Assembly: GCA_047495785.1 (NCBI GenBank)
Contig: JBLDXI010000010.1
Location: forward strand, 620,001-684,000
Source of the DNA: Lepidodermella squamata
Taxonomy: Eukaryota > Animalia > Gastrotricha
DNA: 64,000 bases
Reading direction: 5' to 3'
Part shown: positions 1 through 64,000 of the stretch, piece after piece
Layout: each line of letters starts with the position of its first letter
Position numbering within the stretch: position 1 is the first letter of the stretch
The notes under the pieces: generated by a model
Told to the model about the DNA's origin: nothing
Databases searched by the model: none
What the model saw: the letters and a program-made list of their open reading frames with translations, nothing else
Translations under genes and position numbers: made by a program

Positions 1-434
1 GAAAAATCGCATAAAAAGTAGGGCTAGGAAGCCCAAACTTTTCACAAAAAAACAAATTTAAAACTTTTGATTATAAATTATCAATCCGTGAATCTTCACC
101 CTAATTCGCACCAACTGAGCTGAAGGTACCATCCAGTCTTAATTCCCTTATGACAGGTTAAAACTATTTGTCACGCCACAGGCTATGGAGTTGCCTGGAG
201 ACAGAATAATAGATCCCGCTTGCTATTAACAGTCCATCACACCTTCGTGACGATGCGTGTTCTTGCCAACTGAATGTCTGTCAATCATGAAGTTCGCAAT
301 CAGTTTCGTGGATACGGCCAACGGAACTCACCTGGGATTTCACTTTATTTATTGCGTGTCAGCATTTCAGTGCAGGAAGCCATTCAAGCTCATCTGCATA
401 ATACCAAATGCATTCTGATTGACAGCTAGAAATT

Positions 435-1746
435 ATGATAGTTCATTCTATAATTTTTATAGTTCTGAATAATATTCTCCTAAGCGGGGCAACGAAACTT
501 GTTATCGATTCCAATGACGACCCAAACCTTGCTGGAAGTCGTGACCTCGTACTTCGCGAGCGATTTTTTCGACTATGCCCTATTGCGAAGGCGATCAACT
601 TGCCATCAGCCTGGCATTTAGAGACTGGAAATCACAGTTCTCCTATCATGACAAATCTGACGTCACTCATTATGCAAGTAAGCGTGATCAGCGATGTGGA
701 TATGAGGTAATCAAATTATTTATTAAATTCCTAAAAATCGGCAATTCAAACTTGTGTTCTGCAAGCATGACAGTGGCTATGAACCTGGCGATGTTTTGGA
801 ACATGCCTTGTCAGCCTAACATTAAATCTGAACTGTTGCCCGGATACGAGAATCTCACTCAGTCCATTTTGGATCGCTTGCAATTTCCAATACCATCAGA
901 TTCGGTTTGGTGGCCTGATATGCAGCACATAAATGCTGTCGGGGATGTGTCAAGGCCGTTGAGAGAGTAAATCCTTAGAATACTTCTTTGGTTAATCTAA
1001 TTTTTAATTTCAGTGAACAATATATCCGAGTGCGCCCGTTCCATAGGAATGGACATCGCTTCGTTATCAGCTGCATTCGATCATTCACCTCTCTCTGCTA
1101 TGGCTTTAGCTTCACAAAGTTTCCATTCGATCAGGCGACGTGCACATTCGAATTCGAACACGAGAATCGTGCGAATGAGGCATCTATCGCCATCGAAAGG
1201 GTTGGAATAAATGACGACTACACGCCAGTTCGTGATGACGACATTTGGGTATTCGTCTCCTACAATGGTTCAGTTGTCAGCAAAGGGGGATTCGATCACG
1301 CCACCTGTACCTTGGTACTGAAGCGGAAGTATCAATATTACGTCGCAAATGTCTTCATTCCATCCATCACGCTATTTCTCATCCAGATAATAGCGTTGGT
1401 CATGGATCCTGGACATCCTGACCGGCCGACGTTTTGTGTAACAGTCAATCTATCGCTTGCAGTAACCCTGACTGTGGTTTTTACGTTGATACCTCGAACA
1501 TCCCAGGAAGTCTACTTAATCAACATATTGGTCGTTTTCATGATGATTTGCGTCGTTCTGACTGTGTACACATTGATTACGAACTATATTGAAAGCATGA
1601 AATTCGCCAAAACCTTATTTTTCGTACGTGCTAATGGCAAAGGCGGAGTTCGATTCATTCGGCTTTGTGACCTTGGGGTGTCTATCTTAGCGTTTTGGTT
1701 CGGAATCGGAGCGCTACTCTACTACGGAGCAAAGATGGTTGCTTGA
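435..1746 (+). CDS. Divergent Cys-loop ligand-gated ion channel subunit, subfamily A copy 1; exons 435-706, 766-966, 1014-1746
   Basis: Signal peptide, WWPD loop-A motif, Cys-loop CYGFSFTKFPFDQATC, pre-M1 LKRKYQYY, four TM helices. GT-AG introns 707-765 and 967-1013 join three ORFs in frame. Confidence 0.9.
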
Positions 1747-2706
1747 AAATGCTGTTATATTAATGTCTTCGTATTCCGGACTTGATTCAATTCCTAATAA
1801 AAGATGGTCTCCTGCAGTTATCCTGGTTATTTTTTGCTAACATCTGGTATAATATTTTCAAAAATCCATAAATATAAGAATTTTGCGAAGAATTAGTAAT
1901 ATAATACGGGCGAATTTCAATAATTAATTCCAACCGATTAATTCTCGCACCCATCAACTAGAACCTCGAGCATCCCGATTTCATACCGGATCGTGGTATT
2001 TTTACAGAATTTTTGATTGATCTGTGCCCATTTTTATGAAACCTTGAGTTTCGGAAAGTCGTGCAATGTTTTTTCAGGAATCGGTGACTTGGATTTTTTC
2101 AAGGTACATCTGTTGGAAACAAGCTCTTAGGTAATAATCAGACCGCACCTGCTCTTTAATTTGCTGAAAACCGCGTCTTCGCATCCCTTAAAGTTGAAAA
2201 GCTATTCAAAAAAAGGGAGGCAAAAACGTTTGCGAAGTAGGACGGCTGAATTGGTGAGGATAAGGAAAAGCGACATAAGGGTCCTCCCTTTGATCTTTGA
2301 CTGAGCTCAACTTGCGGACCTTTCGAACTGGTAGGGAAGATCCCTACCATCCCTAGCGGTGCTTCGCACTTCAGTAGGAATATAATGTCTCGATTCGGCA
2401 GACTAAAAATCGAATCGAATCGATGTGTTTCTATTATTTGTTTGCGATGCGAAGGTAAACAAGCATTCTTCTTTGCGTTACGTAGTTGTTTGCTTGTAAA
2501 ATAATGTCAGACACGCGTCAGCAAGTGGGCATGGGTATCTAGCCGATTTCTCACAGACGCTGTGCAAATAAAGCAAGTAATGAAGAAACCGAATCTTTCA
2601 GATCTCGACACGTAGTAAAAAAATCCGAATTACTAGCCATTGTCCTGCATGCTTTTTACAGTGCTATTAGTGTCTGAAACTGTTGAGTTCATACGGTGTA
2701 TACTCC

Positions 2707-4044
2707 ATGAAAGCTTTGCGATGTCAGCCTGTTCTCATTTACATTCTGCTGATTCATAAGTCTCTAACTAACTCGACCAAGCTTGTTCTTGATTCAAATG
2801 ATGATCCCAATTTTATTGGCAGCCGTGATCGTCTACTTCAAGACCGGTTTTTCCGATTGTGTCCTATAGCAACGGCAATTAACCTGCCCTCGGCATGGCA
2901 ACTCGAGACCGGGAATTACAGTTCCCCAATTTTAACAAGGCTAACTTCTCATCTTTTGCAAGTCAATTTGGTCAGCGATGTTGATATGAGGTATCACTAC
3001 CAAGAATATTCATATTGCTAAAGTCTGATCTAATTAATGTTGAAGCATGATGGCTGCGATGAATTTAGCTATGAATTGGGAAATTCCTTGCATGCCTGAA
3101 ATAAGGGCGGATCTCTTACCTGGCTACGAGAATCTATCACAGGCCATATTGGATCGAATACAGTTTTCGATTCCCGCAGATTCTGTTTGGTGGCCAGATA
3201 TGCAGCATATCAACGCAGTTGGAGATGTGTCACGGCCTTTAAGAGAGTAAAGCCTTAAACCTAGGTCTTTAGATAATTTACTCATCTAGCTTCGCTTTCC
3301 TTCATTTTCAGAGAACGATATATCCGAGTGCGCCCATTTCATAGGCGCGGATTTCGGTTCCAAATCAGTTGTATTCGATCTTTCACTTCTCTCTGCTACG
3401 GCTTTAGCTTCACAAAGTTCCCTTTCGATCAGGCCACCTGCACATTCGAATTTGAGCACGAAAATCGCGCGAGTGAGGCATCAATCGTAATAGAAAAGGT
3501 TGACGTTAACGAAGACTACTCGCCGGTTCGTGATGACGATATCTGGGTATTCGTTTCCTACAACGGGTCAGTTGTAAATAAAGCAGGATATGATCACGCA
3601 ACCTGTACGCTTGTTCTGAAACGAAAGTATCAATATTACGTCGCAAATGTTTTCGTGCCGTCAATTTCCTTGTTTCTTCTTCAAATATTCGCTTTGGTTA
3701 TGGATCCTAGCCACCCTGATCGCCCGACATTTTGTATTACAGTTAACCTCTCCATGGCTGTCCTTCTGACAATGGTCTTCGATCTAATTCCACGGACGTC
3801 TCAAGAAGTGTATCTCATCAACATTTTAGTCTTTTTTATGGTTATTTGCGTTGTCCTAACTGTATACACTCTTGTTACGAACTACATTGGAGATATGAAG
3901 TTCGCAAAAGCTGTATATCTCGCGCGAGGCTATTGTAAAGGCGGTGTTCGATTTATCCGACTTTGTGATCTTGGGACGTCTTTTTTCGCCTTCTGGATGG
4001 CAACTGGAGCGATACTCTACTACGGCAAGATGATGATCTCCTGA
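2707..4044 (+). CDS. Cys-loop channel subunit, subfamily A copy 2; exons 2707-2990, 3046-3246, 3312-4044
   Basis: Tandem paralog of 435-1746 with the same motifs and intron positions (2991-3045, 3247-3311). Confidence 0.9.
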
Positions 4045-4230
4045 TCCAGTAATACCGGATGTATAGAATGTAGAGAACTCTCAAAACGGCTTTGCGCAAT
4101 CGAAGTCAACAAGCGAAAAGCAAAGAAGACACCTCAATTGATCAATATGTTGCCTATCTTTATTCAGCTAAAGAGCTAAACCATTCGGCCTGATGAAAAG
4201 ATAAAATAAAGACCAGCCTCGAAAGTTTAG

Positions 4231-7200
4231 TTATAGACGCTTAGATAGCCGCAAGCTACCTAGTCGAGAGAAGAATCCAGTTTTGCCTTTGGCAGTGTTT
4301 TTCAGATCATCAGTGACTGTGCGATACAATGTCCCAACAGTTTCGTGACGACCCTCCAGCAAAGCAACATTCATCGCCGTGAGTCCAAGAGAAGTTTTCG
4401 CGTCTACATCAGCTCCAAGTTCCAATAACAGCTTCAGAACATCTTGATGCCCATGTTTAGAGGCAGCCATAAGTGCCGTGAAACCATTCCATTTCTTAGC
4501 ATTCGCAAGCACCTTAGGGCCACCTATTTCCAAGATCAGTCTCGCAATCCCAACATGACCATTATTGCAAGCGATATAAAGAGCTGACACGCCACTGTCA
4601 TCTCGAACCAAGAAATCAGCTCCGTTTTCAAGAAGCAACTTCACAACAGCTAGGTGACCATTTGCGGCAGCAATGACTAGTGGGCTTCGGTTATCCTTAT
4701 TGCCAATATTGAAATCCGAGCCTAACGCAATGAGGGAACCGACAAAAGCTGAATGACCACAAGATGCAGCTATGTAAATCAAAGAGTTCTGATTCCGGCT
4801 TATTTTTCTCACTCGGTTGTAGTCGAAAAACTGCGCCTTCTCAACCAGGCTTCGAAGGACGGAGTCGTGGCCGAAAAATGCGGCAAGAACGAGACATTCT
4901 GAGATACATTCAGAGTTGTTTTGAACATTAGCGCAAACGCTATGAGCTTGCCCATTTATCGCAGCCGAAAATACATAGTCTGTTAAAGAAACGGAATAAT
5001 GCTCAGCAAAGAGAAGTCGAGTAAGAGCTGGTCTGAGATCCGAACAGTTGAAAGGGCCCGTGTTCGATATCAGTCGAGTTTCCGGGAATCTATCGCCGAG
5101 GAAAGTTTCCGCTGGAAGCTTGTTGTGAAATCGAGCTCTAAGAACCAGAACTCGAATTTCTCCTGGCTCCAGCATAGCCTTATGCCTCATGAGTAGTTCT
5201 GCACATTTCAAGTGGCCATTGATCATAGCCAGCCATAGAGCTGTTTCGAACAATCGATTTGAGGAATGCAACACAGAAACGGGGGCGTAAGTCAAAATCA
5301 AGCTTAGAGTCTCAGTGTCGCCATTTTTCGCTGCTAAGTGCAAAGCTGATGAACCATCCTTATCAGTGCCATCGAGCATTGAGTTTATGTTGTTCTCTGA
5401 ATCTTCTAGGATTGAACGGACAACCGTAGTCATACCTCGATTCACAGCCAGCATGAAAGGTGTGAGCTCTCGTTCGTAATCTTTGGTGATGGGAATTCTA
5501 TCGGCAAAATATCGCCTCGCCATTAATGACTGGATTGTATTCTGGTTACCGCTTTCGATAGCCAAATGCAACGCTCCTTTACCTCGATCGTCGACAAGTT
5601 CCGAGAGGTCTCTCAAACTGGATTCATCATTCAAGAATGCATGCTGGACAGTTGCGTTTTCTCGCACGATAGATACAAAGAATGAATTGATATACCAGTG
5701 AGAATCTTTCGATTTTAAGGCATTTTTTCTAAGGATGGAGTAAACACTGTTGTAGCCGATGGATAGGAGCTTGCCAGCAATTTTCACGAGGTACTCGATT
5801 GCAAAATTTCGCATCACACCATTCTCATCGCGCTTCAGCAACTCAGAATTGGCTAGAAGATTCAAAACCTCGCTCTGAGAGGCAAGTTGCAGCATTAAAT
5901 CCTCACTATCTGCTAAATTTACGATTATATCGATAGTAGCAATGCATTTTCTGGTGATTGCTACTTCCATGATAGTCTCGCCTTTAACCACCGGGTAGTT
6001 AGTAAAGTAATTCAACCGGGATTTGTCCAACTCATGACCTGAAGTCATCAAATCGAGCAGAAGTGTGGATGAAACCAGTGAATGTATACGGTAACCATGA
6101 TGTTCGAAATTGGTGACAAATCCCATTGAAACCAATTTCTTGCAGATTTTAAGCGTTTCTTCTTTCGACAATTGCCATAGGAGAGCCAAATCTTCAAGAG
6201 GAATTACAGCATTTTTACCAAACACTAGAAAAACGTTCAGTAGTTTTCTGTAGCCAGAAAAATCGCCGCTTCTAACCAGGCTCATAATCAAGTAATTATT
6301 GTCAGTTTCCGAAACATTAACGGTGAAACCGTCGAGTAAAGCCATGTAAATTCGTTTCATCGATTCCACTTCAGGGCTCGATTCGATCGAAAATGCATCC
6401 TTAATAATTTGTGACATCGCGCTTGCTAAGATTGGCATCCCGCAGCACATTTCAATCAGTTCAGGAACCGCTACATCAGCTTTCGGTCCGACAAGCATTC
6501 GATTGATAAAGCCGCTATCCAGTCGCCGAATTTTGACGAACTGAGAGAAAGCACCGGGTGACTCAGTCCGACTTCGAGATATTACGATCGACCTGATGTT
6601 ATCCGATATTTGAAAGACGGTACTCAAAATCTGCTCGATTTTGTGATCATGACTAACGTCATCAAAAACAACCAAGCATATCGAGCTTGAAAAATTGAGT
6701 TTGAAGAAACTTCGAAGTGCCAGGATTGACGGTTTGCCCTTGTAGCCACCCGCTTCCCGTAGACCGAATAAATCGGCTACTAAATCGAAAATTATACTGG
6801 CTTTTGTAAGATTCTTAGGGAGCTGAGAGCCGTTAATCCAAAGTACTGATGAAATGTTGAAGTTCTTGTGAATAGCTCGATTTCTTAGGACAGTTTCAGC
6901 TACTAAGGTGGTCTTGCCAACTCCAGGTTCACCGTAAACCAAAAGCGAGCACGGTTCATGGTTTTCCAGGCATAAATCAGCAAGAGAAGCTTCGATTAGG
7001 ATTTCTTCGTCTGGTCTCGAGAAATAATTGTCCAATTTTCCCGGGTAACAACCAACCAAATCTGGGTATCTATTATAAAGAAAAATAATCGAAATGTTCA
7101 ATCATGAAATTGCTGTCGCTACCTTCCATTTACTAAAGATTGTGGCGATGTATTCCGTTCCAGCATGTCTGCGAATTTTTCATACTTGATAATTCTCAGG

Positions 7201-7537
7201 ACAGTAAGGAAAATTGCCCATCGTTCGCAGCTTTTCGTGACATGATTGTCGACCAGTAATTTTAGTTGGCCCAGATCTGTTCTGGCTTTCTCAATCTCGA
7301 AAAGTTCATCACTCGAAATGACACCCTTCTCCCTCAGGATGATACCCAGGCGGTAAAAGCCGAATGATTTGCATAACGGTTTCCCATATGAAAAGATATG
7401 CAGCGATTCCAACCATGCTGAGTGGAAATCTGGGTCAAGTATTGCCATGAAAACGCAATTCTGCGGAGATTATGTTCGTTAATGAAAGAACCTGTCATGA
7501 ATGAACTCCTTAATTGCTTTTTATCACCTATACTCAT
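4231..7537 (-). CDS. Apaf-1-like STAND protein: CARD-like death fold, NB-ARC, ankyrin repeats; predicted exons 7537-7400, 7352-7123, 7069-4231 (about 1068 aa, start codon uncertain)
   Basis: CARD-like LREKGVISSDELFEIE...WAIFLTVLRIIKYEKFADML; Walker A GEPGVGKT; Walker B LVVFDDV; sensor VISRS; GMP; winged helix LALLWQL..LVSMGFV; IHS at the MHD position; many ankyrin repeats (SALHLAAKNG, SPLVIAAANGH, TALMAASKHGH). GT-AG intron 7122-7070; putative AT-AC intron 7399-7353. Confidence 0.85.
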
Positions 7538-9735
7538 TAGCGTTATCAGTATGCTCTTGCCACTGAAATTAATTAGCAAGTTATCTCCTCAGTTTTTTAC
7601 GCCATATACGGTTTAACAACGGCACTATGTTCGTAATTTTGAAGTGATAATAGATTGCATGCAGGAGAAGAGGTATCGTCCATTAGATTGTAGGATTGAT
7701 TGCGTCTTGAATCTGCAGACTTCAAATCCAATAATTTTCATTCCCCATCAACTGACTCGACCGCTCGAGTGCCAGTTATTGGAGTGATGACGAGAGGCAC
7801 AAAAAGCGGCGCCACTTCAGTAAAATCGAGCGTTTTATCACTTGGAATTCTATTATTATCCGCACTTGTGCTGCTATCGGAATTTTTAGATTAGAAATAA
7901 AGCAGCCTCTTTCGGCATAGCGATAATAGTCCTCTGGTTATCTATAACGCCAAATAACCCGTGTATTCAGCACTGATAAGCCATTTCCTGTTTTCAAAAC
8001 AACCATTTCGTTGTTTTTGTCCTTAAATGTGCTTTCATTGATGATTTTCACATTTTTGGCTCTCCTCGACATTACGGATGGCCTATATGGCCGTGGCATG
8101 ATTAAGCGCATTGAATCGCGTGACAGCTAATTTCCTTTATTTGAAAAGATTCTGTCACGACTTCTCCCTTGTATATAATGAAAAATCTTTGTGCCACATT
8201 CATTTTTACGAAAAATCGAATTTTCGTAATTTGCTCAGGCTATCAGCTAATTTTCTTTGCGCGTAAGAAATGCGGGGAGTCTCGCAGCATAATAATCCCT
8301 AAACGATCAAGACTCTTATTACAAGTTGAATCCCATAAGGGGAAGAGCACATTAGGATAATGAAGCCCGGTCATTTTAATGCTGGTTTTGTCATTCATTC
8401 TAGGCTATAAAGCTTTTTCCAACTCAGATAGTTTATTTTTTTGCAGACTCAAGAATGTTGCAACACTAAATACCCTTAATGTAATTACCAATCATCACTT
8501 ATAGGGGAAAAAGTATAGGAATGCAAAGCCGGTAGAAAGGAGGCGCCATAAAAAACTAATGTTATCATTTATTACGCGGCTTTATTTAGGTTACTTATTT
8601 TACAGAGGGCTCTAGTATCGCTATTACGCTTAGCATGAGTGTTTGTTGTTTCGACCAGATAATAACAATAATAAATAAATATACGTTTTTTCCGCCTCAC
8701 TCGCGCTTGTACAGCCGCAGCAGAGCGATTCGGCCGCTGAATTCACATAACCAAAACCGCAAAAAGCGAGACTAGCCTCTTTTGTTAATGTTGGCTAAGT
8801 ATTAGCTATATTATAGGCAAGCACGCGCAGTGCGGCTCGTTCGCGCACGTTGCAGGTATGCGCAGTAGAACAACGCGATGATAGCGACTTGTTTGCGGCT
8901 TGTGCCTCGCTATGAAGTATTAAACAATAATATTAGCGGCCACGGCCTCATTATACGTCATCTTTCAACCACTATAACAACAAACGGCTTATAATATAAC
9001 GACCTTCATCGTATAATTTCCTCATTTCCGCAGCTTGCCATGGCGTTCAAGTAGAAAAAACGATACATTATTGTTTCGCATCTATTTTCCGCTGCTTGCT
9101 TATTCTTCGAAATTATAGGCGCCACCTGCAGGTTGACCCCCGGGCATCTAGCGTGCCGCAATTTGTAAATATAATATACGGGCTGGTAGTTATGCGTGCA
9201 TTTCACGTTAAATGAAAAATAACGCATGCGAAACCCGCGGCTAAAAGTGTGTGTGAAATGAGCATTTAGTAATAGCTGTGATGAGCGTTCGCCCTCTGAG
9301 CCTAATGCTTAATTTATTCCAAAACAAATGTAGTTGCCGTGCTTACTACAAATTGATTGCTCATATCATGATTGTGTAAATTTAGCTGTTTTCAACTTAA
9401 TTCAACCTTTCAAATTTACCTTAACAATTCAGCAGTATTTTGCTCTCATAGAGTGCGATTTTTTCTACTACCTCTAGGACTTGAGACCGTGATGTGCGAC
9501 TGATTTCATCACGATTTTATACAATTTTCACACCGTGCGATCGATTTTAATTAGGATATAAATTTATCGAAGCGGTAGTAGAATGCCATTATATTTGCGT
9601 GATCACTTTGCGCCAAAAAGCAAAGTCTTATTATTTGAACAAAAAGCAGTGCACCTATAAGCTAGAAACTATACATTTTCATGCGATACTATGCTTTCGA
9701 ATTTTTGTACATATTTTTTCATTATTTTTAGAGGC

Positions 9736-12119
9736 ATGTCAAAATTGTCAGATGTTATCGCTCTTGCCGAGCGGCAGTGTCCGCCCGGCGACGAAATGGC
9801 AAAAGCTCGATTTCTCTTCAATTGGCTTTGCTCAGAGGCCGTTGTTAGCGACTACAACGCCGCTATTGAAGGTTTTACTCGTTACGCTGCAGCCTCCCAA
9901 CCGCCTAATGACGCAGATCTGGCTGTTGAAGTCTTCATTCTCGGTGTTCAAATCGGCAGGACGACTTACTCGTCAGCATACAGCCGCCTCTGCACATTGG
10001 CTGGTTTGCAAGTTCGCCAAGTTTGCGGGTCTTTACGAGGGGTCGGCTTGAGGTCACTCAACCATAGCTCGATTCGGCGGCAGTCGTCTGTATCATCCGC
10101 CCTAATGACAACCCACTCTTGGTCGCTTTTGAAAGTTGGCGAGAATCGTCAGGTTCTAGTTTGCTGCCAATGTGCCGTACAAAGGGCAGCGCCTATCGAG
10201 TTTTCTGAGGAAGAGGAAAAGCAGAAAGGAGATGAAACTGTCGCTGTAGTCGATGATTTTTACTTCGGTGCTAAACCAGAAATTTTCGCGTTCACTCACT
10301 TCCCGACGGAAACAGCAACTGATGTCAATTTTTCCCTCTTGGATCGGGTATTTACCCAAGAAGATTACTGCCTCTCGCCTCTAGTCACATCAGCTCTTTA
10401 TACACTTGGCCTGGAATTCACTAATTCTTCCCGTAAATCTTCGATTCTGGTGACTGACGCGAAAGACCTCGAGCTCGGCCTTGATTGGCGGAATGAAGCC
10501 GACGCGAGGAGAGCCGCCGAATCGCGCGATTTTCGTTTCCTTTTCGTAGCAACGGACCCAATTACTGGTGAGAGGTTGAAAGACGAAGAAATGCCGAAAA
10601 ACCTTGGTGACTACGTCATGTTTGAAGTTTCGGAGCGTGGCTTGTCATTCTCGCTTCGATTTCCCGAAAACGGCTTTTACCGCCTTGTAGCCTTTGCATC
10701 AAGTGAACGAAACGACTCATCGAACCAGCAATTACGTCGATCTTCAATTGCCCCGTCTCAGATGAATCAAAGAACGACCTCTGAGGCCGGCAAAGTCTTT
10801 CGAGCCAAGAAGTCAACTTCATTTCTGGTTCCGCAAACAAGCACCCTAGTTCCGCTATGTGAATGGTCGGTAGAGGTGGATAGGCCACCCTTGAAGGACC
10901 CTCAAGATCCCTTCCCGAAATGCCAAGCCTCTCAAGTTTGGGGTCTGCCTTCGTTTGTTACGAACAGATTCGGAGTTTCGAATAGCCATGGCAAGTTCAG
11001 GGCAAAAATTGAGGCTGATGAGAATGGAATTGCGGAAATTTACTTCCAACTCAGTAAATCCTGCATATTCTCAGGTAGGTTCCAGCCTGATTATTCCGTC
11101 TCAAAAATGTAAAAAATGTTTTTTTTGCAGCCAAGCTGAAAAGATTCGACGAAACTAACCCGGTTGGAGCGAGTGTTTTTCATCGGATTGTAAAGAATAC
11201 AGCAGTTTTCACTGTTTGCCTCTCGCTTGAGGAAGATGTTACTGAGGTTGGCCTTGAAATCTTCGCTAACGATCCTAGCTGCGACAAGACAACTTTATTT
11301 GGCTTCGCCCAGTTCTTAGTGGTCGGTCCAGTTAAACCCATAGGAGAACAACCCTTTTGCCTCCGACAACTTCTACTTTATCCTGCATTGACCTCAAATG
11401 TTCTAGGTTTTCACGGAACTTACTGTTCGGATCTTGGGATTCAGCCTTACACTCACCCTGATCCTTTGATAACCGTAACTTCAGCCAAAGAACTCGAATT
11501 GCAATTTAAGACAACCGAAGACCAACCTCTTCGCCTCATCGTTGCTTTGTACCTCGTGAAAAACATGGTTGCCCCTAATCAACAGGGCTTGGTCGATGTT
11601 AGCATGTTCGCAATGCATCAGACAATCGATTCTAAGACGCTGGCAATTTTATGCCGATTTCCTCAGAGAGGGACTTACAAACTACAATTATTCGCTGCTA
11701 AGCACGGCACTCAAACTGATTTACCGGCCGTTTGTACCTATGCTGTGTTCGTGAATAACAAAACAGCAGTAAGTTCCCCGTTTCCTAAGCAACTGTCTGC
11801 CTGGCACGGCGGGTATCTATTCGAGCCAAGAGTTGGAATTCTTGAAAGAACAAGCAAGAACCCGAATGCCAACTTCAAGCTTAAGCTCCCGACTGCGAGG
11901 AAGGTTGCCGTAGTCGTACGATCCTCGCCTAAAGAACGAATCGTTTTACTGAACAAAACTCAAGATGCGGAGGGTAACTTCATGTGGGAAGGCATGTTAC
12001 CCCTCGAACCAGTCGCTCCTCAGCCAGAAATCGCCGTCATGGCTAACCTGGAACGCGAAAGAGACGAAGCGAGTTACAGCACGCTATTGATTTACAATAC
12101 CCAGGAAATGTTCGAGTGA
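9736..12119 (+). CDS. Hillarin/kyphoscoliosis-peptidase-like protein (transglutaminase-like core plus Ig-like repeats); intron 11075-11130; an upstream exon is possible
   Basis: KARFLFNWL, YSRLCTLAGLQVRQVCG, HSW, DDFYF..PE.F..THFP, FPENGFYRL, FPQRGTYKLQLFA, GYLFEPRVGIL. The intron joins ORFs 9691 and 11319 in frame. Confidence 0.8.
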
Positions 12120-12232
12120 ATTCAATCAAACTTTTTGTTACAATATGTCGCTTTGTGCAATCAAAACATGAAATCTATTTGTTTACGTCGTTGAAAATAA
12201 AGCTAGCTTTGTCGCCAATAACACTGGTTGAG

Positions 12233-14665
12233 TCAGCGGTTGGACATACTAATGCGTTCTTTGAGGATTGGCCAGTACCAAGTTATCGAAGTTGAACTCG
12301 AAATCGTGAAAAAGATGAACGCAGTGAATATTTGCTGCAGAACCATCCTTCCTCCCAGAGTTAGTATGATGAAGATTCCAGCGATAAACAAACAAGAGAC
12401 ATTGATGAGCCCGAAATTTGCCAGTTTTAATTCCTGCGCCAATGAGGACACGGCAGTATTTTTTTTGAGTATTTTCGAATATTTTATGCGAACGTTATTG
12501 GCCACGAAAAATCCAGCTGCTAACAAAATTAGGTTTTCAGCTGCGAGAATCGAAAGCAGAACCGAAAAATTGCCATTTTCACAAGTTGTAATGATATATT
12601 CGGTGAATACATCTAACGCAGGATCGTAGATTATCTTGTTTCCCCCAGCGACCAAGCATTGTATAGGATCAACCAGAAGCCAAATCATAAGATAAATAGC
12701 GGTTACAACTGAAGCGGCTATCGGGATCAAAACAGGCCGGGAATCGTATTCCTCGAGCAGCAGCTGTAGCTTCGCTTCAGAAGCATCACGGTCATTTTTG
12801 ACCTCCTTTCGCCCTTCTCTCTGCTCTGGCCGGACAATTACAAAGCGCGAGCCCACCTTGTGACTACGGCCCTGTTGATGCATGGTTGGCTTGGTTGATA
12901 CATGGTCTGTTGAATACGTCTTGACTTCGTTTATCACCATAGCTCCGTTTCCGAAATTTTTCCGAATGCGAATCAACTTCAACCACAAGCTAATAATTCG
13001 ACTCAACAGAGTTGCATTCATGCAAATTAGCCCCATAGCCCCAAGTATCAATCTGGCGTTGCTCGATTCCTTAGCGCTTGGAGCCGCAAATAGTACCGCT
13101 GAAGTGTCAATAGAAAGGAATGAAAATGTGCTTAAAGCAGGCAGTAAATCGGCTCGTATATTATGCCGATTTTTGCTCAGAGAAAGACCAATAAAAAGGA
13201 TCTGGGCACATGCTGTTAGTATTGCTAACACTAGAATGATCAGGAATTCAGCATACGATACTTGCTCCATTACGGTTTTCCTGCTAGCCTGATCCCTTGG
13301 GATGTTACCGCTCCAAATATTCCAAGTAAATTTGTCACTAGAAGACCGAACGCTCAAAGCTGGACTGTTGGCTATCGATTTAAATATTATTCTGGTGTTA
13401 TTCTTCCTAGTCCAATAGTTTATGACCGAAATGTCGTACATTTGCTGGCCAGTAATATTGCTGAAGCGTAACCGACCGATTCTGAGGCCCGCAAGGTCGA
13501 TTTCCATCATACTTCTATTCAACGCGTGGCTTACGACATCCGGCTTGTGATGATAATCGAAAAGAGTCATGTTACTTGTCAGCCTCAACGTTCGATCTCC
13601 TTCATGCAAAGCGAAAACAGCGAACATCGCCATATCATAAAAAATGTACCTTGAGACATCATCAGGAGCTCGAGTGAAATTTAGCCTTTTGTTTAATTCA
13701 GAATCGAATTTTTCTACAGACATGCCCAGGCTTGATGAAGCCGCATTGTCTTGCGTTGCGACAGTTGTCGGCCCTATAAAAAAGGTGATTTCCTGCTGTT
13801 TGCTGACAATTTCACGAGTGCATCCTGGCAAAAGAGGATCTGGGACCAGTGGAATTGCAGAGAAATCAGTCAGCAGCCCAGCGTTTGAAAAGAAAATATA
13901 TCTGGGCGCTGCCAGACCGGAAAAATATGCAAGGCAGTAGAACTTCCACAGTACTGCTGTTGTAGCGGTATAAAGGACAATAATCCGAATGTCTTTGCGT
14001 ATGATTTCGTCAATGACATTTTGGTCTATATCCATTGAAATGCTGAATACAGGCACTGAAAGATTGCGTTGCAACGCCTTGCTGTAAATTGTGAGAGATA
14101 CAGTGTAGTCGACGAGATTCTGAACAGTCGCTATTACAGCCAGTCTCCGCCATTTCGCAACAGTTTCGACAAATAGAATAAGAACCTCACTATTCGGGTC
14201 GATGACATTCAGTGTCAAATAGAGGTTGGGATATAGAACCCGATTTGAAAGAACCGATGAAATGCAAGCTCCACTCATCATCACGGCATTCAATTCATGA
14301 AGAATGGGACCGACGGCTTTGCAGCTTTGAGATAGTTGTCCTCCTACAATGATTGGTGATTTAATAACAGTGCTCTTGTTCGCGTCGGAGACAGGTTCCA
14401 AGTTTTCGTAAAAGTTAGCTAGAATACTGGGTGCGGCGTTTCCCATGCGTTCGTCTTCGAAAACTGGTTCGAGCTGGTAATCGGCCAGAATGTCGCTTCT
14501 GTTGTTTGCAATTTCAAAAACGAGGCTGACGACTGCTCTGAATGTTTCACCGAAGCGAGGAGGTCGGCCTGTAAAGGTTGTCGCAGCAAGAACTTGCATC
14601 CTATGTTGCTTTATCGCACAAACTGATGAGATCATCACAATGGCTGAGATTAAATGATTCAACAT
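12233..14665 (-). CDS. Orphan GABA-B-like class C GPCR (Venus flytrap plus 7TM), intronless
   Basis: 810 aa; signal peptide, RSDILADYQL, LSNRVLYPNLY, KWRRLAVI, FYCLAY, YDMA, W..NIPRD, then seven hydrophobic helices; no cysteine-rich domain. Confidence 0.85.
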   Translation of the reverse strand: MLNHLISAIVMISSVCAIKQHRMQVLAATTFTGRPPRFGETFRAVVSLVFEIANNRSDILADYQLEPVFEDERMGNAAPSILANFYENLEPVSDANKSTVIKSPIIVGGQLSQSCKAVGPILHELNAVMMSGACISSVLSNRVLYPNLYLTLNVIDPNSEVLILFVETVAKWRRLAVIATVQNLVDYTVSLTIYSKALQRNLSVPVFSISMDIDQNVIDEIIRKDIRIIVLYTATTAVLWKFYCLAYFSGLAAPRYIFFSNAGLLTDFSAIPLVPDPLLPGCTREIVSKQQEITFFIGPTTVATQDNAASSSLGMSVEKFDSELNKRLNFTRAPDDVSRYIFYDMAMFAVFALHEGDRTLRLTSNMTLFDYHHKPDVVSHALNRSMMEIDLAGLRIGRLRFSNITGQQMYDISVINYWTRKNNTRIIFKSIANSPALSVRSSSDKFTWNIWSGNIPRDQASRKTVMEQVSYAEFLIILVLAILTACAQILFIGLSLSKNRHNIRADLLPALSTFSFLSIDTSAVLFAAPSAKESSNARLILGAMGLICMNATLLSRIISLWLKLIRIRKNFGNGAMVINEVKTYSTDHVSTKPTMHQQGRSHKVGSRFVIVRPEQREGRKEVKNDRDASEAKLQLLLEEYDSRPVLIPIAASVVTAIYLMIWLLVDPIQCLVAGGNKIIYDPALDVFTEYIITTCENGNFSVLLSILAAENLILLAAGFFVANNVRIKYSKILKKNTAVSSLAQELKLANFGLINVSCLFIAGIFIILTLGGRMVLQQIFTAFIFFTISSSTSITWYWPILKERISMSNR

Positions 14666-15133
14666 TTTTGCGAACTGAAGGCCACGATGTTTTTTGAAAG
14701 CGCTCCCTTGCTCCCGTAGACTATCAGCAAAGCACTGACATTTGATGCTCCCAGCTTCCTGTAACCTAAAACCTAAAAAAGATTAAACGTGATGAGCATT
14801 TAAAAAGTCAAAGTATTTTATTCTCTAGTAGTCGAGCACTCTAGCAGTCTAGCAGTTTTATTCTCTAGCATTGCAATGTTACCTGAAGGAAAATAATTCT
14901 CCCATATCTCCAATCAGGCTTTTTGACATCCTGTCCCAATATGTATGCAGCGGGTAGCATCCTTTCTACTCTGGTTACCAGAGAAACACCAAGAAATTTA
15001 GTTGAACGTGCTTTTGTTATCTTGGGCGTATGGGGGACTAGGGGCGGTTACCTCCCATCATGGCATAACAAATGAAATGTTATCACAGACAGTAAATTCG
15101 AACTGGACCTTCTGTAGGATTCGCTCAATAAAT

Positions 15134-17677
15134 TCAGATATCAACCCTCACAATAGCTCTTCTGCGAAGTCTCGGTAAGAACCAAGTCATCGATGTTGTT
15201 AGCGAAATTATCAAGCTCATGAAAGCAATGACGAGATTCTGTTGAATCGGCCGCTCGCTCAACATCAGGATAATCAGCACACTCGCAATCATTAGACAAA
15301 AGGCATTGATTTGCCCGATAGCTAAAAGTTCAAATTCTTGCTTTCCGATAATAACAGTGGCTTCGCTTTTGAAGATGTAAGGATAGTTCTTCCGGAGCTG
15401 ATAACTAAGGAAAACCCCGGTGAGTAGAATAAGCCCATTGAAGGCTATTTGAGTAGATATCCAGACTGGTGTTTTCTTTCCCTCGCAAATTGTTACCAAG
15501 TACTCGGTGACAACATCAGCTACAGGGTCATGACCCTTTGCCCCATCCGTGCGTTCAATACAGGTCAGATGATCAGCTAGGAGCCATATCAACAGGAAGC
15601 AAGAAGCCGCTGAAAACGCAGCCGCCAATGCCCAAAATGGGATGTTCGATTTCGCCTCTTGACAATCGGCAATGATCTGTTCTATGTGGGCTATATCAAG
15701 ATGTTTTGCCTCAAACTTAATTGAGCTGCTAGCTCGGGCTGGCTCGTGCCCGATGGCCACACTGGCCCGTTTGGAGACGGTTGACTGCTTTCTCATGACT
15801 GACAAACGCTTCGTTGTCGTATGAAATGAGCCAGGCCTTGTGGTTGTTGACGGGCGAACAGCTTTTTGATACTGCTCGTAACTCTGGGAAACCTGTTGAC
15901 TGCTATTCAAACCCAGCCAGAGAAACAACGACCGACTGAACAAAAGTGTATGAATCGAGGTCAAGCCGATAGTCAGAAGTATGATACGTGTATTTGCGAT
16001 GCTTTCGACGTTATTTGAAGCAAATAATATCGCTGAAATATCCGATATGATTCCAGCGATAGTCCCTAAAAATTTTAAGAGCGGAACTCTATAACTTTCT
16101 TCAACTTCTGCCTGTTCGAAATCCGTCTTCAATATTGTGATAGCTGTGTAGATTTGAAAACAAATTATCGCAATGCCAATCACTAGAACAGTGATAAAAG
16201 CTTCAGTTGAAACTTGATCGAAGCTTTTTGCAAGAATAGCTTGATCCTTCGGAATCTGGCCATTCCAAAGCTCCCAGTTGAAAAGAGAGCCTTGAACCGG
16301 TAGCAATTTGTAGCTTTCATAAAAAGGCGAGCCAGCCAGTCGAGGATCTGTTGGGGACAATTTGTAGATAGCTTTCATCCCGTTCCGCAGGTTCCAATAC
16401 GTTATCGCCGAAATATCAGCCAATTGTTGACCGTTGACCTTACTATATTGAAGGTTGTCGATTCTCACGCCCTTCAACTGCATTTCCATCATTGTCTCAT
16501 TGAGAACTCGCACGATTAATTGTGGCTGATACTGATAGTCGAAAAGAGACATGTTCCGCTTTATCAGCTGTTTGTTTGTTTCTTCCAGAGCGTAAACCCC
16601 AAACATTGCCATGTCGTAGAACACATAACGTAGGACATCATCTGGGGGTCGTGTGAAGCTGAGCCTTCGGTCCAGCTCAGCATCAAAATCATAGACATTG
16701 AAGCCTAAAGTCGAGTTTTCTTTGAAATCAGCTTTGGCTGCTCTTAGGGAAGGTCCAACGAAAAAGGTTATCATCTGCTGTTGAACGACTACGTCCCTAG
16801 TGCAACCCCTGACGTTAGGATCAGCTATTTCTGGGATTGCAGATGGGTCTGATAGAATGACCACGTTACTGAAGAAAACATATCTCGGGCCCGAGATCCC
16901 AGAGTTGAAAGCCAAACAATAGAACTTCCATAGCACAGCCGTAGTCGCTGTGTACACTACAACAACTCGAATGTCATTCGCAATGATCGTGTCGATCGTC
17001 GTCTGGTCTATGTCTATCTGAATGCTGAATATTGGGATGGAGAGATTACGCTCGAGAGCTCTGGTGTAGATGGCCAATGATGCTGTGTAGTCATTCAAAT
17101 TTTGAACAGTCGTGATCACGGCAATTCGTTTCCATTTTGCGATGTTTTCGATGAAGTGGACAGTCACTCTTCCATTTGGGTCGATAACGGAGCATGTTAA
17201 GAAGAGATTAGGATACAACGCCCTGTTCCATAAGATCGGTGACAGACAAGCTCCGCTTAACATGACTACATTGACCTTATCCAACAAAGGCCCGACGGCT
17301 TTGCAACTCTGAGATAACTGGCCCCCAATCGCTATTGGAGATTTGTAAACCAGAGTTCCATCGGGTCCGTAGAACGGTTCTGAGTCTTTGAAGTACCCTG
17401 CCACGATTCTTGGCGCAGCGTTTCCTAGCAACTCATCTTCGAAAAAGGGCTCCAGCCGGAAGTCAGGCAGAATGTCGGCTCGTTTGTTAACTGCATCAAA
17501 GACGAGGCGAATTACCTCCTTGAAGGAATCACCATATCTAGCCGGGCGGCCGGATAGGGTGGTCATTGCAAGAACTCTCATATTTTTCGGCTTGGCTGAT
17601 GCTTCAACCGCAAACCAATGTAAGAATACAATCAGCAAAAACAGATGCATTCTCGTTGATAGGTCGAAATTTCGCAT
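15134..17677 (-). CDS. Orphan GABA-B-like class C GPCR, tandem paralog of 12233-14665
   Basis: 847 aa; shares GGQLSQSCKAVGP and YTATTAVLWKFYCLA; 7 TM helices. Confidence 0.85.
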   Translation of the reverse strand: MRNFDLSTRMHLFLLIVFLHWFAVEASAKPKNMRVLAMTTLSGRPARYGDSFKEVIRLVFDAVNKRADILPDFRLEPFFEDELLGNAAPRIVAGYFKDSEPFYGPDGTLVYKSPIAIGGQLSQSCKAVGPLLDKVNVVMLSGACLSPILWNRALYPNLFLTCSVIDPNGRVTVHFIENIAKWKRIAVITTVQNLNDYTASLAIYTRALERNLSIPIFSIQIDIDQTTIDTIIANDIRVVVVYTATTAVLWKFYCLAFNSGISGPRYVFFSNVVILSDPSAIPEIADPNVRGCTRDVVVQQQMITFFVGPSLRAAKADFKENSTLGFNVYDFDAELDRRLSFTRPPDDVLRYVFYDMAMFGVYALEETNKQLIKRNMSLFDYQYQPQLIVRVLNETMMEMQLKGVRIDNLQYSKVNGQQLADISAITYWNLRNGMKAIYKLSPTDPRLAGSPFYESYKLLPVQGSLFNWELWNGQIPKDQAILAKSFDQVSTEAFITVLVIGIAIICFQIYTAITILKTDFEQAEVEESYRVPLLKFLGTIAGIISDISAILFASNNVESIANTRIILLTIGLTSIHTLLFSRSLFLWLGLNSSQQVSQSYEQYQKAVRPSTTTRPGSFHTTTKRLSVMRKQSTVSKRASVAIGHEPARASSSIKFEAKHLDIAHIEQIIADCQEAKSNIPFWALAAAFSAASCFLLIWLLADHLTCIERTDGAKGHDPVADVVTEYLVTICEGKKTPVWISTQIAFNGLILLTGVFLSYQLRKNYPYIFKSEATVIIGKQEFELLAIGQINAFCLMIASVLIILMLSERPIQQNLVIAFMSLIISLTTSMTWFLPRLRRRAIVRVDI

Positions 17678-18311
17678 GATGTTGTAAGGGCAAAATTGGG
17701 TAATGTTTTTTTCAATTTAGGTGTGCTATTTGTTGGATGACAAAACTGCCTGAAAACACGTTCCTCTGGTAGCCCCGCGAACATGTAGAGCAAGGGAGTT
17801 AATTTTCGATAATAGAGCCGTGTTTCGAGGTAAAACCAGTTAATTTAGCTTCGTCTAAGACAGCGACGAGCAGACGTGGAGATCGGATTACACTTTATTC
17901 TAAACTTGATTTTCGAAATTGCAAAAGCTTTGATTGATGTAGGGCTAGAGACAATTTTAAAGCATTTAATTTCCTGATTACCAATCAGGATTAATTAATT
18001 CCCTGCAAGCAACCTGTCCCAGGTTATTTAATCTCATTCTCTCAATCTCTGCAAGTAATGCTGCTCCAGTCTGGATTGAATGAAAAACTGGCGAATAAAA
18101 AGGTGACGAAAAGCTGTAAATTTCCTAGTCAGGATTATGCATAACAACACATCTATAAATCAATGCGATTAATTATTAAGAAAATATCGAAAAATCGAAT
18201 AAGCGTGCTAGTGTACTCCCTCGCTACACTTCGCTCGGTTCAACGTAAAGTTATTTCACACAATTCTCGTTGATAAAACCCAATTTCCGTGAAATACTTC
18301 CCACAACCATA

Positions 18312-19185
18312 ATGACCGTGAGTTGACATATTCTTTCTTAAATCTAGAATTCAAAGTCGTTCCATTTAGGACCCAGTTGTAACTAACAACTTGTTACTTG
18401 CCATCATCAACAAGAGAGCAGACCTCGTCAAACAGATTCTAGACACGAAAAAGGCTGATTTGAATGGGATCGATGATAAGTTACCACTGCTTGGAGCTAT
18501 CCGCTTTGCTGATCCAACAATAGCCGGCCTTTTGCTGGATGCAGGCGCTGAGATCGACCTGGCAAGCAAACGAACTGGTATGACAGCCCTCCAAGCTGCT
18601 TGCTCTATTGGCAATAAAAAAGCGGTTGAATACCTCATATCTCGCGGGGCCAGTATGGAACTTGCGACTATGAATGGGAAAACCGCACTTCTGATTGCCT
18701 TCGAAAACGTTCAAATCGATGTCATTGACCTGTTGCTGTCTAAGGGCGCAAAGGTCACTCATCAAGATTTGCAGGGCCAAAATGCTTTCCACTACGCCGG
18801 CAAGTATTTCACCCACGCTAAACTCAACAGAGCTATGACATTCAAGTTTGACGAGAACCAGGTGGGGAAACACGTGCCGGAAGATGACGACGATTACGAC
18901 TTGGATTCGACAATTTTCACAAAGCTGAAAATGCTGTTCCATCGAATGAAAGACATGGGCTGTAATGTCAATCTCGTGAGTGAGGGGAAAACCCCTCTGA
19001 AAATGGCGATTGAAGCTGAGAATGTCGAGGTTGCCAAGACTTTGCTGGATATGGGCGGAAAGCGACAGGCCTCGCAGGTTACAGAAGCAGACTCAGAAGC
19101 TGCGGAGAAGATCAAGGGATTTCTGTCCTATATGATGTCAAGCTCGAGTGGTACGGAAGCTGCTGAGATTCTTGATACAAAATAA
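18312..19185 (+). CDS. Ankyrin repeat protein; exons 18312-18317 (Met-Thr) and 18370-19185
   Basis: Ankyrin motifs GMTALQAAC, GKTALLIA, GKTPLKMAI. ATGACC|gtgagt...tttag|GAC, a 52-nt intron, supplies the start codon in frame. Confidence 0.85.
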
Positions 19186-19512
19186 GGATTTCACTCTGGT
19201 TTCATGACTGCATGAGAAAATTCAATTCATGCCGTATTTAAGTATTTATGTTCCTCAAAATGTTTCATTTAAATTTTGCCTTATTTATCGGACTAGACTT
19301 TGTGACTATTGGTGATCAATAAAGACGTGTTTTTGCCGAGTTTTGACCCGGACACAGCGCCGTTAGTAATATGATTAATTCCTTCTTCAAAACCGTCATG
19401 AGGGGCATAGCTTCCGCCTGAGGGTGGACAGGTGGCTCTACGCATTTCCTTGTCAAAACTTGCCATAATATGACTTCAGGGCTGACGAATCTCCATAAAA
19501 CATTTACAAAAA

Positions 19513-19890
19513 ATGATTTCGCTCTTGAGAGTTCTATTTTTGGCTATATTGATGCAATGTTGCAGTTGCAATGATCAAGCGAAAGTCGACTCCGAAGTTC
19601 CTGTTGGGAATGATAGTTCCCCCAAATCATGGAGCCCAGATCAAGATCATCCCGCTCAGCCGTGGACCCCACTCAGGTACTTCAGACGGAAGGCCTTAAT
19701 AGCAAGAGACCCAGCGGCAGACGGCGAAATCGGCCCGTTACTACGATCGATGAGCTGGCATAAATTAATCTCGAACGAGAGGCATCAGACAATCTCGCCG
19801 TCTCAGATCACTGATCAGAGCAACGAATTGGTCTTCTTGTCGCGTCCTAGCTCGTACAGGTCGCGATTTAGGGTTCATCGTAACATTTAA
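19513..19890 (+). CDS. Small secreted orphan protein, possible peptide precursor
   Basis: A-rich ATG context, hydrophobic signal peptide MISLLRVLFLAILMQCCSC, RRK site, AATAAA at 19935. Confidence 0.55.
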   Translation: MISLLRVLFLAILMQCCSCNDQAKVDSEVPVGNDSSPKSWSPDQDHPAQPWTPLRYFRRKALIARDPAADGEIGPLLRSMSWHKLISNERHQTISPSQITDQSNELVFLSRPSSYRSRFRVHRNI

Positions 19891-19959
19891 AAAAATGCAC
19901 GACGCATGATTTATTTTTACAATGTGGACAATTAAATAAAGAATTAGCTTGACGATGAC

Positions 19960-21323
19960 TCATATACCCATAATCCTACAGTACTTATCAAACCAGTCGC
20001 GGTAGAGGTCCCCAGCCTGGGCGATGATGTGTGGTGACCTTTTGAGGATGACATGCTGAGCATAGAAACGCCGACATGCCGCTAGTTCAACTGCATGTAC
20101 GTAATTGTTCATCAAAGCTTTCCTTTGCTCTCGATCTGTGACGCCGCGATATTGCAACCTCAAAAAAGCTTCGTATGATTTCGATAAATCAACCTTGGCA
20201 TTCGTGACAGCTGATGGATTAACCAATCCGGTCTGGCGATCTGAATATAATGCGAAGCAAATTCCTTCGAATTACCCATATTAGCGTCAAAACTAACCAT
20301 TCATGAAAAGAAAGGCTGTCGTGAAAGCGATCTCAGTTTTGGATGGGCCCCACTCTGACTGAATGCGAATCAGGACATCAAAATCTTTCGGCAAAGACTA
20401 GAAAGGAAATCATAAAAATATCGAAGATAAGTGTTCAAATCTGACCTGCAATTCGGGATAATATTGAAGTAGAGCTTTCAATGCCGGCGAGTTCATCCTG
20501 CTAACAGTCATTTGAGCTTGCTGGCTGAAAATCGCAATCATAGCCTTGCAAATAAAACTTGAAAATAGTTGACATCTGTCGTCAAGATTCAACGAGCTGT
20601 AACCTAATGAGGATGAATCATGAACTAGCTGTAAATGATGGTAAAACAATGCATACCAATTATCGACTTGACAAAGTTTTTCATCTCAATTACTTGTTGG
20701 GGGAATTTTGAAGTGCCCACTACACGCAAGAAAGCGGTTTCGTATGGATTTGGTAGAGCAGGTAAAGTAGGAGCCTCGATGGTTTCTTGAATCTATGAAA
20801 ATCAAGGGCTCGAAGTTCGGTAATTTTTTACGAACTGAACATACCTTCATAATATTCCCTTGAAGTTCGAAATTGCTTCTAAGAAGCTCGTGGATCGAAT
20901 TCTCAAGGTTAATTGATCCTTGTTCAGCTAGAACCAGCGTAGGAGCTGGAATGAGCGCGTTCTCGTCATCAGTTGAAGTAGTCGAGGCCAATTTACGAAG
21001 CCGACGCTTGCCCATGCCAACCTTCACGCACTGTTCGAATCGGCATTTCGAACAATTGAATCGCCAGCTCTTGCCGCTTGCCTCCACTGTATCAAACTCC
21101 TTGACTCTGGTCATGCAGTTATTGACACCTTGAATGCATTCCAAATCGTTAACTCCCTTCTGGCGAGTTCTTATGAAAAATCTCTGAAAAGGGTTATAGT
21201 GGAAGCAGAATGAATCGTTATGATTCTTTGTAGTCTTACTTTGCAAGCTTCGCAAACATAGGCGCCGCAACGCTTGTATTTGTTAGCCCAAATGCCGCAA
21301 ACTTCGCATTGAATGACTTGCAT
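19960..21323 (-). CDS. Divergent nuclear hormone receptor (365 aa); exons 21323-21240, 21183-20845, 20792-20657, 20603-20446, 20397-20298, 20240-19960
   Basis: Spliced C4 zinc fingers CEVC...CEACKRFFIR...CIQGVNNC...CSKCRFEQCVKVGM; ligand-binding-domain signature FVKSIIGYSSLNLDDRCQLF; five GT-AG introns of 48-57 nt that all keep frame. Confidence 0.88.
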
Positions 21324-21873
21324 TTTCAATACATAGCATGAATATCGAAATGAAACGAGGAAATTGCAGTATTTTGTTGTGCTTTTATCCTAGAATAAAG
21401 CTGGATCAATTACTTATGAATAAATGAGACCTGTCATGTTTCACGAGACCTCATATTCCACGACGGTTGCTGCATTTGAGCGTCACGAATATTGATAGGT
21501 TCTGAAAGCGCGGGAACGTTTCATGCTAGGATGTTTAACCTTGTCTTACTAGCCCGGACATTAGCGCTGCCGTACAAGGAAGGAACACCTGTGTCTTTTC
21601 GTTTTCCAGAGCATAGTTCAAAATTGGACATTTTATAGGCAATAATTCAATCAAAATGCCGGAGATCTGTGTCCTGTGAGAGCCCACAAATGACATCCGA
21701 CTTACCCACTCTAGACCGCAACACTCTAGCACTCTAGACAGCAAAAAGTCGGTGTAAAAACGTAATGAAATTACCTCCTCATGTGCCTCCTCACTACCGT
21801 CTCTGACAAACGCTTGCACACCCTCTGCTCGAGCCTGTATCTTTTACTGTTATTCTTGATTTCCATGGTTTCC

Positions 21874-22049
21874 ATTTAGTATTGAAAAGATCTTGTTGAG
21901 AGAACAACTTCACACTGGTGGTCTCAAAAGATCTTATTCCACCGTCTTAGGACAGGATGACTCAGGTGATCACCCTAACTTGTCATGCAAGCTTGTCAAA
22001 TGACTTTGGGCGGTTATGATCTCTCAAAAAGATCTTTTCAATACTAAAT
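21874..22049. repeat. 30-bp inverted repeat pair, MITE-like
   Basis: 21874-21903 ATTTAGTATTGAAAAGATCTTGTTGAGAGA matches the reverse complement of 22020-22049 with one mismatch. Confidence 0.6.
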
Positions 22050-22509
22050 CAAGTCCGAGGAGTAAGAAAATCAATATTAGAAGCTTCCAGGTGTTATGGT
22101 TAGAGATCCAGAGAGATGACTAAGATGACCCAAGATCTCCCCTAAGGGGGTACTCCAGCGCCGGAGGGACAAAAAGTCGATTTTTCTGACTTATTGGTTT
22201 TTCAACGGTTTCTAGGTAATTCGACCATGCTGAGTTCAGCGCAATTTACAGAAGTGCTCTATCTATCTTAGTTTTTGCGCTACAACATAGAGGAGGTCAG
22301 GCGACGCGACGACTGACTTGGCAAAAATTCAAAATTCCCCCATAAATGCGTTACCATGGAAAATATTTTTAATAATTTTAAATTGTATTTAATTAAATAT
22401 TTTTAGTGAGAATTTAATAAAATTATTGAACTTGCGTGAAGAAAATGAGGGAAAAGGCGGAATTTTCAAACTTTTACCTGCACGGAACTAAGCGGGGTCC
22501 GGAATTGAG

Positions 22510-22844
22510 CGCATTGTTTATCAATACATGAAGTGCAGGTTCTGTAGCATTGATTTCGGCAGCGAATTTACGATGATGATAATGGCTAATGATGATAAAT
22601 CTAGATGCTTTACCACTACGCGCTTCGACGCCTCAGTTGCGTCTTTGTAGTTGATTTTCGACCTGATTTGTACTGCTGCCTTTTCGGCTCCTTGAATGTT
22701 TCGGCATGCTAGAATAACTTTGGCTGCCCCTCTTTTAGCCAACTGGTATGCTGTTACCTTGCCAATGCCGGTCTTTGAGCCAGTTACAATGCAGACTTTC
22801 TCTTCGATGGACAATTCGCTCAAGGGAGATACGGCGGATGACAT
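22510..22844 (-). pseudogene. Truncated retinol-dehydrogenase-like SDR
   Basis: Matches exon 1 of the 35.5-39.7 kb SDRs (VCIVTGSKTGIGK). Frameshift after DLSSL; homology ends after LINNA; no catalytic exon follows. Confidence 0.8.
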
Positions 22845-24124
22845 GGTTCAAAATCAGTGCTAGGGTATTCGAGAATATTGCGTTTTGCTTTGTGAAAATG
22901 ACAACTGAATCATGTGATGGAGTTCGCAGGATTTATGCATAATAGCGAATCGGTCATAAAACTTGACCTTCTACTTCAATGCAAGTACGTGCGTAAGCGC
23001 GCTAATGTATTTTATCATGAGATAGCCGGTCAATTTGTTTGACCTCTTATTAGAGAATCGCATAAATACTCAGAGCTCACGCTATACGTTTTTTTCGGCC
23101 GGATTTATAATGGCCGATCCACGGTACAAACTTCATAATTAGTGTTTCCATGCGAAGTGCGTGAGTGACCGATCTGTACCATCATTGTCTATGGCCGATT
23201 GGGTTAACCCAAAGGGCAACATGCCCAAGATGGCGATATAGGTTATTAGGGTAACCCATTTGAAATAGATGGTTGTCTATAACGATAATGCATGGCACAA
23301 TAACGCCCAATTAGCTGATGCGATGAAGCATTTCTATCTTCATTTTTATTTATTCATTTTTCTATTCTATTTCAAATGCCAAGAGCTTTACTGCCTCGTG
23401 ATGCTGCTGAGAAGAAGGTTTTCATAACGGCTTGTTCTCAGGCTGGCAAGATTGCACACAAAACCTTAGACAACCTTAGACCCTAAGACAAAAGAAAGAG
23501 GTCGTCACTTATTAAAATTTATTTCTGACAAAGGAAAGATTTCTAAGCAGATTTTAGCATGAAAAAACCACATAAACAGAAAAATAACGTCATTAAGGGT
23601 GCGTTTCTTTATCTCAATTTTATTTCATTTTTTAAAATAAAATGGAAATAAAATGGTCATTTCATCGATATTCATCGTTTATAAATTTTTTGTTTTTTCA
23701 CGTTTCTATTCATCATTTTATTTTATAAAATGGCGTAAATAAAGCACGCGTTTCATCGAAAAAATCCATTTTTTCAGCTCAAGGAAAAACAGGCGGTTCA
23801 GCAGTTTTGGTCATATTTTACGCTTGTATTCTGAGGCTTTTCTGCAGAAAAAGCCTAATTTATATCGGTTTATATACATCTGCCCTTGTAAAAGAGCTAA
23901 GCAGAACTTAGCTCAACAACGTCACTTCTGTAATGATGTTCGAGCAGCGACACTTCAGCAACTGCCACTATAGCTGTTGCATTATTCGCAACTCAACTGT
24001 GACTTTTTATCAGTCTAAAAAGCTTACGACATCTGTTTAGCGTTCAGTTTGACTTACGAACGAAAAAACGAAAAGCTTTTTAATTTGTCCTTTTTTTCAG
24101 ATAAAACGAACGAAAATGTACAAT

Positions 24125-24760
24125 TTGGAAGGTAAGAAAAAAGGCGCAGGCACAGCACGAAAAGGCGCTTGTCCGGGACAGTGCGCCACTCATAACACCG
24201 GACGGGCACATACTGAAATTATCACAAGGAGCGGAATTATCAGACACAGCAGAAGACAGAAGACTAGTGATTAGTGGTAGGGCAGCAGAGATGGAAGGTA
24301 GAGGACGGGAGAAGAAGAAACAAGGAAATAATCAGGTAGGGGAAGAAGAAATAGGAGAGAGACTAACATTGTGGGACAGGGAGCGGGCCGGGCGGCAGGC
24401 GAGCGTTGAGAAGGAAGACAGGTGACTTCACAGGCGGCGACGCGGAAAGCCGAACATTCTCGATGTCTTCGCGAAGCGGCAGCACAAAGCGGACGACGTT
24501 GTCGGCATAGCGGCACTGGACGGCTTGTAAGTGCGAGGACAGACTGGGCAGGCGACAGCGCTGCTCCAGCGCACTAACACGAACACGATCATCGAGACGG
24601 ACATGGAGAATGGCGCGCAGACAGTTATTCTGAAGCACGTCTAGGCGGCGGAGCTGCGTCTTCGCAGCAGACGCAAAGGAAACGAAGCCGAAGGTGGCGA
24701 TGGAACGGACGAGCGCCAGGTAGGCGGTGCGGCGCCATCGGAAAGACAGCCCTGGCCGGC
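24125..24760 (-). mobile_element. 5'-truncated non-LTR retrotransposon (RT C-terminus plus 3' UTR); boundaries approximate
   Basis: GC-rich island; AYLALVRSIATFG...LDVLQNNCLRAILHV resembles the LINE RT thumb region; pyrimidine-rich 3' UTR follows. Confidence 0.7.
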
Positions 24761-25229
24761 TAACAACCGAGCGGAACCACGACAGATTTTTCCCACAGAA
24801 AACCATCAACTTACAACAAGCGACATTACGGCAAATGCCAGTACAGCAGATTATATAAATAACCATTAAAATGAATATGATTATCTTTTGGAAATCAATC
24901 TCCTAATTCAGCTTATGGCTGATTTGACCAATGTAGAAAGGTTCCGGAACCACATTTTTAGTAATTAATTCGACCAAAAATGGATTTTCCAAACTTTCTG
25001 AAATTTTCCGATTAATTTGAAAAAAAAATCAAAATTAATGGCCATCAAATTTTTTATTTTTAGTACAAAGCCTGGCAATCACTTAACGAACATGCAATCA
25101 CTTAACATGATCATGATTTAACAAATTATTGGAAAAGCGGCATTTTTTAATAATTTGCGTTTGGTTCCGCTATTGGTTCCAACTATTGAAATTTGGTTCC
25201 GCAACAGGCAAATTTGGACCTACCTTTTT

Positions 25230-27615
25230 CCCTCAGCAAATTTATTCTTTTCGTCAGAAAATTGTGTTTTTGCTCAGCAAATTTTTTTTCGTCAGAACCT
25301 ATTCATCGATAAGAAGAGCTGTCGAAAGGTTTTCTACCGATGCAAGTTTGCAAGCAAGGCTGGATATCACTCGTAACATATTTCTCCCTATTAAGTTGAT
25401 AATATTAATGAAAATTTATCTTAGTTGTCCTGCGCGCGCTTTCCTGAAGGAGGAGAAGAAGGGTCGCGTAGCCTTGTACGAAACCCCGAAGAGCCATCGG
25501 CATAAGGCCATCAAGAACCCGGGTGAAGAATTGCCGTGTACGCTGACCGAAGAAGCTAAACGTGAAATGCGGTCTCAAATGGAGCAAGACAAGAAGCCGA
25601 AAGAAATCAGGCTGAATTTGGAGCAAGCGCGTAAGAATGTCTTTACTCGCAATATTGAATTTGCTTTTAATTTATGGCTATAGGCATTGCGAAACTAACT
25701 CTGACTCAGGTTCAAAACTTCGTTAGCCGCGAGCGGCAAAAGGTGAAGAAGGCTAAAAATCCGCTCGACGAACATATGGGGGAGGTGTTGGCGTCGCTGC
25801 AGCTTCACGGCTCCATGAACTCGCTGCAACCCACGGATTGGGCCGAGTGCCACAAGGCCGTGCCGGATGATGAAACTGCGCCATATGTCATTGATTATTA
25901 CATCGAAGAAGGCAGTGAACCCGCTCAGTTCCAAGTATTTCTCACGAGCAAGCGTTTATTGCAAAACGAGTCCATGGCGAGTACATGCCTACAGGTAAGC
26001 CAGTTAACTGATTCATGATTCATTATTTTTCCAATTTTGATGTTTACTAGGTGGATACGACTTACAAAGTTATCCGGAGCCCAGACAAAGGCTTTGTAAT
26101 GATTGCTGGGTGCTCGGATCGGAACAAGGTCTTTCATCCGGCTGTTGTAGGAGTAACTTCTAACGAGAACACTCGTGCCTACAGAAACCTGTTTCGAACA
26201 GTAAAGCGATGCGGCTACTGCCCATAGCTCATCATGTCGGACGGAGCCAGGGCGATCCCACGAGCTAAGCGGGGCATGTGTTTTTTCCATGTCATGAAGC
26301 GAGTTCGAACAAGGTTTAGCGGTAAAAAGAAGCCGAATCTGTTTCTCAAGGTACACGAAGACATTCACGCGCTTCAACGATCGAAGAGTCGAAACGAATT
26401 CAAAATCGCTGGCAAGCTGTTCTTGGCGATATGGGAGATGACGAAGTTCGCCAATGGATCATCAATCGCAGCCAACATCAGATGCCGCGAAACCAAGTCG
26501 TGGACAACTTTCAACAAATTCAAGACCAACATTGACTTCATATCTTTTACCCAACCATGAATCTATGTGTTGTTTTTTATTTTCTCTATGATTGGTCTGG
26601 CTAGTGAAACTGTTTACGCAGTACTCACTGTGCAACTGCCAACCTGGTTCGAAAAAGGGACCCTGCAACATTTGTCAAACACATCGTCCGAATCGATGAA
26701 ATTCCGGATGAGTGCCGAGCTGTTTCCCGCTGCGGCAACCCAGCTGAATTCCAGGCGCGGTCCTCGAAAGTCAGCGCCCGATATCAAGCGAAGCGCTCCA
26801 ACGAAGTCTGGCCCAGGACGAAAAAGAGTGTGCGAAGTCAGCCAGGTCGACAAGCAAGATTCGCCTCCCGCAAAGCGTAAGCCTGGTCGGCCGAAGAAGA
26901 TCAACACGATTGCTGTAGCTGTTGCCGCTCCCGCGCCTGTCGTTAAGCGTAGACCGGGTCGACCTAGGAAGAATCAACCTGGCGTATTCAAATCGCCCAC
27001 TCTCATGTCCGACTTCTCGTTCTCGGTAAGTCTTTGATTTCTTAATCCTAATTTTCATTTCGTTAATTTTCGTAGGAGAGCTTCGAACTAGCTCCAGGCA
27101 TCACCGTCCATTTCAACGCGCCATCGCCAACGCCAAGCATGGACTTCCGCGACGAAATCGAGAAGGCTGACGTGTGTCACATCTGTGGTCGAATTTTGCG
27201 GGCCGGAAACTGCCCTTCATGCCAAGCCGCCCCTATCGAAGTTCGCCCCGAGTCCTCAGCCGAGGGACACGCTCGTTTGCGCCAGTTCGCTGGGGCGCAA
27301 AAACGCAAAGCGTTGCGCAAATTTAAGTAACTTCGTTTATTTCAATCATTCATGCAATCATTCCTTCGTTCATTCACTAATGTGGATCTGATTAGGCGAA
27401 AAATTTGCGATAAAATTGCTGCTAATAAACTTGCTAAGCGCGTTGTAATGGCTCTAACTCATTGCAACTAATAGTATAAATTATTAATTATTAATTGATT
27501 AACGTTTGCTGAGGAGAAAAATACGTCTGCTGAAGAAATAAAATAGGTTCTGACGAAAAAAAATTTGCTGAGCAAAAACATAATTTTCTGACAAAAAGAA
27601 TAAATTTGCTGAGGG
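25230..27615 (+). mobile_element. Degenerate Mutator-like (MULE) element with an intron-containing transposase; true termini unresolved
   Basis: CPARA...H.H zinc motif, QVDTTYK, MSDGARAI, CFFHVMK, AT-hooks (PGRPKK, PGRPRK); stops and frameshifts; about 70-bp inverted repeats at roughly 25230-25302 and 27542-27615. Confidence 0.75.
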
Positions 27616-27737
27616 TTAAAGTATTCTTCGCAAATTTGGTTCCGCTAGAAGATATCCTAATGAAGAAAACGTCTTCTGCTGAAGTGGCAATTGCTGAAGT
27701 GTCACACAAGTTCAAATGTCACCGCTGAAGGGACGTG

Positions 27738-29178
27738 GGGTACGTTTCTTTATCTCCAACAGAGATGAAATTATTAACAAAACAAGCCATAAACAGACCA
27801 TTTCTTTATTTTTGTTGAAATTATTAGTTCAACAAGAACGCATTTCTTTACTCGGGTTATTGTTAAAGCTACAAACAAAATCAAGTGGCGTTTCATTCAT
27901 TAAACATGTTTTTTGCCCGAAATTACCAACCACTCGCCGAGTCGTTTTTGGAGCGATTTTTCGAAGTCCTACGCATCAAGACCCAGCCCAGCGACGGCAA
28001 AAAAAAAGAAAATGACCTAATTTTTTGTTAATTTTCTCCAAGTCATACTTGATGATTCATTATACCAAGCAGCAAACCTATTAATTCATGGGCGTGCGAC
28101 ATTTCAGCAGGGGACAAAACCGCAGGCATTTTTTTTGATATGATGCGATTATGTGACGAATTATGTGACTCGTAATTGAGAATAGTACGAGTGCGAAATA
28201 GTGCGAAATCGGTATTCGGCGACATTTTCGCTGGCGACATATCCGCAAGGGACAGATCAGCCTTATTGACAGTCGAAATGCGAGCTCAGTTTTAATAAAA
28301 ATTCGGATCAAATGTTGATGAAAATTTCGGCAAAATTGCTTCACTTTTGCCAGCTGAAATGTCCTCGAATGAACGATAACTTTTGCAAAAGATTAATTAA
28401 TTTTAGCGTCCAAAAATAATTTCCTCCTTAACATCGTGGACTTGATTTGAGTGATTTGGAGTGATTTGACGGAGCTGAAATAACGGGGGTTCAGGTGGGA
28501 TTAATGCAAGCGATGCCGTCGGTAAAGATTCGGACCGTAGTGACAACATTATAATAAGTGGGGCTGTATTGCTTATTTGTCACCTGCAAAAATGTCGCCA
28601 AAAAGAGAAACTTTTTATTGCGAGAGAGCTATCTCCCCCTTTGAGTCTGAAAAATGACATTTTTGTTCTGATTTGACAAAGCTCTTAACATCGGGCTGAT
28701 TTGACCCGGCTGAAATGACGGCACTCAATATCATACGCTAACAGCGCTGGTTTGCAATATTTCCCGCTGATTTCCTATTTGAAGTTTTGAAAATTTAACC
28801 GTTTGAAACTTAACGACCCTCATCAATACCGACTGAAATTTCAGTTGGCCATAGGCCAAATTATGCAACCCGTCAAAATATTACCGATTCATTGTAATAT
28901 TCATTGACTTCTCGGGTCGCCAGAGCAGTTACACAGCTAACCATTTCTTTATTGATTTAATCTAATAACAAAATCCGAGTGTTTCATTTGATAAACGAGA
29001 TTTTGTTAATGCAAAAAATCGAATAAAGAAATGCCTCTGATTATTGTTTTTGCTACTAACAAAATCAGAATAAAGAAATACTCACTGGTGGTTGTTTTTA
29101 ACATAAATGGATAAAGAAATGGTCTCTGTTTTTTGCCTTGTTTTCAACAAAATCTGTTGAGAATAAAGAAACGTACCC
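27738..29178. mobile_element. Nested non-autonomous TIR element related to the outer 23597-29553 element
   Basis: TIR GGGTACGTTTCTTTAT...ATAAAGAAACGTACCC, one base different from the outer TIR, with extended imperfect pairing. No TSD seen. Confidence 0.6.
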
Positions 29179-29806
29179 ATTGTTGAACGAAGTTCTTCCA
29201 AACCATCTTACAACCCATCATGCATCAATGGGACGAAGTGGAGGCCGGCGACCGCCGCGACGCTTTTATGCTCCCATAGGGCAGTGTTGCAGCGGCACAA
29301 CTATGCGCAAAACATTTTTTGCGCTTCTTTATCAGTGCGTAGTTTATAAACAGCACGTGTCGTTTCATTCTCATTTTCTTTTTCAAAATCATGAAAAACA
29401 TGTGATAAAGAAATGACGTTTTATTTTATAAAATAAAATGAAAAAAATTGAATAAAGAAATGATATTTATTTAAAATATAAAATAATAAAGAAATGTCAG
29501 TGTTTAAATTTAATTTTAAAATAAAAAATGGTTGGTAATAAAGAAACGCACCCTAAAATCTTGCCGGCATAGCCGGCATAGCCGGCGTATATTTCGAATT
29601 AAAAGGCAAAACCTAATAATAAAGTGCAGTCCAGTGTGCGAAGTAGGATCCGGGAGCTGAGGTGGTTTCTAGCACCCAGCCAACAAAAAATGGTCCCCCT
29701 GTGGTTTTTTCAGCGTTCCTCTGGTTGGAGTCCCGGAGCTGGGGTGTCTCGACACCCCATCACCCATGTACTAATAAAACAATATTTCTGCAGAATCTTC
29801 AATCAA

Positions 29807-31109
29807 TCAGTGCACCATACTTGACATGTAGTAAAATAGCGCTCCGATTCCGACCCAGAACGCTAACATAGCCACCCCAAGGTCGCAAAGCCGGATGAAG
29901 CGAACTCCGCCTTTGCCACTAGCGCGGACGAAATATAAGGTTTTGGCGAACTTCATGCTTTCAACGTAATTGGTGATCAGAGTATAAATAGTCAGAAGTA
30001 CGCATATAAGCATGAAAAAGACAAGTATATTGATTAGGTAGACTTCCTGGGATGTTCGAGGTATCAACGTAAAAACAAGGGTAAGGGTTACTGCAAGCGA
30101 AAGATTAACGGTGACGCAAAACGTTGGCCGGTCAGGGTGACCAGGATCCATAACCAGGGCTACAATTTGGATGAGGAATAGCGTGATAGATGGAATGAAG
30201 ACATTTGCGACGTAATATTGATACTTCCGCTTGAGAACCAGCGTTAAGGTGGCGTGATCGAATCCTCCTTTGCTAACAACTGAACCATTATAGGAGACGA
30301 AAACCCAGATGTCATCATCACGAACAGGCGTGTAGCCGGTATTTATAGTAACTGACTCGACAGCGATTGTAGCTTCATTACCACGATTTTCGTGCTCGAA
30401 TTCGAATGTGCATGTCGCCTGATCGAATGGAAACTTCGTGTAGCTGAAGCCGTAGCAGAGAGAAGTAAATGATCGAACACAGGCAATGACAAAGCGAATT
30501 CCTTTACTATGGAACGGGCGCACTCGAATGAATCTCTCTCTGAAATTAGCCGGTACAATCGACGTTGTTATTCGAAATGTGGTACAACTTACTCTCTCAA
30601 CGGCCTTGAGTCTCCGATTGAATTGATATGCTGCATGTCAGGCCACCAAACCGAATCTGATGGTATCGAAAATTGCAATCGATCCAAAATCGGCTGAGTC
30701 AGAGTTTCGTATCCAGGCAACAGTTCAGATTTAATTTCAGGCTGACAAGGCATGTGCCAATAGATCGCCAGATTCATGGCCACGGTCATGCTTGGACAGA
30801 AACAAGTTTGAATTGCCGATTTTTGTAAAAAAAAGTTGATTACCTCATATCTACATCACTGACCGCGCTAACTTGCATAATAAAGGATGACAGATATGTC
30901 CTGATAGGAGAACTATGGTTTTCAGTCTCTAAATGCCAGGCTGATGGCAAGTTGATCGCCCTCGCAATAGGGCATAGCCGAAAAAATCTATCGCGAAATA
31001 CGACGTCACCGGTACCAGCAAGGTTTGGGTCGTCATTTGTATTGTTATTTGCTGCCTCGCTTAAGATATTATTGTTCATAATGATGAAAATTATAGAATA
31101 AAAAATCAT
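29807..31109 (-). CDS. Cys-loop channel subunit, subfamily A copy 3 (inverted close paralog of 435-1746); introns 30843-30791 and 30592-30540
   Basis: Very similar protein, same intron positions; about 270 bp of upstream DNA is also homologous to about 160-434. Confidence 0.9.
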
Positions 31110-31209
31110 GATTTCTAGCTGTCAATCAGAATGCAAACTATATTAGGCAGATGAGCTTGAAAAGCTACCTGCACTGAAACGATGAAACGCCTCAGTAAAA
31201 AAAGTGAAA

Positions 31210-34090
31210 TCCCAGGTGTGTTCTGTTCACCGTATCCACGAAATCAAATGCGAATGACTACATCAGGCTAACTTCATGATTGACAGCTGTTTAGTTGCCA
31301 AGAACGCGTAACAAAAGACTGCAATTAGCAAGCAGAATCGATTTCATTATCTCCAGGGAACTCCATAGCTTGTGGCGTGAATAGTTTTAACTGGTTCAAG
31401 GGAAAACGGACCGGAAATTCGTTTTTTGTTCAATGCGGGAAAATAAAAATTCGGTCATTATCATGATAAATTTGCAATCACAAAAAGTCGTCAGCGACAA
31501 TTTTCACCAAAATTGACAGAAATATGGGGTTTTCAAGAACTATCTCTAGCCATTGGATTGATGACAATCAGAGCGGAATTGAGCAGCGGGCAGCGCGCGT
31601 TGATTTCAGACGGCTATTTTCTATTTCTAGGGAGTTTGTCATTAGAAGAAAGAGAAACAATCGCTTTGATGTTAGCACGCGTGGGCCGGAAATTTTCGAA
31701 AAGGGGGAGTCGAAATTGAGCTTTTTTCTCGGTGTGGACAAAGGAGTTTTTCACCCGCGCAAAAGCTGATCTTGAAAAAAAACGTCATCGCTTGAGCACC
31801 AATTTGTGCAAAAGTTGTGAAAATCGTGAGCATTGAGCATTGAGCATTAAGCACATGAGTAGTGATTTGTGCGACGGCCTGGGATGCTCATTGCTCAAAG
31901 TCGCTCCAGGAGCGATTCGAACTTTGAGCAGTGAGTAATGAGCATTGCGCATTGAGCAGTTGGTAGTGAGCATTGAGCACTACTCAGCTCCCAATGCTCA
32001 ATACTCACTGCCCAAGGTAGTGATTTGTGTTACGGTCTTAACTCTCCATTTGACGGTAAGTATTTCACCGCAGCACGCAAACACGGTTACCTTAATGCTT
32101 GTGCGGTAAAAATAATAAACAGTAACTGCCGTAAGTGCTTCTACGGTAAAACTAACGCCGCCGCGTTAGTTGAGGCAGTTACTATTTAACATAAGCTTAT
32201 GTCTTCTCAAGTACTGTGAGGTTGACACAGCGAGCGCAAGAAACCTGCTGCATATGAGCCATGGAGGAATCCCGCGCGCTCACCGTGGCAACGCGTCATT
32301 TTGTAACACCCAAAAACCAATTAGGAAACAGGCAATTTCCCTGTTATACTCGTGAAATTTCATTTTAGCTCGATATCGCAGAAGTACAAAGAGTAAACAA
32401 ATATCCAAAAATATCCAATTACGACTCGGTCGTAGAGAGCTCGACGAAGTATTTAAACAGTTGTAATGACGCTTATTAAACTTTCGGTAGCGTAAGACTG
32501 CCGGTGATCCGACTAAGTCTGAGTGCTAGGGGGTACGCAAAGAAGTGATACAAAATTCCCAGGTGTGTTCTGTTCACCGTATCCACGAAACCAAATGCAA
32601 ATGACTACATCAGGCTAACTTCATGATTGACAGTAATTCAGTTGCCAATAACGCGTAAAAATAGACTGCAATTAGCAAGCAGAATCGATTTTATTATCTC
32701 CAGGGAACTCCATAGCTTGTGGCGTGAATAGTTTTAACTGGTTCAAGGGAAAACGGACTGGAAATTCGTTTTTTGTTCAATGCGGGAAAATAAAAATTCG
32801 GTCATTATCAGGATAAATTTGCAATCACAAAAAGTCGTCAGCGACAATTTTCACCAAAATTGACAGAAATATGGGGTTTTCAAGAACTATCTCTAGCCAT
32901 TGGATTGATGACAATCAGAGCGGAATTGAGTGAGCTATGAAAGTATCCTTAACTACGTTACATATTATGCCCCATACTATGCGTTTCACGCATTTTGCTG
33001 CAACAGTGGCCCAAATAGTCGGTAAAATTCGATCCGCCTTCATGGACTACCACCAATTTTGTTGGAGTGAGGAATTCCATTCTATAATGAGTGATAATCC
33101 TATTGAAATGAAGCTGCTTCTTTATTGATCTCAACTTGGGACTATTCGGTGTCATAAGACTATTTGCCGCACACAACATGAAACGCATTGAGATCAATAA
33201 AGAAGCAGCTTCATTTCAATAGGATTATCACTCATTATAGAATGGAATTCCTCACTCCAACAAAATTGGTGGTAGTCCATGAAGGCGGATCGAATTTTAC
33301 CGACTATTTGGGCCACTGTTGCAGCAAAATGCCAGACTTGCATTTGGAGCTTTTCCTCGTGCGTAAATCAATAATTGGCACGGGCGCCAAAAGTCGGAAT
33401 ATTCTGAAATTTCCGGGCCGCGCGCGTTAATGTCAGACGGCTATTTTCTCTTTCTAGGGAGGTTTTCATTAGAAGTAATAGAAACCATCATTTTGACATC
33501 AGCACGCGTGGGCCGGAAATTTACGAAAAGGGAATTGAGCTTTGAGCTTTTTTCTCGGTCGTGTGGATAAAGGAGTTTTTCACCCGCGATCCCAGCTGAT
33601 TTCACCCAGCTGATCTCGAAAAACTACGTCAAAGCTGACATTTTTTATTTTACCGCAGCACGCAAACAAGGTTACCTACTGCTTGTGCGGTAAAAAATAT
33701 GCCGTAAAAATAATAAATAGTAACTGCCGTAAGTGCTTCTACAGTTAATATTTAACGTAAGCTTATGTCTTCTCAAGTACTGTGTGGCTGACACACCGAG
33801 CGGAAGAAACATGCTACATATGAGCCAGCATGGAGGAATCCCGCTCACCGTGGCAACGCGTCATTTTGGGACACCCAAAACCCAATTAGGAAACAGGCAA
33901 TTTCCCTGTTATACTCGTTTTTTCGTTTTTTACTTAATGTATTCATGAAATTTCAATTTAACTCGATATCGCTCGATATCGAGAAGTACAAGGAGTAAAA
34001 AAATATTCAAAAATCGTTATTACGACTCGGCCGTAGAGAGCTCGACGAAGTATTTAAACAGTTGCAATGATGCTTATTAAACTTTCGGTC
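31210..34090. repeat. Diverged tandem duplication: about 31210-32490 versus about 32557-34090
   Basis: 31210-31583 matches 32557-32930 and about 31590-32490 matches about 33420-34090; each copy has a private insertion. Confidence 0.8.
32990..33332. repeat. Long inverted repeat: 145-bp arms, 53-nt spacer
   Basis: 32990-33134 reads as the reverse complement of 33188-33332 with no mismatch seen; mirror ORFs 32958(-) and 33188(+) share the same peptide. Confidence 0.92.
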
Positions 34091-35555
34091 GCGTAAAACT
34101 GCGTAAAAATGTCATTTGGCGCATATTATACCTGGTAACCCTACTACGACTCCATTTCTATTGTACTTCTGGGGTGCGTGGTGCACAGTGCGATCACACA
34201 AGCGCGCAATTTTTCAGCACCACCCTTCCTTTGTTAGTCTGTAGGCGCGCGCCGGTAAAAGCTAGAACAATGGAATAACGACGTACCAAATAATGAAAGC
34301 GAACTCTATCGGTAAAGTACGCGAGCGGCTGCGCGCACGCACCAATCAGATAACCCTTTGTCGCTGCGCGCAGTTCCAACTACTTTTCTATTCTTCCATG
34401 ATATGAGCTGAACTTACCGAAGAGAAAGAAATTTGACCACACGCGAGTATTTTTACGATTGAGTGTCGCAGTGTAGTGCCGTTCACGGTAAATTATTTAC
34501 CGCAACTACATGGCGACATGGCGCGAGAACAATGGCGAGATTACCGTTACCGTCATACATAGAGTTATACCGAAACGCTAGCGACATAGACATTTTGATT
34601 TTGATTCTTGCTAAATTTCCATATGCGGTTTTTAGATTTTTAGCTGGCGCAAAAGTGGATTGTACAAATATTATTTTCGAATTGGAATGGATATCGTTAG
34701 CGTCGTTGAATAACTTGGATTTAGGCTTGTTTACTTCCATTTCAAGATGATAGGTGACAAGTGACAAGTAAATAGTCAGTTGTTTTTGCATCTTCATTCA
34801 CGTTGAAAAATGCTGTTTTTTACTTGTGACCTTGAAATGTACTATAATAATTTATCAACGTATCGATCTTTGCTTTCCGCGACATATAAGCACTAAAGGT
34901 AAAGTAAAGTGTCAAAATATGGTCAACATGCGCTTATCCCGTCCTGAAAACCATGTGAGCCGGTTCGGGACAACGCCGTCCATGCCGACAACCATGCGAA
35001 CAAAAATTCAGCGACTGAAGCTTTAAATGGGGCGACATCATTTATTTTAAGGCGGCGTATTTTAACAAGCGCGGCTTAGCGTGTTGTAGCGTGGCGTTGC
35101 GTGAACTTGGGCTCGGATTACGCAACCAGCGCGCACTTGCTTATTGAAGGGCGCAAAGCTGGGGCGCACTTATTTCATTTTGGGCGACAGATTTGTAATA
35201 AAATATTGTTGCCGAAAACGGAGTGATGACAATGGCAAGATTGTTTCATCTGAGGAATGCAAGCTTGCATTTAAAGGCTACTAAATTCAAGACAAATGCA
35301 ATTCCAAGACAAATTTCCAAGGCCCGCCGATTTTCCTGAATAACGATTTTCTGAATGACGAATAACAGTCGTTTTCCAGATCGATCAAACCATATGAGAG
35401 GCAGGGAAGAAATGATTTAATAATAGTGGTAAATTGCTGAAATACATATGCTGGACCTATATTGTAAACTGTAAACTATGCCTGTAGCGTCCTAGGTAGC
35501 TTGAATTGTCAAAGTATCTTAAAATGATATTGTACCATGGGCCTGAAAACATGTT

Positions 35556-36532
35556 TTATTTTTTTGCAACCAATTTCTCACTCAACTCCCATAAAGCTTT
35601 CGCTTTAACATCATCGCGGGCGATTGCCCATGTGGACTTCATACTCTCTTTGTCAAAATACAATCCAGAATGCTTCTCAATCCCCGGTTGGCATGCGCAA
35701 TACAGGTTCGTCCTAGCTCCTTCTTCTACTGTCAACCCGCCTGAAATCATAAAGCGCATGCAACATGCATTACAGCCTGTCCGATACCGCAGGAAATCAG
35801 TTTTGATGACACCGGGATGCAATGAGAACACAGAAACACCCGAACTTGGTGCATTGCCAGGTTCGCTTCCATTCAGTCTTCGATGCAGTTCCCTTGCATG
35901 TAAAATATTCGCGAGCTTCGATTGACTGTAAGCACGAGTTCCGCCATATGACCTTCTTTCTTGGAAAGGATCTTCCAAGTCCAATCCAGAAGGCCAGGTT
36001 ACCATATACATCATAGACGCCACATTTACCACTCGGCTTGGAGCAGATTTTTTCAGCAGATCGGTCAACAAATTTGTCAGAAGAAAGTGACCTGAGTGTA
36101 ACAAAAAAATTGGGACTGAGAATTCAAGAACTGAAATCACTGACCCAAATGGTTTGTAGCAAAGCTGAGCTCATAGCCATCAGCACTCAGATGCTTTTCA
36201 GGCTGCTCGAGGCCGGCGTTGTTAACCAAAACATGAAGAACAGGCTCTGATGAATTTATTTCAGCAGCGAATTTGCGAACAGATTCTAAGGAGGATAGGT
36301 CCAGATGCTTGACCACAACTCGTTTGGATGCCTCAGCTGCGTCCTTGAAGTTTACTTTGGACCTGATATCCGCAGCTGCTTCTTCAGCTGCTTGGAGGTT
36401 TCTGCAGGCCAAGATAACTTTGGCTGCCCCTCGTTTGGCTAGTTCGCAAGCAGTAACTTTGCCTATGCCGGTGTTTGAACCAGTTACGATGCATACTTTA
36501 CCCTCGATAGACCAATCGCTATTTGATGACAT
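35556..36532 (-). CDS. Retinol dehydrogenase 11/12/13-like SDR; intron 36144-36092
   Basis: TGSNTGIG, NNAG, FATNHLGHFLLT, YSQSK (YxxxK), HPGV. Confidence 0.92.
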
Positions 36533-37153
36533 GGATGAATTCAGAAATTAAGTCTAGGATGAGAAGAACTGACTAGTTTTTGTTGCGATGAAAAATCACT
36601 ATTAGATGTTAGAAGTAGGTAGAAATTACGAGGCATATCAATCGATCACCTAACCGCTATCAAGTAGGATGGGCAATAGTTTCAGAATTAGGTCAAATAA
36701 ATAGTGAAAACTCTCATGGTTATTCACATAGAAAGCTTTCTGAAAGGCGTGTATACATCAGTATGCGCATTTATAGATTTTTGCCACTACGCATGCTAAT
36801 ACGCTTGCGTATAGAGTGTAGAAAAACTGTCTGTATATTCTTACGAGTCGCCGTACTAGAAAAAACTGTACTGGGCACTGGGCATAAACAAGATCTCAGT
36901 GAGGCTCGTTATGTAAATTGCATAAAGTATGTATCATAAAATCTGAATGGCTATAAAATAAAAATCCAGATTTTTGAGGAATCAAAACAAAACAAAGGTC
37001 TATTTACGAGATCTGCTGTATAGCACTCCTCAATTTTTTCTCAAATTTATTCTCATGAATCCCACCATACTAAAAAAAGTTATACTTGTTCTACTCGTCA
37101 TGTCTTCAAGAGTGACAATAATTCAAAGAAATCACATTCGTAACAGAAAGCTT

Positions 37154-38139
37154 TTATTTCTTTGCAACCAGTCTCTCACTCAATTCCCACAGAGCTTTTG
37201 CCTTAACGTCATCATAGCCAATCGCCCATGTAGGCTTCAACTTCTCGGTGTCAAAATACAATCCAGAATGCTTCTCGATTCCAGGCTGGCATGCGCAATA
37301 CAGGTTCGTCTTAGCTCCTTCCTCTACTGTTATACCGCTTACACGCAGCAATAACCAAGCATACCATGAGCTGAAGCCAGTTGTTCGGCTTCGAAGGAAA
37401 TCCGACCTGATAACACCGGGATGCAGTGAGAACACAGAAACACCCGAGCTTGGAGCATTGCCAGGGTCGCTTCCATTCAATCTTCGATGAAGCTCTCTTG
37501 CATGCAGAATATTCGCTAGTTTCGATTGGCTGTATGCTCGTGTTGTGTTATAGGATCTTTTCTCTTGATTTGGGTCATCAACATCCATCCCGTAAGGCCA
37601 AGTTGCCATATGCATCTTCGAGGCAACGTTAACAACCCGACTTGGTGCTGATTTTTTCAGCAGATCGATCAGCAAATTTGTCAGCAGAAAATGACCTATT
37701 TTTAAACAAAATTACTCCATGTTTGGACATTAGAGTTGTTAAACACCTTACCCAAATGGTTGGTGGCAAAGGTTAGCTCGTAGCCATCGGCGCTCAACTT
37801 TTTCTCCAAATTTTCGAGCCCAGCGTTGTTGACCAGAACATGAAGAACAGGCTCTGATGAATTGATTTCAGCGGCGAATTTACGAACAGATTCTAAAGAG
37901 GATAGGTCGAGATGCTTGACCACAACTCGTTTCGTTGCCTCATCTGCGTCCTTGAAGTTTGCTTTAGACCTGATCTCAGCAGCAGCGTCTTCAGCAGCTT
38001 TCATGTTTCGGCAGGCTAGGATAACTTTAGCTGCCCCTCGTTTGGCTAGCTCGTAGGCCGTTACCTTTCCAATGCCAGTATTTGAGCCGGTGACAATGCA
38101 TACTTTACCCTCGATAGACCAATCGCTATCCGACGACAT
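37154..38139 (-). CDS. Retinol dehydrogenase-like SDR; intron 37751-37696
   Basis: Same SDR motifs and intron position. Confidence 0.92.
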
Positions 38140-38781
38140 TGATGGCAGCCCTTTCAAAATTGAGTCGAAAATATGGATAACTGACCAGTCTCATGCGACT
38201 GAAAAATCACTAAGCAGACTTGGTTAAAATATAAAAAATTAGGTCAATAATAAGCAAAGCATAAGAATACGTCTGAATTCTCCACTGAAACGAGATTACT
38301 ACGCTGAAATAACAATTTTTTGCTGCCTAAAATTCAATGGAGATAGTAATACAGGGTATAATAATGGAGAAAGCGCGTGTGCCATGTGCTCACATTGATC
38401 GTGCTATACAGCATGTTGCCAAGAATTTGAAAGCTACAGAGATTCGTCACGATTTTGAGTCATTTCTGGAAATTCTGAATGCCCGAGCATATATATAGCA
38501 ATTAATAGGTAATAGGGTTCCTGGTCGCCGAATTTCTGATATTGCGAGCAAAAAGGTGAAGAAATGCACCCCGAATGGCTGAATTGTTCTGTTTTTATTG
38601 CTCGTCAATGCATCACAAGGCGAAATATTAAATCCAGATTCTATGAGGAATACATCATATTTTCCTGATAATATTCTGCTTCCCATCATCTATAAAGGAA
38701 GCATTTACTGAATATTAGCCAGAAATTTGTCGATAAAATATGTCTTGTATTGCACACAGCTGTATTTGATAGGAATATAAT

Positions 38782-39740
38782 TTATTTTTTCTCAACCAGC
38801 TTCTCACTTAGTTCCCACAGAGCCTTGGCCTTGATATCGTCACTTCCTATAGCCCATGTTTGCTCTACTTTTTTGTTATCGAAATACAGCCCGGAGTGTT
38901 GTTCGATGCCAGGCTCACAGGCGCAATGCAGAGTCGTAGCTGCTCCCTGCTCAACAGTCAATCCCATGTATTGCATAAATTTCGTCACAACCCAACCCCC
39001 GAAACCAGTTCGGTACCGAACGAACTCGGAATTGATCACACCAGGGTGGAGGCTGAAAACAGAAACGCCACTACTCGGAGCATTGCCCGGGTCGCTTTCA
39101 TTCAAGCGACGATGCAACTCTCTAGCGAACAGAATGTTTGCTAATTTCGATTGGCTGTAAGCTCGACTGGGACCGTAAGCCCGCTTCTCCTGATTAGGAT
39201 CTTCGACATCCAAGCCATTTGGCCAAGTTGTTTTGTACATTTTCGACGCGACTACTACAACCCGGCTTGGGGCAGATTTCTTCAACAAATCCGTTAGCAA
39301 TGTTGTTAAAAGAAAGTGACCTGAATAAACAAATGCTGTTCGAATCGACTTTGAAATAATTAGGGTAGCTAACCTAAATGATTCGTAGCAAACGTGAGTT
39401 CGTATCCATCTGCACTCAGGTGCTTCTCAGGCTGCTCAAGGCCAGCATTGTTCACCAAAACATGTAAAGCCGGCTCGTTTTGATTTATATCAGCAGCGAA
39501 TTTGCGAACTGATTCCAAAGATGAAAGGTCCAAAGGCTTCACGACAACACGTTCAGTTTCGGTAGCTCCAATTGTCGACCTGATTTCGGCAGCGGCCTCC
39601 TCGGCTGCTTTGACATTGCGACATGCAAGAATAACTTTAGCAGCACCACGTTTAGCAAGCTCTAGAGCTGTGACTTTCCCGATGCCAGTGTTGGAGCCTG
39701 TCACGATGCAGACTTTGTTAGAGATATCCCACTGTGACAT
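38782..39740 (-). CDS. Retinol dehydrogenase-like SDR; intron 39373-39321
   Basis: Same SDR motifs and intron position. Confidence 0.92.
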
Positions 39741-40194
39741 ACTGTCCTACTGTGTATTAGAATCAGGCCCGATAAATGAAAAACCCTGCTGTGTCTTTTC
39801 ATCATTTATAATTTGAGTTGATAAGGCCTTGTTATCTGGATGGGAGGGAACATCCGGACTTTTTTTGATCTTATCCACTTTTTGGCTGCCAGGATGGTAT
39901 CTTTATCTCACATCGCCATTTTTTCGGGGCAAAGGGCAAAAAATGTTAATCAATCGAGGTTATCACTATAGGTACATTCAATGCTGCGGAAAACGATGAA
40001 TCGGAAATTTGAAGTGATGACACGATGCTGCTATTTCAGTTGGAGTGTCAATTCAGACCATGAAAAGAGCTATGGTTATATTGATCAATGAGTTCACTAA
40101 CATGCGACAAATTGAATAATTTAACACACCGTTGCTATTTACATAGAAAGAGACCCGAAAAGCGTTCACTTTTGCCGACGCCAAATAATGAGAG

Positions 40195-41472
40195 ATGAAT
40201 TGGATACATACGCTATTCCTAATGCTATCAACTCAGCTCAGTCTCTGCGAATCAGCTCAGCTGAGAATAGATAGAATTAAGGAACTAATCAAGGACAATT
40301 GCCCAGAATCTTTGTCCCATGATTACGCTATGGAGCATGCCATGCAGAATGACTTCAAGGACCCGCTACATATCGAGAGCGCTGCTATGCTATACAGATT
40401 TGGTCAAATCAGCGATCTAGACAAAAGGTTAGATATTTTACGACTTGAGACAGAGCTATTATTCTTTACTGAAGCTTGTCTGTATTGGTGGAGTTTACGT
40501 TCAAATGGAAGCTGTCCTGTCCTGAAGATCTATGTAACAATCTGAGCCTGGCATCGAACTCGAATTTACTTGATATTGTATATTTCTACCAAAACCCGGC
40601 GGAATCTTGGTCTCCCAAACTTGTGCACATTAATTGCGTCCACGAACCGTATCCACTCCAAGAGTGAGTTATAATTCTCGGTTTTTTCGTGTTCCTACAA
40701 TTTTTGATTAAACAGTCAAGACGCCAGCTTGACCGTATTTCCGTGCTCGAATGAGGCTAATCTCGTCGTTACTCAACTAATGGAGTCATCATGCACAGGA
40801 TTCAGCTTCACCAAGTTCCCTTTTGATAGCGTGAATTGCTCGATAATTCTCAGCTCAGACATACCAATCAACATTGTATTATTTGAGAATTTTTCATTCC
40901 ACATGTTCTCTAATCGAATGAGCGACTTTATTGGCGACACTGAGATTTGGGACCTCGTAACGCCGCTCACTTACTATACAGACAACGTATTAGACGATGA
41001 TGGCTATTACTACCAAAGCATTTACTATTCGATGAAATTCAAACGGAAGCATAATTACTTTGTTATGAACATTTTCGTCCCAACTATTGCGCTATTCATT
41101 CTTCAAGTTGCGAGTCTCCTCTTGCCACCTTCAGTACCTGACCGGCCATCTTTCAGCGTTGCCGTTGTATTAGCGGATGCTTTCGTTCTATCGATTGTCT
41201 TCGGAAGCATCCCTCGAACCTCCGAGCCGGTTTATTTGGTCAATGTTGTAACTATCAAGTTCGTATGTGGTCTTATCCTGACTATCTACATGTTAGCAAC
41301 AGTGCCTTTAGCTAAAAGGTGGGAGAACAAAATCAGCCCTTTCAGGAATAGCAAGTCGAGAATACTGACAGAGTTCTCGTTTCTCAGGACGCTGGATATG
41401 GCTGTTGGATTTTTAGTTTTTATAGCCGTTGCCATAGCTGATGGGGTCTATTTTGGATTGATGGTCGCTTGA
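40195..41472 (+). CDS. Cys-loop channel subunit, distant member of subfamily A; introns 40428-40474 and 40664-40715
   Basis: Signal peptide, WSPK, CTGFSFTKFPFDSVNC, FKRKHNYF, PDRP before M2, IPRTSE; intron positions match copies 1-3. Confidence 0.88.
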
Positions 41473-41605
41473 AGTATGAAAAAATCAATAAAATCTATCA
41501 ACGTGTTTTCCAGTTGTCTTCGGGCAAAGCACCAAAAGTAGACTTATCATTAAATTTCCAGTTGCGCGATTCAGGATCCGTCAGGATCCGAGTAGGAATA
41601 GAGAG

Positions 41606-42971
41606 ATGCTGAGAATTTTAACACTATCACTCACGTTTGGGGTCACCCTCTGTCAAGATATCTGCAGTCAAGGTAATAGACATTTCGATCATTCCGACTT
41701 CATACAACCCCAAATTTCTAGTCAATGTCAGCGAAAAAAATGTGAGCGATCAAATCTTTACAAAAGGTATAAATGGCCTGGCAAACTTCTGGGAACGACC
41801 TATCGCCAAGACGGATGAAGTTGTTAAAGTGGCGATAGGTGTTGGCATAAAACGCATCATTGATATCGAAGAGAAATCCCAGGTGGTTCGATTGTCAGGC
41901 TTTTTCATCATGGAATGGCTGGATGGGTTCCACGTTTGGGAACATATTACCCCGCTGAATTGCGTGGATTATATCGTTCTCCCTCATGGGAAGGAAACCG
42001 GGCTGTGGATCCCTGAAGTTGCTGTAATGAATGCGTAAGTTACTAGCCTAAAATACGCTTCATTTCCTAATAATAATTCTTTTAGAAATTCGAAATACGC
42101 CGTTACTCATGACCCTAAAGAAACGGTGATTGTTCATAAAAGCGGCTATAGCCTCTACTTCCCTGGAGGTGTGGTCGAGTTCTACTGTCCTTTTAACTTG
42201 GCATTGTTCCCATTTGATCGACAAACGTGCATCATCCATCTGGAGAGTTGGCGATACGTTACTTCCAAGCTGGTTTTCCATTTACCCTCAATAATCCATC
42301 TAGACTACGAGGGACATGAGCAGTGGGATCTCGAGGGGACGAATGTTACCATAGGAAGTTTCACTTATGCCAACGGGAAAACTTTCTCTACAGCCTATTT
42401 CAAGCTGAATCTGAGACGTAAAGCAGGCTACTATTCCTTGACTGTCATTCTACCAAGCCTTTTGGTTGCTGTTGTAGAGACTGTAACCTACTCAACGCCT
42501 TATGATAAAGGAATCCGATTGGAAGTGTCATTCACTTGTCTACTGGCTTACTCTGTTTTTCAATCAATGATAGTGTCGGACATGCCTAAATCAGCAGATA
42601 ATCCTCCCTTGCTACTGATCCTTCTCTGCTTGATCACTGTCTACATTGGAATTGCCATCTATCTACAAGGCATGTGTATCCTAATAGGAGTTGTTGCAGT
42701 GAAAGGGAGACGTGCGACTCCGAAAATTATGATCACCATCGCTGGCCTTTTCGCCCCGATTTTTTTCATCAAACCACCCGACTTCAAAGCCCTTTGCGAA
42801 GATTCTGTATCGAATAACCATAGAATTTCCAAAAGGTTAAATCGAAAGACATGGGATTTTGTTGCTCGTGTTCTCGATCGATTTTCATGCTGTCTTTTCA
42901 TTAGTTTGATAACTTTAACTTCAATCACTTACCTAGCTATCATACCTGCTATTTACCGAAGGTCTAACTGA
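41606..42971 (+). CDS. nAChR/5-HT3-like Cys-loop subunit, non-alpha, subfamily B; introns 41673-41721 and 42035-42085
   Basis: ERP, LWIPEV, CPFNLALFPFDRQTC, ESWRY, LRRKAGYY, MPKS, WDFVARVLDR. Confidence 0.9.
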
Positions 42972-43070
42972 ATGCAAATAAAACGTCCTGTCGGGTTTAT
43001 ACAAATATTCAATCAAAATAAAAGAATCTGAAGTTCCGAAAGAAAGTAATTTCGATCTGAATCAAGTAAT

Positions 43071-44415
43071 ATGCACTTTTATGTGATTTTATCCTTTCTC
43101 CTACCACTATCGTCGGGTCAAAGTTGTAATCCTATGCCAGGTGAAGCGATTATTCTATAATTAACTGAATTTTAGATTTGAATCCCAAGATGTGACTGAG
43201 AAGAGCGTAAGCGATTATCTGTTCGGGAAAGGGGAGGATGGCTATTATTCGAATTTTTGGGATAGACCGGTTAAAAACTGCAGCAAGGCAATCGCAGTAT
43301 CTGTTGGCCTTACCGTTCGATCCATTGTCGATATCGAAGAGCCATCACAACTCGTCCGAATGTCAGCCTACATTCGAATGATATGGAAGGATGAATTTCA
43401 CGTTTGGAACGACACATGGCCGTTGAAATGCGTTGACTACCTCATTGTACCCCATGGAGAAGATACAGGAGTGTGGATACCCGATCTCGCCCTGAATAAC
43501 GCGTAAGCTTTCTGATTTGTTAATTCGAAAATCCTCTTGAAAATGTGTTTCAGGCATGTAAATCGCTACGAAACTACTAGGGATGATAGCGAGTTGATCA
43601 GGATTACCAGCGACGGCACTGCGTACTACTCCCCCGGCGGTGAAATCAAGATTTCGTGTCGATTCAATCTGGCCTGGTTTCCTTTCGATGATCAAACTTG
43701 CTTCCTGAACCTCGATTTATGGCGCTACAATGTTGGGAAAGTATACATGATACCAAATGGTGTTGAGCTTGCAAACTTGAGAAATCACGAGCAGTGGGAA
43801 ATCATTGGAAGCAATCAGCATCTAGCTCCGACAGATTTCGATGGCAGACCTTATCATTCACTAACTTTTACATTACGCCTGAGGAGGAAGTCAGCATACT
43901 ACCTTTTGACCGTCATTTTACCCTGTCTATTGATTGGAGCCGTTGAAATCGTGTCATTCATGTTGCCTTACGACAAAGGGATCCGTATGGAAGTATCTTT
44001 CATGTGTCTTCTCGCACTCTCTGTATTCCAAACTAACATTGTGTCTGACATACCGAAGTCAGCCGAAAACCCTCCTTTTCTCCTTATCTTCATCTGCTTG
44101 ATAACTGTCTACATCGGTGGAGCAATTTACACCCAAGCAATCTGTGTGATTCTCGGCGAGCAGCTTCGAAACGTTCCAATGAGTTTGCTTTCAATTACGA
44201 ACTGCGTCGGGAGAATCGCAGGTTTCAAGCCACAGTATCCACTTGACGAATCAGCGGAAAATCCCCACACCCTGAAGAAGTGGAACAAAAAAACCTGGGA
44301 TAGAATTGCGCGAATTATCGACAGAATATCTTGTGTTATCTTTATAGCAGTTTTCATTATCAGCGCTCTAGCAATTTTGCTAATAATTCCCAATGTAATG
44401 CGTAAACGAGTCTGA
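43071..44415 (+). CDS. nAChR/5-HT3-like Cys-loop subunit, subfamily B; introns 43141-43189 (AAG acceptor) and 43503-43553
   Basis: Paralog of 41606-42971; WIPDL, CRFNLAWFPFDDQTC, WDRIARIIDR. Confidence 0.88.
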
Positions 44416-44527
44416 AATAGAAAATAATTCGACTAAGAAATGTTTTATTACAACATTTTGCTTGAATTTTGAGCTTCTACTCACATGCATTACTGACTCA
44501 CAATATTGAATTTTGTGGCGTAACTGC

Positions 44528-44850
44528 TCACATGTTCGGGGAATTTTTAACCTTCCTGCGTTTGACAGTTGCTTCCCACAGCTTCTTTGCAGTTGGATCA
44601 ACAACAATCAGTTCTGCGATACGTTGGGCCAGTCGATGTCTCCGTAGCTCAGATTTCGGAATGTTCTGCACGTTTCCATTGGTTATAATATATCTTATTT
44701 TCTCCGGTGAAGGATCTAACAAAAAGACCGATTTCTCGAAATGTCCCACCAAATAAATGTTCGCTCACCTTCCAGGCTTTTGTTGGCATCTTCCGCCAGA
44801 ACGAAGACAATGCCAACAAATAATATTGCAAGAATTGTGAAGTTGATCAT
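44528..44850 (-). CDS. Small secreted orphan protein A (89 aa); intron 44768-44716
   Basis: MINFTILAILFVGIVFVLA signal peptide spliced (gtgagc...tag) to ...RRHRLAQRIAELIVVDPTAKKLWEATVKRRK...; poly(A) signal near 44444. Confidence 0.75.
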
Positions 44851-45099
44851 GTTTTCTTTATAGAAATGAATATGGTACAGAAACTCGCGGGTCAGTGTCA
44901 GCCCAGGCGTCACGTATAAAATCAATTTGCGCTGATGGCAAAAATATTCAATTGTATATCTCAGGATTTAACGAGGGAGCGGCAATAAAACAATATTACT
45001 CAGAAGCTGATTTATTAACATCGTCAAACGGGGGCTGTAGGAGAGTGTGAAACGACTACGATCAATATTTGATTAGGTTTAGCATTAGCTCTGAACTTT

Positions 45100-45479
45100 T
45101 TATAAGCTCTTGATCAAGCGTTGTAGGTTGGGGGCATTTTTACGCCGAGCAACAGTTGCGTCCCACAGCTTTTTCGCTGACCCGTCGGCAGTCAACAGCT
45201 TAGCTATGCGCTGCGCAATGCGTTGGCGGCGTTCCTCCCCTTCGCTTCTCTCAACGTCCGGTTCTTGACTGTTTTCGTCCAGCTCGGTATACTTTGACAG
45301 AAATGCATTTTGCAGCACATTTTGTACCGCTAACCGTGCTAAAAAAATCGAAATTAGGGAAGATTGGAGGAGCGGAAGTATTTAGACTTACCATTATTTT
45401 GATCGGCGTTATAAGGAAATTGACCCTCGGCCAGTTGAGCCAAACAAACGGACACGGCAATGACTAAGACGTAAATCAT
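45100..45479 (-). CDS. Small secreted orphan protein B (108 aa), paralog of A; intron 45391-45339
   Basis: MIYVLVIAVSVCLAQLAEG signal peptide spliced (gtaagt...tag) to ...RRQRIAQRIAKLLTADGSAKKLWDATVARRK... Confidence 0.75.
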
Positions 45480-46065
45480 TCTGCTGACCAAATCGACCCC
45501 AAAAATGTACCCGTGGAAATTCTGTTCTGATTCGGCAAACTGTTCTTACGGACGCGGACGAAAAAGGGCGTGGGTTATTGACAATAGCAGAGCCATAACG
45601 CAATCAACTGTTTTCACGTATTTGATCAGCGTAATTCAATCGACATGAATGCATGAAGGCGGTTCAAATTGGGGCATCTAGGGCGATAGAATCACAAATC
45701 ACCATCGAGAAGTGAATGCATTCGAAAAGATTCAATTTTGAATAAGTGCGGCGTCATATTTTCCCCAGATGAAGCTTGATTTTGTTAATAAAAACAACTG
45801 AAATGTCTCAGAGAGTCTGAAATCTTGATTGAAGTTTGTTATACAGGTTATTTTTTCCCTGTTTCTTGAATGGGCGATGTCAACTAATTTTGTCAAAGCT
45901 CGCTACAAATCATCAATTATTTCTAATTGAAAAGACAAAAGACTAAATATGTAACTAATGCATGAAGAATGTCAAAAGCCCCAAAGACGTCCTCCCCTTT
46001 TTGAGGAATTCAAGAAAGTCGTAATAATACCAATTTTTCAGGCAAAGTTCATTTTTCAGGATTTG

Positions 46066-46850
46066 ATGGCTAACTGCTGGCTTCTTCGTATACTTATTTT
46101 CTTGCTTGTACATGGCCCTTTGAGTGGATATTGTGACAATGCTACAACTGTCAAGATGTTGATGCTTACCCCGAAATACGGCGTTGATCCTCGGCGAGTG
46201 CAGGCTTACCCCTCCGTGCAGCACATCATGAATAAGACCAACAGCTGAACAGTTCATTGCCAGACATTGAAATTGACAAGGTTGATATTTGGTTTCCACA
46301 CTGCGCAAAAGCTGATCGAACATCGCCGCAATATTTTATCTGAGTTTCAGCTCCCAGGATGCGAACATTTGCCATTATGGCAGCGGTTGGAAATTTCCGG
46401 CCACAATTCCTATGCGAGGTAAGTACGCATCACCGGGCCCAGATTCGTGTTTATAACAACAGTTACTTCCATGGCCTTGTCCCCACCTGCAGGTTGCACG
46501 GTAGAAGTTTTAGTCGAGCAGTACAAACAAACCTTCGCTGGCGGCTAAACTCTCTTGCCTGAAAATATTACCAGGATGACCGACCTCGGCGACATCGCTG
46601 AGGAATTCATGCGACTTAAATTAATTAAAGATATATTCGATACAAGTGTCGGTAGATACAATTTTAGCGCATGTTTACCGCGACATTTTATTCATAGCTC
46701 TGATGGCTCTGAACTCTGAATACGACCAATTATCGACTCAAACGGGATTTCGGCTTGAGCCAGATGAACTATCGCTAACAACCCGAATCGGTCGCTCGAG
46801 CTGATGTCGTGATCTTCGACCAGTTTAGCCCGAAAACATGTTTAGTTGAT
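46066..46850 (+). pseudogene. Class C GPCR pseudogene (Venus flytrap remnants)
   Basis: MANCW...NATTVKMLMLTPKYGVDP and the PENITRMTDLGD block match the 48-59 kb receptors; stops, frameshifts, large deletions, no 7TM. Confidence 0.8.
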
Positions 46851-46896
46851 AGGAAGCAGGCAGTAAGTCCATGCGCCACTCCTTGTTATTAAAGTA

Positions 46897-48944
46897 ATCA
46901 CATTTTTTCTCAGGCGGCAAAACAGCATTCCTCCGCATCCTATTTGACGTGCGTGCGGATAGAACACGCTTTGATCTATCTTTGTCGTTCGCTTTCAACA
47001 TCCACGCTTGATATCAATGAAGCTTGTTTGAAAACTGTCAAAACGAGGAAACGGCACTTTCAGCAGGATAGACCTGTTCTTTATGATCGCAGCAAGTACC
47101 ACGCAAAGGTCAATCCGTTGACAGTTTTTCCGTCAACAACTTTTCAGAAATATGATGAGTGAGAGTTTTGAAACGCAAAAAGCCTCTTTCCTTCCTGCAT
47201 TGATGGTGGCTGGTAAGTATTACACTCTCTGTCGCATCATTATAAACTTACCTTCTATAGGAACGTTTCGAATTTTCCATGAGAAGTTATTTCTGTCTAC
47301 CATTGGTATTGTGTCTCGTTTATGCTGCAATGAGTGATCAAAGAGGGAATGGTACTACTGTAAAGCTACTCATGTACATGCCAAGAATCGGTATCGACTT
47401 GAGACGCCAACTGGCTCATAATTTTGCCATTCAATACGTCTTAAATAAAGTCAACAGCCGATCAGACATATTGCCTGGTTATCGGATTGAAACCGATCTG
47501 GTTGAAGAGGCAATAGGATTCCAGGCGGTGCAAAAGTTGTTCGACCATCGCCGCAATATGTTTTCAGAATTTCAACTCCCGGTGATCGTTGGGCCAGCTT
47601 TTTCCTCCGGCTGCAAAGCTGTCGGTACACTGCTGCACCACTTGGACTCTATCGCTATCAGTACCACATGCGTTGCTTACTTTTTGACTGACCGAATGAT
47701 TTATCCGAATTTGTTTCTATCCATGGCAAGTTCGGATGCGTCCGCAGTTCCTTTTCTATCTATGATGAAAAATATTGGGAAATGGAACAGGTTTGGAATA
47801 ATTTCGATACCGAGCTCAGCTTTAGACTACGCCGCAGCTTTCAGCCTTCACGATAAGGCGCTATCCAGGGGATTCGAAGTACCTCTCTTTACTCTAGTAG
47901 ACCGCATAGATCAAGACTTTATCACATTTTTTCTCAGGCGGCAAAACAGCATTCCTCCGCATCCTATTTGACGTGCGTGCGGATAGAACACGCTTTGATC
48001 TATCTTTGTCGTTCGCTTTCAACATCCACGCTTGATATCAATGAAGCTTGTTTGAAAACTGTCAAAACGAGGAAACGGCACTTTCAGCAGGATAGACCTG
48101 TTCTTTATGATCGCAGCAAGTACCACGCAAAGGTCAATCCGTTGACAGTTTTTCCGTCAACAACTTTTCAGAAATATGATGAGTGAGAGTTTTGAAACGC
48201 AAAAAGCCTCTTTCCTTCCTGCATTGATGGTGGCTGGTAAGTATTACACTCTCTGTCGCATCATTATAAACTTACCTTCTATAGGAACGTTTCGAATTTT
48301 CCATGAGAAGTTATTTCTGTCTACCATTGGTATTGTGTCTCGTTTATGCTGCAATGAGTGATCAAAGAGGGAATGGTACTACTGTAAAGCTACTCATGTA
48401 CATGCCAAGAATCGGTATCGACTTGAGACGCCAACTGGCTCATAATTTTGCCATTCAATACGTCTTAAATAAAGTCAACAGCCGATCAGACATATTGCCT
48501 GGTTATCGGATTGAAACCGATCTGGTTGAAGAGGCAATAGGATTCCAGGCGGTGCAAAAGTTGTTCGACCATCGCCGCAATATGTTTTCAGAATTTCAAC
48601 TCCCGGTGATCGTTGGGCCAGCTTTTTCCTCCGGCTGCAAAGCTGTCGGTACACTGCTGCACCACTTGGACTCTATCGCTATCAGTACCACATGCGTTGC
48701 TTACTTTTTGACTGACCGAATGATTTATCCGAATTTGTTTCTATCCATGGCAAGTTCGGATGCGTCCGCAGTTCCTTTTCTATCTATGATGAAAAATATT
48801 GGGAAATGGAACAGGTTTGGAATAATTTCGATACCGAGCTCAGCTTTAGACTACGCCGCAGCTTTCAGCCTTCACGATAAGGCGCTATCCAGGGGATTCG
48901 AAGTACCTCTCTTTACTCTAGTAGACCGCATAGATCAAGACTTT
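46897..48944 (+). repeat. 1024-bp direct tandem duplication (46897-47920 and 47921-48944)
   Basis: Three ORF pairs are offset by exactly 1024; no mismatches seen; ATC microhomology at the junctions. Confidence 0.92.
47279..47971 (+). CDS. Truncated duplicate of the 48303 receptor: signal peptide plus partial Venus flytrap (230 aa)
   Basis: Identical to 48303 up to RIDQDFI, then reads into the repeat junction. May be a pseudogene or an assembly artefact. Confidence 0.4.
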   Translation: MRSYFCLPLVLCLVYAAMSDQRGNGTTVKLLMYMPRIGIDLRRQLAHNFAIQYVLNKVNSRSDILPGYRIETDLVEEAIGFQAVQKLFDHRRNMFSEFQLPVIVGPAFSSGCKAVGTLLHHLDSIAISTTCVAYFLTDRMIYPNLFLSMASSDASAVPFLSMMKNIGKWNRFGIISIPSSALDYAAAFSLHDKALSRGFEVPLFTLVDRIDQDFITFFLRRQNSIPPHPI

Positions 48945-50621
48945 ATCTCCACGTTAGTCGAGTCAAAATTGAGAATATTTGTCGTCATAATATCCCCAGC
49001 GGTCACATTTTCCCAGTTTCTTTGTGAAGCGTATCGAGTTGGAATCACAGGGTCAAGATATGTTTTTTACGTACCAGTCACTGCAGTAACCATATCGCCA
49101 CCCGCCGGTTGTACCACAGAAGTCTTATTCGAACAGTACAAGCAAACATTCTTCACGGGTATAACACTTCAACCTGAAAACATGACAAGGAAAACGGATC
49201 TTGGCGACACGGCTGGGGAATTCATGCGACTCATGGTAAACTCTACTCAAGTGATGGTAGATGATACAATTTTAGCGTATGTCTACCGCGATGCTCTATA
49301 CATGGCTCTGATGGTTCTGAATACGACCGATTATCGATTGAAACGTGATTACGGTTTAAGCTTGTTGAACTATAGCCAACATCCTGCATTGGTCTCTCGA
49401 GTTGCAAAGGACTCCCTTTTCGATACTAGGACTGTAGGGGTGAGAGTTGGCGAAATTTCATACTCAAGGGATGGGCAGATAGTTGGAGATGTGGCAATGT
49501 ATAGCCAGTTCAGCCCGAAAACAGGCTTAGTTAACAAAGTCGAGTTCCGACAGCAGCGAGAGAACTCACAGAATGGGTCAGATTACTACCTTGAGATTTT
49601 AAGACCGATTACTTGGATTCGTGGCGCTCCTCCTAGAGACATGCCTATAACAGTCATCAATCGGATGACGCTGTCGGATATCTCAAGTTGGGTTATTTGG
49701 GTTTTAACTGGATTAACATGCATCTTACAGTTGATTTTATTTCTCATTTTTCTGCGAAATAAGGAGCGGCGAATAGTCTATAAACATTCAAAAATACTTG
49801 GATTATTCGGATGTGTTATTCTTGACGCATGTTCTGCTTTGTTTGTCATTGACAGAGATGAAAGAAGCTCTGTAGTTGCGAAAGCGGCAGAGTTTCTTCG
49901 AATTGTTGGATTGTCAATCGTGTTAAGTGTCGCATTCCTGCGTATTCAACTGACTTTTGCCCATTGTAAGCAATTGATCCGTCAAGCTACCGCGGAGACC
50001 CCTGTTGCATCAATGTACAGTGGGAATAGAAGCCAAATGAATGTACGTTTCGACCCGAAATGCCGTTCGGTACTAGACAAGGATGAAGTAAAGAGATCTG
50101 CAGTGATCATAGCCTGCACCATTGTCCTGATGTCTGTTTGGTTCGGAATAACTGCTTTCAACTTCTCAGCTGTCGAAGCTTTCTCGCCTCGCTATGACGA
50201 AGAATCCGACAGTGTAACAAGAGGCTACTACATTAAGTGCGCGGCTAAGCCTGATTCCCGATTGGTAGGATGGTCCTTAATGGGCTTCATTGGCGCATTT
50301 TTCCAAGTAATGCTGATTCTGAGCTGTATGATTTGCTACCAACTTCGGCAAAGAAAATCTCTTGCTGAAGCCTACCGGGAGTTCAAGTTGAGTTGTTTGG
50401 CAGTCATTTTCAGCACGACGATTCTCCCGGCAGGTATTCTGATCGAATTTCTAGTGAGTGATAATCCCACCTCCCAACAAATTGCGGCTGCGGTATTATG
50501 CTTGACTGTTTCCTCATCATTCTCGTTGATATGGAGTCATCGTAACTTATTTCCCACTCAATGCTTTTGGAAGGTGCAACTCTTGCAACACGCCTTTGCT
50601 TCTTCTTCTTCGCGACCATGA
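48303..50621 (+). CDS. Orphan GABA-B-like class C GPCR, intronless
   Basis: 772 aa; VNSRSDILPGY, IVGPAFSSGC, YPNLF, FLCEAYRVGITG, WIRGAPPRD, 7 TM helices. Confidence 0.88.
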   Translation: MRSYFCLPLVLCLVYAAMSDQRGNGTTVKLLMYMPRIGIDLRRQLAHNFAIQYVLNKVNSRSDILPGYRIETDLVEEAIGFQAVQKLFDHRRNMFSEFQLPVIVGPAFSSGCKAVGTLLHHLDSIAISTTCVAYFLTDRMIYPNLFLSMASSDASAVPFLSMMKNIGKWNRFGIISIPSSALDYAAAFSLHDKALSRGFEVPLFTLVDRIDQDFISTLVESKLRIFVVIISPAVTFSQFLCEAYRVGITGSRYVFYVPVTAVTISPPAGCTTEVLFEQYKQTFFTGITLQPENMTRKTDLGDTAGEFMRLMVNSTQVMVDDTILAYVYRDALYMALMVLNTTDYRLKRDYGLSLLNYSQHPALVSRVAKDSLFDTRTVGVRVGEISYSRDGQIVGDVAMYSQFSPKTGLVNKVEFRQQRENSQNGSDYYLEILRPITWIRGAPPRDMPITVINRMTLSDISSWVIWVLTGLTCILQLILFLIFLRNKERRIVYKHSKILGLFGCVILDACSALFVIDRDERSSVVAKAAEFLRIVGLSIVLSVAFLRIQLTFAHCKQLIRQATAETPVASMYSGNRSQMNVRFDPKCRSVLDKDEVKRSAVIIACTIVLMSVWFGITAFNFSAVEAFSPRYDEESDSVTRGYYIKCAAKPDSRLVGWSLMGFIGAFFQVMLILSCMICYQLRQRKSLAEAYREFKLSCLAVIFSTTILPAGILIEFLVSDNPTSQQIAAAVLCLTVSSSFSLIWSHRNLFPTQCFWKVQLLQHAFASSSSRP

Positions 50622-51568
50622 ACACCACCTCAGCTAAGAATTTGATGTCTTGTTAATGTAAATTCGTTAATACCGTATTTACGAATTATTAGGCAGAACC
50701 GAAATTAAAATTGTGAAGGTTTTTTACCTGGCGAAGTTGGGCATGTTTTGCATGATTCACTATAATTTACAAAACGCGTTTACTGGGCGTTATTACGGAG
50801 CTTGTTTGCCATATGTTGGGAAACCCAGGGCCAATATATTAGCGCTCTTTACACTAAAAAGTGGACACCTTGGTTACTTCGGCTGGATGCTAGAAACTTG
50901 CTAGAAAACACCTCAGCTCCCGGATCCTACTTCGCACACTGTTTTGATTTTATTGCATTTCCAGTTTTTGGTGAATTTTCCAGGTTTTTTAGCTTATACT
51001 CGGATCTAAAACCATAAACCACTACAGGTCAACTAATCTAGGTTCGAATCATTTCCTAGGAAAACCAAACATTTTCTGGCCACCCATGCTTTCGACTAGG
51101 TTGGCGCCAAAATATGTTTGGAGGCGATAAGCCGACAAACTATTTTTATATTTCCTGGGGTGGAGCCGAGGGAAGCGAGACGACACGCTAGCCGAGTCGA
51201 AAGCACGAGTGGTCAGACGAGTGCTTAACATGTTTTTCGTCTGGCCACTCGGCTTATCGCCACCAAACATTTTTGCTCCAAAGCTATAAACACAACAGAT
51301 GGCGCTCGCGAACAATTTCTCTTCATGCTTTTACACAATGCTTTAACACATGCTTTTCAACGTGCTATTTGTTCTATCTGCTGTCTCAGCTGATGGGCTC
51401 AATTCATTTTTTCCTAATTTGCAAACTGAAAATTGATTTCAAAAAGCTTGCATAGTTGACTCCTTAGAAATATGTTCACTCCTTCTCTTATTTTACTTCA
51501 TGGTGTAGGTATCATTATATTCTCTATGTTAGTTTTCAGTGAATTTAAGCAATTGTAAAGAAAAGATT

Positions 51569-52366
51569 ATGGTTTTTGAATGGCTTGCAGTTGAACTAGG
51601 CGTTATCGTTTGTAAGGGAGCAAGGGAAGCCGCATATTGTGTCGTTCAATTTACAAAGAAATACCAAACGGTTATTGTGTTCGCAGCCGTTTGGATGCCA
51701 CTCCATATCGGCTTTTTCAATACTATGGGGACACATCTTTATAACAAATTGATAGCACTTGTTCGCGGAAAAACGTTTCTAGAAGAACGGGACAAGTTGA
51801 TCAATGCTCTCAAGGAAGGAAAAACGGAAGATATCAAGAAACTTCTCAAAATTAACTTCTTCAGCTTCAGTCTTAAACGAGTGTTAAATTGGCAGGATGG
51901 AAGGCAACACGAAGTGACCATAAAAGGTCGTAGTCTAAGAGCAATCTGGACAGTTAGGAATACAACTGCTCTCCTAATAACTTCGATGTATCTACGCAAA
52001 TTCAACGAGGAAGATGCTTTTGAAATTGTTGACTTGCTTATTGAGCGTGGTGCCGAAGTCAATGCTAAAGACACAGATATGGGCATCCATGTTTTGCACG
52101 CTGCTGCTAGCGTTGGCTATGAAAAAATTGTTAAATATTTCCTGGAAAATACGAATGTCAAAGTCGATGTCAAGCGAAACGACGGCAAAACACCCCTAAT
52201 GGAAGCTGCAAGCTTTGGTAACAGTTTAAAAACTGTTAGGCTTTTGATTGAAAACGGAGCTGGAATTGACGTCAAAAATGATGAAGGAAAAACGGCCGCT
52301 GAATGCGCTAAGGAATGGGGTAATACAGAAATCAATGAAGAACTTCTTAGAGCGAACCTTCGTTGA
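51569..52366 (+). CDS. Ankyrin repeat protein with a hydrophobic N-terminal segment
   Basis: LLIERGAEVNAKD, LHAAASVG, GKTPLMEAA, GKTA; first ATG at 51569. Confidence 0.8.
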   Translation: MVFEWLAVELGVIVCKGAREAAYCVVQFTKKYQTVIVFAAVWMPLHIGFFNTMGTHLYNKLIALVRGKTFLEERDKLINALKEGKTEDIKKLLKINFFSFSLKRVLNWQDGRQHEVTIKGRSLRAIWTVRNTTALLITSMYLRKFNEEDAFEIVDLLIERGAEVNAKDTDMGIHVLHAAASVGYEKIVKYFLENTNVKVDVKRNDGKTPLMEAASFGNSLKTVRLLIENGAGIDVKNDEGKTAAECAKEWGNTEINEELLRANLR

Positions 52367-53596
52367 AATTATGCTATGAATTAATCTTTGCTTGCGAGCA
52401 ACTACTGCCGAATGCCAGATGGAAGATAATTGTGTATAGCTAGCTATTAATGCATCATCATTGCCATAAATATGTAAAAGAAAAATGACAGACAAATAAA
52501 CTGTAATTGTGTTTTGTGTTTACTTACATCATGTCATATAAGAGCTTGGGATATGTAAACTTTTTCAAATTTCTCAGACTATTTGAATAGTTCTTTCTCT
52601 TGTAACGTTTGTCTTTGGCAGGCTAGTCGCACGGGCTGTTTTCCGTTCTGTTCGTTCTTCGCCAGTTTTGGGAAGGAAAAATTGAGAGGATGCAGATGAT
52701 TTAGCGAATGACAGAAATGATTGGCGGCTGAAAATTAGTCTGGGTTGTCGTTTTTATCTACCTATAGGGCGGGCCACAAACACGTGTTTGCTTTTTGATT
52801 CTGCAAAAAAACGCGGCACAATCATCATTTGACATTTGACGAGTTGCTGATTTGAATTTGACGGGACCCATGCTACGAACGAGCATGCAAAGCCGCTAAT
52901 TCAACTATGCTTTTTTTGCTATTATGTACACGTCCGCGAAGGTCTACCTAATGATCGAGCCTACTTTAAGTACGAGGTTTTAAAGTAAGTGACATGCCTT
53001 GATTGTTAACCTAAAGCCTTTGATATTCTGTCTTTGCGGTATACTTCTGTCGATACTTCTCTGGATTCCAAATTATTCTACCGAACTAACATTTTTTGCT
53101 CTTTTAGGTTCTGATATTCACTTACTAAAATGTTGCAGTTTTTCGCATACCTCGCCAAACTAAGGGTTAATAAGTTCTGAATGAACTGAAGATATTGAAG
53201 CTGTTTGAAGTTTGAAGGTCAGAATGCAGTCAATTCAAGCAACGGTTTCCTATTTGTTATTGTGTCACTTAACTGCTTGTGTGCGAAACAATAAAACCAT
53301 GAAATTTAGCCAGAGTTCCGTTGATTTTTATGTTCTGTCCTACGCCATATAATCAAATATAATCAAAAGAAACACGTGATTTAATATAATTAGGCTTTTG
53401 GCTGATCATGCTGAACATTGTACTGAGCAAACTGAATCTCGTTTGAAATATCAAACCTGAGCAGGTCGAAACATAAAAAGCATGCTCTCATCCTGTAGCC
53501 TTGATGCTTGAGCTGTAGCATCTACGTTTCTTCAAATATTGTATTTCACATGCCAATATTTAAATTGTAGCTGCAATAGATAATTTTTGATTCCTC

Positions 53597-55969
53597 ATGG
53601 CGAAAGGGTGTTCCTTTCAAGCTGCAATATTACTTCTGCTCTATAGCGTTACAAATGGGCAAAGAGAGAATGCAACTGCTGTCAAGCTACTTATATACAC
53701 GCCAAGACTAGGAATCGAGCCCAAACTAGTTCAAGCCTATAATTTCGCAGTGCAGTACGTGGTGAGCAAAGTCAACAGTAGAGCAGACTTCTTCCCTGGT
53801 TACCGCATTGAAACTGATCTAGTTGAAGAATTTTACGGATTTCAAGCTGTGCAAAGGTTGTTGGAACATCGCCGGAAGTCCGCGACTGAATTCCAACTAC
53901 CATTGATAGTCGGCCCAGCCTTCTCAAACGGATGCAAAGCTGTCGGGCAACTGTTGCATCTCTTGGACAGTGTCGCTATCAGTACGCTGTGCGTTGCGCC
54001 CTTCCTCACTGACCGAAAGACCTATCCTAATTTGTTTCTTTCAATGGCAAACTCGGAATCATCCGCAATTCCATTCCTATCTATGATGAAGAACATCGGA
54101 AAATGGAACAGATTCGGCATTATCTCAATCCCGAGCTCAGTTTCGGATTACGCAATCGCATTCAACCTTCAAGATAAAGCGTTGTCAAAAGGATTCGATA
54201 TACCGTTGTTCACCCTTGTCGATCGAATAGATCCTGAATTCATCTCTACTGTATTAGCTTCTAAATTGAGAATATTCGTCATAATAATTTCAACGGGAAG
54301 CTTCGTTTCAAAATTTCTTTGCGAAGTTCATCGAGTCGGAATCACGGGTCCCAGATATGTGTTCTTCACCCCAGTAACTACGCTCAGTATGAACCCACCC
54401 GAAGATTGTTCAGTGGAAATTCTTATCGAACAGTACAAACAAACGTTTCTGGGCGGATTAGCCTTTTTGCCTGAAAACATGACCAGGATAACCGACCTCG
54501 GCGACACCGCTGGGGAATTCATGCGACTCATGATTAATTCGACCCAAGTTACGGTAGATGATACAATTTTAGCGCACGTTTACCGCGATGCTTTATTCAT
54601 GGCTCTGATGGCTCTGAATACGACCGACTATCGATTGAAACGGGATTACGGTTTAAGCTTGTTGAACTACAGCCAACATCCTGCATTAGTCGCTCAGATT
54701 ACAAAGCAGGCCTTGATCGACACGAAAACGATAGGTGTCAGAGTCGGCGAAATTTCCTATTCGAAAGACGGGCAAATAGTCGGAGATATGATGATGTTCG
54801 GACAATTCAACCCGCAAACTGGTTTCGCTAACAAAGTTGCGTTCCGCGAAGTCAGGATCAACCCAGCGAATAAGCTGGACGATCGAAATTTCTATTATGA
54901 TATATTAAGACCTATCACTTGGATACGAAATTCCCCTCCGCGGGATACTCCAATTATAAAAGTAGTGAGATTGAGCTTGCCACTACTTTCAAGCTGGATC
55001 ATTTGGGGGTTAACTGGAGCAATTAGCGTTAGCCAAGCGATAGGCTGCATCATGATTTCGTTCAACAAAGGTAATTTCAGTATCTTCATCAAATCAAAGC
55101 TCCTCGGAATATTAGGATGTATTGTGCTGAATTCAGCCGCTGCATTGTTTGCTGTTGAAAGAGATGAGACAAGCTATTTGATTACGAAAGTTTCAGAATT
55201 TCTTCGAGTAATAGGGCTGTCAATCATCTTCAGCGTTGGAATTTTTCGCATCAATTCAATTTACGCCCACAGCAAGCGTATCATTCGGCAAGGTACGGAA
55301 ACACGCCTTCAGCCGAGATTATCATCGAATCGCGAGTCCAGAAATAATCAAGTGAATGTGATTTTCGACCCAGAATGCCTGAAGCTGATCGACAAATCGA
55401 TTGTCAAAACGTCACTGCTAACCATAGCCGGCGTCGTTGTTCTGATGGTTGTTTGGTTTGCGATAACTGACTACAGCTGTACATCAGTTGAAGCTTTCGT
55501 ACCGCGATATGACGAGGAATCAGACAGTATAATTGAAAAGTATTTCATAAGGTGTGCCTCCGAAACTTTTATACAAACGATAGGGTGGTCCTTGATCGGA
55601 CTTATCGGTGCTTTCTACCAAGTGTTGCTAATACTAAGCGTTATACATTGTCACCAACTTCATCGAATGAAATCTTTGGCAGAAGCGTACGGGGAATTTA
55701 AATTGAGCTGTTCTGCTGTTGTTCTGGGCGCAACATTCCTTCCTGCTGGAATTTTAATTGAATTCCTCCTCGGCGCTAATGCAGTAACCCAGCAAACAGC
55801 TTCAGCTGTTATCTGCTTGGCTGTATCAGCTGTATTTTCGCTCATATGGAGCTACCCAACAATCTTCTCCATTCTATTTCCTCAGAATAGTCGTAGTTCC
55901 ATTCTATCGGCGCGATCCTCTTTTCAGCTAAATAACCATCAAATAACGGTCATCAACCCGAACAGATAA
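53597..55969 (+). CDS. Orphan GABA-B-like class C GPCR, intronless
   Basis: 790-aa paralog of 48303 with the same motifs. Confidence 0.88.
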   Translation: MAKGCSFQAAILLLLYSVTNGQRENATAVKLLIYTPRLGIEPKLVQAYNFAVQYVVSKVNSRADFFPGYRIETDLVEEFYGFQAVQRLLEHRRKSATEFQLPLIVGPAFSNGCKAVGQLLHLLDSVAISTLCVAPFLTDRKTYPNLFLSMANSESSAIPFLSMMKNIGKWNRFGIISIPSSVSDYAIAFNLQDKALSKGFDIPLFTLVDRIDPEFISTVLASKLRIFVIIISTGSFVSKFLCEVHRVGITGPRYVFFTPVTTLSMNPPEDCSVEILIEQYKQTFLGGLAFLPENMTRITDLGDTAGEFMRLMINSTQVTVDDTILAHVYRDALFMALMALNTTDYRLKRDYGLSLLNYSQHPALVAQITKQALIDTKTIGVRVGEISYSKDGQIVGDMMMFGQFNPQTGFANKVAFREVRINPANKLDDRNFYYDILRPITWIRNSPPRDTPIIKVVRLSLPLLSSWIIWGLTGAISVSQAIGCIMISFNKGNFSIFIKSKLLGILGCIVLNSAAALFAVERDETSYLITKVSEFLRVIGLSIIFSVGIFRINSIYAHSKRIIRQGTETRLQPRLSSNRESRNNQVNVIFDPECLKLIDKSIVKTSLLTIAGVVVLMVVWFAITDYSCTSVEAFVPRYDEESDSIIEKYFIRCASETFIQTIGWSLIGLIGAFYQVLLILSVIHCHQLHRMKSLAEAYGEFKLSCSAVVLGATFLPAGILIEFLLGANAVTQQTASAVICLAVSAVFSLIWSYPTIFSILFPQNSRSSILSARSSFQLNNHQITVINPNR

Positions 55970-56245
55970 CGAACACTGTATCTTTGCGCTTATTGTCATA
56001 ATGTCTGATTTTTTGTGGCTTTTGAAGATGAAAAACGTTCCTTAGGCGACTTCAGATTGTATGCTCTTTTTTATGCGGGCAATGCTCGTCAAGACACTAT
56101 CCTAGACACATACTTCTGTATGAAATACTGGCTCTCGAGGCAGCGTTATGAATAATTTTTTTCTGGATCTTCGATCTTGACCGCTGAACTAAGATCGAGG
56201 GAAATCGCATGCAGGTGGACAGAGTTTCGCAAGGCAGTCTCGAGG

Positions 56246-56432
56246 ATATCGCGGGGTGGGCGACAGAACGACCTGACTAAAATAGAAACAAATGGCGTAA
56301 AACTATTTTTTGCATCTCCGCCAAGTCAGTCGCGTGCCGGAAAAATGAACGCCAGTTTTTTCTGTGCATCAAATGCATTACGCCATTTGTTTCTATTTTA
56401 GTCAGGTCGTTCTGTCGCCCACCCCGCGATAT
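56246..56432. mobile_element. MITE-like foldback element with perfect 55-bp inverted arms
   Basis: 56246-56300 is the reverse complement of 56378-56432; both ends read ATAT. Confidence 0.7.
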
Positions 56433-57423
56433 GTTCTTGTTCATTCAAGATAAATATTGAAATCTCCACTAAGTCATTTTCTTTCGGATCCAGCCTCTTT
56501 CTCAGCCTTGGCTCTTAAGCCTCCTTTTCAGACAGTTAGCAGATACTGCATCGAAAAGTAGCCATGACCACAGAGGTCCGGCCTGGTGTTTTGAGGAAGA
56601 CTAAGACCTATACCAAGACCGTTTTTTCCCTGGTCTTGGTGTTAGTAATACCAGGGTACGATGTTTAACAGTCTGGTGTTGTTTTGGTCTTGACGGTCTT
56701 AAATTCTGTTAGCCTCCATGCGTTTGCTCGAGCTTTGATCGATGAAAGAGTATTACATACTCGGATGGGAAACATTTGAAATTCCTCAAAAGCAATCGTG
56801 TAATTTTTATTTAGAGGACGAAACTTGACCTCACAAGGCTGGAGTTTAGCAGTGACGCTGTGGAAATACTCCTCCGTCTTTGTCTCTAAGCGCATAGTAC
56901 TAATAGTATGCGGGTTCTTGATTCTTGACTTGAAAGAAATTAAACAAGCATTCCCAGCTCTGTGTTTCTTCTCGACAGATTTAGCTTGATCTGTCAAAGC
57001 ATGAGACCACCTGAAATGAACTATAGCAAATTACCTGTTCGAAGGAAAGCGTCTGTTTAGCGTCTGTTTATTGGGCGTTTCCACCTCCTGAAAGCACTCA
57101 GCAAATCAAATTATTCATAATGTAAAACGAGGAGATCTAATTTCTTGGTTCTTCATTATCCTCGAGAGCTTCACCACGCAGCAAGAGTTGGAAATGAAAC
57201 ACATGAACTTCTTTTGCCGGGACTTCGTCACATTGTGTGGAAATTATCAAACAGTTTTACATGATTGGAGAGAGTCGCATCATTCATCAATTAGGGTGAT
57301 CATATTGCTCCTGATTGCTCCCCTTAAATTTGAAAATTAAAATTGAATTTGACATTTTATTGAGCTATGAAGGCTGCTGGTTGTCTCATTCAGATACATT
57401 TTTAGATTCATTTCCGGATTCCA

Positions 57424-59715
57424 ATGACTAAAAGCTGTCTCCTTTCGACATTCGTATGTCTGTTAGCTCTAGGTGCTATGAGTAGCTATCGTGACAACGC
57501 AACTACTATCAAGCTATTTGTGTTCATCCCAAAATACGCGGTTGATCCTTCGCGACTAAAGGCGCACAGCTACACCATGCAATATGTCATGGATAAAATC
57601 AGCAGCCGAGCAGACATATTGCCGGGCTATCGGATCGAAATTGATATAGCTGAAGAAATGCTAGGATTCCAGGCTGTACAAAAGCTGCTCGACCATCGCA
57701 GCAGAAAGTCATTCGAATTTCAACTTCCAGTGATCGTCGGTCCATCTTTCTCCACTGGCTGCAAGGCTCTTGGCCAGCTACTGCACCACCTTGATACGAT
57801 TGCTGTTAGTACAGCATGTGCTGCCCCGTTTCTATCAGACAAGAAAACGTATCCCAATTTGTTCTTATCAATGGCAAATTTGAATGTCAACACAATACCT
57901 TTTCTATCTATGATGAAGAACATAGGGAAATGGAACAGGTTTGGGATAATCACATCTCCAAGTTCAGGACTGGAATATTCGATTGCGTCTATTACTCACG
58001 ATGAGGCAATTTCCAGGGGATTTGAAGTTCCGCTATTCACTCTAGCTGACCGAGTCGATTCTGAAGTCATCGAGTCGTTCATTGCCTCAAAGTTGAGAAT
58101 TGTAATCATTTTAGCGGCTATTGGAAATTTTTTCACACAATTCCTATGCGAGAGCTATCGAGTAGGCATTACTGGACCGAGATACGTGTTCATAACCACA
58201 GTCTCTTCGATGAGCTTAACCCCACCTGCCGGTTGTACGGTCGATGTTTTAATCGAACAGTACAAACAAACGTTATTCGGTGGATTAACCTTCATGCCCG
58301 AGAACATGACCAGGATTACCGACCTCGGGGATACTGCAGGGGAATTTATGCGACTCATGATTAATTCGACTCAAGTGACGGCAGATGATACAATTTTATC
58401 GTATCTTTACCGCGATGCTCTATTCATGGCTCTGATGGCTCTGAATGCGACCGACTATCGCTTGAAACATGATTATGGCTTAAGCCTGTTGAACTACAGC
58501 CAACATCCTGCATTAGTCACTCGGGTTACGAAGCAGGCCTTGATCGATACGAAAGCGATAGGAGTACGGGTTGGTGAGATTTCCTATTCTAAGGATGGGC
58601 AAATACTTGGAGATGTAATGATGTTCGGGCAGTTTAGTCCTAGGACTGGTTTACAGAATAGAGTTGCCTTTAGGCAGCTTCATTATAACTCAACGGACCA
58701 TCAGAGCTTCTATCTCAAGATATTGAGACCCATGACTTGGATTAGAGGCGCTCCTCCCCGAGATAAGCCGGCTGTTAAAATCCGCCGATTAACGCTGCCC
58801 GTAACTTTGAGTGGGACAATTTGGGGATTAACGGGAATGTTATTCACTCTACAATTGGTCGCTTTTGTAACAATTGCGCGTAGAAATGTGCGGCTGGTTA
58901 TCTTCAAATTTTCGAAGCTGCTTGGGATACTCGGATGTCTCGTCATAAATTGCTCTACCGTACTGTTTGCCGTTGGTAGAGATGAGAATGGAATCAAGGT
59001 CGCAAAGGCAGCAGAATTCCTACGAGTAGTGGGACTATCAATACCCTTCAGCGTCGCCATTCTTCGGATTCAATCAACCTACGCCCATTGTAAGCAAATG
59101 GTCCGTGAAGCTGAATCTAGGGTGTCGATTAGAAGTCCTCGTATGAGTGCGCATTTTCACAAGAAATCCCGTTTGGTACTGGACAAAGTGATAATAAAGA
59201 GATCAGCGATATTCATAGCTGGTACTCTGGTTCTCATCTCTATTTGGGCTGGAATTACTGAATTCAACTGTTTCACTGAAGAAGCTTTCCCACCGCGATA
59301 TGATGAAGAATATGACAGTATAACTGAGGGTTATCACATAAGGTGCGCTGCTCAGCTTTATTCAAGATGGTCCCTTATTGGTTTAATCGGGGCTTTCTTC
59401 CAAGTGATGTTAATTCTAAGTTGTATGCTTTGCTACCAGCTTCAGCAAATGAAGACTCTAGCTGAAGCGCACGGCGAATTCAAGTTAAGTTGCTTGGCTG
59501 TCATATTTGGCGCGACAATCCTCCCGGCTGGTATTCTGATCGAATTTCTCGTGAGCGTCAGTCCTATAGCTCAGCAAATCGCAGCTGCTGTAATATGTCT
59601 GATTGCCTCAGCAACATTTTCGTTGATATGGTGCGATCATAATTGTTTTCCCCCTAACTGCTGTTGGAAACGGGAACCAACGCAACCAGCTGGACGAAGT
59701 CGGGTTTCTGGCTGA
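57424..59715 (+). CDS. Orphan GABA-B-like class C GPCR, intronless
   Basis: 763-aa paralog of 48303 and 53597. Confidence 0.88.
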   Translation: MTKSCLLSTFVCLLALGAMSSYRDNATTIKLFVFIPKYAVDPSRLKAHSYTMQYVMDKISSRADILPGYRIEIDIAEEMLGFQAVQKLLDHRSRKSFEFQLPVIVGPSFSTGCKALGQLLHHLDTIAVSTACAAPFLSDKKTYPNLFLSMANLNVNTIPFLSMMKNIGKWNRFGIITSPSSGLEYSIASITHDEAISRGFEVPLFTLADRVDSEVIESFIASKLRIVIILAAIGNFFTQFLCESYRVGITGPRYVFITTVSSMSLTPPAGCTVDVLIEQYKQTLFGGLTFMPENMTRITDLGDTAGEFMRLMINSTQVTADDTILSYLYRDALFMALMALNATDYRLKHDYGLSLLNYSQHPALVTRVTKQALIDTKAIGVRVGEISYSKDGQILGDVMMFGQFSPRTGLQNRVAFRQLHYNSTDHQSFYLKILRPMTWIRGAPPRDKPAVKIRRLTLPVTLSGTIWGLTGMLFTLQLVAFVTIARRNVRLVIFKFSKLLGILGCLVINCSTVLFAVGRDENGIKVAKAAEFLRVVGLSIPFSVAILRIQSTYAHCKQMVREAESRVSIRSPRMSAHFHKKSRLVLDKVIIKRSAIFIAGTLVLISIWAGITEFNCFTEEAFPPRYDEEYDSITEGYHIRCAAQLYSRWSLIGLIGAFFQVMLILSCMLCYQLQQMKTLAEAHGEFKLSCLAVIFGATILPAGILIEFLVSVSPIAQQIAAAVICLIASATFSLIWCDHNCFPPNCCWKREPTQPAGRSRVSG

Positions 59716-62110
59716 ATTTTAATTTGCTCCCTAATTCTGGCGGGTCGCGGGTCGCCATGATCTAGTATGCCTCGGGCTTATTTGTTGGCTTCAACTTAGC
59801 ATTGTAGTCTCCATTTTATTAATTACTTATTTATTAATTCATTTTCTGTTGTCAAATTTATCAGAGGCTTGAAAAAATCGATATTTATATAATTTCCTAT
59901 TTAATCGCAATTTGGAAGTTGATAACTTAACCCTCATTAGCTGCCTACTGGTCCCGTAACCAAACTAAACTCATCGGATAGCTCGCCAAATACGTGATCA
60001 TAAGATGCAGGTTCGAGTTGCGATATTCCAAAACAAGTAAATCCAGACTTTTCGAAAGGTTCGCTGCTGTGTCTGCTCCTCTAACACCATCGACCTGATT
60101 CAAGCATTGTTCAACTTTCAATTGACGCATAGAAATATAAAAACAGCGTTGTTGCTTTTACTTCAGTCCCACAAACATAGCGGCTTCTGAGCAATTAATC
60201 TAACAGAAAATCAGACTGGACTATAAACTATACATCGCTGATTCGGCTGATTCAATCAATTCGGCAAGCCTGGAGTGCCCAGTTCCTTGTTGTATGCGCC
60301 TTGAATACACCCCCAAAAAGACGCAAATAATACACGCTGCCTTTAGTTCAGCCGTTCAGCCGAAACATTGCTTGCATCGTTACTGGTGCTTATTAGTCGA
60401 CCTAGCTTGAGCTCATTGGCTTATATTTCACTTGTTCCAGCTACAAGTAAGCAAGCGCATGCCCCAATTAAACTATAGTGGGCACGATTATGCGATTACG
60501 ATTATGACCATTGCATTTCTTTTATTTTAAATTCAAGTTTTGTGGCTTTGAATGTTAAAAAATTTTTACTCTACACTGGAAGCCACGTCAATTTCACTAA
60601 GTGCGCCACTTTTTCAATTTTATTGCATTCTCACAAAGTTCTTCGGCTGTTTGTCTCACGATGTCTAAAATTTCGCCAACCCGCACTTCCCACTTATAAA
60701 TAATAATAATAATAAATAATACCGTATTTGATCCAATAGTAGCCCATTCACTAATAATCGCCCATCCCTAATAGTAGCCCAGGGTTGAGGGGTCAAGTCG
60801 GTTCGAAAACATCAAAAATGAACGATTCGCCAAACATTATTTTTTGAATTTTCCAAAATTTCGAGGTTGCAATTTTAGTAGCCCGGGCTGTTATAGGAAC
60901 ACATGCACTTTATGTTTGTTTCAAATGATCCCCTATTTTTTCTTGGCTTTCGAGGATGAATTGAACCACCCGCCGTTTTGCAGGGAACTATTTATTCATT
61001 TTGATATTTGTACAGCATTATTTCCGAATATTCTCATAATACTAATTAGTCAGCGATGGCCACCCTTGCAGTAAATTTTGTTTGGACAGCGGGCTTAAGC
61101 AAGCATTTCCTGCTCCGTGTTTCAACGCTTCATTCGCGTATTTTATATTGATCCAGAATTACGCCTTTATGCTATATAGTGCCGCGCCAGTTTGTCCAAC
61201 TTCCTTCCCGAAAATAGAGCGAAAATAGCCTCAAGAATTTTTTTCAAGTTAAGCAAGTTTTATGTCGTGAGAATGGGATTATTTTCGCAAGCAATTACAG
61301 CATTATATTTGCAGTTTTTCCAATAAGTAACACTATTCCCCTTTTCTGTGCTGTTTCACCAAACGTCAGAGCAGTACCATCAGTGATGCTGCATCAAATG
61401 CGACGAGTGCAGTGTTTTTTGTGAGCCAAAAAACCGCACGATACACAGCCGTATTTGCCTAATATTGACGTGCGATTACATGCGCCGTGCAGTCTATATT
61501 ATTACTATTAGACTATACATTCTCCACAGTGTGCGTATATTGTACGCATGCCAAAAAATATACTTACGTATAGCGCTGCTGTTATTATTATTACAATTTA
61601 AATACGAGAGCTGCACACATCTCATAGGTTTTCTGCGGGCGTATTTTTTGCCTGATGAATATGGGTATCGACCGCGCGCTCTAGTACGGCAGTGATGATG
61701 AATTTACATCGTTGTAATAATATATATTGGCACAGCATTTACATAATGTATTATCAGGAAAAATAAGCAATAATATACAACATTTTACGCTAGCTATAGG
61801 TTGTAGTAAATTTCTATATACGCTCAAGACGATTGCTCTCGCTTTATTTCTGAGCCTTTTTATCCTTTCATCCGCTCTATTTAAACCAACGATACATATA
61901 TTACCTGTAATAAAATTAACTGTAAATACCTTCCCAAAATTATGCACTCGTTGTGTATAGAATAACATTATTACAAGCCCTTTGTAAGCACTCAACTCAA
62001 TAGGTAGATAAAGCTTGTATGGCTTGTATATGGTCATCCATTCTCTGATAAGGCCCGTATTTTTGATGAGTTTTAACATTAAAACTACATAGGTCGTGTT
62101 AGTGAGGCAG

Positions 62111-63550
62111 ATGGAGTATGATGAGGATGTGGATGATGACAATTCTCACCTGGAGCAAGCACTTCAATCTCGACATTCAGGCCACGCCGACTGCCCGCTT
62201 GCTGACGCGGCCTACTACACAGCCTTAGCCGAGTCCATATCTCAAAATCTGGACGGCGATCCAATTGCTAAAGCGCTTTATCGTGAAATTATTGGCATCC
62301 ACCTGTCAGATGTTGTCCACGCTACAGAGAGCGGGCCGTTTTTGTGCAACTCCGCCGTAAAGATTATCGAAAAATTATCACAATCCAACTGTACTTCAGG
62401 TATGATTTTCTTCAAAATATCATTTTAAGGAGGATTTTTTCAATTCCTATCCTTAGATGCTGATCTCCATATATTGTTGTGGTGTGCCATATTCAGTCAA
62501 CAGGAGGCTGAAAAATTCTCGGCGTTAATTACATCAGTCCGAGGCATTTTGAAGCCATGCGTACTATCATCTAACCTGCTACCTCTAGCCGCTGAACTTC
62601 TAAATGTGGAAGCCGTCGAGATCTTACTCCAGAATGGCGCTGATCCTAACGAAGGATCCCTCCTTAAAGCCCTTCACGCTGTTCCGTTTAGTGACCGCTT
62701 CAACCAGAAGAACGTGCCACTGAAGCCTCGTCTAACAGAAACTATCCGGCTTCTGCTCGAATACGGTGTTAAACTGAGCGAGAACCGAGACAACAGGCAG
62801 AATCCCCCGATTTTTTCAACGATTCGTCTGGCGGCTCATCGGCTTGGCGAGACTGCTGATGTTATCATGGAGGCGGCTGATTTGACGGATTTGAACTTCT
62901 ACCCCGAAATCAGCAGTGCTAATCGTTACCAAGCTAGAAGCGTCCTAACATGCGCATTTGCCGCGTTTAAGCAACGATTTTTCGTAAATGCAATTCCACG
63001 GCAGTTTCTTCTGGCTTTTGAGCCAACAAGGTTGACTAGGAAAAGTTCTGTTGCTATCTTACGGCACGTGATTCTACCAGCTTTAAGAGCGGGGGCCAGT
63101 CTTCCATCTGACCCTTTAGACTTTAAGCAGGGAAGGATGCAAGATTGGTTCGATTACTACAGACTCCTTCTCCTTCTGCCGGATAGTGACCCGTCAACCC
63201 GTGAAATGAATGACGACTGGGTCATTTATTACTTCAACTTAGTCCTCGAGGCGAGGATGAGTTCTGCAATTAACATGGCCGCTTTTAGAATCTTCGTCGG
63301 CGCGACGTGTCAACGAATGCGAGATCGCGAGCTTCAGTTTGCGAACAGCGTGATTGCCGGCCGAGTTTTCCCTCGACCGCTTCAAAACCAGTGCCGGACC
63401 AAGATTCTACGCGACTGCCTGCCGTCTGGCGTGAAGCCACGTGCCGCCGCTATCAAATCGCTGCAGCTACCCGGTTGTTTGGCTGACTACTTGGCGTTCG
63501 CCGAGTTTGACTTGCCGCTGAGAAAACTCGATGACGAAGAGCAATCGTGA
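62111..63550 (+). CDS. Ankyrin repeat and SOCS box (ASB-like) protein; intron 62400-62456
   Basis: VEILLQNGADPN and LLLEYG ankyrin motifs; C-terminal SOCS box PRPLQNQCRTKI...IKSLQLPGCLADYL. Confidence 0.8.
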
Positions 63551-63707
63551 AGACGAGTCAATTTTAAATACCACCCGGTGTCACTCTCTTAATACATAGT
63601 TGTTGCGGTGCTCTTTGAACTATAGCATTTATTTATAGAAATTTCGGGTATATTCGTTCATTTATTTAGTTTTCCACGATTGAAAAATAAAGAATTATTT
63701 CTGATGA

Positions 63708-64000
63708 TTATGAGTCATTTTGAAGAGGGATAGATTCGTTAGACTCTGCCTGACTATTTGACCGGGAACTGTCGAATTTCTCGAACTTCTGCCGATCCAA
63801 AGCGATTCGAGGCATGTAGAACTGGACTCGCCGAAATTCATAAGCGTTCAACGCGAAGTACACATCGACTAAAGCCATCATTGTCCATTCGCAGATTGCT
63901 GATACGATATGGTAGTGCCATCCACCGTCTTTACGCTGCCAGTGGTATTGGCTCCTTCCACGAAATGCATTGTTGGCAAGGTAGCCGAGCACGCTGGTTG
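63708..64000 (-). CDS. 3' end of a DRAM/TMEM150 (Frag1/DRAM/Sfk1 family) membrane protein; runs off the window
   Basis: DGGWHYHIVSAICEW...YFALNAYEFRRV resembles the last TM helix of DRAM proteins. Confidence 0.65.
   Translation of the reverse strand, partial: TSVLGYLANNAFRGRSQYHWQRKDGGWHYHIVSAICEWTMMALVDVYFALNAYEFRRVQFYMPRIALDRQKFEKFDSSRSNSQAESNESIPLQNDS

Follow-up and report, generated by a model that had tools for sequence, protein, structure and literature searches.

A two-exon gene of the gastrotrich Lepidodermella squamata predicted to encode a STAND-type switch with a CARD-like head, an NB-ARC core and ankyrin repeats

Gene structure, transcription and relatives

We analyzed a window of 64,000 nucleotides from Lepidodermella squamata (contig JBLDXI010000010.1, positions 620,001 to 684,000 of the forward strand); all coordinates below are those of the window. 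A two-exon gene lies on its minus strand, with a coding sequence running from 7448 to 4231 and a product of 1,054 residues. Its features are collected in Table 1. The open reading frame listed for exon 1 spans 7119-7448, and the composition of the gene resembles that of the remainder of the window, in which Rfam and tRNA scans gave no matches.

Table 1. Features of the gene and of the encoded protein (coordinates in the window)
Feature	Position	Strand	Remarks
Exon 1	7123..7448	(-)	Start codon at 7448; residues 1-109; predicted CARD-like six-helix death-fold domain
Intron	7070..7122	(-)	53 nt, GT..AG, phase 2
NB-ARC module (NBD-HD1-WHD)	6061..7026	(-)	Residues about 124-445; Pfam above cut-off, motifs intact
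Linker, probably helical	5596..6060	(-)	Residues about 446-600; no recognised family
Ankyrin block 1	5161..5595	(-)	About 4 repeats, residues about 601-745; Pfam Ank_2/Ank and PDB ankyrin matches
Spacer between ankyrin blocks	4921..5160	(-)	Residues about 746-825 (80); kept in the relative; LEPGE...FP motif region
Ankyrin block 2	4321..4920	(-)	About 6 repeats, residues about 826-1025
Basic C-terminal tail	4231..4320	(-)	29 residues plus stop codon 4233-4231

The gene is intact and transcribed, and its transcript is spliced. An initial annotation, made from the letters of the DNA, had depended on the two exons being joined in mRNA, and this junction is present: in the cDNA-type run X1, which carries the SMART cDNA oligonucleotide as a loose end, a joint at 7069/7123 removes the intron. 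The same annotation had placed the 5' limit of the gene at 7537, which our data do not support. X1 covers about 4128-7487 and has no reads at 7488-7700, a TAA stop is found in frame 24 nt before the ATG at 7448, and the relative in locus L001 starts at the aligned methionine, matching this ATG. On sequence alone, a 5' mini-exon (ATG at 7537) could be spliced into codon 7; it has neither RNA coverage nor a counterpart in the relative, and ATG 7448 was preferred. Two further kinds of X1 joint were set aside as library artefacts, namely a 67-nt joint at 6452/6520 with non-canonical ends and a 22-nt side, and the many joints reported as "opposite strands". In the DNA run X2, the gene occurs in two forms that differ by 19 synonymous versus 16 nonsynonymous changed codons, with no stop.

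An exhaustive phmmer search of 1.84 billion cluster representatives returned 7 matches. Just one of these (P0001, encoded in locus L001) is close, because the NB-ARC module is so divergent. P0001 aligns with the protein end to end, head exon included, at 28% identity (E 4e-93), and the intron in L001 occupies the same place in the same phase and is compatible with a length of 53 nt. Since so distant a relative aligns over the full length and has the same intron, the architecture is conserved. The basic C-terminal tail is not kept in P0001 by BLASTP, and the second Walker B acid is replaced there by N. Among the other matches, P0005 and P0006 both start directly before the NB-ARC module, and no head exon was found upstream on their contigs.

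Head, switch core and repeat tail

CARD was the sole Pfam match of the head (14.2 bits, E 0.044), below the cut-off of 23.9 bits. The PDB yielded no sequence match to the head, whether queried with the single sequence or with a profile, and a word-indexed protein search with the head profile returned as its sole match the relative's own head (P0013), for which Pfam gave no CARD match. We therefore turned to predicted structure. The AF2 model built from the single sequence was too poor (pLDDT 54.7), and nothing could be learned from Foldseek and Atlas shape searches with it. With an alignment of two sequences in total, AF2 returned six helices at a pLDDT of 71.7; this alignment sufficed for a CARD model of the head. 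In Foldseek, the top rows for this model were nearly all CARDs, each at an E value of 0.6-5. With VIA-align against 48,161 chains, about 46 of the 50 best rows were CARDs or other death folds, including the NOD1 CARD (Z 10.3, rmsd 3.2, 93 aligned) and Apaf-1 (Z 7.9). Helical bundles can reach Z values of 8-10 by chance; what carries weight is solely the predominance of a single family in the lists. The Foldseek and VIA-align lists include the CARDs of Apaf-1, CED-4 and Dark. The neighbours of the head by protein-language-model (PLM) features were all CARD clusters (0.93, 196 of 256 features), recorded almost wholly from animals, and those of the relative's head were CARD clusters too (0.88). 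In the model, then, the head adopts a CARD-type death fold. Because its Pfam CARD score is below the cut-off, the CARD typical of the Apaf-1/Dark/CED-4 family is recognized here by fold and not by sequence threshold.

The NB-ARC module scored 30.9 bits in Pfam against a gathering cut-off of 23.5, compared with 12.4 bits (E 0.14) for NACHT; a weak Dark_WHD match (19.5 bits) was also obtained. We located Walker A as GEPGVGKT (155-162), Walker B as VVFDD (242-246), a sensor-1-like R in ISRSR (272-276), the GxP motif as GMP (319-321) and the WHD histidine as H438 within RIHSL. In alignment A2 (8 sequences), the invariant columns are G, G, G, K, P, F and H. The ATPase motifs are intact and therefore consistent with a working switch. 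When a family profile was compared with solved structures, Apaf-1 (2e-10) and CED-4 (3.6e-10) ranked first, the alignment to Apaf-1 covering its residues 126-464, and plant NRC4 followed at E 1.3e-5. The single-sequence search reached Apaf-1 at an E value of 0.68 only, and the NB-ARC half had no match in the word-indexed protein search. The sole return of a metagenome locus scan (L002) was a bacterial sigma-54-type AAA+ protein, matched through its P-loop and unrelated.

Within the region between the NB-ARC module and the repeats, Pfam detected no family outside the NB-ARC and ankyrin models, and APAF1_C/HD2 (PF17908) had no match at E values up to 1. The region is collinear with that of P0001, and it is probably helical, judging from the Atlas model of this relative. 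As leads only, the relative's linker resembles alpha-solenoids in that model, and its nearest neighbour by PLM features is a TANC2 WHD-plus-ankyrin cluster (0.89, 153 features).

Ankyrin repeats fill the C-terminal 450 residues. They scored 233.9 bits with Ank_2 in Pfam, with the best stretch at ORF positions 808-902 (spliced residues 906-1000), and matched Ankyrin-1/2 at E 9e-72 in the PDB search. Pfam returned no match to WD40, LRR, TPR or WHD_TANC1 in the protein. No tandem DNA repeats were found beneath the ankyrin arrays. The domain series that the initial annotation had read from the sequence was thus recovered: a CARD-like N-terminus with death-fold matches, complete NB-ARC motifs in Apaf-1 order, a linker whose helicity is suggested by the relative's model, and two blocks of ankyrin repeats.

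Interpretation and alternative readings

One polypeptide carries an effector head, an NB-ARC module and repeats, which is the tripartite arrangement of STAND or NLR-like proteins. It is not a bona fide animal NLR of the NACHT-LRR type, as NB-ARC outscores NACHT and there is no LRR. We favour, with reasonable though far from full confidence, a tripartite STAND (NLR-like) switch composed of a CARD-type head, an NB-ARC ATPase of the Apaf-1/CED-4 type and a bipartite ankyrin tail, its function being assigned by analogy.

The initial annotation had described an Apaf-1-like sensor in which ankyrin repeats replace the WD40 propellers. The replacement stands as a matter of position, since the ankyrin repeats occupy the place that WD40 propellers take in Apaf-1 and Dark; descent from an Apaf-1 orthologue does not follow. 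If the gene were the species' true Apaf-1 orthologue, it would encode the core apoptosome adaptor with exchanged sensors. The order of CARD and NB-ARC, the rank of Apaf-1 and CED-4 as best solved relatives, the weak Dark_WHD match and the Apaf-1, CED-4 and Dark CARDs in the structural lists would all fit. However, the lack of an APAF1_C/HD2 match and the extreme divergence seen in the phmmer and single-sequence searches make orthology improbable. Somewhat less improbable, in our estimate, is a scaffolding or regulatory protein like TANC1/2 that acts in neither cell death nor immunity and whose head is a generic helical interaction module. TANC proteins have been analyzed as STAND NTPase-ankyrin-TPR scaffolds (PMC5533708), the nearest cluster to the relative's linker, a lead only, is from TANC2, and the ankyrin repeats show no repeat turnover at the DNA level. 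On the other side, Pfam gives NB-ARC with neither a TANC-type domain nor TPR, the structural neighbours of the head are specifically CARDs, and the intact ATPase motifs fit a working switch; on balance we regard a scaffold of this kind as rather unlikely.

Horizontal transfer would account for the domain combination in another way, the donor being a fungus or a bacterium; in these organisms ankyrin repeats are commonly coupled with NB-ARC or NACHT. NB-ARC joined to ankyrin repeats does exist in fungi, as a minority architecture, the ankyrin repeats there being mostly associated with NACHT (PMC4986451), and the weak phmmer matches P0002, P0004 and P0007 are NB-ARC-WD40 proteins. A transfer is nonetheless very unlikely given the CARD-type head with its almost wholly animal PLM neighbours, the intron common to the gene and its relative, and a composition like that elsewhere in the window; among the 1.84 billion representatives, phmmer returned no fungal or bacterial protein better than E 1e-5. 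We consider it scarcely credible that the gene is an artefact or in decay, be it a pseudogene, a chance open reading frame or a wrongly joined model. Apart from the low Pfam score of the head, nothing speaks for this; a frame of 1,054 codons with a single intron precisely spliced in cDNA, a distant relative that keeps the architecture end to end, and the synonymous excess between the two X2 forms all speak against it.

For the favoured tripartite switch, we infer a ligand-gated, oligomerising CARD platform as the most economical reading, by analogy with characterized family members. On the model established for Apaf-1, CED-4, Dark and the NLRs, the NB-ARC module here would be kept closed and ADP-bound at rest by the ankyrin tail together with H438 of the WHD. 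A ligand other than cytochrome c may bind the ankyrin surface and open the protein, whereupon nucleotide exchange would drive ring-like oligomerisation, and the clustered CARDs could recruit a CARD-bearing caspase or adaptor. Most likely the gene product is one of the receptors that make up an intracellular surveillance repertoire specific to this lineage; a core apoptosome adaptor is less likely. As a more tentative proposal, to which we assign distinctly less weight, intracellular surveillance in this lineage might be built on NB-ARC proteins with ankyrin sensors instead of NACHT-LRR proteins, the heads being exchangeable between CARD and TIR. The CARD-headed member described here, competent as an ATPase, would in that case assemble into a ring resembling an inflammasome or apoptosome and activate a caspase when it meets a pathogen or danger ligand.

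Comparison with known systems

The textbook Apaf-1-type switch has a fixed CARD-NB-ARC-WD40 order, and animal NLRs are NACHT-LRR proteins. Like Apaf-1, Dark and CED-4, the protein described here has a CARD-type fold, as modelled, directly before an NB-ARC module with Walker A and B, GxP and the WHD histidine. It differs from all three in its very high sequence divergence and in having no match to APAF1_C/HD2, and from Apaf-1 and Dark in bearing ankyrin repeats and not WD40 propellers. TANC1 and TANC2 likewise contain an animal P-loop STAND module followed by ankyrin repeats, but they have no CARD head, and our protein has neither their Pfam signature nor their TPR.

The closest parallels may be sought among the expanded NB-ARC families of invertebrates (PMC2246300; placozoans, PMC6321704; coral, PMC4083563), in which heads (CARD, DD, DED, TIR) and repeat sensors are likewise swapped. 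Exchange of both sensor and head is known among the Apaf-1 homologues of Nematostella, amphioxus and sea urchin (PMC2246300). The sensors reported in these expansions are TPR, WD40 or none, whereas ankyrin is given for the coral set only, where it is listed among the C-terminal repeats of a repertoire that pools NACHT and NB-ARC proteins (PMC4083563). In the literature on expanded invertebrate Apaf-1/NB-ARC paralogues, we found no explicit description of CARD-NB-ARC-ANK. The initial annotation had left it to be checked whether this architecture is already catalogued in animals: its ingredients, sensor and head swapping and the use of ankyrin repeats, have precedents, and the explicit combination was not found.

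Beyond animals, fungal NLRs with ankyrin sensors (PMC4986451) share the tripartite STAND layout and the ankyrin-repeat C-terminus. Their heads are HET, HeLo, PNP_UDP, patatin and similar domains and never CARD, in contrast to the CARD-like head here, and fungal ankyrin arrays often consist of hypervariable, near-identical repeats, which the arrays of this gene lack. Plant TNL and CNL receptors share the NB-ARC switch core but combine it with an LRR sensor and with TIR, CC or RPW8 heads. The protein is a specific candidate with which to study the triggers of CARD platforms that do not respond to cytochrome c. If our reading is correct, the plasticity already documented for the Apaf-1 family (PMC2246300) would extend to a new sensor type, and the surveillance repertoire proposed above would form an animal parallel to the CNL/TNL systems of plants and the NLR systems of fungi.

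A transcribed gene with a spliced intron

The NB-ARC-ankyrin gene comprises two ORFs on the minus strand, separated by a short intron (see the table). The joint, at 7123-7069, preserves the frame in phase 2, and the spliced coding sequence of 3165 nt contains 1054 codons with the sole stop at its end. Two public sequencing runs cover the gene: X1, whose RNA status is a guess in its record, and X2, which is DNA-like and provides coverage throughout. One contig of X1 omits exactly 7070-7122 (joint 7069/7123; depth 15.8; shorter side 77 nt), and the ends of this gap, CT..AC on the plus strand, correspond to GT..AG on the gene strand. Moreover, a SMART template-switch oligo forms a loose end in X1, and at 7488-7700 the X1 depth is zero, whereas X2 coverage is full. 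Because of the exact intron skip, the SMART oligo end and the zero depth in that interval, we consider X1 to be cDNA. The gene is therefore transcribed and its 53-nt intron removed, and the exons are joined in RNA, as the initial annotation required. Being a set of assembled contigs, X1 yields no expression level, strand or precise ends. In the short interval separating the two convergent genes, one X1 contig extends leftwards of 4128 by 29 letters without a genome match, which may reflect a splice in the 3' UTR or an artefact of the library.

The gene had initially been extended to 7537. On paper, an extra mini-exon allows a start there with the frame kept (phase-1 donor after 7492, acceptor before 7429). 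This start was set aside and ATG 7448 adopted because X1 lacks coverage at the mini-exon, an in-frame TAA lies 24 nt 5' of ATG 7448, and the first methionine of the closest relative aligns with M1 of the model read from ATG 7448.

Features of the NB-ARC-ankyrin gene and of its surroundings
Feature	Position	Strand	Details
Upstream ORF	7448-7119	minus	109 codons, just 5' of the 956-codon ORF
Downstream ORF	7101-4231	minus	956 codons
Intron	7122-7070	minus	53 nt, GT first, AG last, read directly from the sequence
Walker A	residues 155-162		GEPGVGKT
Walker B	residues 242-246		VVFDD
Arginine-bearing strand	residues 272-276		ISRSR
GxP motif	residues 319-321		GMP
WHD stretch			FGKNAVIPLEDLALLW
WHD histidine	H438		within RIHSL
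Ankyrin block 1	residues about 601-745		about four repeats
Spacer between ankyrin blocks			80 residues
Ankyrin block 2	residues about 826-1025		about six repeats
C-terminal tail			29 residues, basic, not conserved
Cys-loop ligand-gated channel ORF	3328-4044	plus	ligand-binding and membrane regions
KY-like immunoglobulin-like domain ORF	9691-11112	plus	473 residues; PF23265, E 5e-10
ANF_receptor ORF	12233-14665	minus	long, intron-less
ANF_receptor ORF	15134-17677	minus	long, intron-less
ANF_receptor ORF	48303-50621	plus	long, intron-less
ANF_receptor ORF	53597-55969	plus	long, intron-less
ANF_receptor ORF	57424-59715	plus	long, intron-less

NB-ARC module, ankyrin repeats and head domain

The Pfam NB-ARC match exceeded its gathering cut-off (30.9 against 23.5 bits); the Dark winged-helix match was weak (19.5 bits, under the cut-off of 27). 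As first annotated, every motif of a working switch was found, in the order seen in Apaf-1. In an alignment with the seven database matches, no variation occurs at the three glycines and the lysine of the P-loop, the proline of GxP, or the phenylalanine and the histidine of the WHD. When solved structures were searched with a family profile built from five members, Apaf-1 ranked first (E 2e-10, over Apaf-1 residues 126-464), followed by CED-4 (3.6e-10), plant NRC4 (1.3e-5) and NACHT proteins (about 1e-4). The single sequence recovered Apaf-1 at E 0.68 only, and the module is therefore highly divergent.

The identity of the ankyrin repeats is clear (Ank_2, 233.9 bits; ankyrin-1/2, E 9e-72); they form the two blocks originally described, under which no tandem repeat was found at the DNA level. 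No recognised family was found in the linker, residues about 446-600. As leads only, the matching segment of the relative is alpha-solenoid-like in its Atlas model, and its nearest feature cluster is TANC2 WHD-plus-ankyrin.

In X2, the NB-ARC half (5895-6883) occurs in two forms differing by 5-10%, the main one at a depth of about 70 and the second at about 30, roughly one third of the depth. The 35 listed codon changes (19 synonymous, 16 nonsynonymous and no stops) are for the most part synonymous or conservative and retain H438, a pattern compatible with purifying selection. A single X2 contig covers all of the ankyrin half (4231-5894). The two forms may be identical over this half; alternatively, the second differs there by more than 10% and is hence unplaced, in which case the ankyrin half would be a hypervariable sensor.

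The N-terminus had been described as CARD-like. Pfam CARD was the sole family reported for the head (residues 1-109), at 14.2 bits (E 0.044; profile positions 25-83 of 85), below the cut-off, which is a weak sequence indication of a CARD. The relative's head gave no CARD match in Pfam, and PDB searches with the head, as a single sequence and as a profile, gave no match. Protein-language-model neighbours of the head were CARD clusters only, including all of the ten best (0.93, 196/256 features), and those of the relative's head were CARD clusters throughout (0.88). AlphaFold2 run on the single sequence gave a model of low quality (pLDDT 54.7), with uninformative structure matches. A model from a two-sequence alignment with the relative's head reached pLDDT 71.7 (84-91 across residues 30-90), with six helices. 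Using this model, Foldseek against the PDB returned CARDs nearly exclusively in its first 34 rows (TM 0.5-0.7, with every E-value 0.6 or worse), those listed being from Apaf-1, NOD1, ARC, NLRC4, CARD8, RIP2, caspase-9, Dark and ICEBERG. An exhaustive comparison, carried out independently of Foldseek against 48,161 representative chains, ranked the NOD1 CARD best (Z 10.3, rmsd 3.2, 93 residues), ahead of ARC (8.9), NLRC4 (8.7), caspase-1 (8.6) and Apaf-1 (7.9), then CED-4, CED-3, Dark and Dronc, Z values that singly lie within the chance range of helical bundles. Death-fold domains made up about 46 of the top 50 entries, and the majority of these were CARDs. Since Z alone can be reached by chance, the assignment is weighted on the single-family composition of both structure lists. 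The modelled head very probably adopts a death fold and is likely to belong to the CARD subclass; the CARD-like description thus holds for the predicted fold but falls short of the Pfam threshold.

Relatives and genomic surroundings

Public protein data contain very few members of the family: when the NB-ARC half was compared exhaustively by phmmer with 1.84 billion cluster representatives, seven matches emerged, and P0001 (888 residues, E 1.8e-32) was the sole close one. Its metagenome contig, L001, carries polycystin, PAN and Abi genes as neighbours, and P0001 therefore derives from another animal. The alignment of the two proteins runs from one end to the other (961 columns at 28% identity, E 4e-93) and takes in the linker, both ankyrin blocks and the spacer. 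Immediately 5' of P0001 lies a head ORF of 110 residues, 24% identical to the L. squamata head, and L001 has a phase-2 donor exactly where the L. squamata gene has one; splicing there restores the frame, 53 nt being one possible intron length. Hence, the whole architecture is conserved, intron included, and a chimeric gene model is excluded. The remaining matches comprised NB-ARC-WD40 proteins as well as P0003, P0005 and P0006. P0003, a metagenome protein of 1456 residues, has a weak TIR_2 match (residues 136-216, E 0.0076), followed by an NB-ARC-like module and then a long array of ankyrin repeats. P0005 (contig L005, 367-1602) and P0006 (contig L003, 1821-3851) are NB-ARC-module relatives without any head domain; the former begins with MGNKLIK, a possible N-myristoylation start, and the latter has a long insertion in its NBD and a short ankyrin end.

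G+C is about 42% across the window, in which long ORFs for animal-type receptors are densely packed; it thus represents a compact, short-intron animal genome. The Cys-loop channel ORF and the NB-ARC-ankyrin gene are convergent, their 3' ends separated by about 190 nt. The five ANF_receptor ORFs form a class-C GPCR-like gene cluster; two of them contain 7tm_3 besides the ANF_receptor ligand-binding domain.

Proposed mechanism and published repertoires

If the protein works like Apaf-1, CED-4, Dark and NLRs, its ADP-bound NB-ARC would be kept closed by the WHD histidine together with the repeat domain until a ligand on the ankyrin surface released it. Nucleotide exchange would follow, NBD-HD1 contacts would drive ring assembly, and the clustered CARDs could then recruit a CARD caspase or adaptor. 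In summary, the observation of an Apaf-1-like sensor with ankyrin repeats is confirmed, with its 5' end corrected, and its interpretation is partly supported.

Phrase searches of the open literature found no description of NB-ARC-ANK in animals and no paper linking rotifers to NB-ARC in this sense. Swapping of sensors and heads is already known among invertebrate Apaf-1 homologues, with paired CARDs, DD, DED or TIR as heads and TPR or no repeats instead of WD40 (PMC2246300). Placozoan NB-ARC genes have WD40 or TPR repeats only (PMC6321704). For coral, CARD, DED and Death heads and LRR, TPR, ankyrin and WD40 repeats are given for a repertoire that pools NACHT and NB-ARC (PMC4083563; criticised in PMC3879445). 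In fungi, ANK is mainly paired with NACHT, and a small fraction of NB-ARC proteins carry ANK (PMC4986451).
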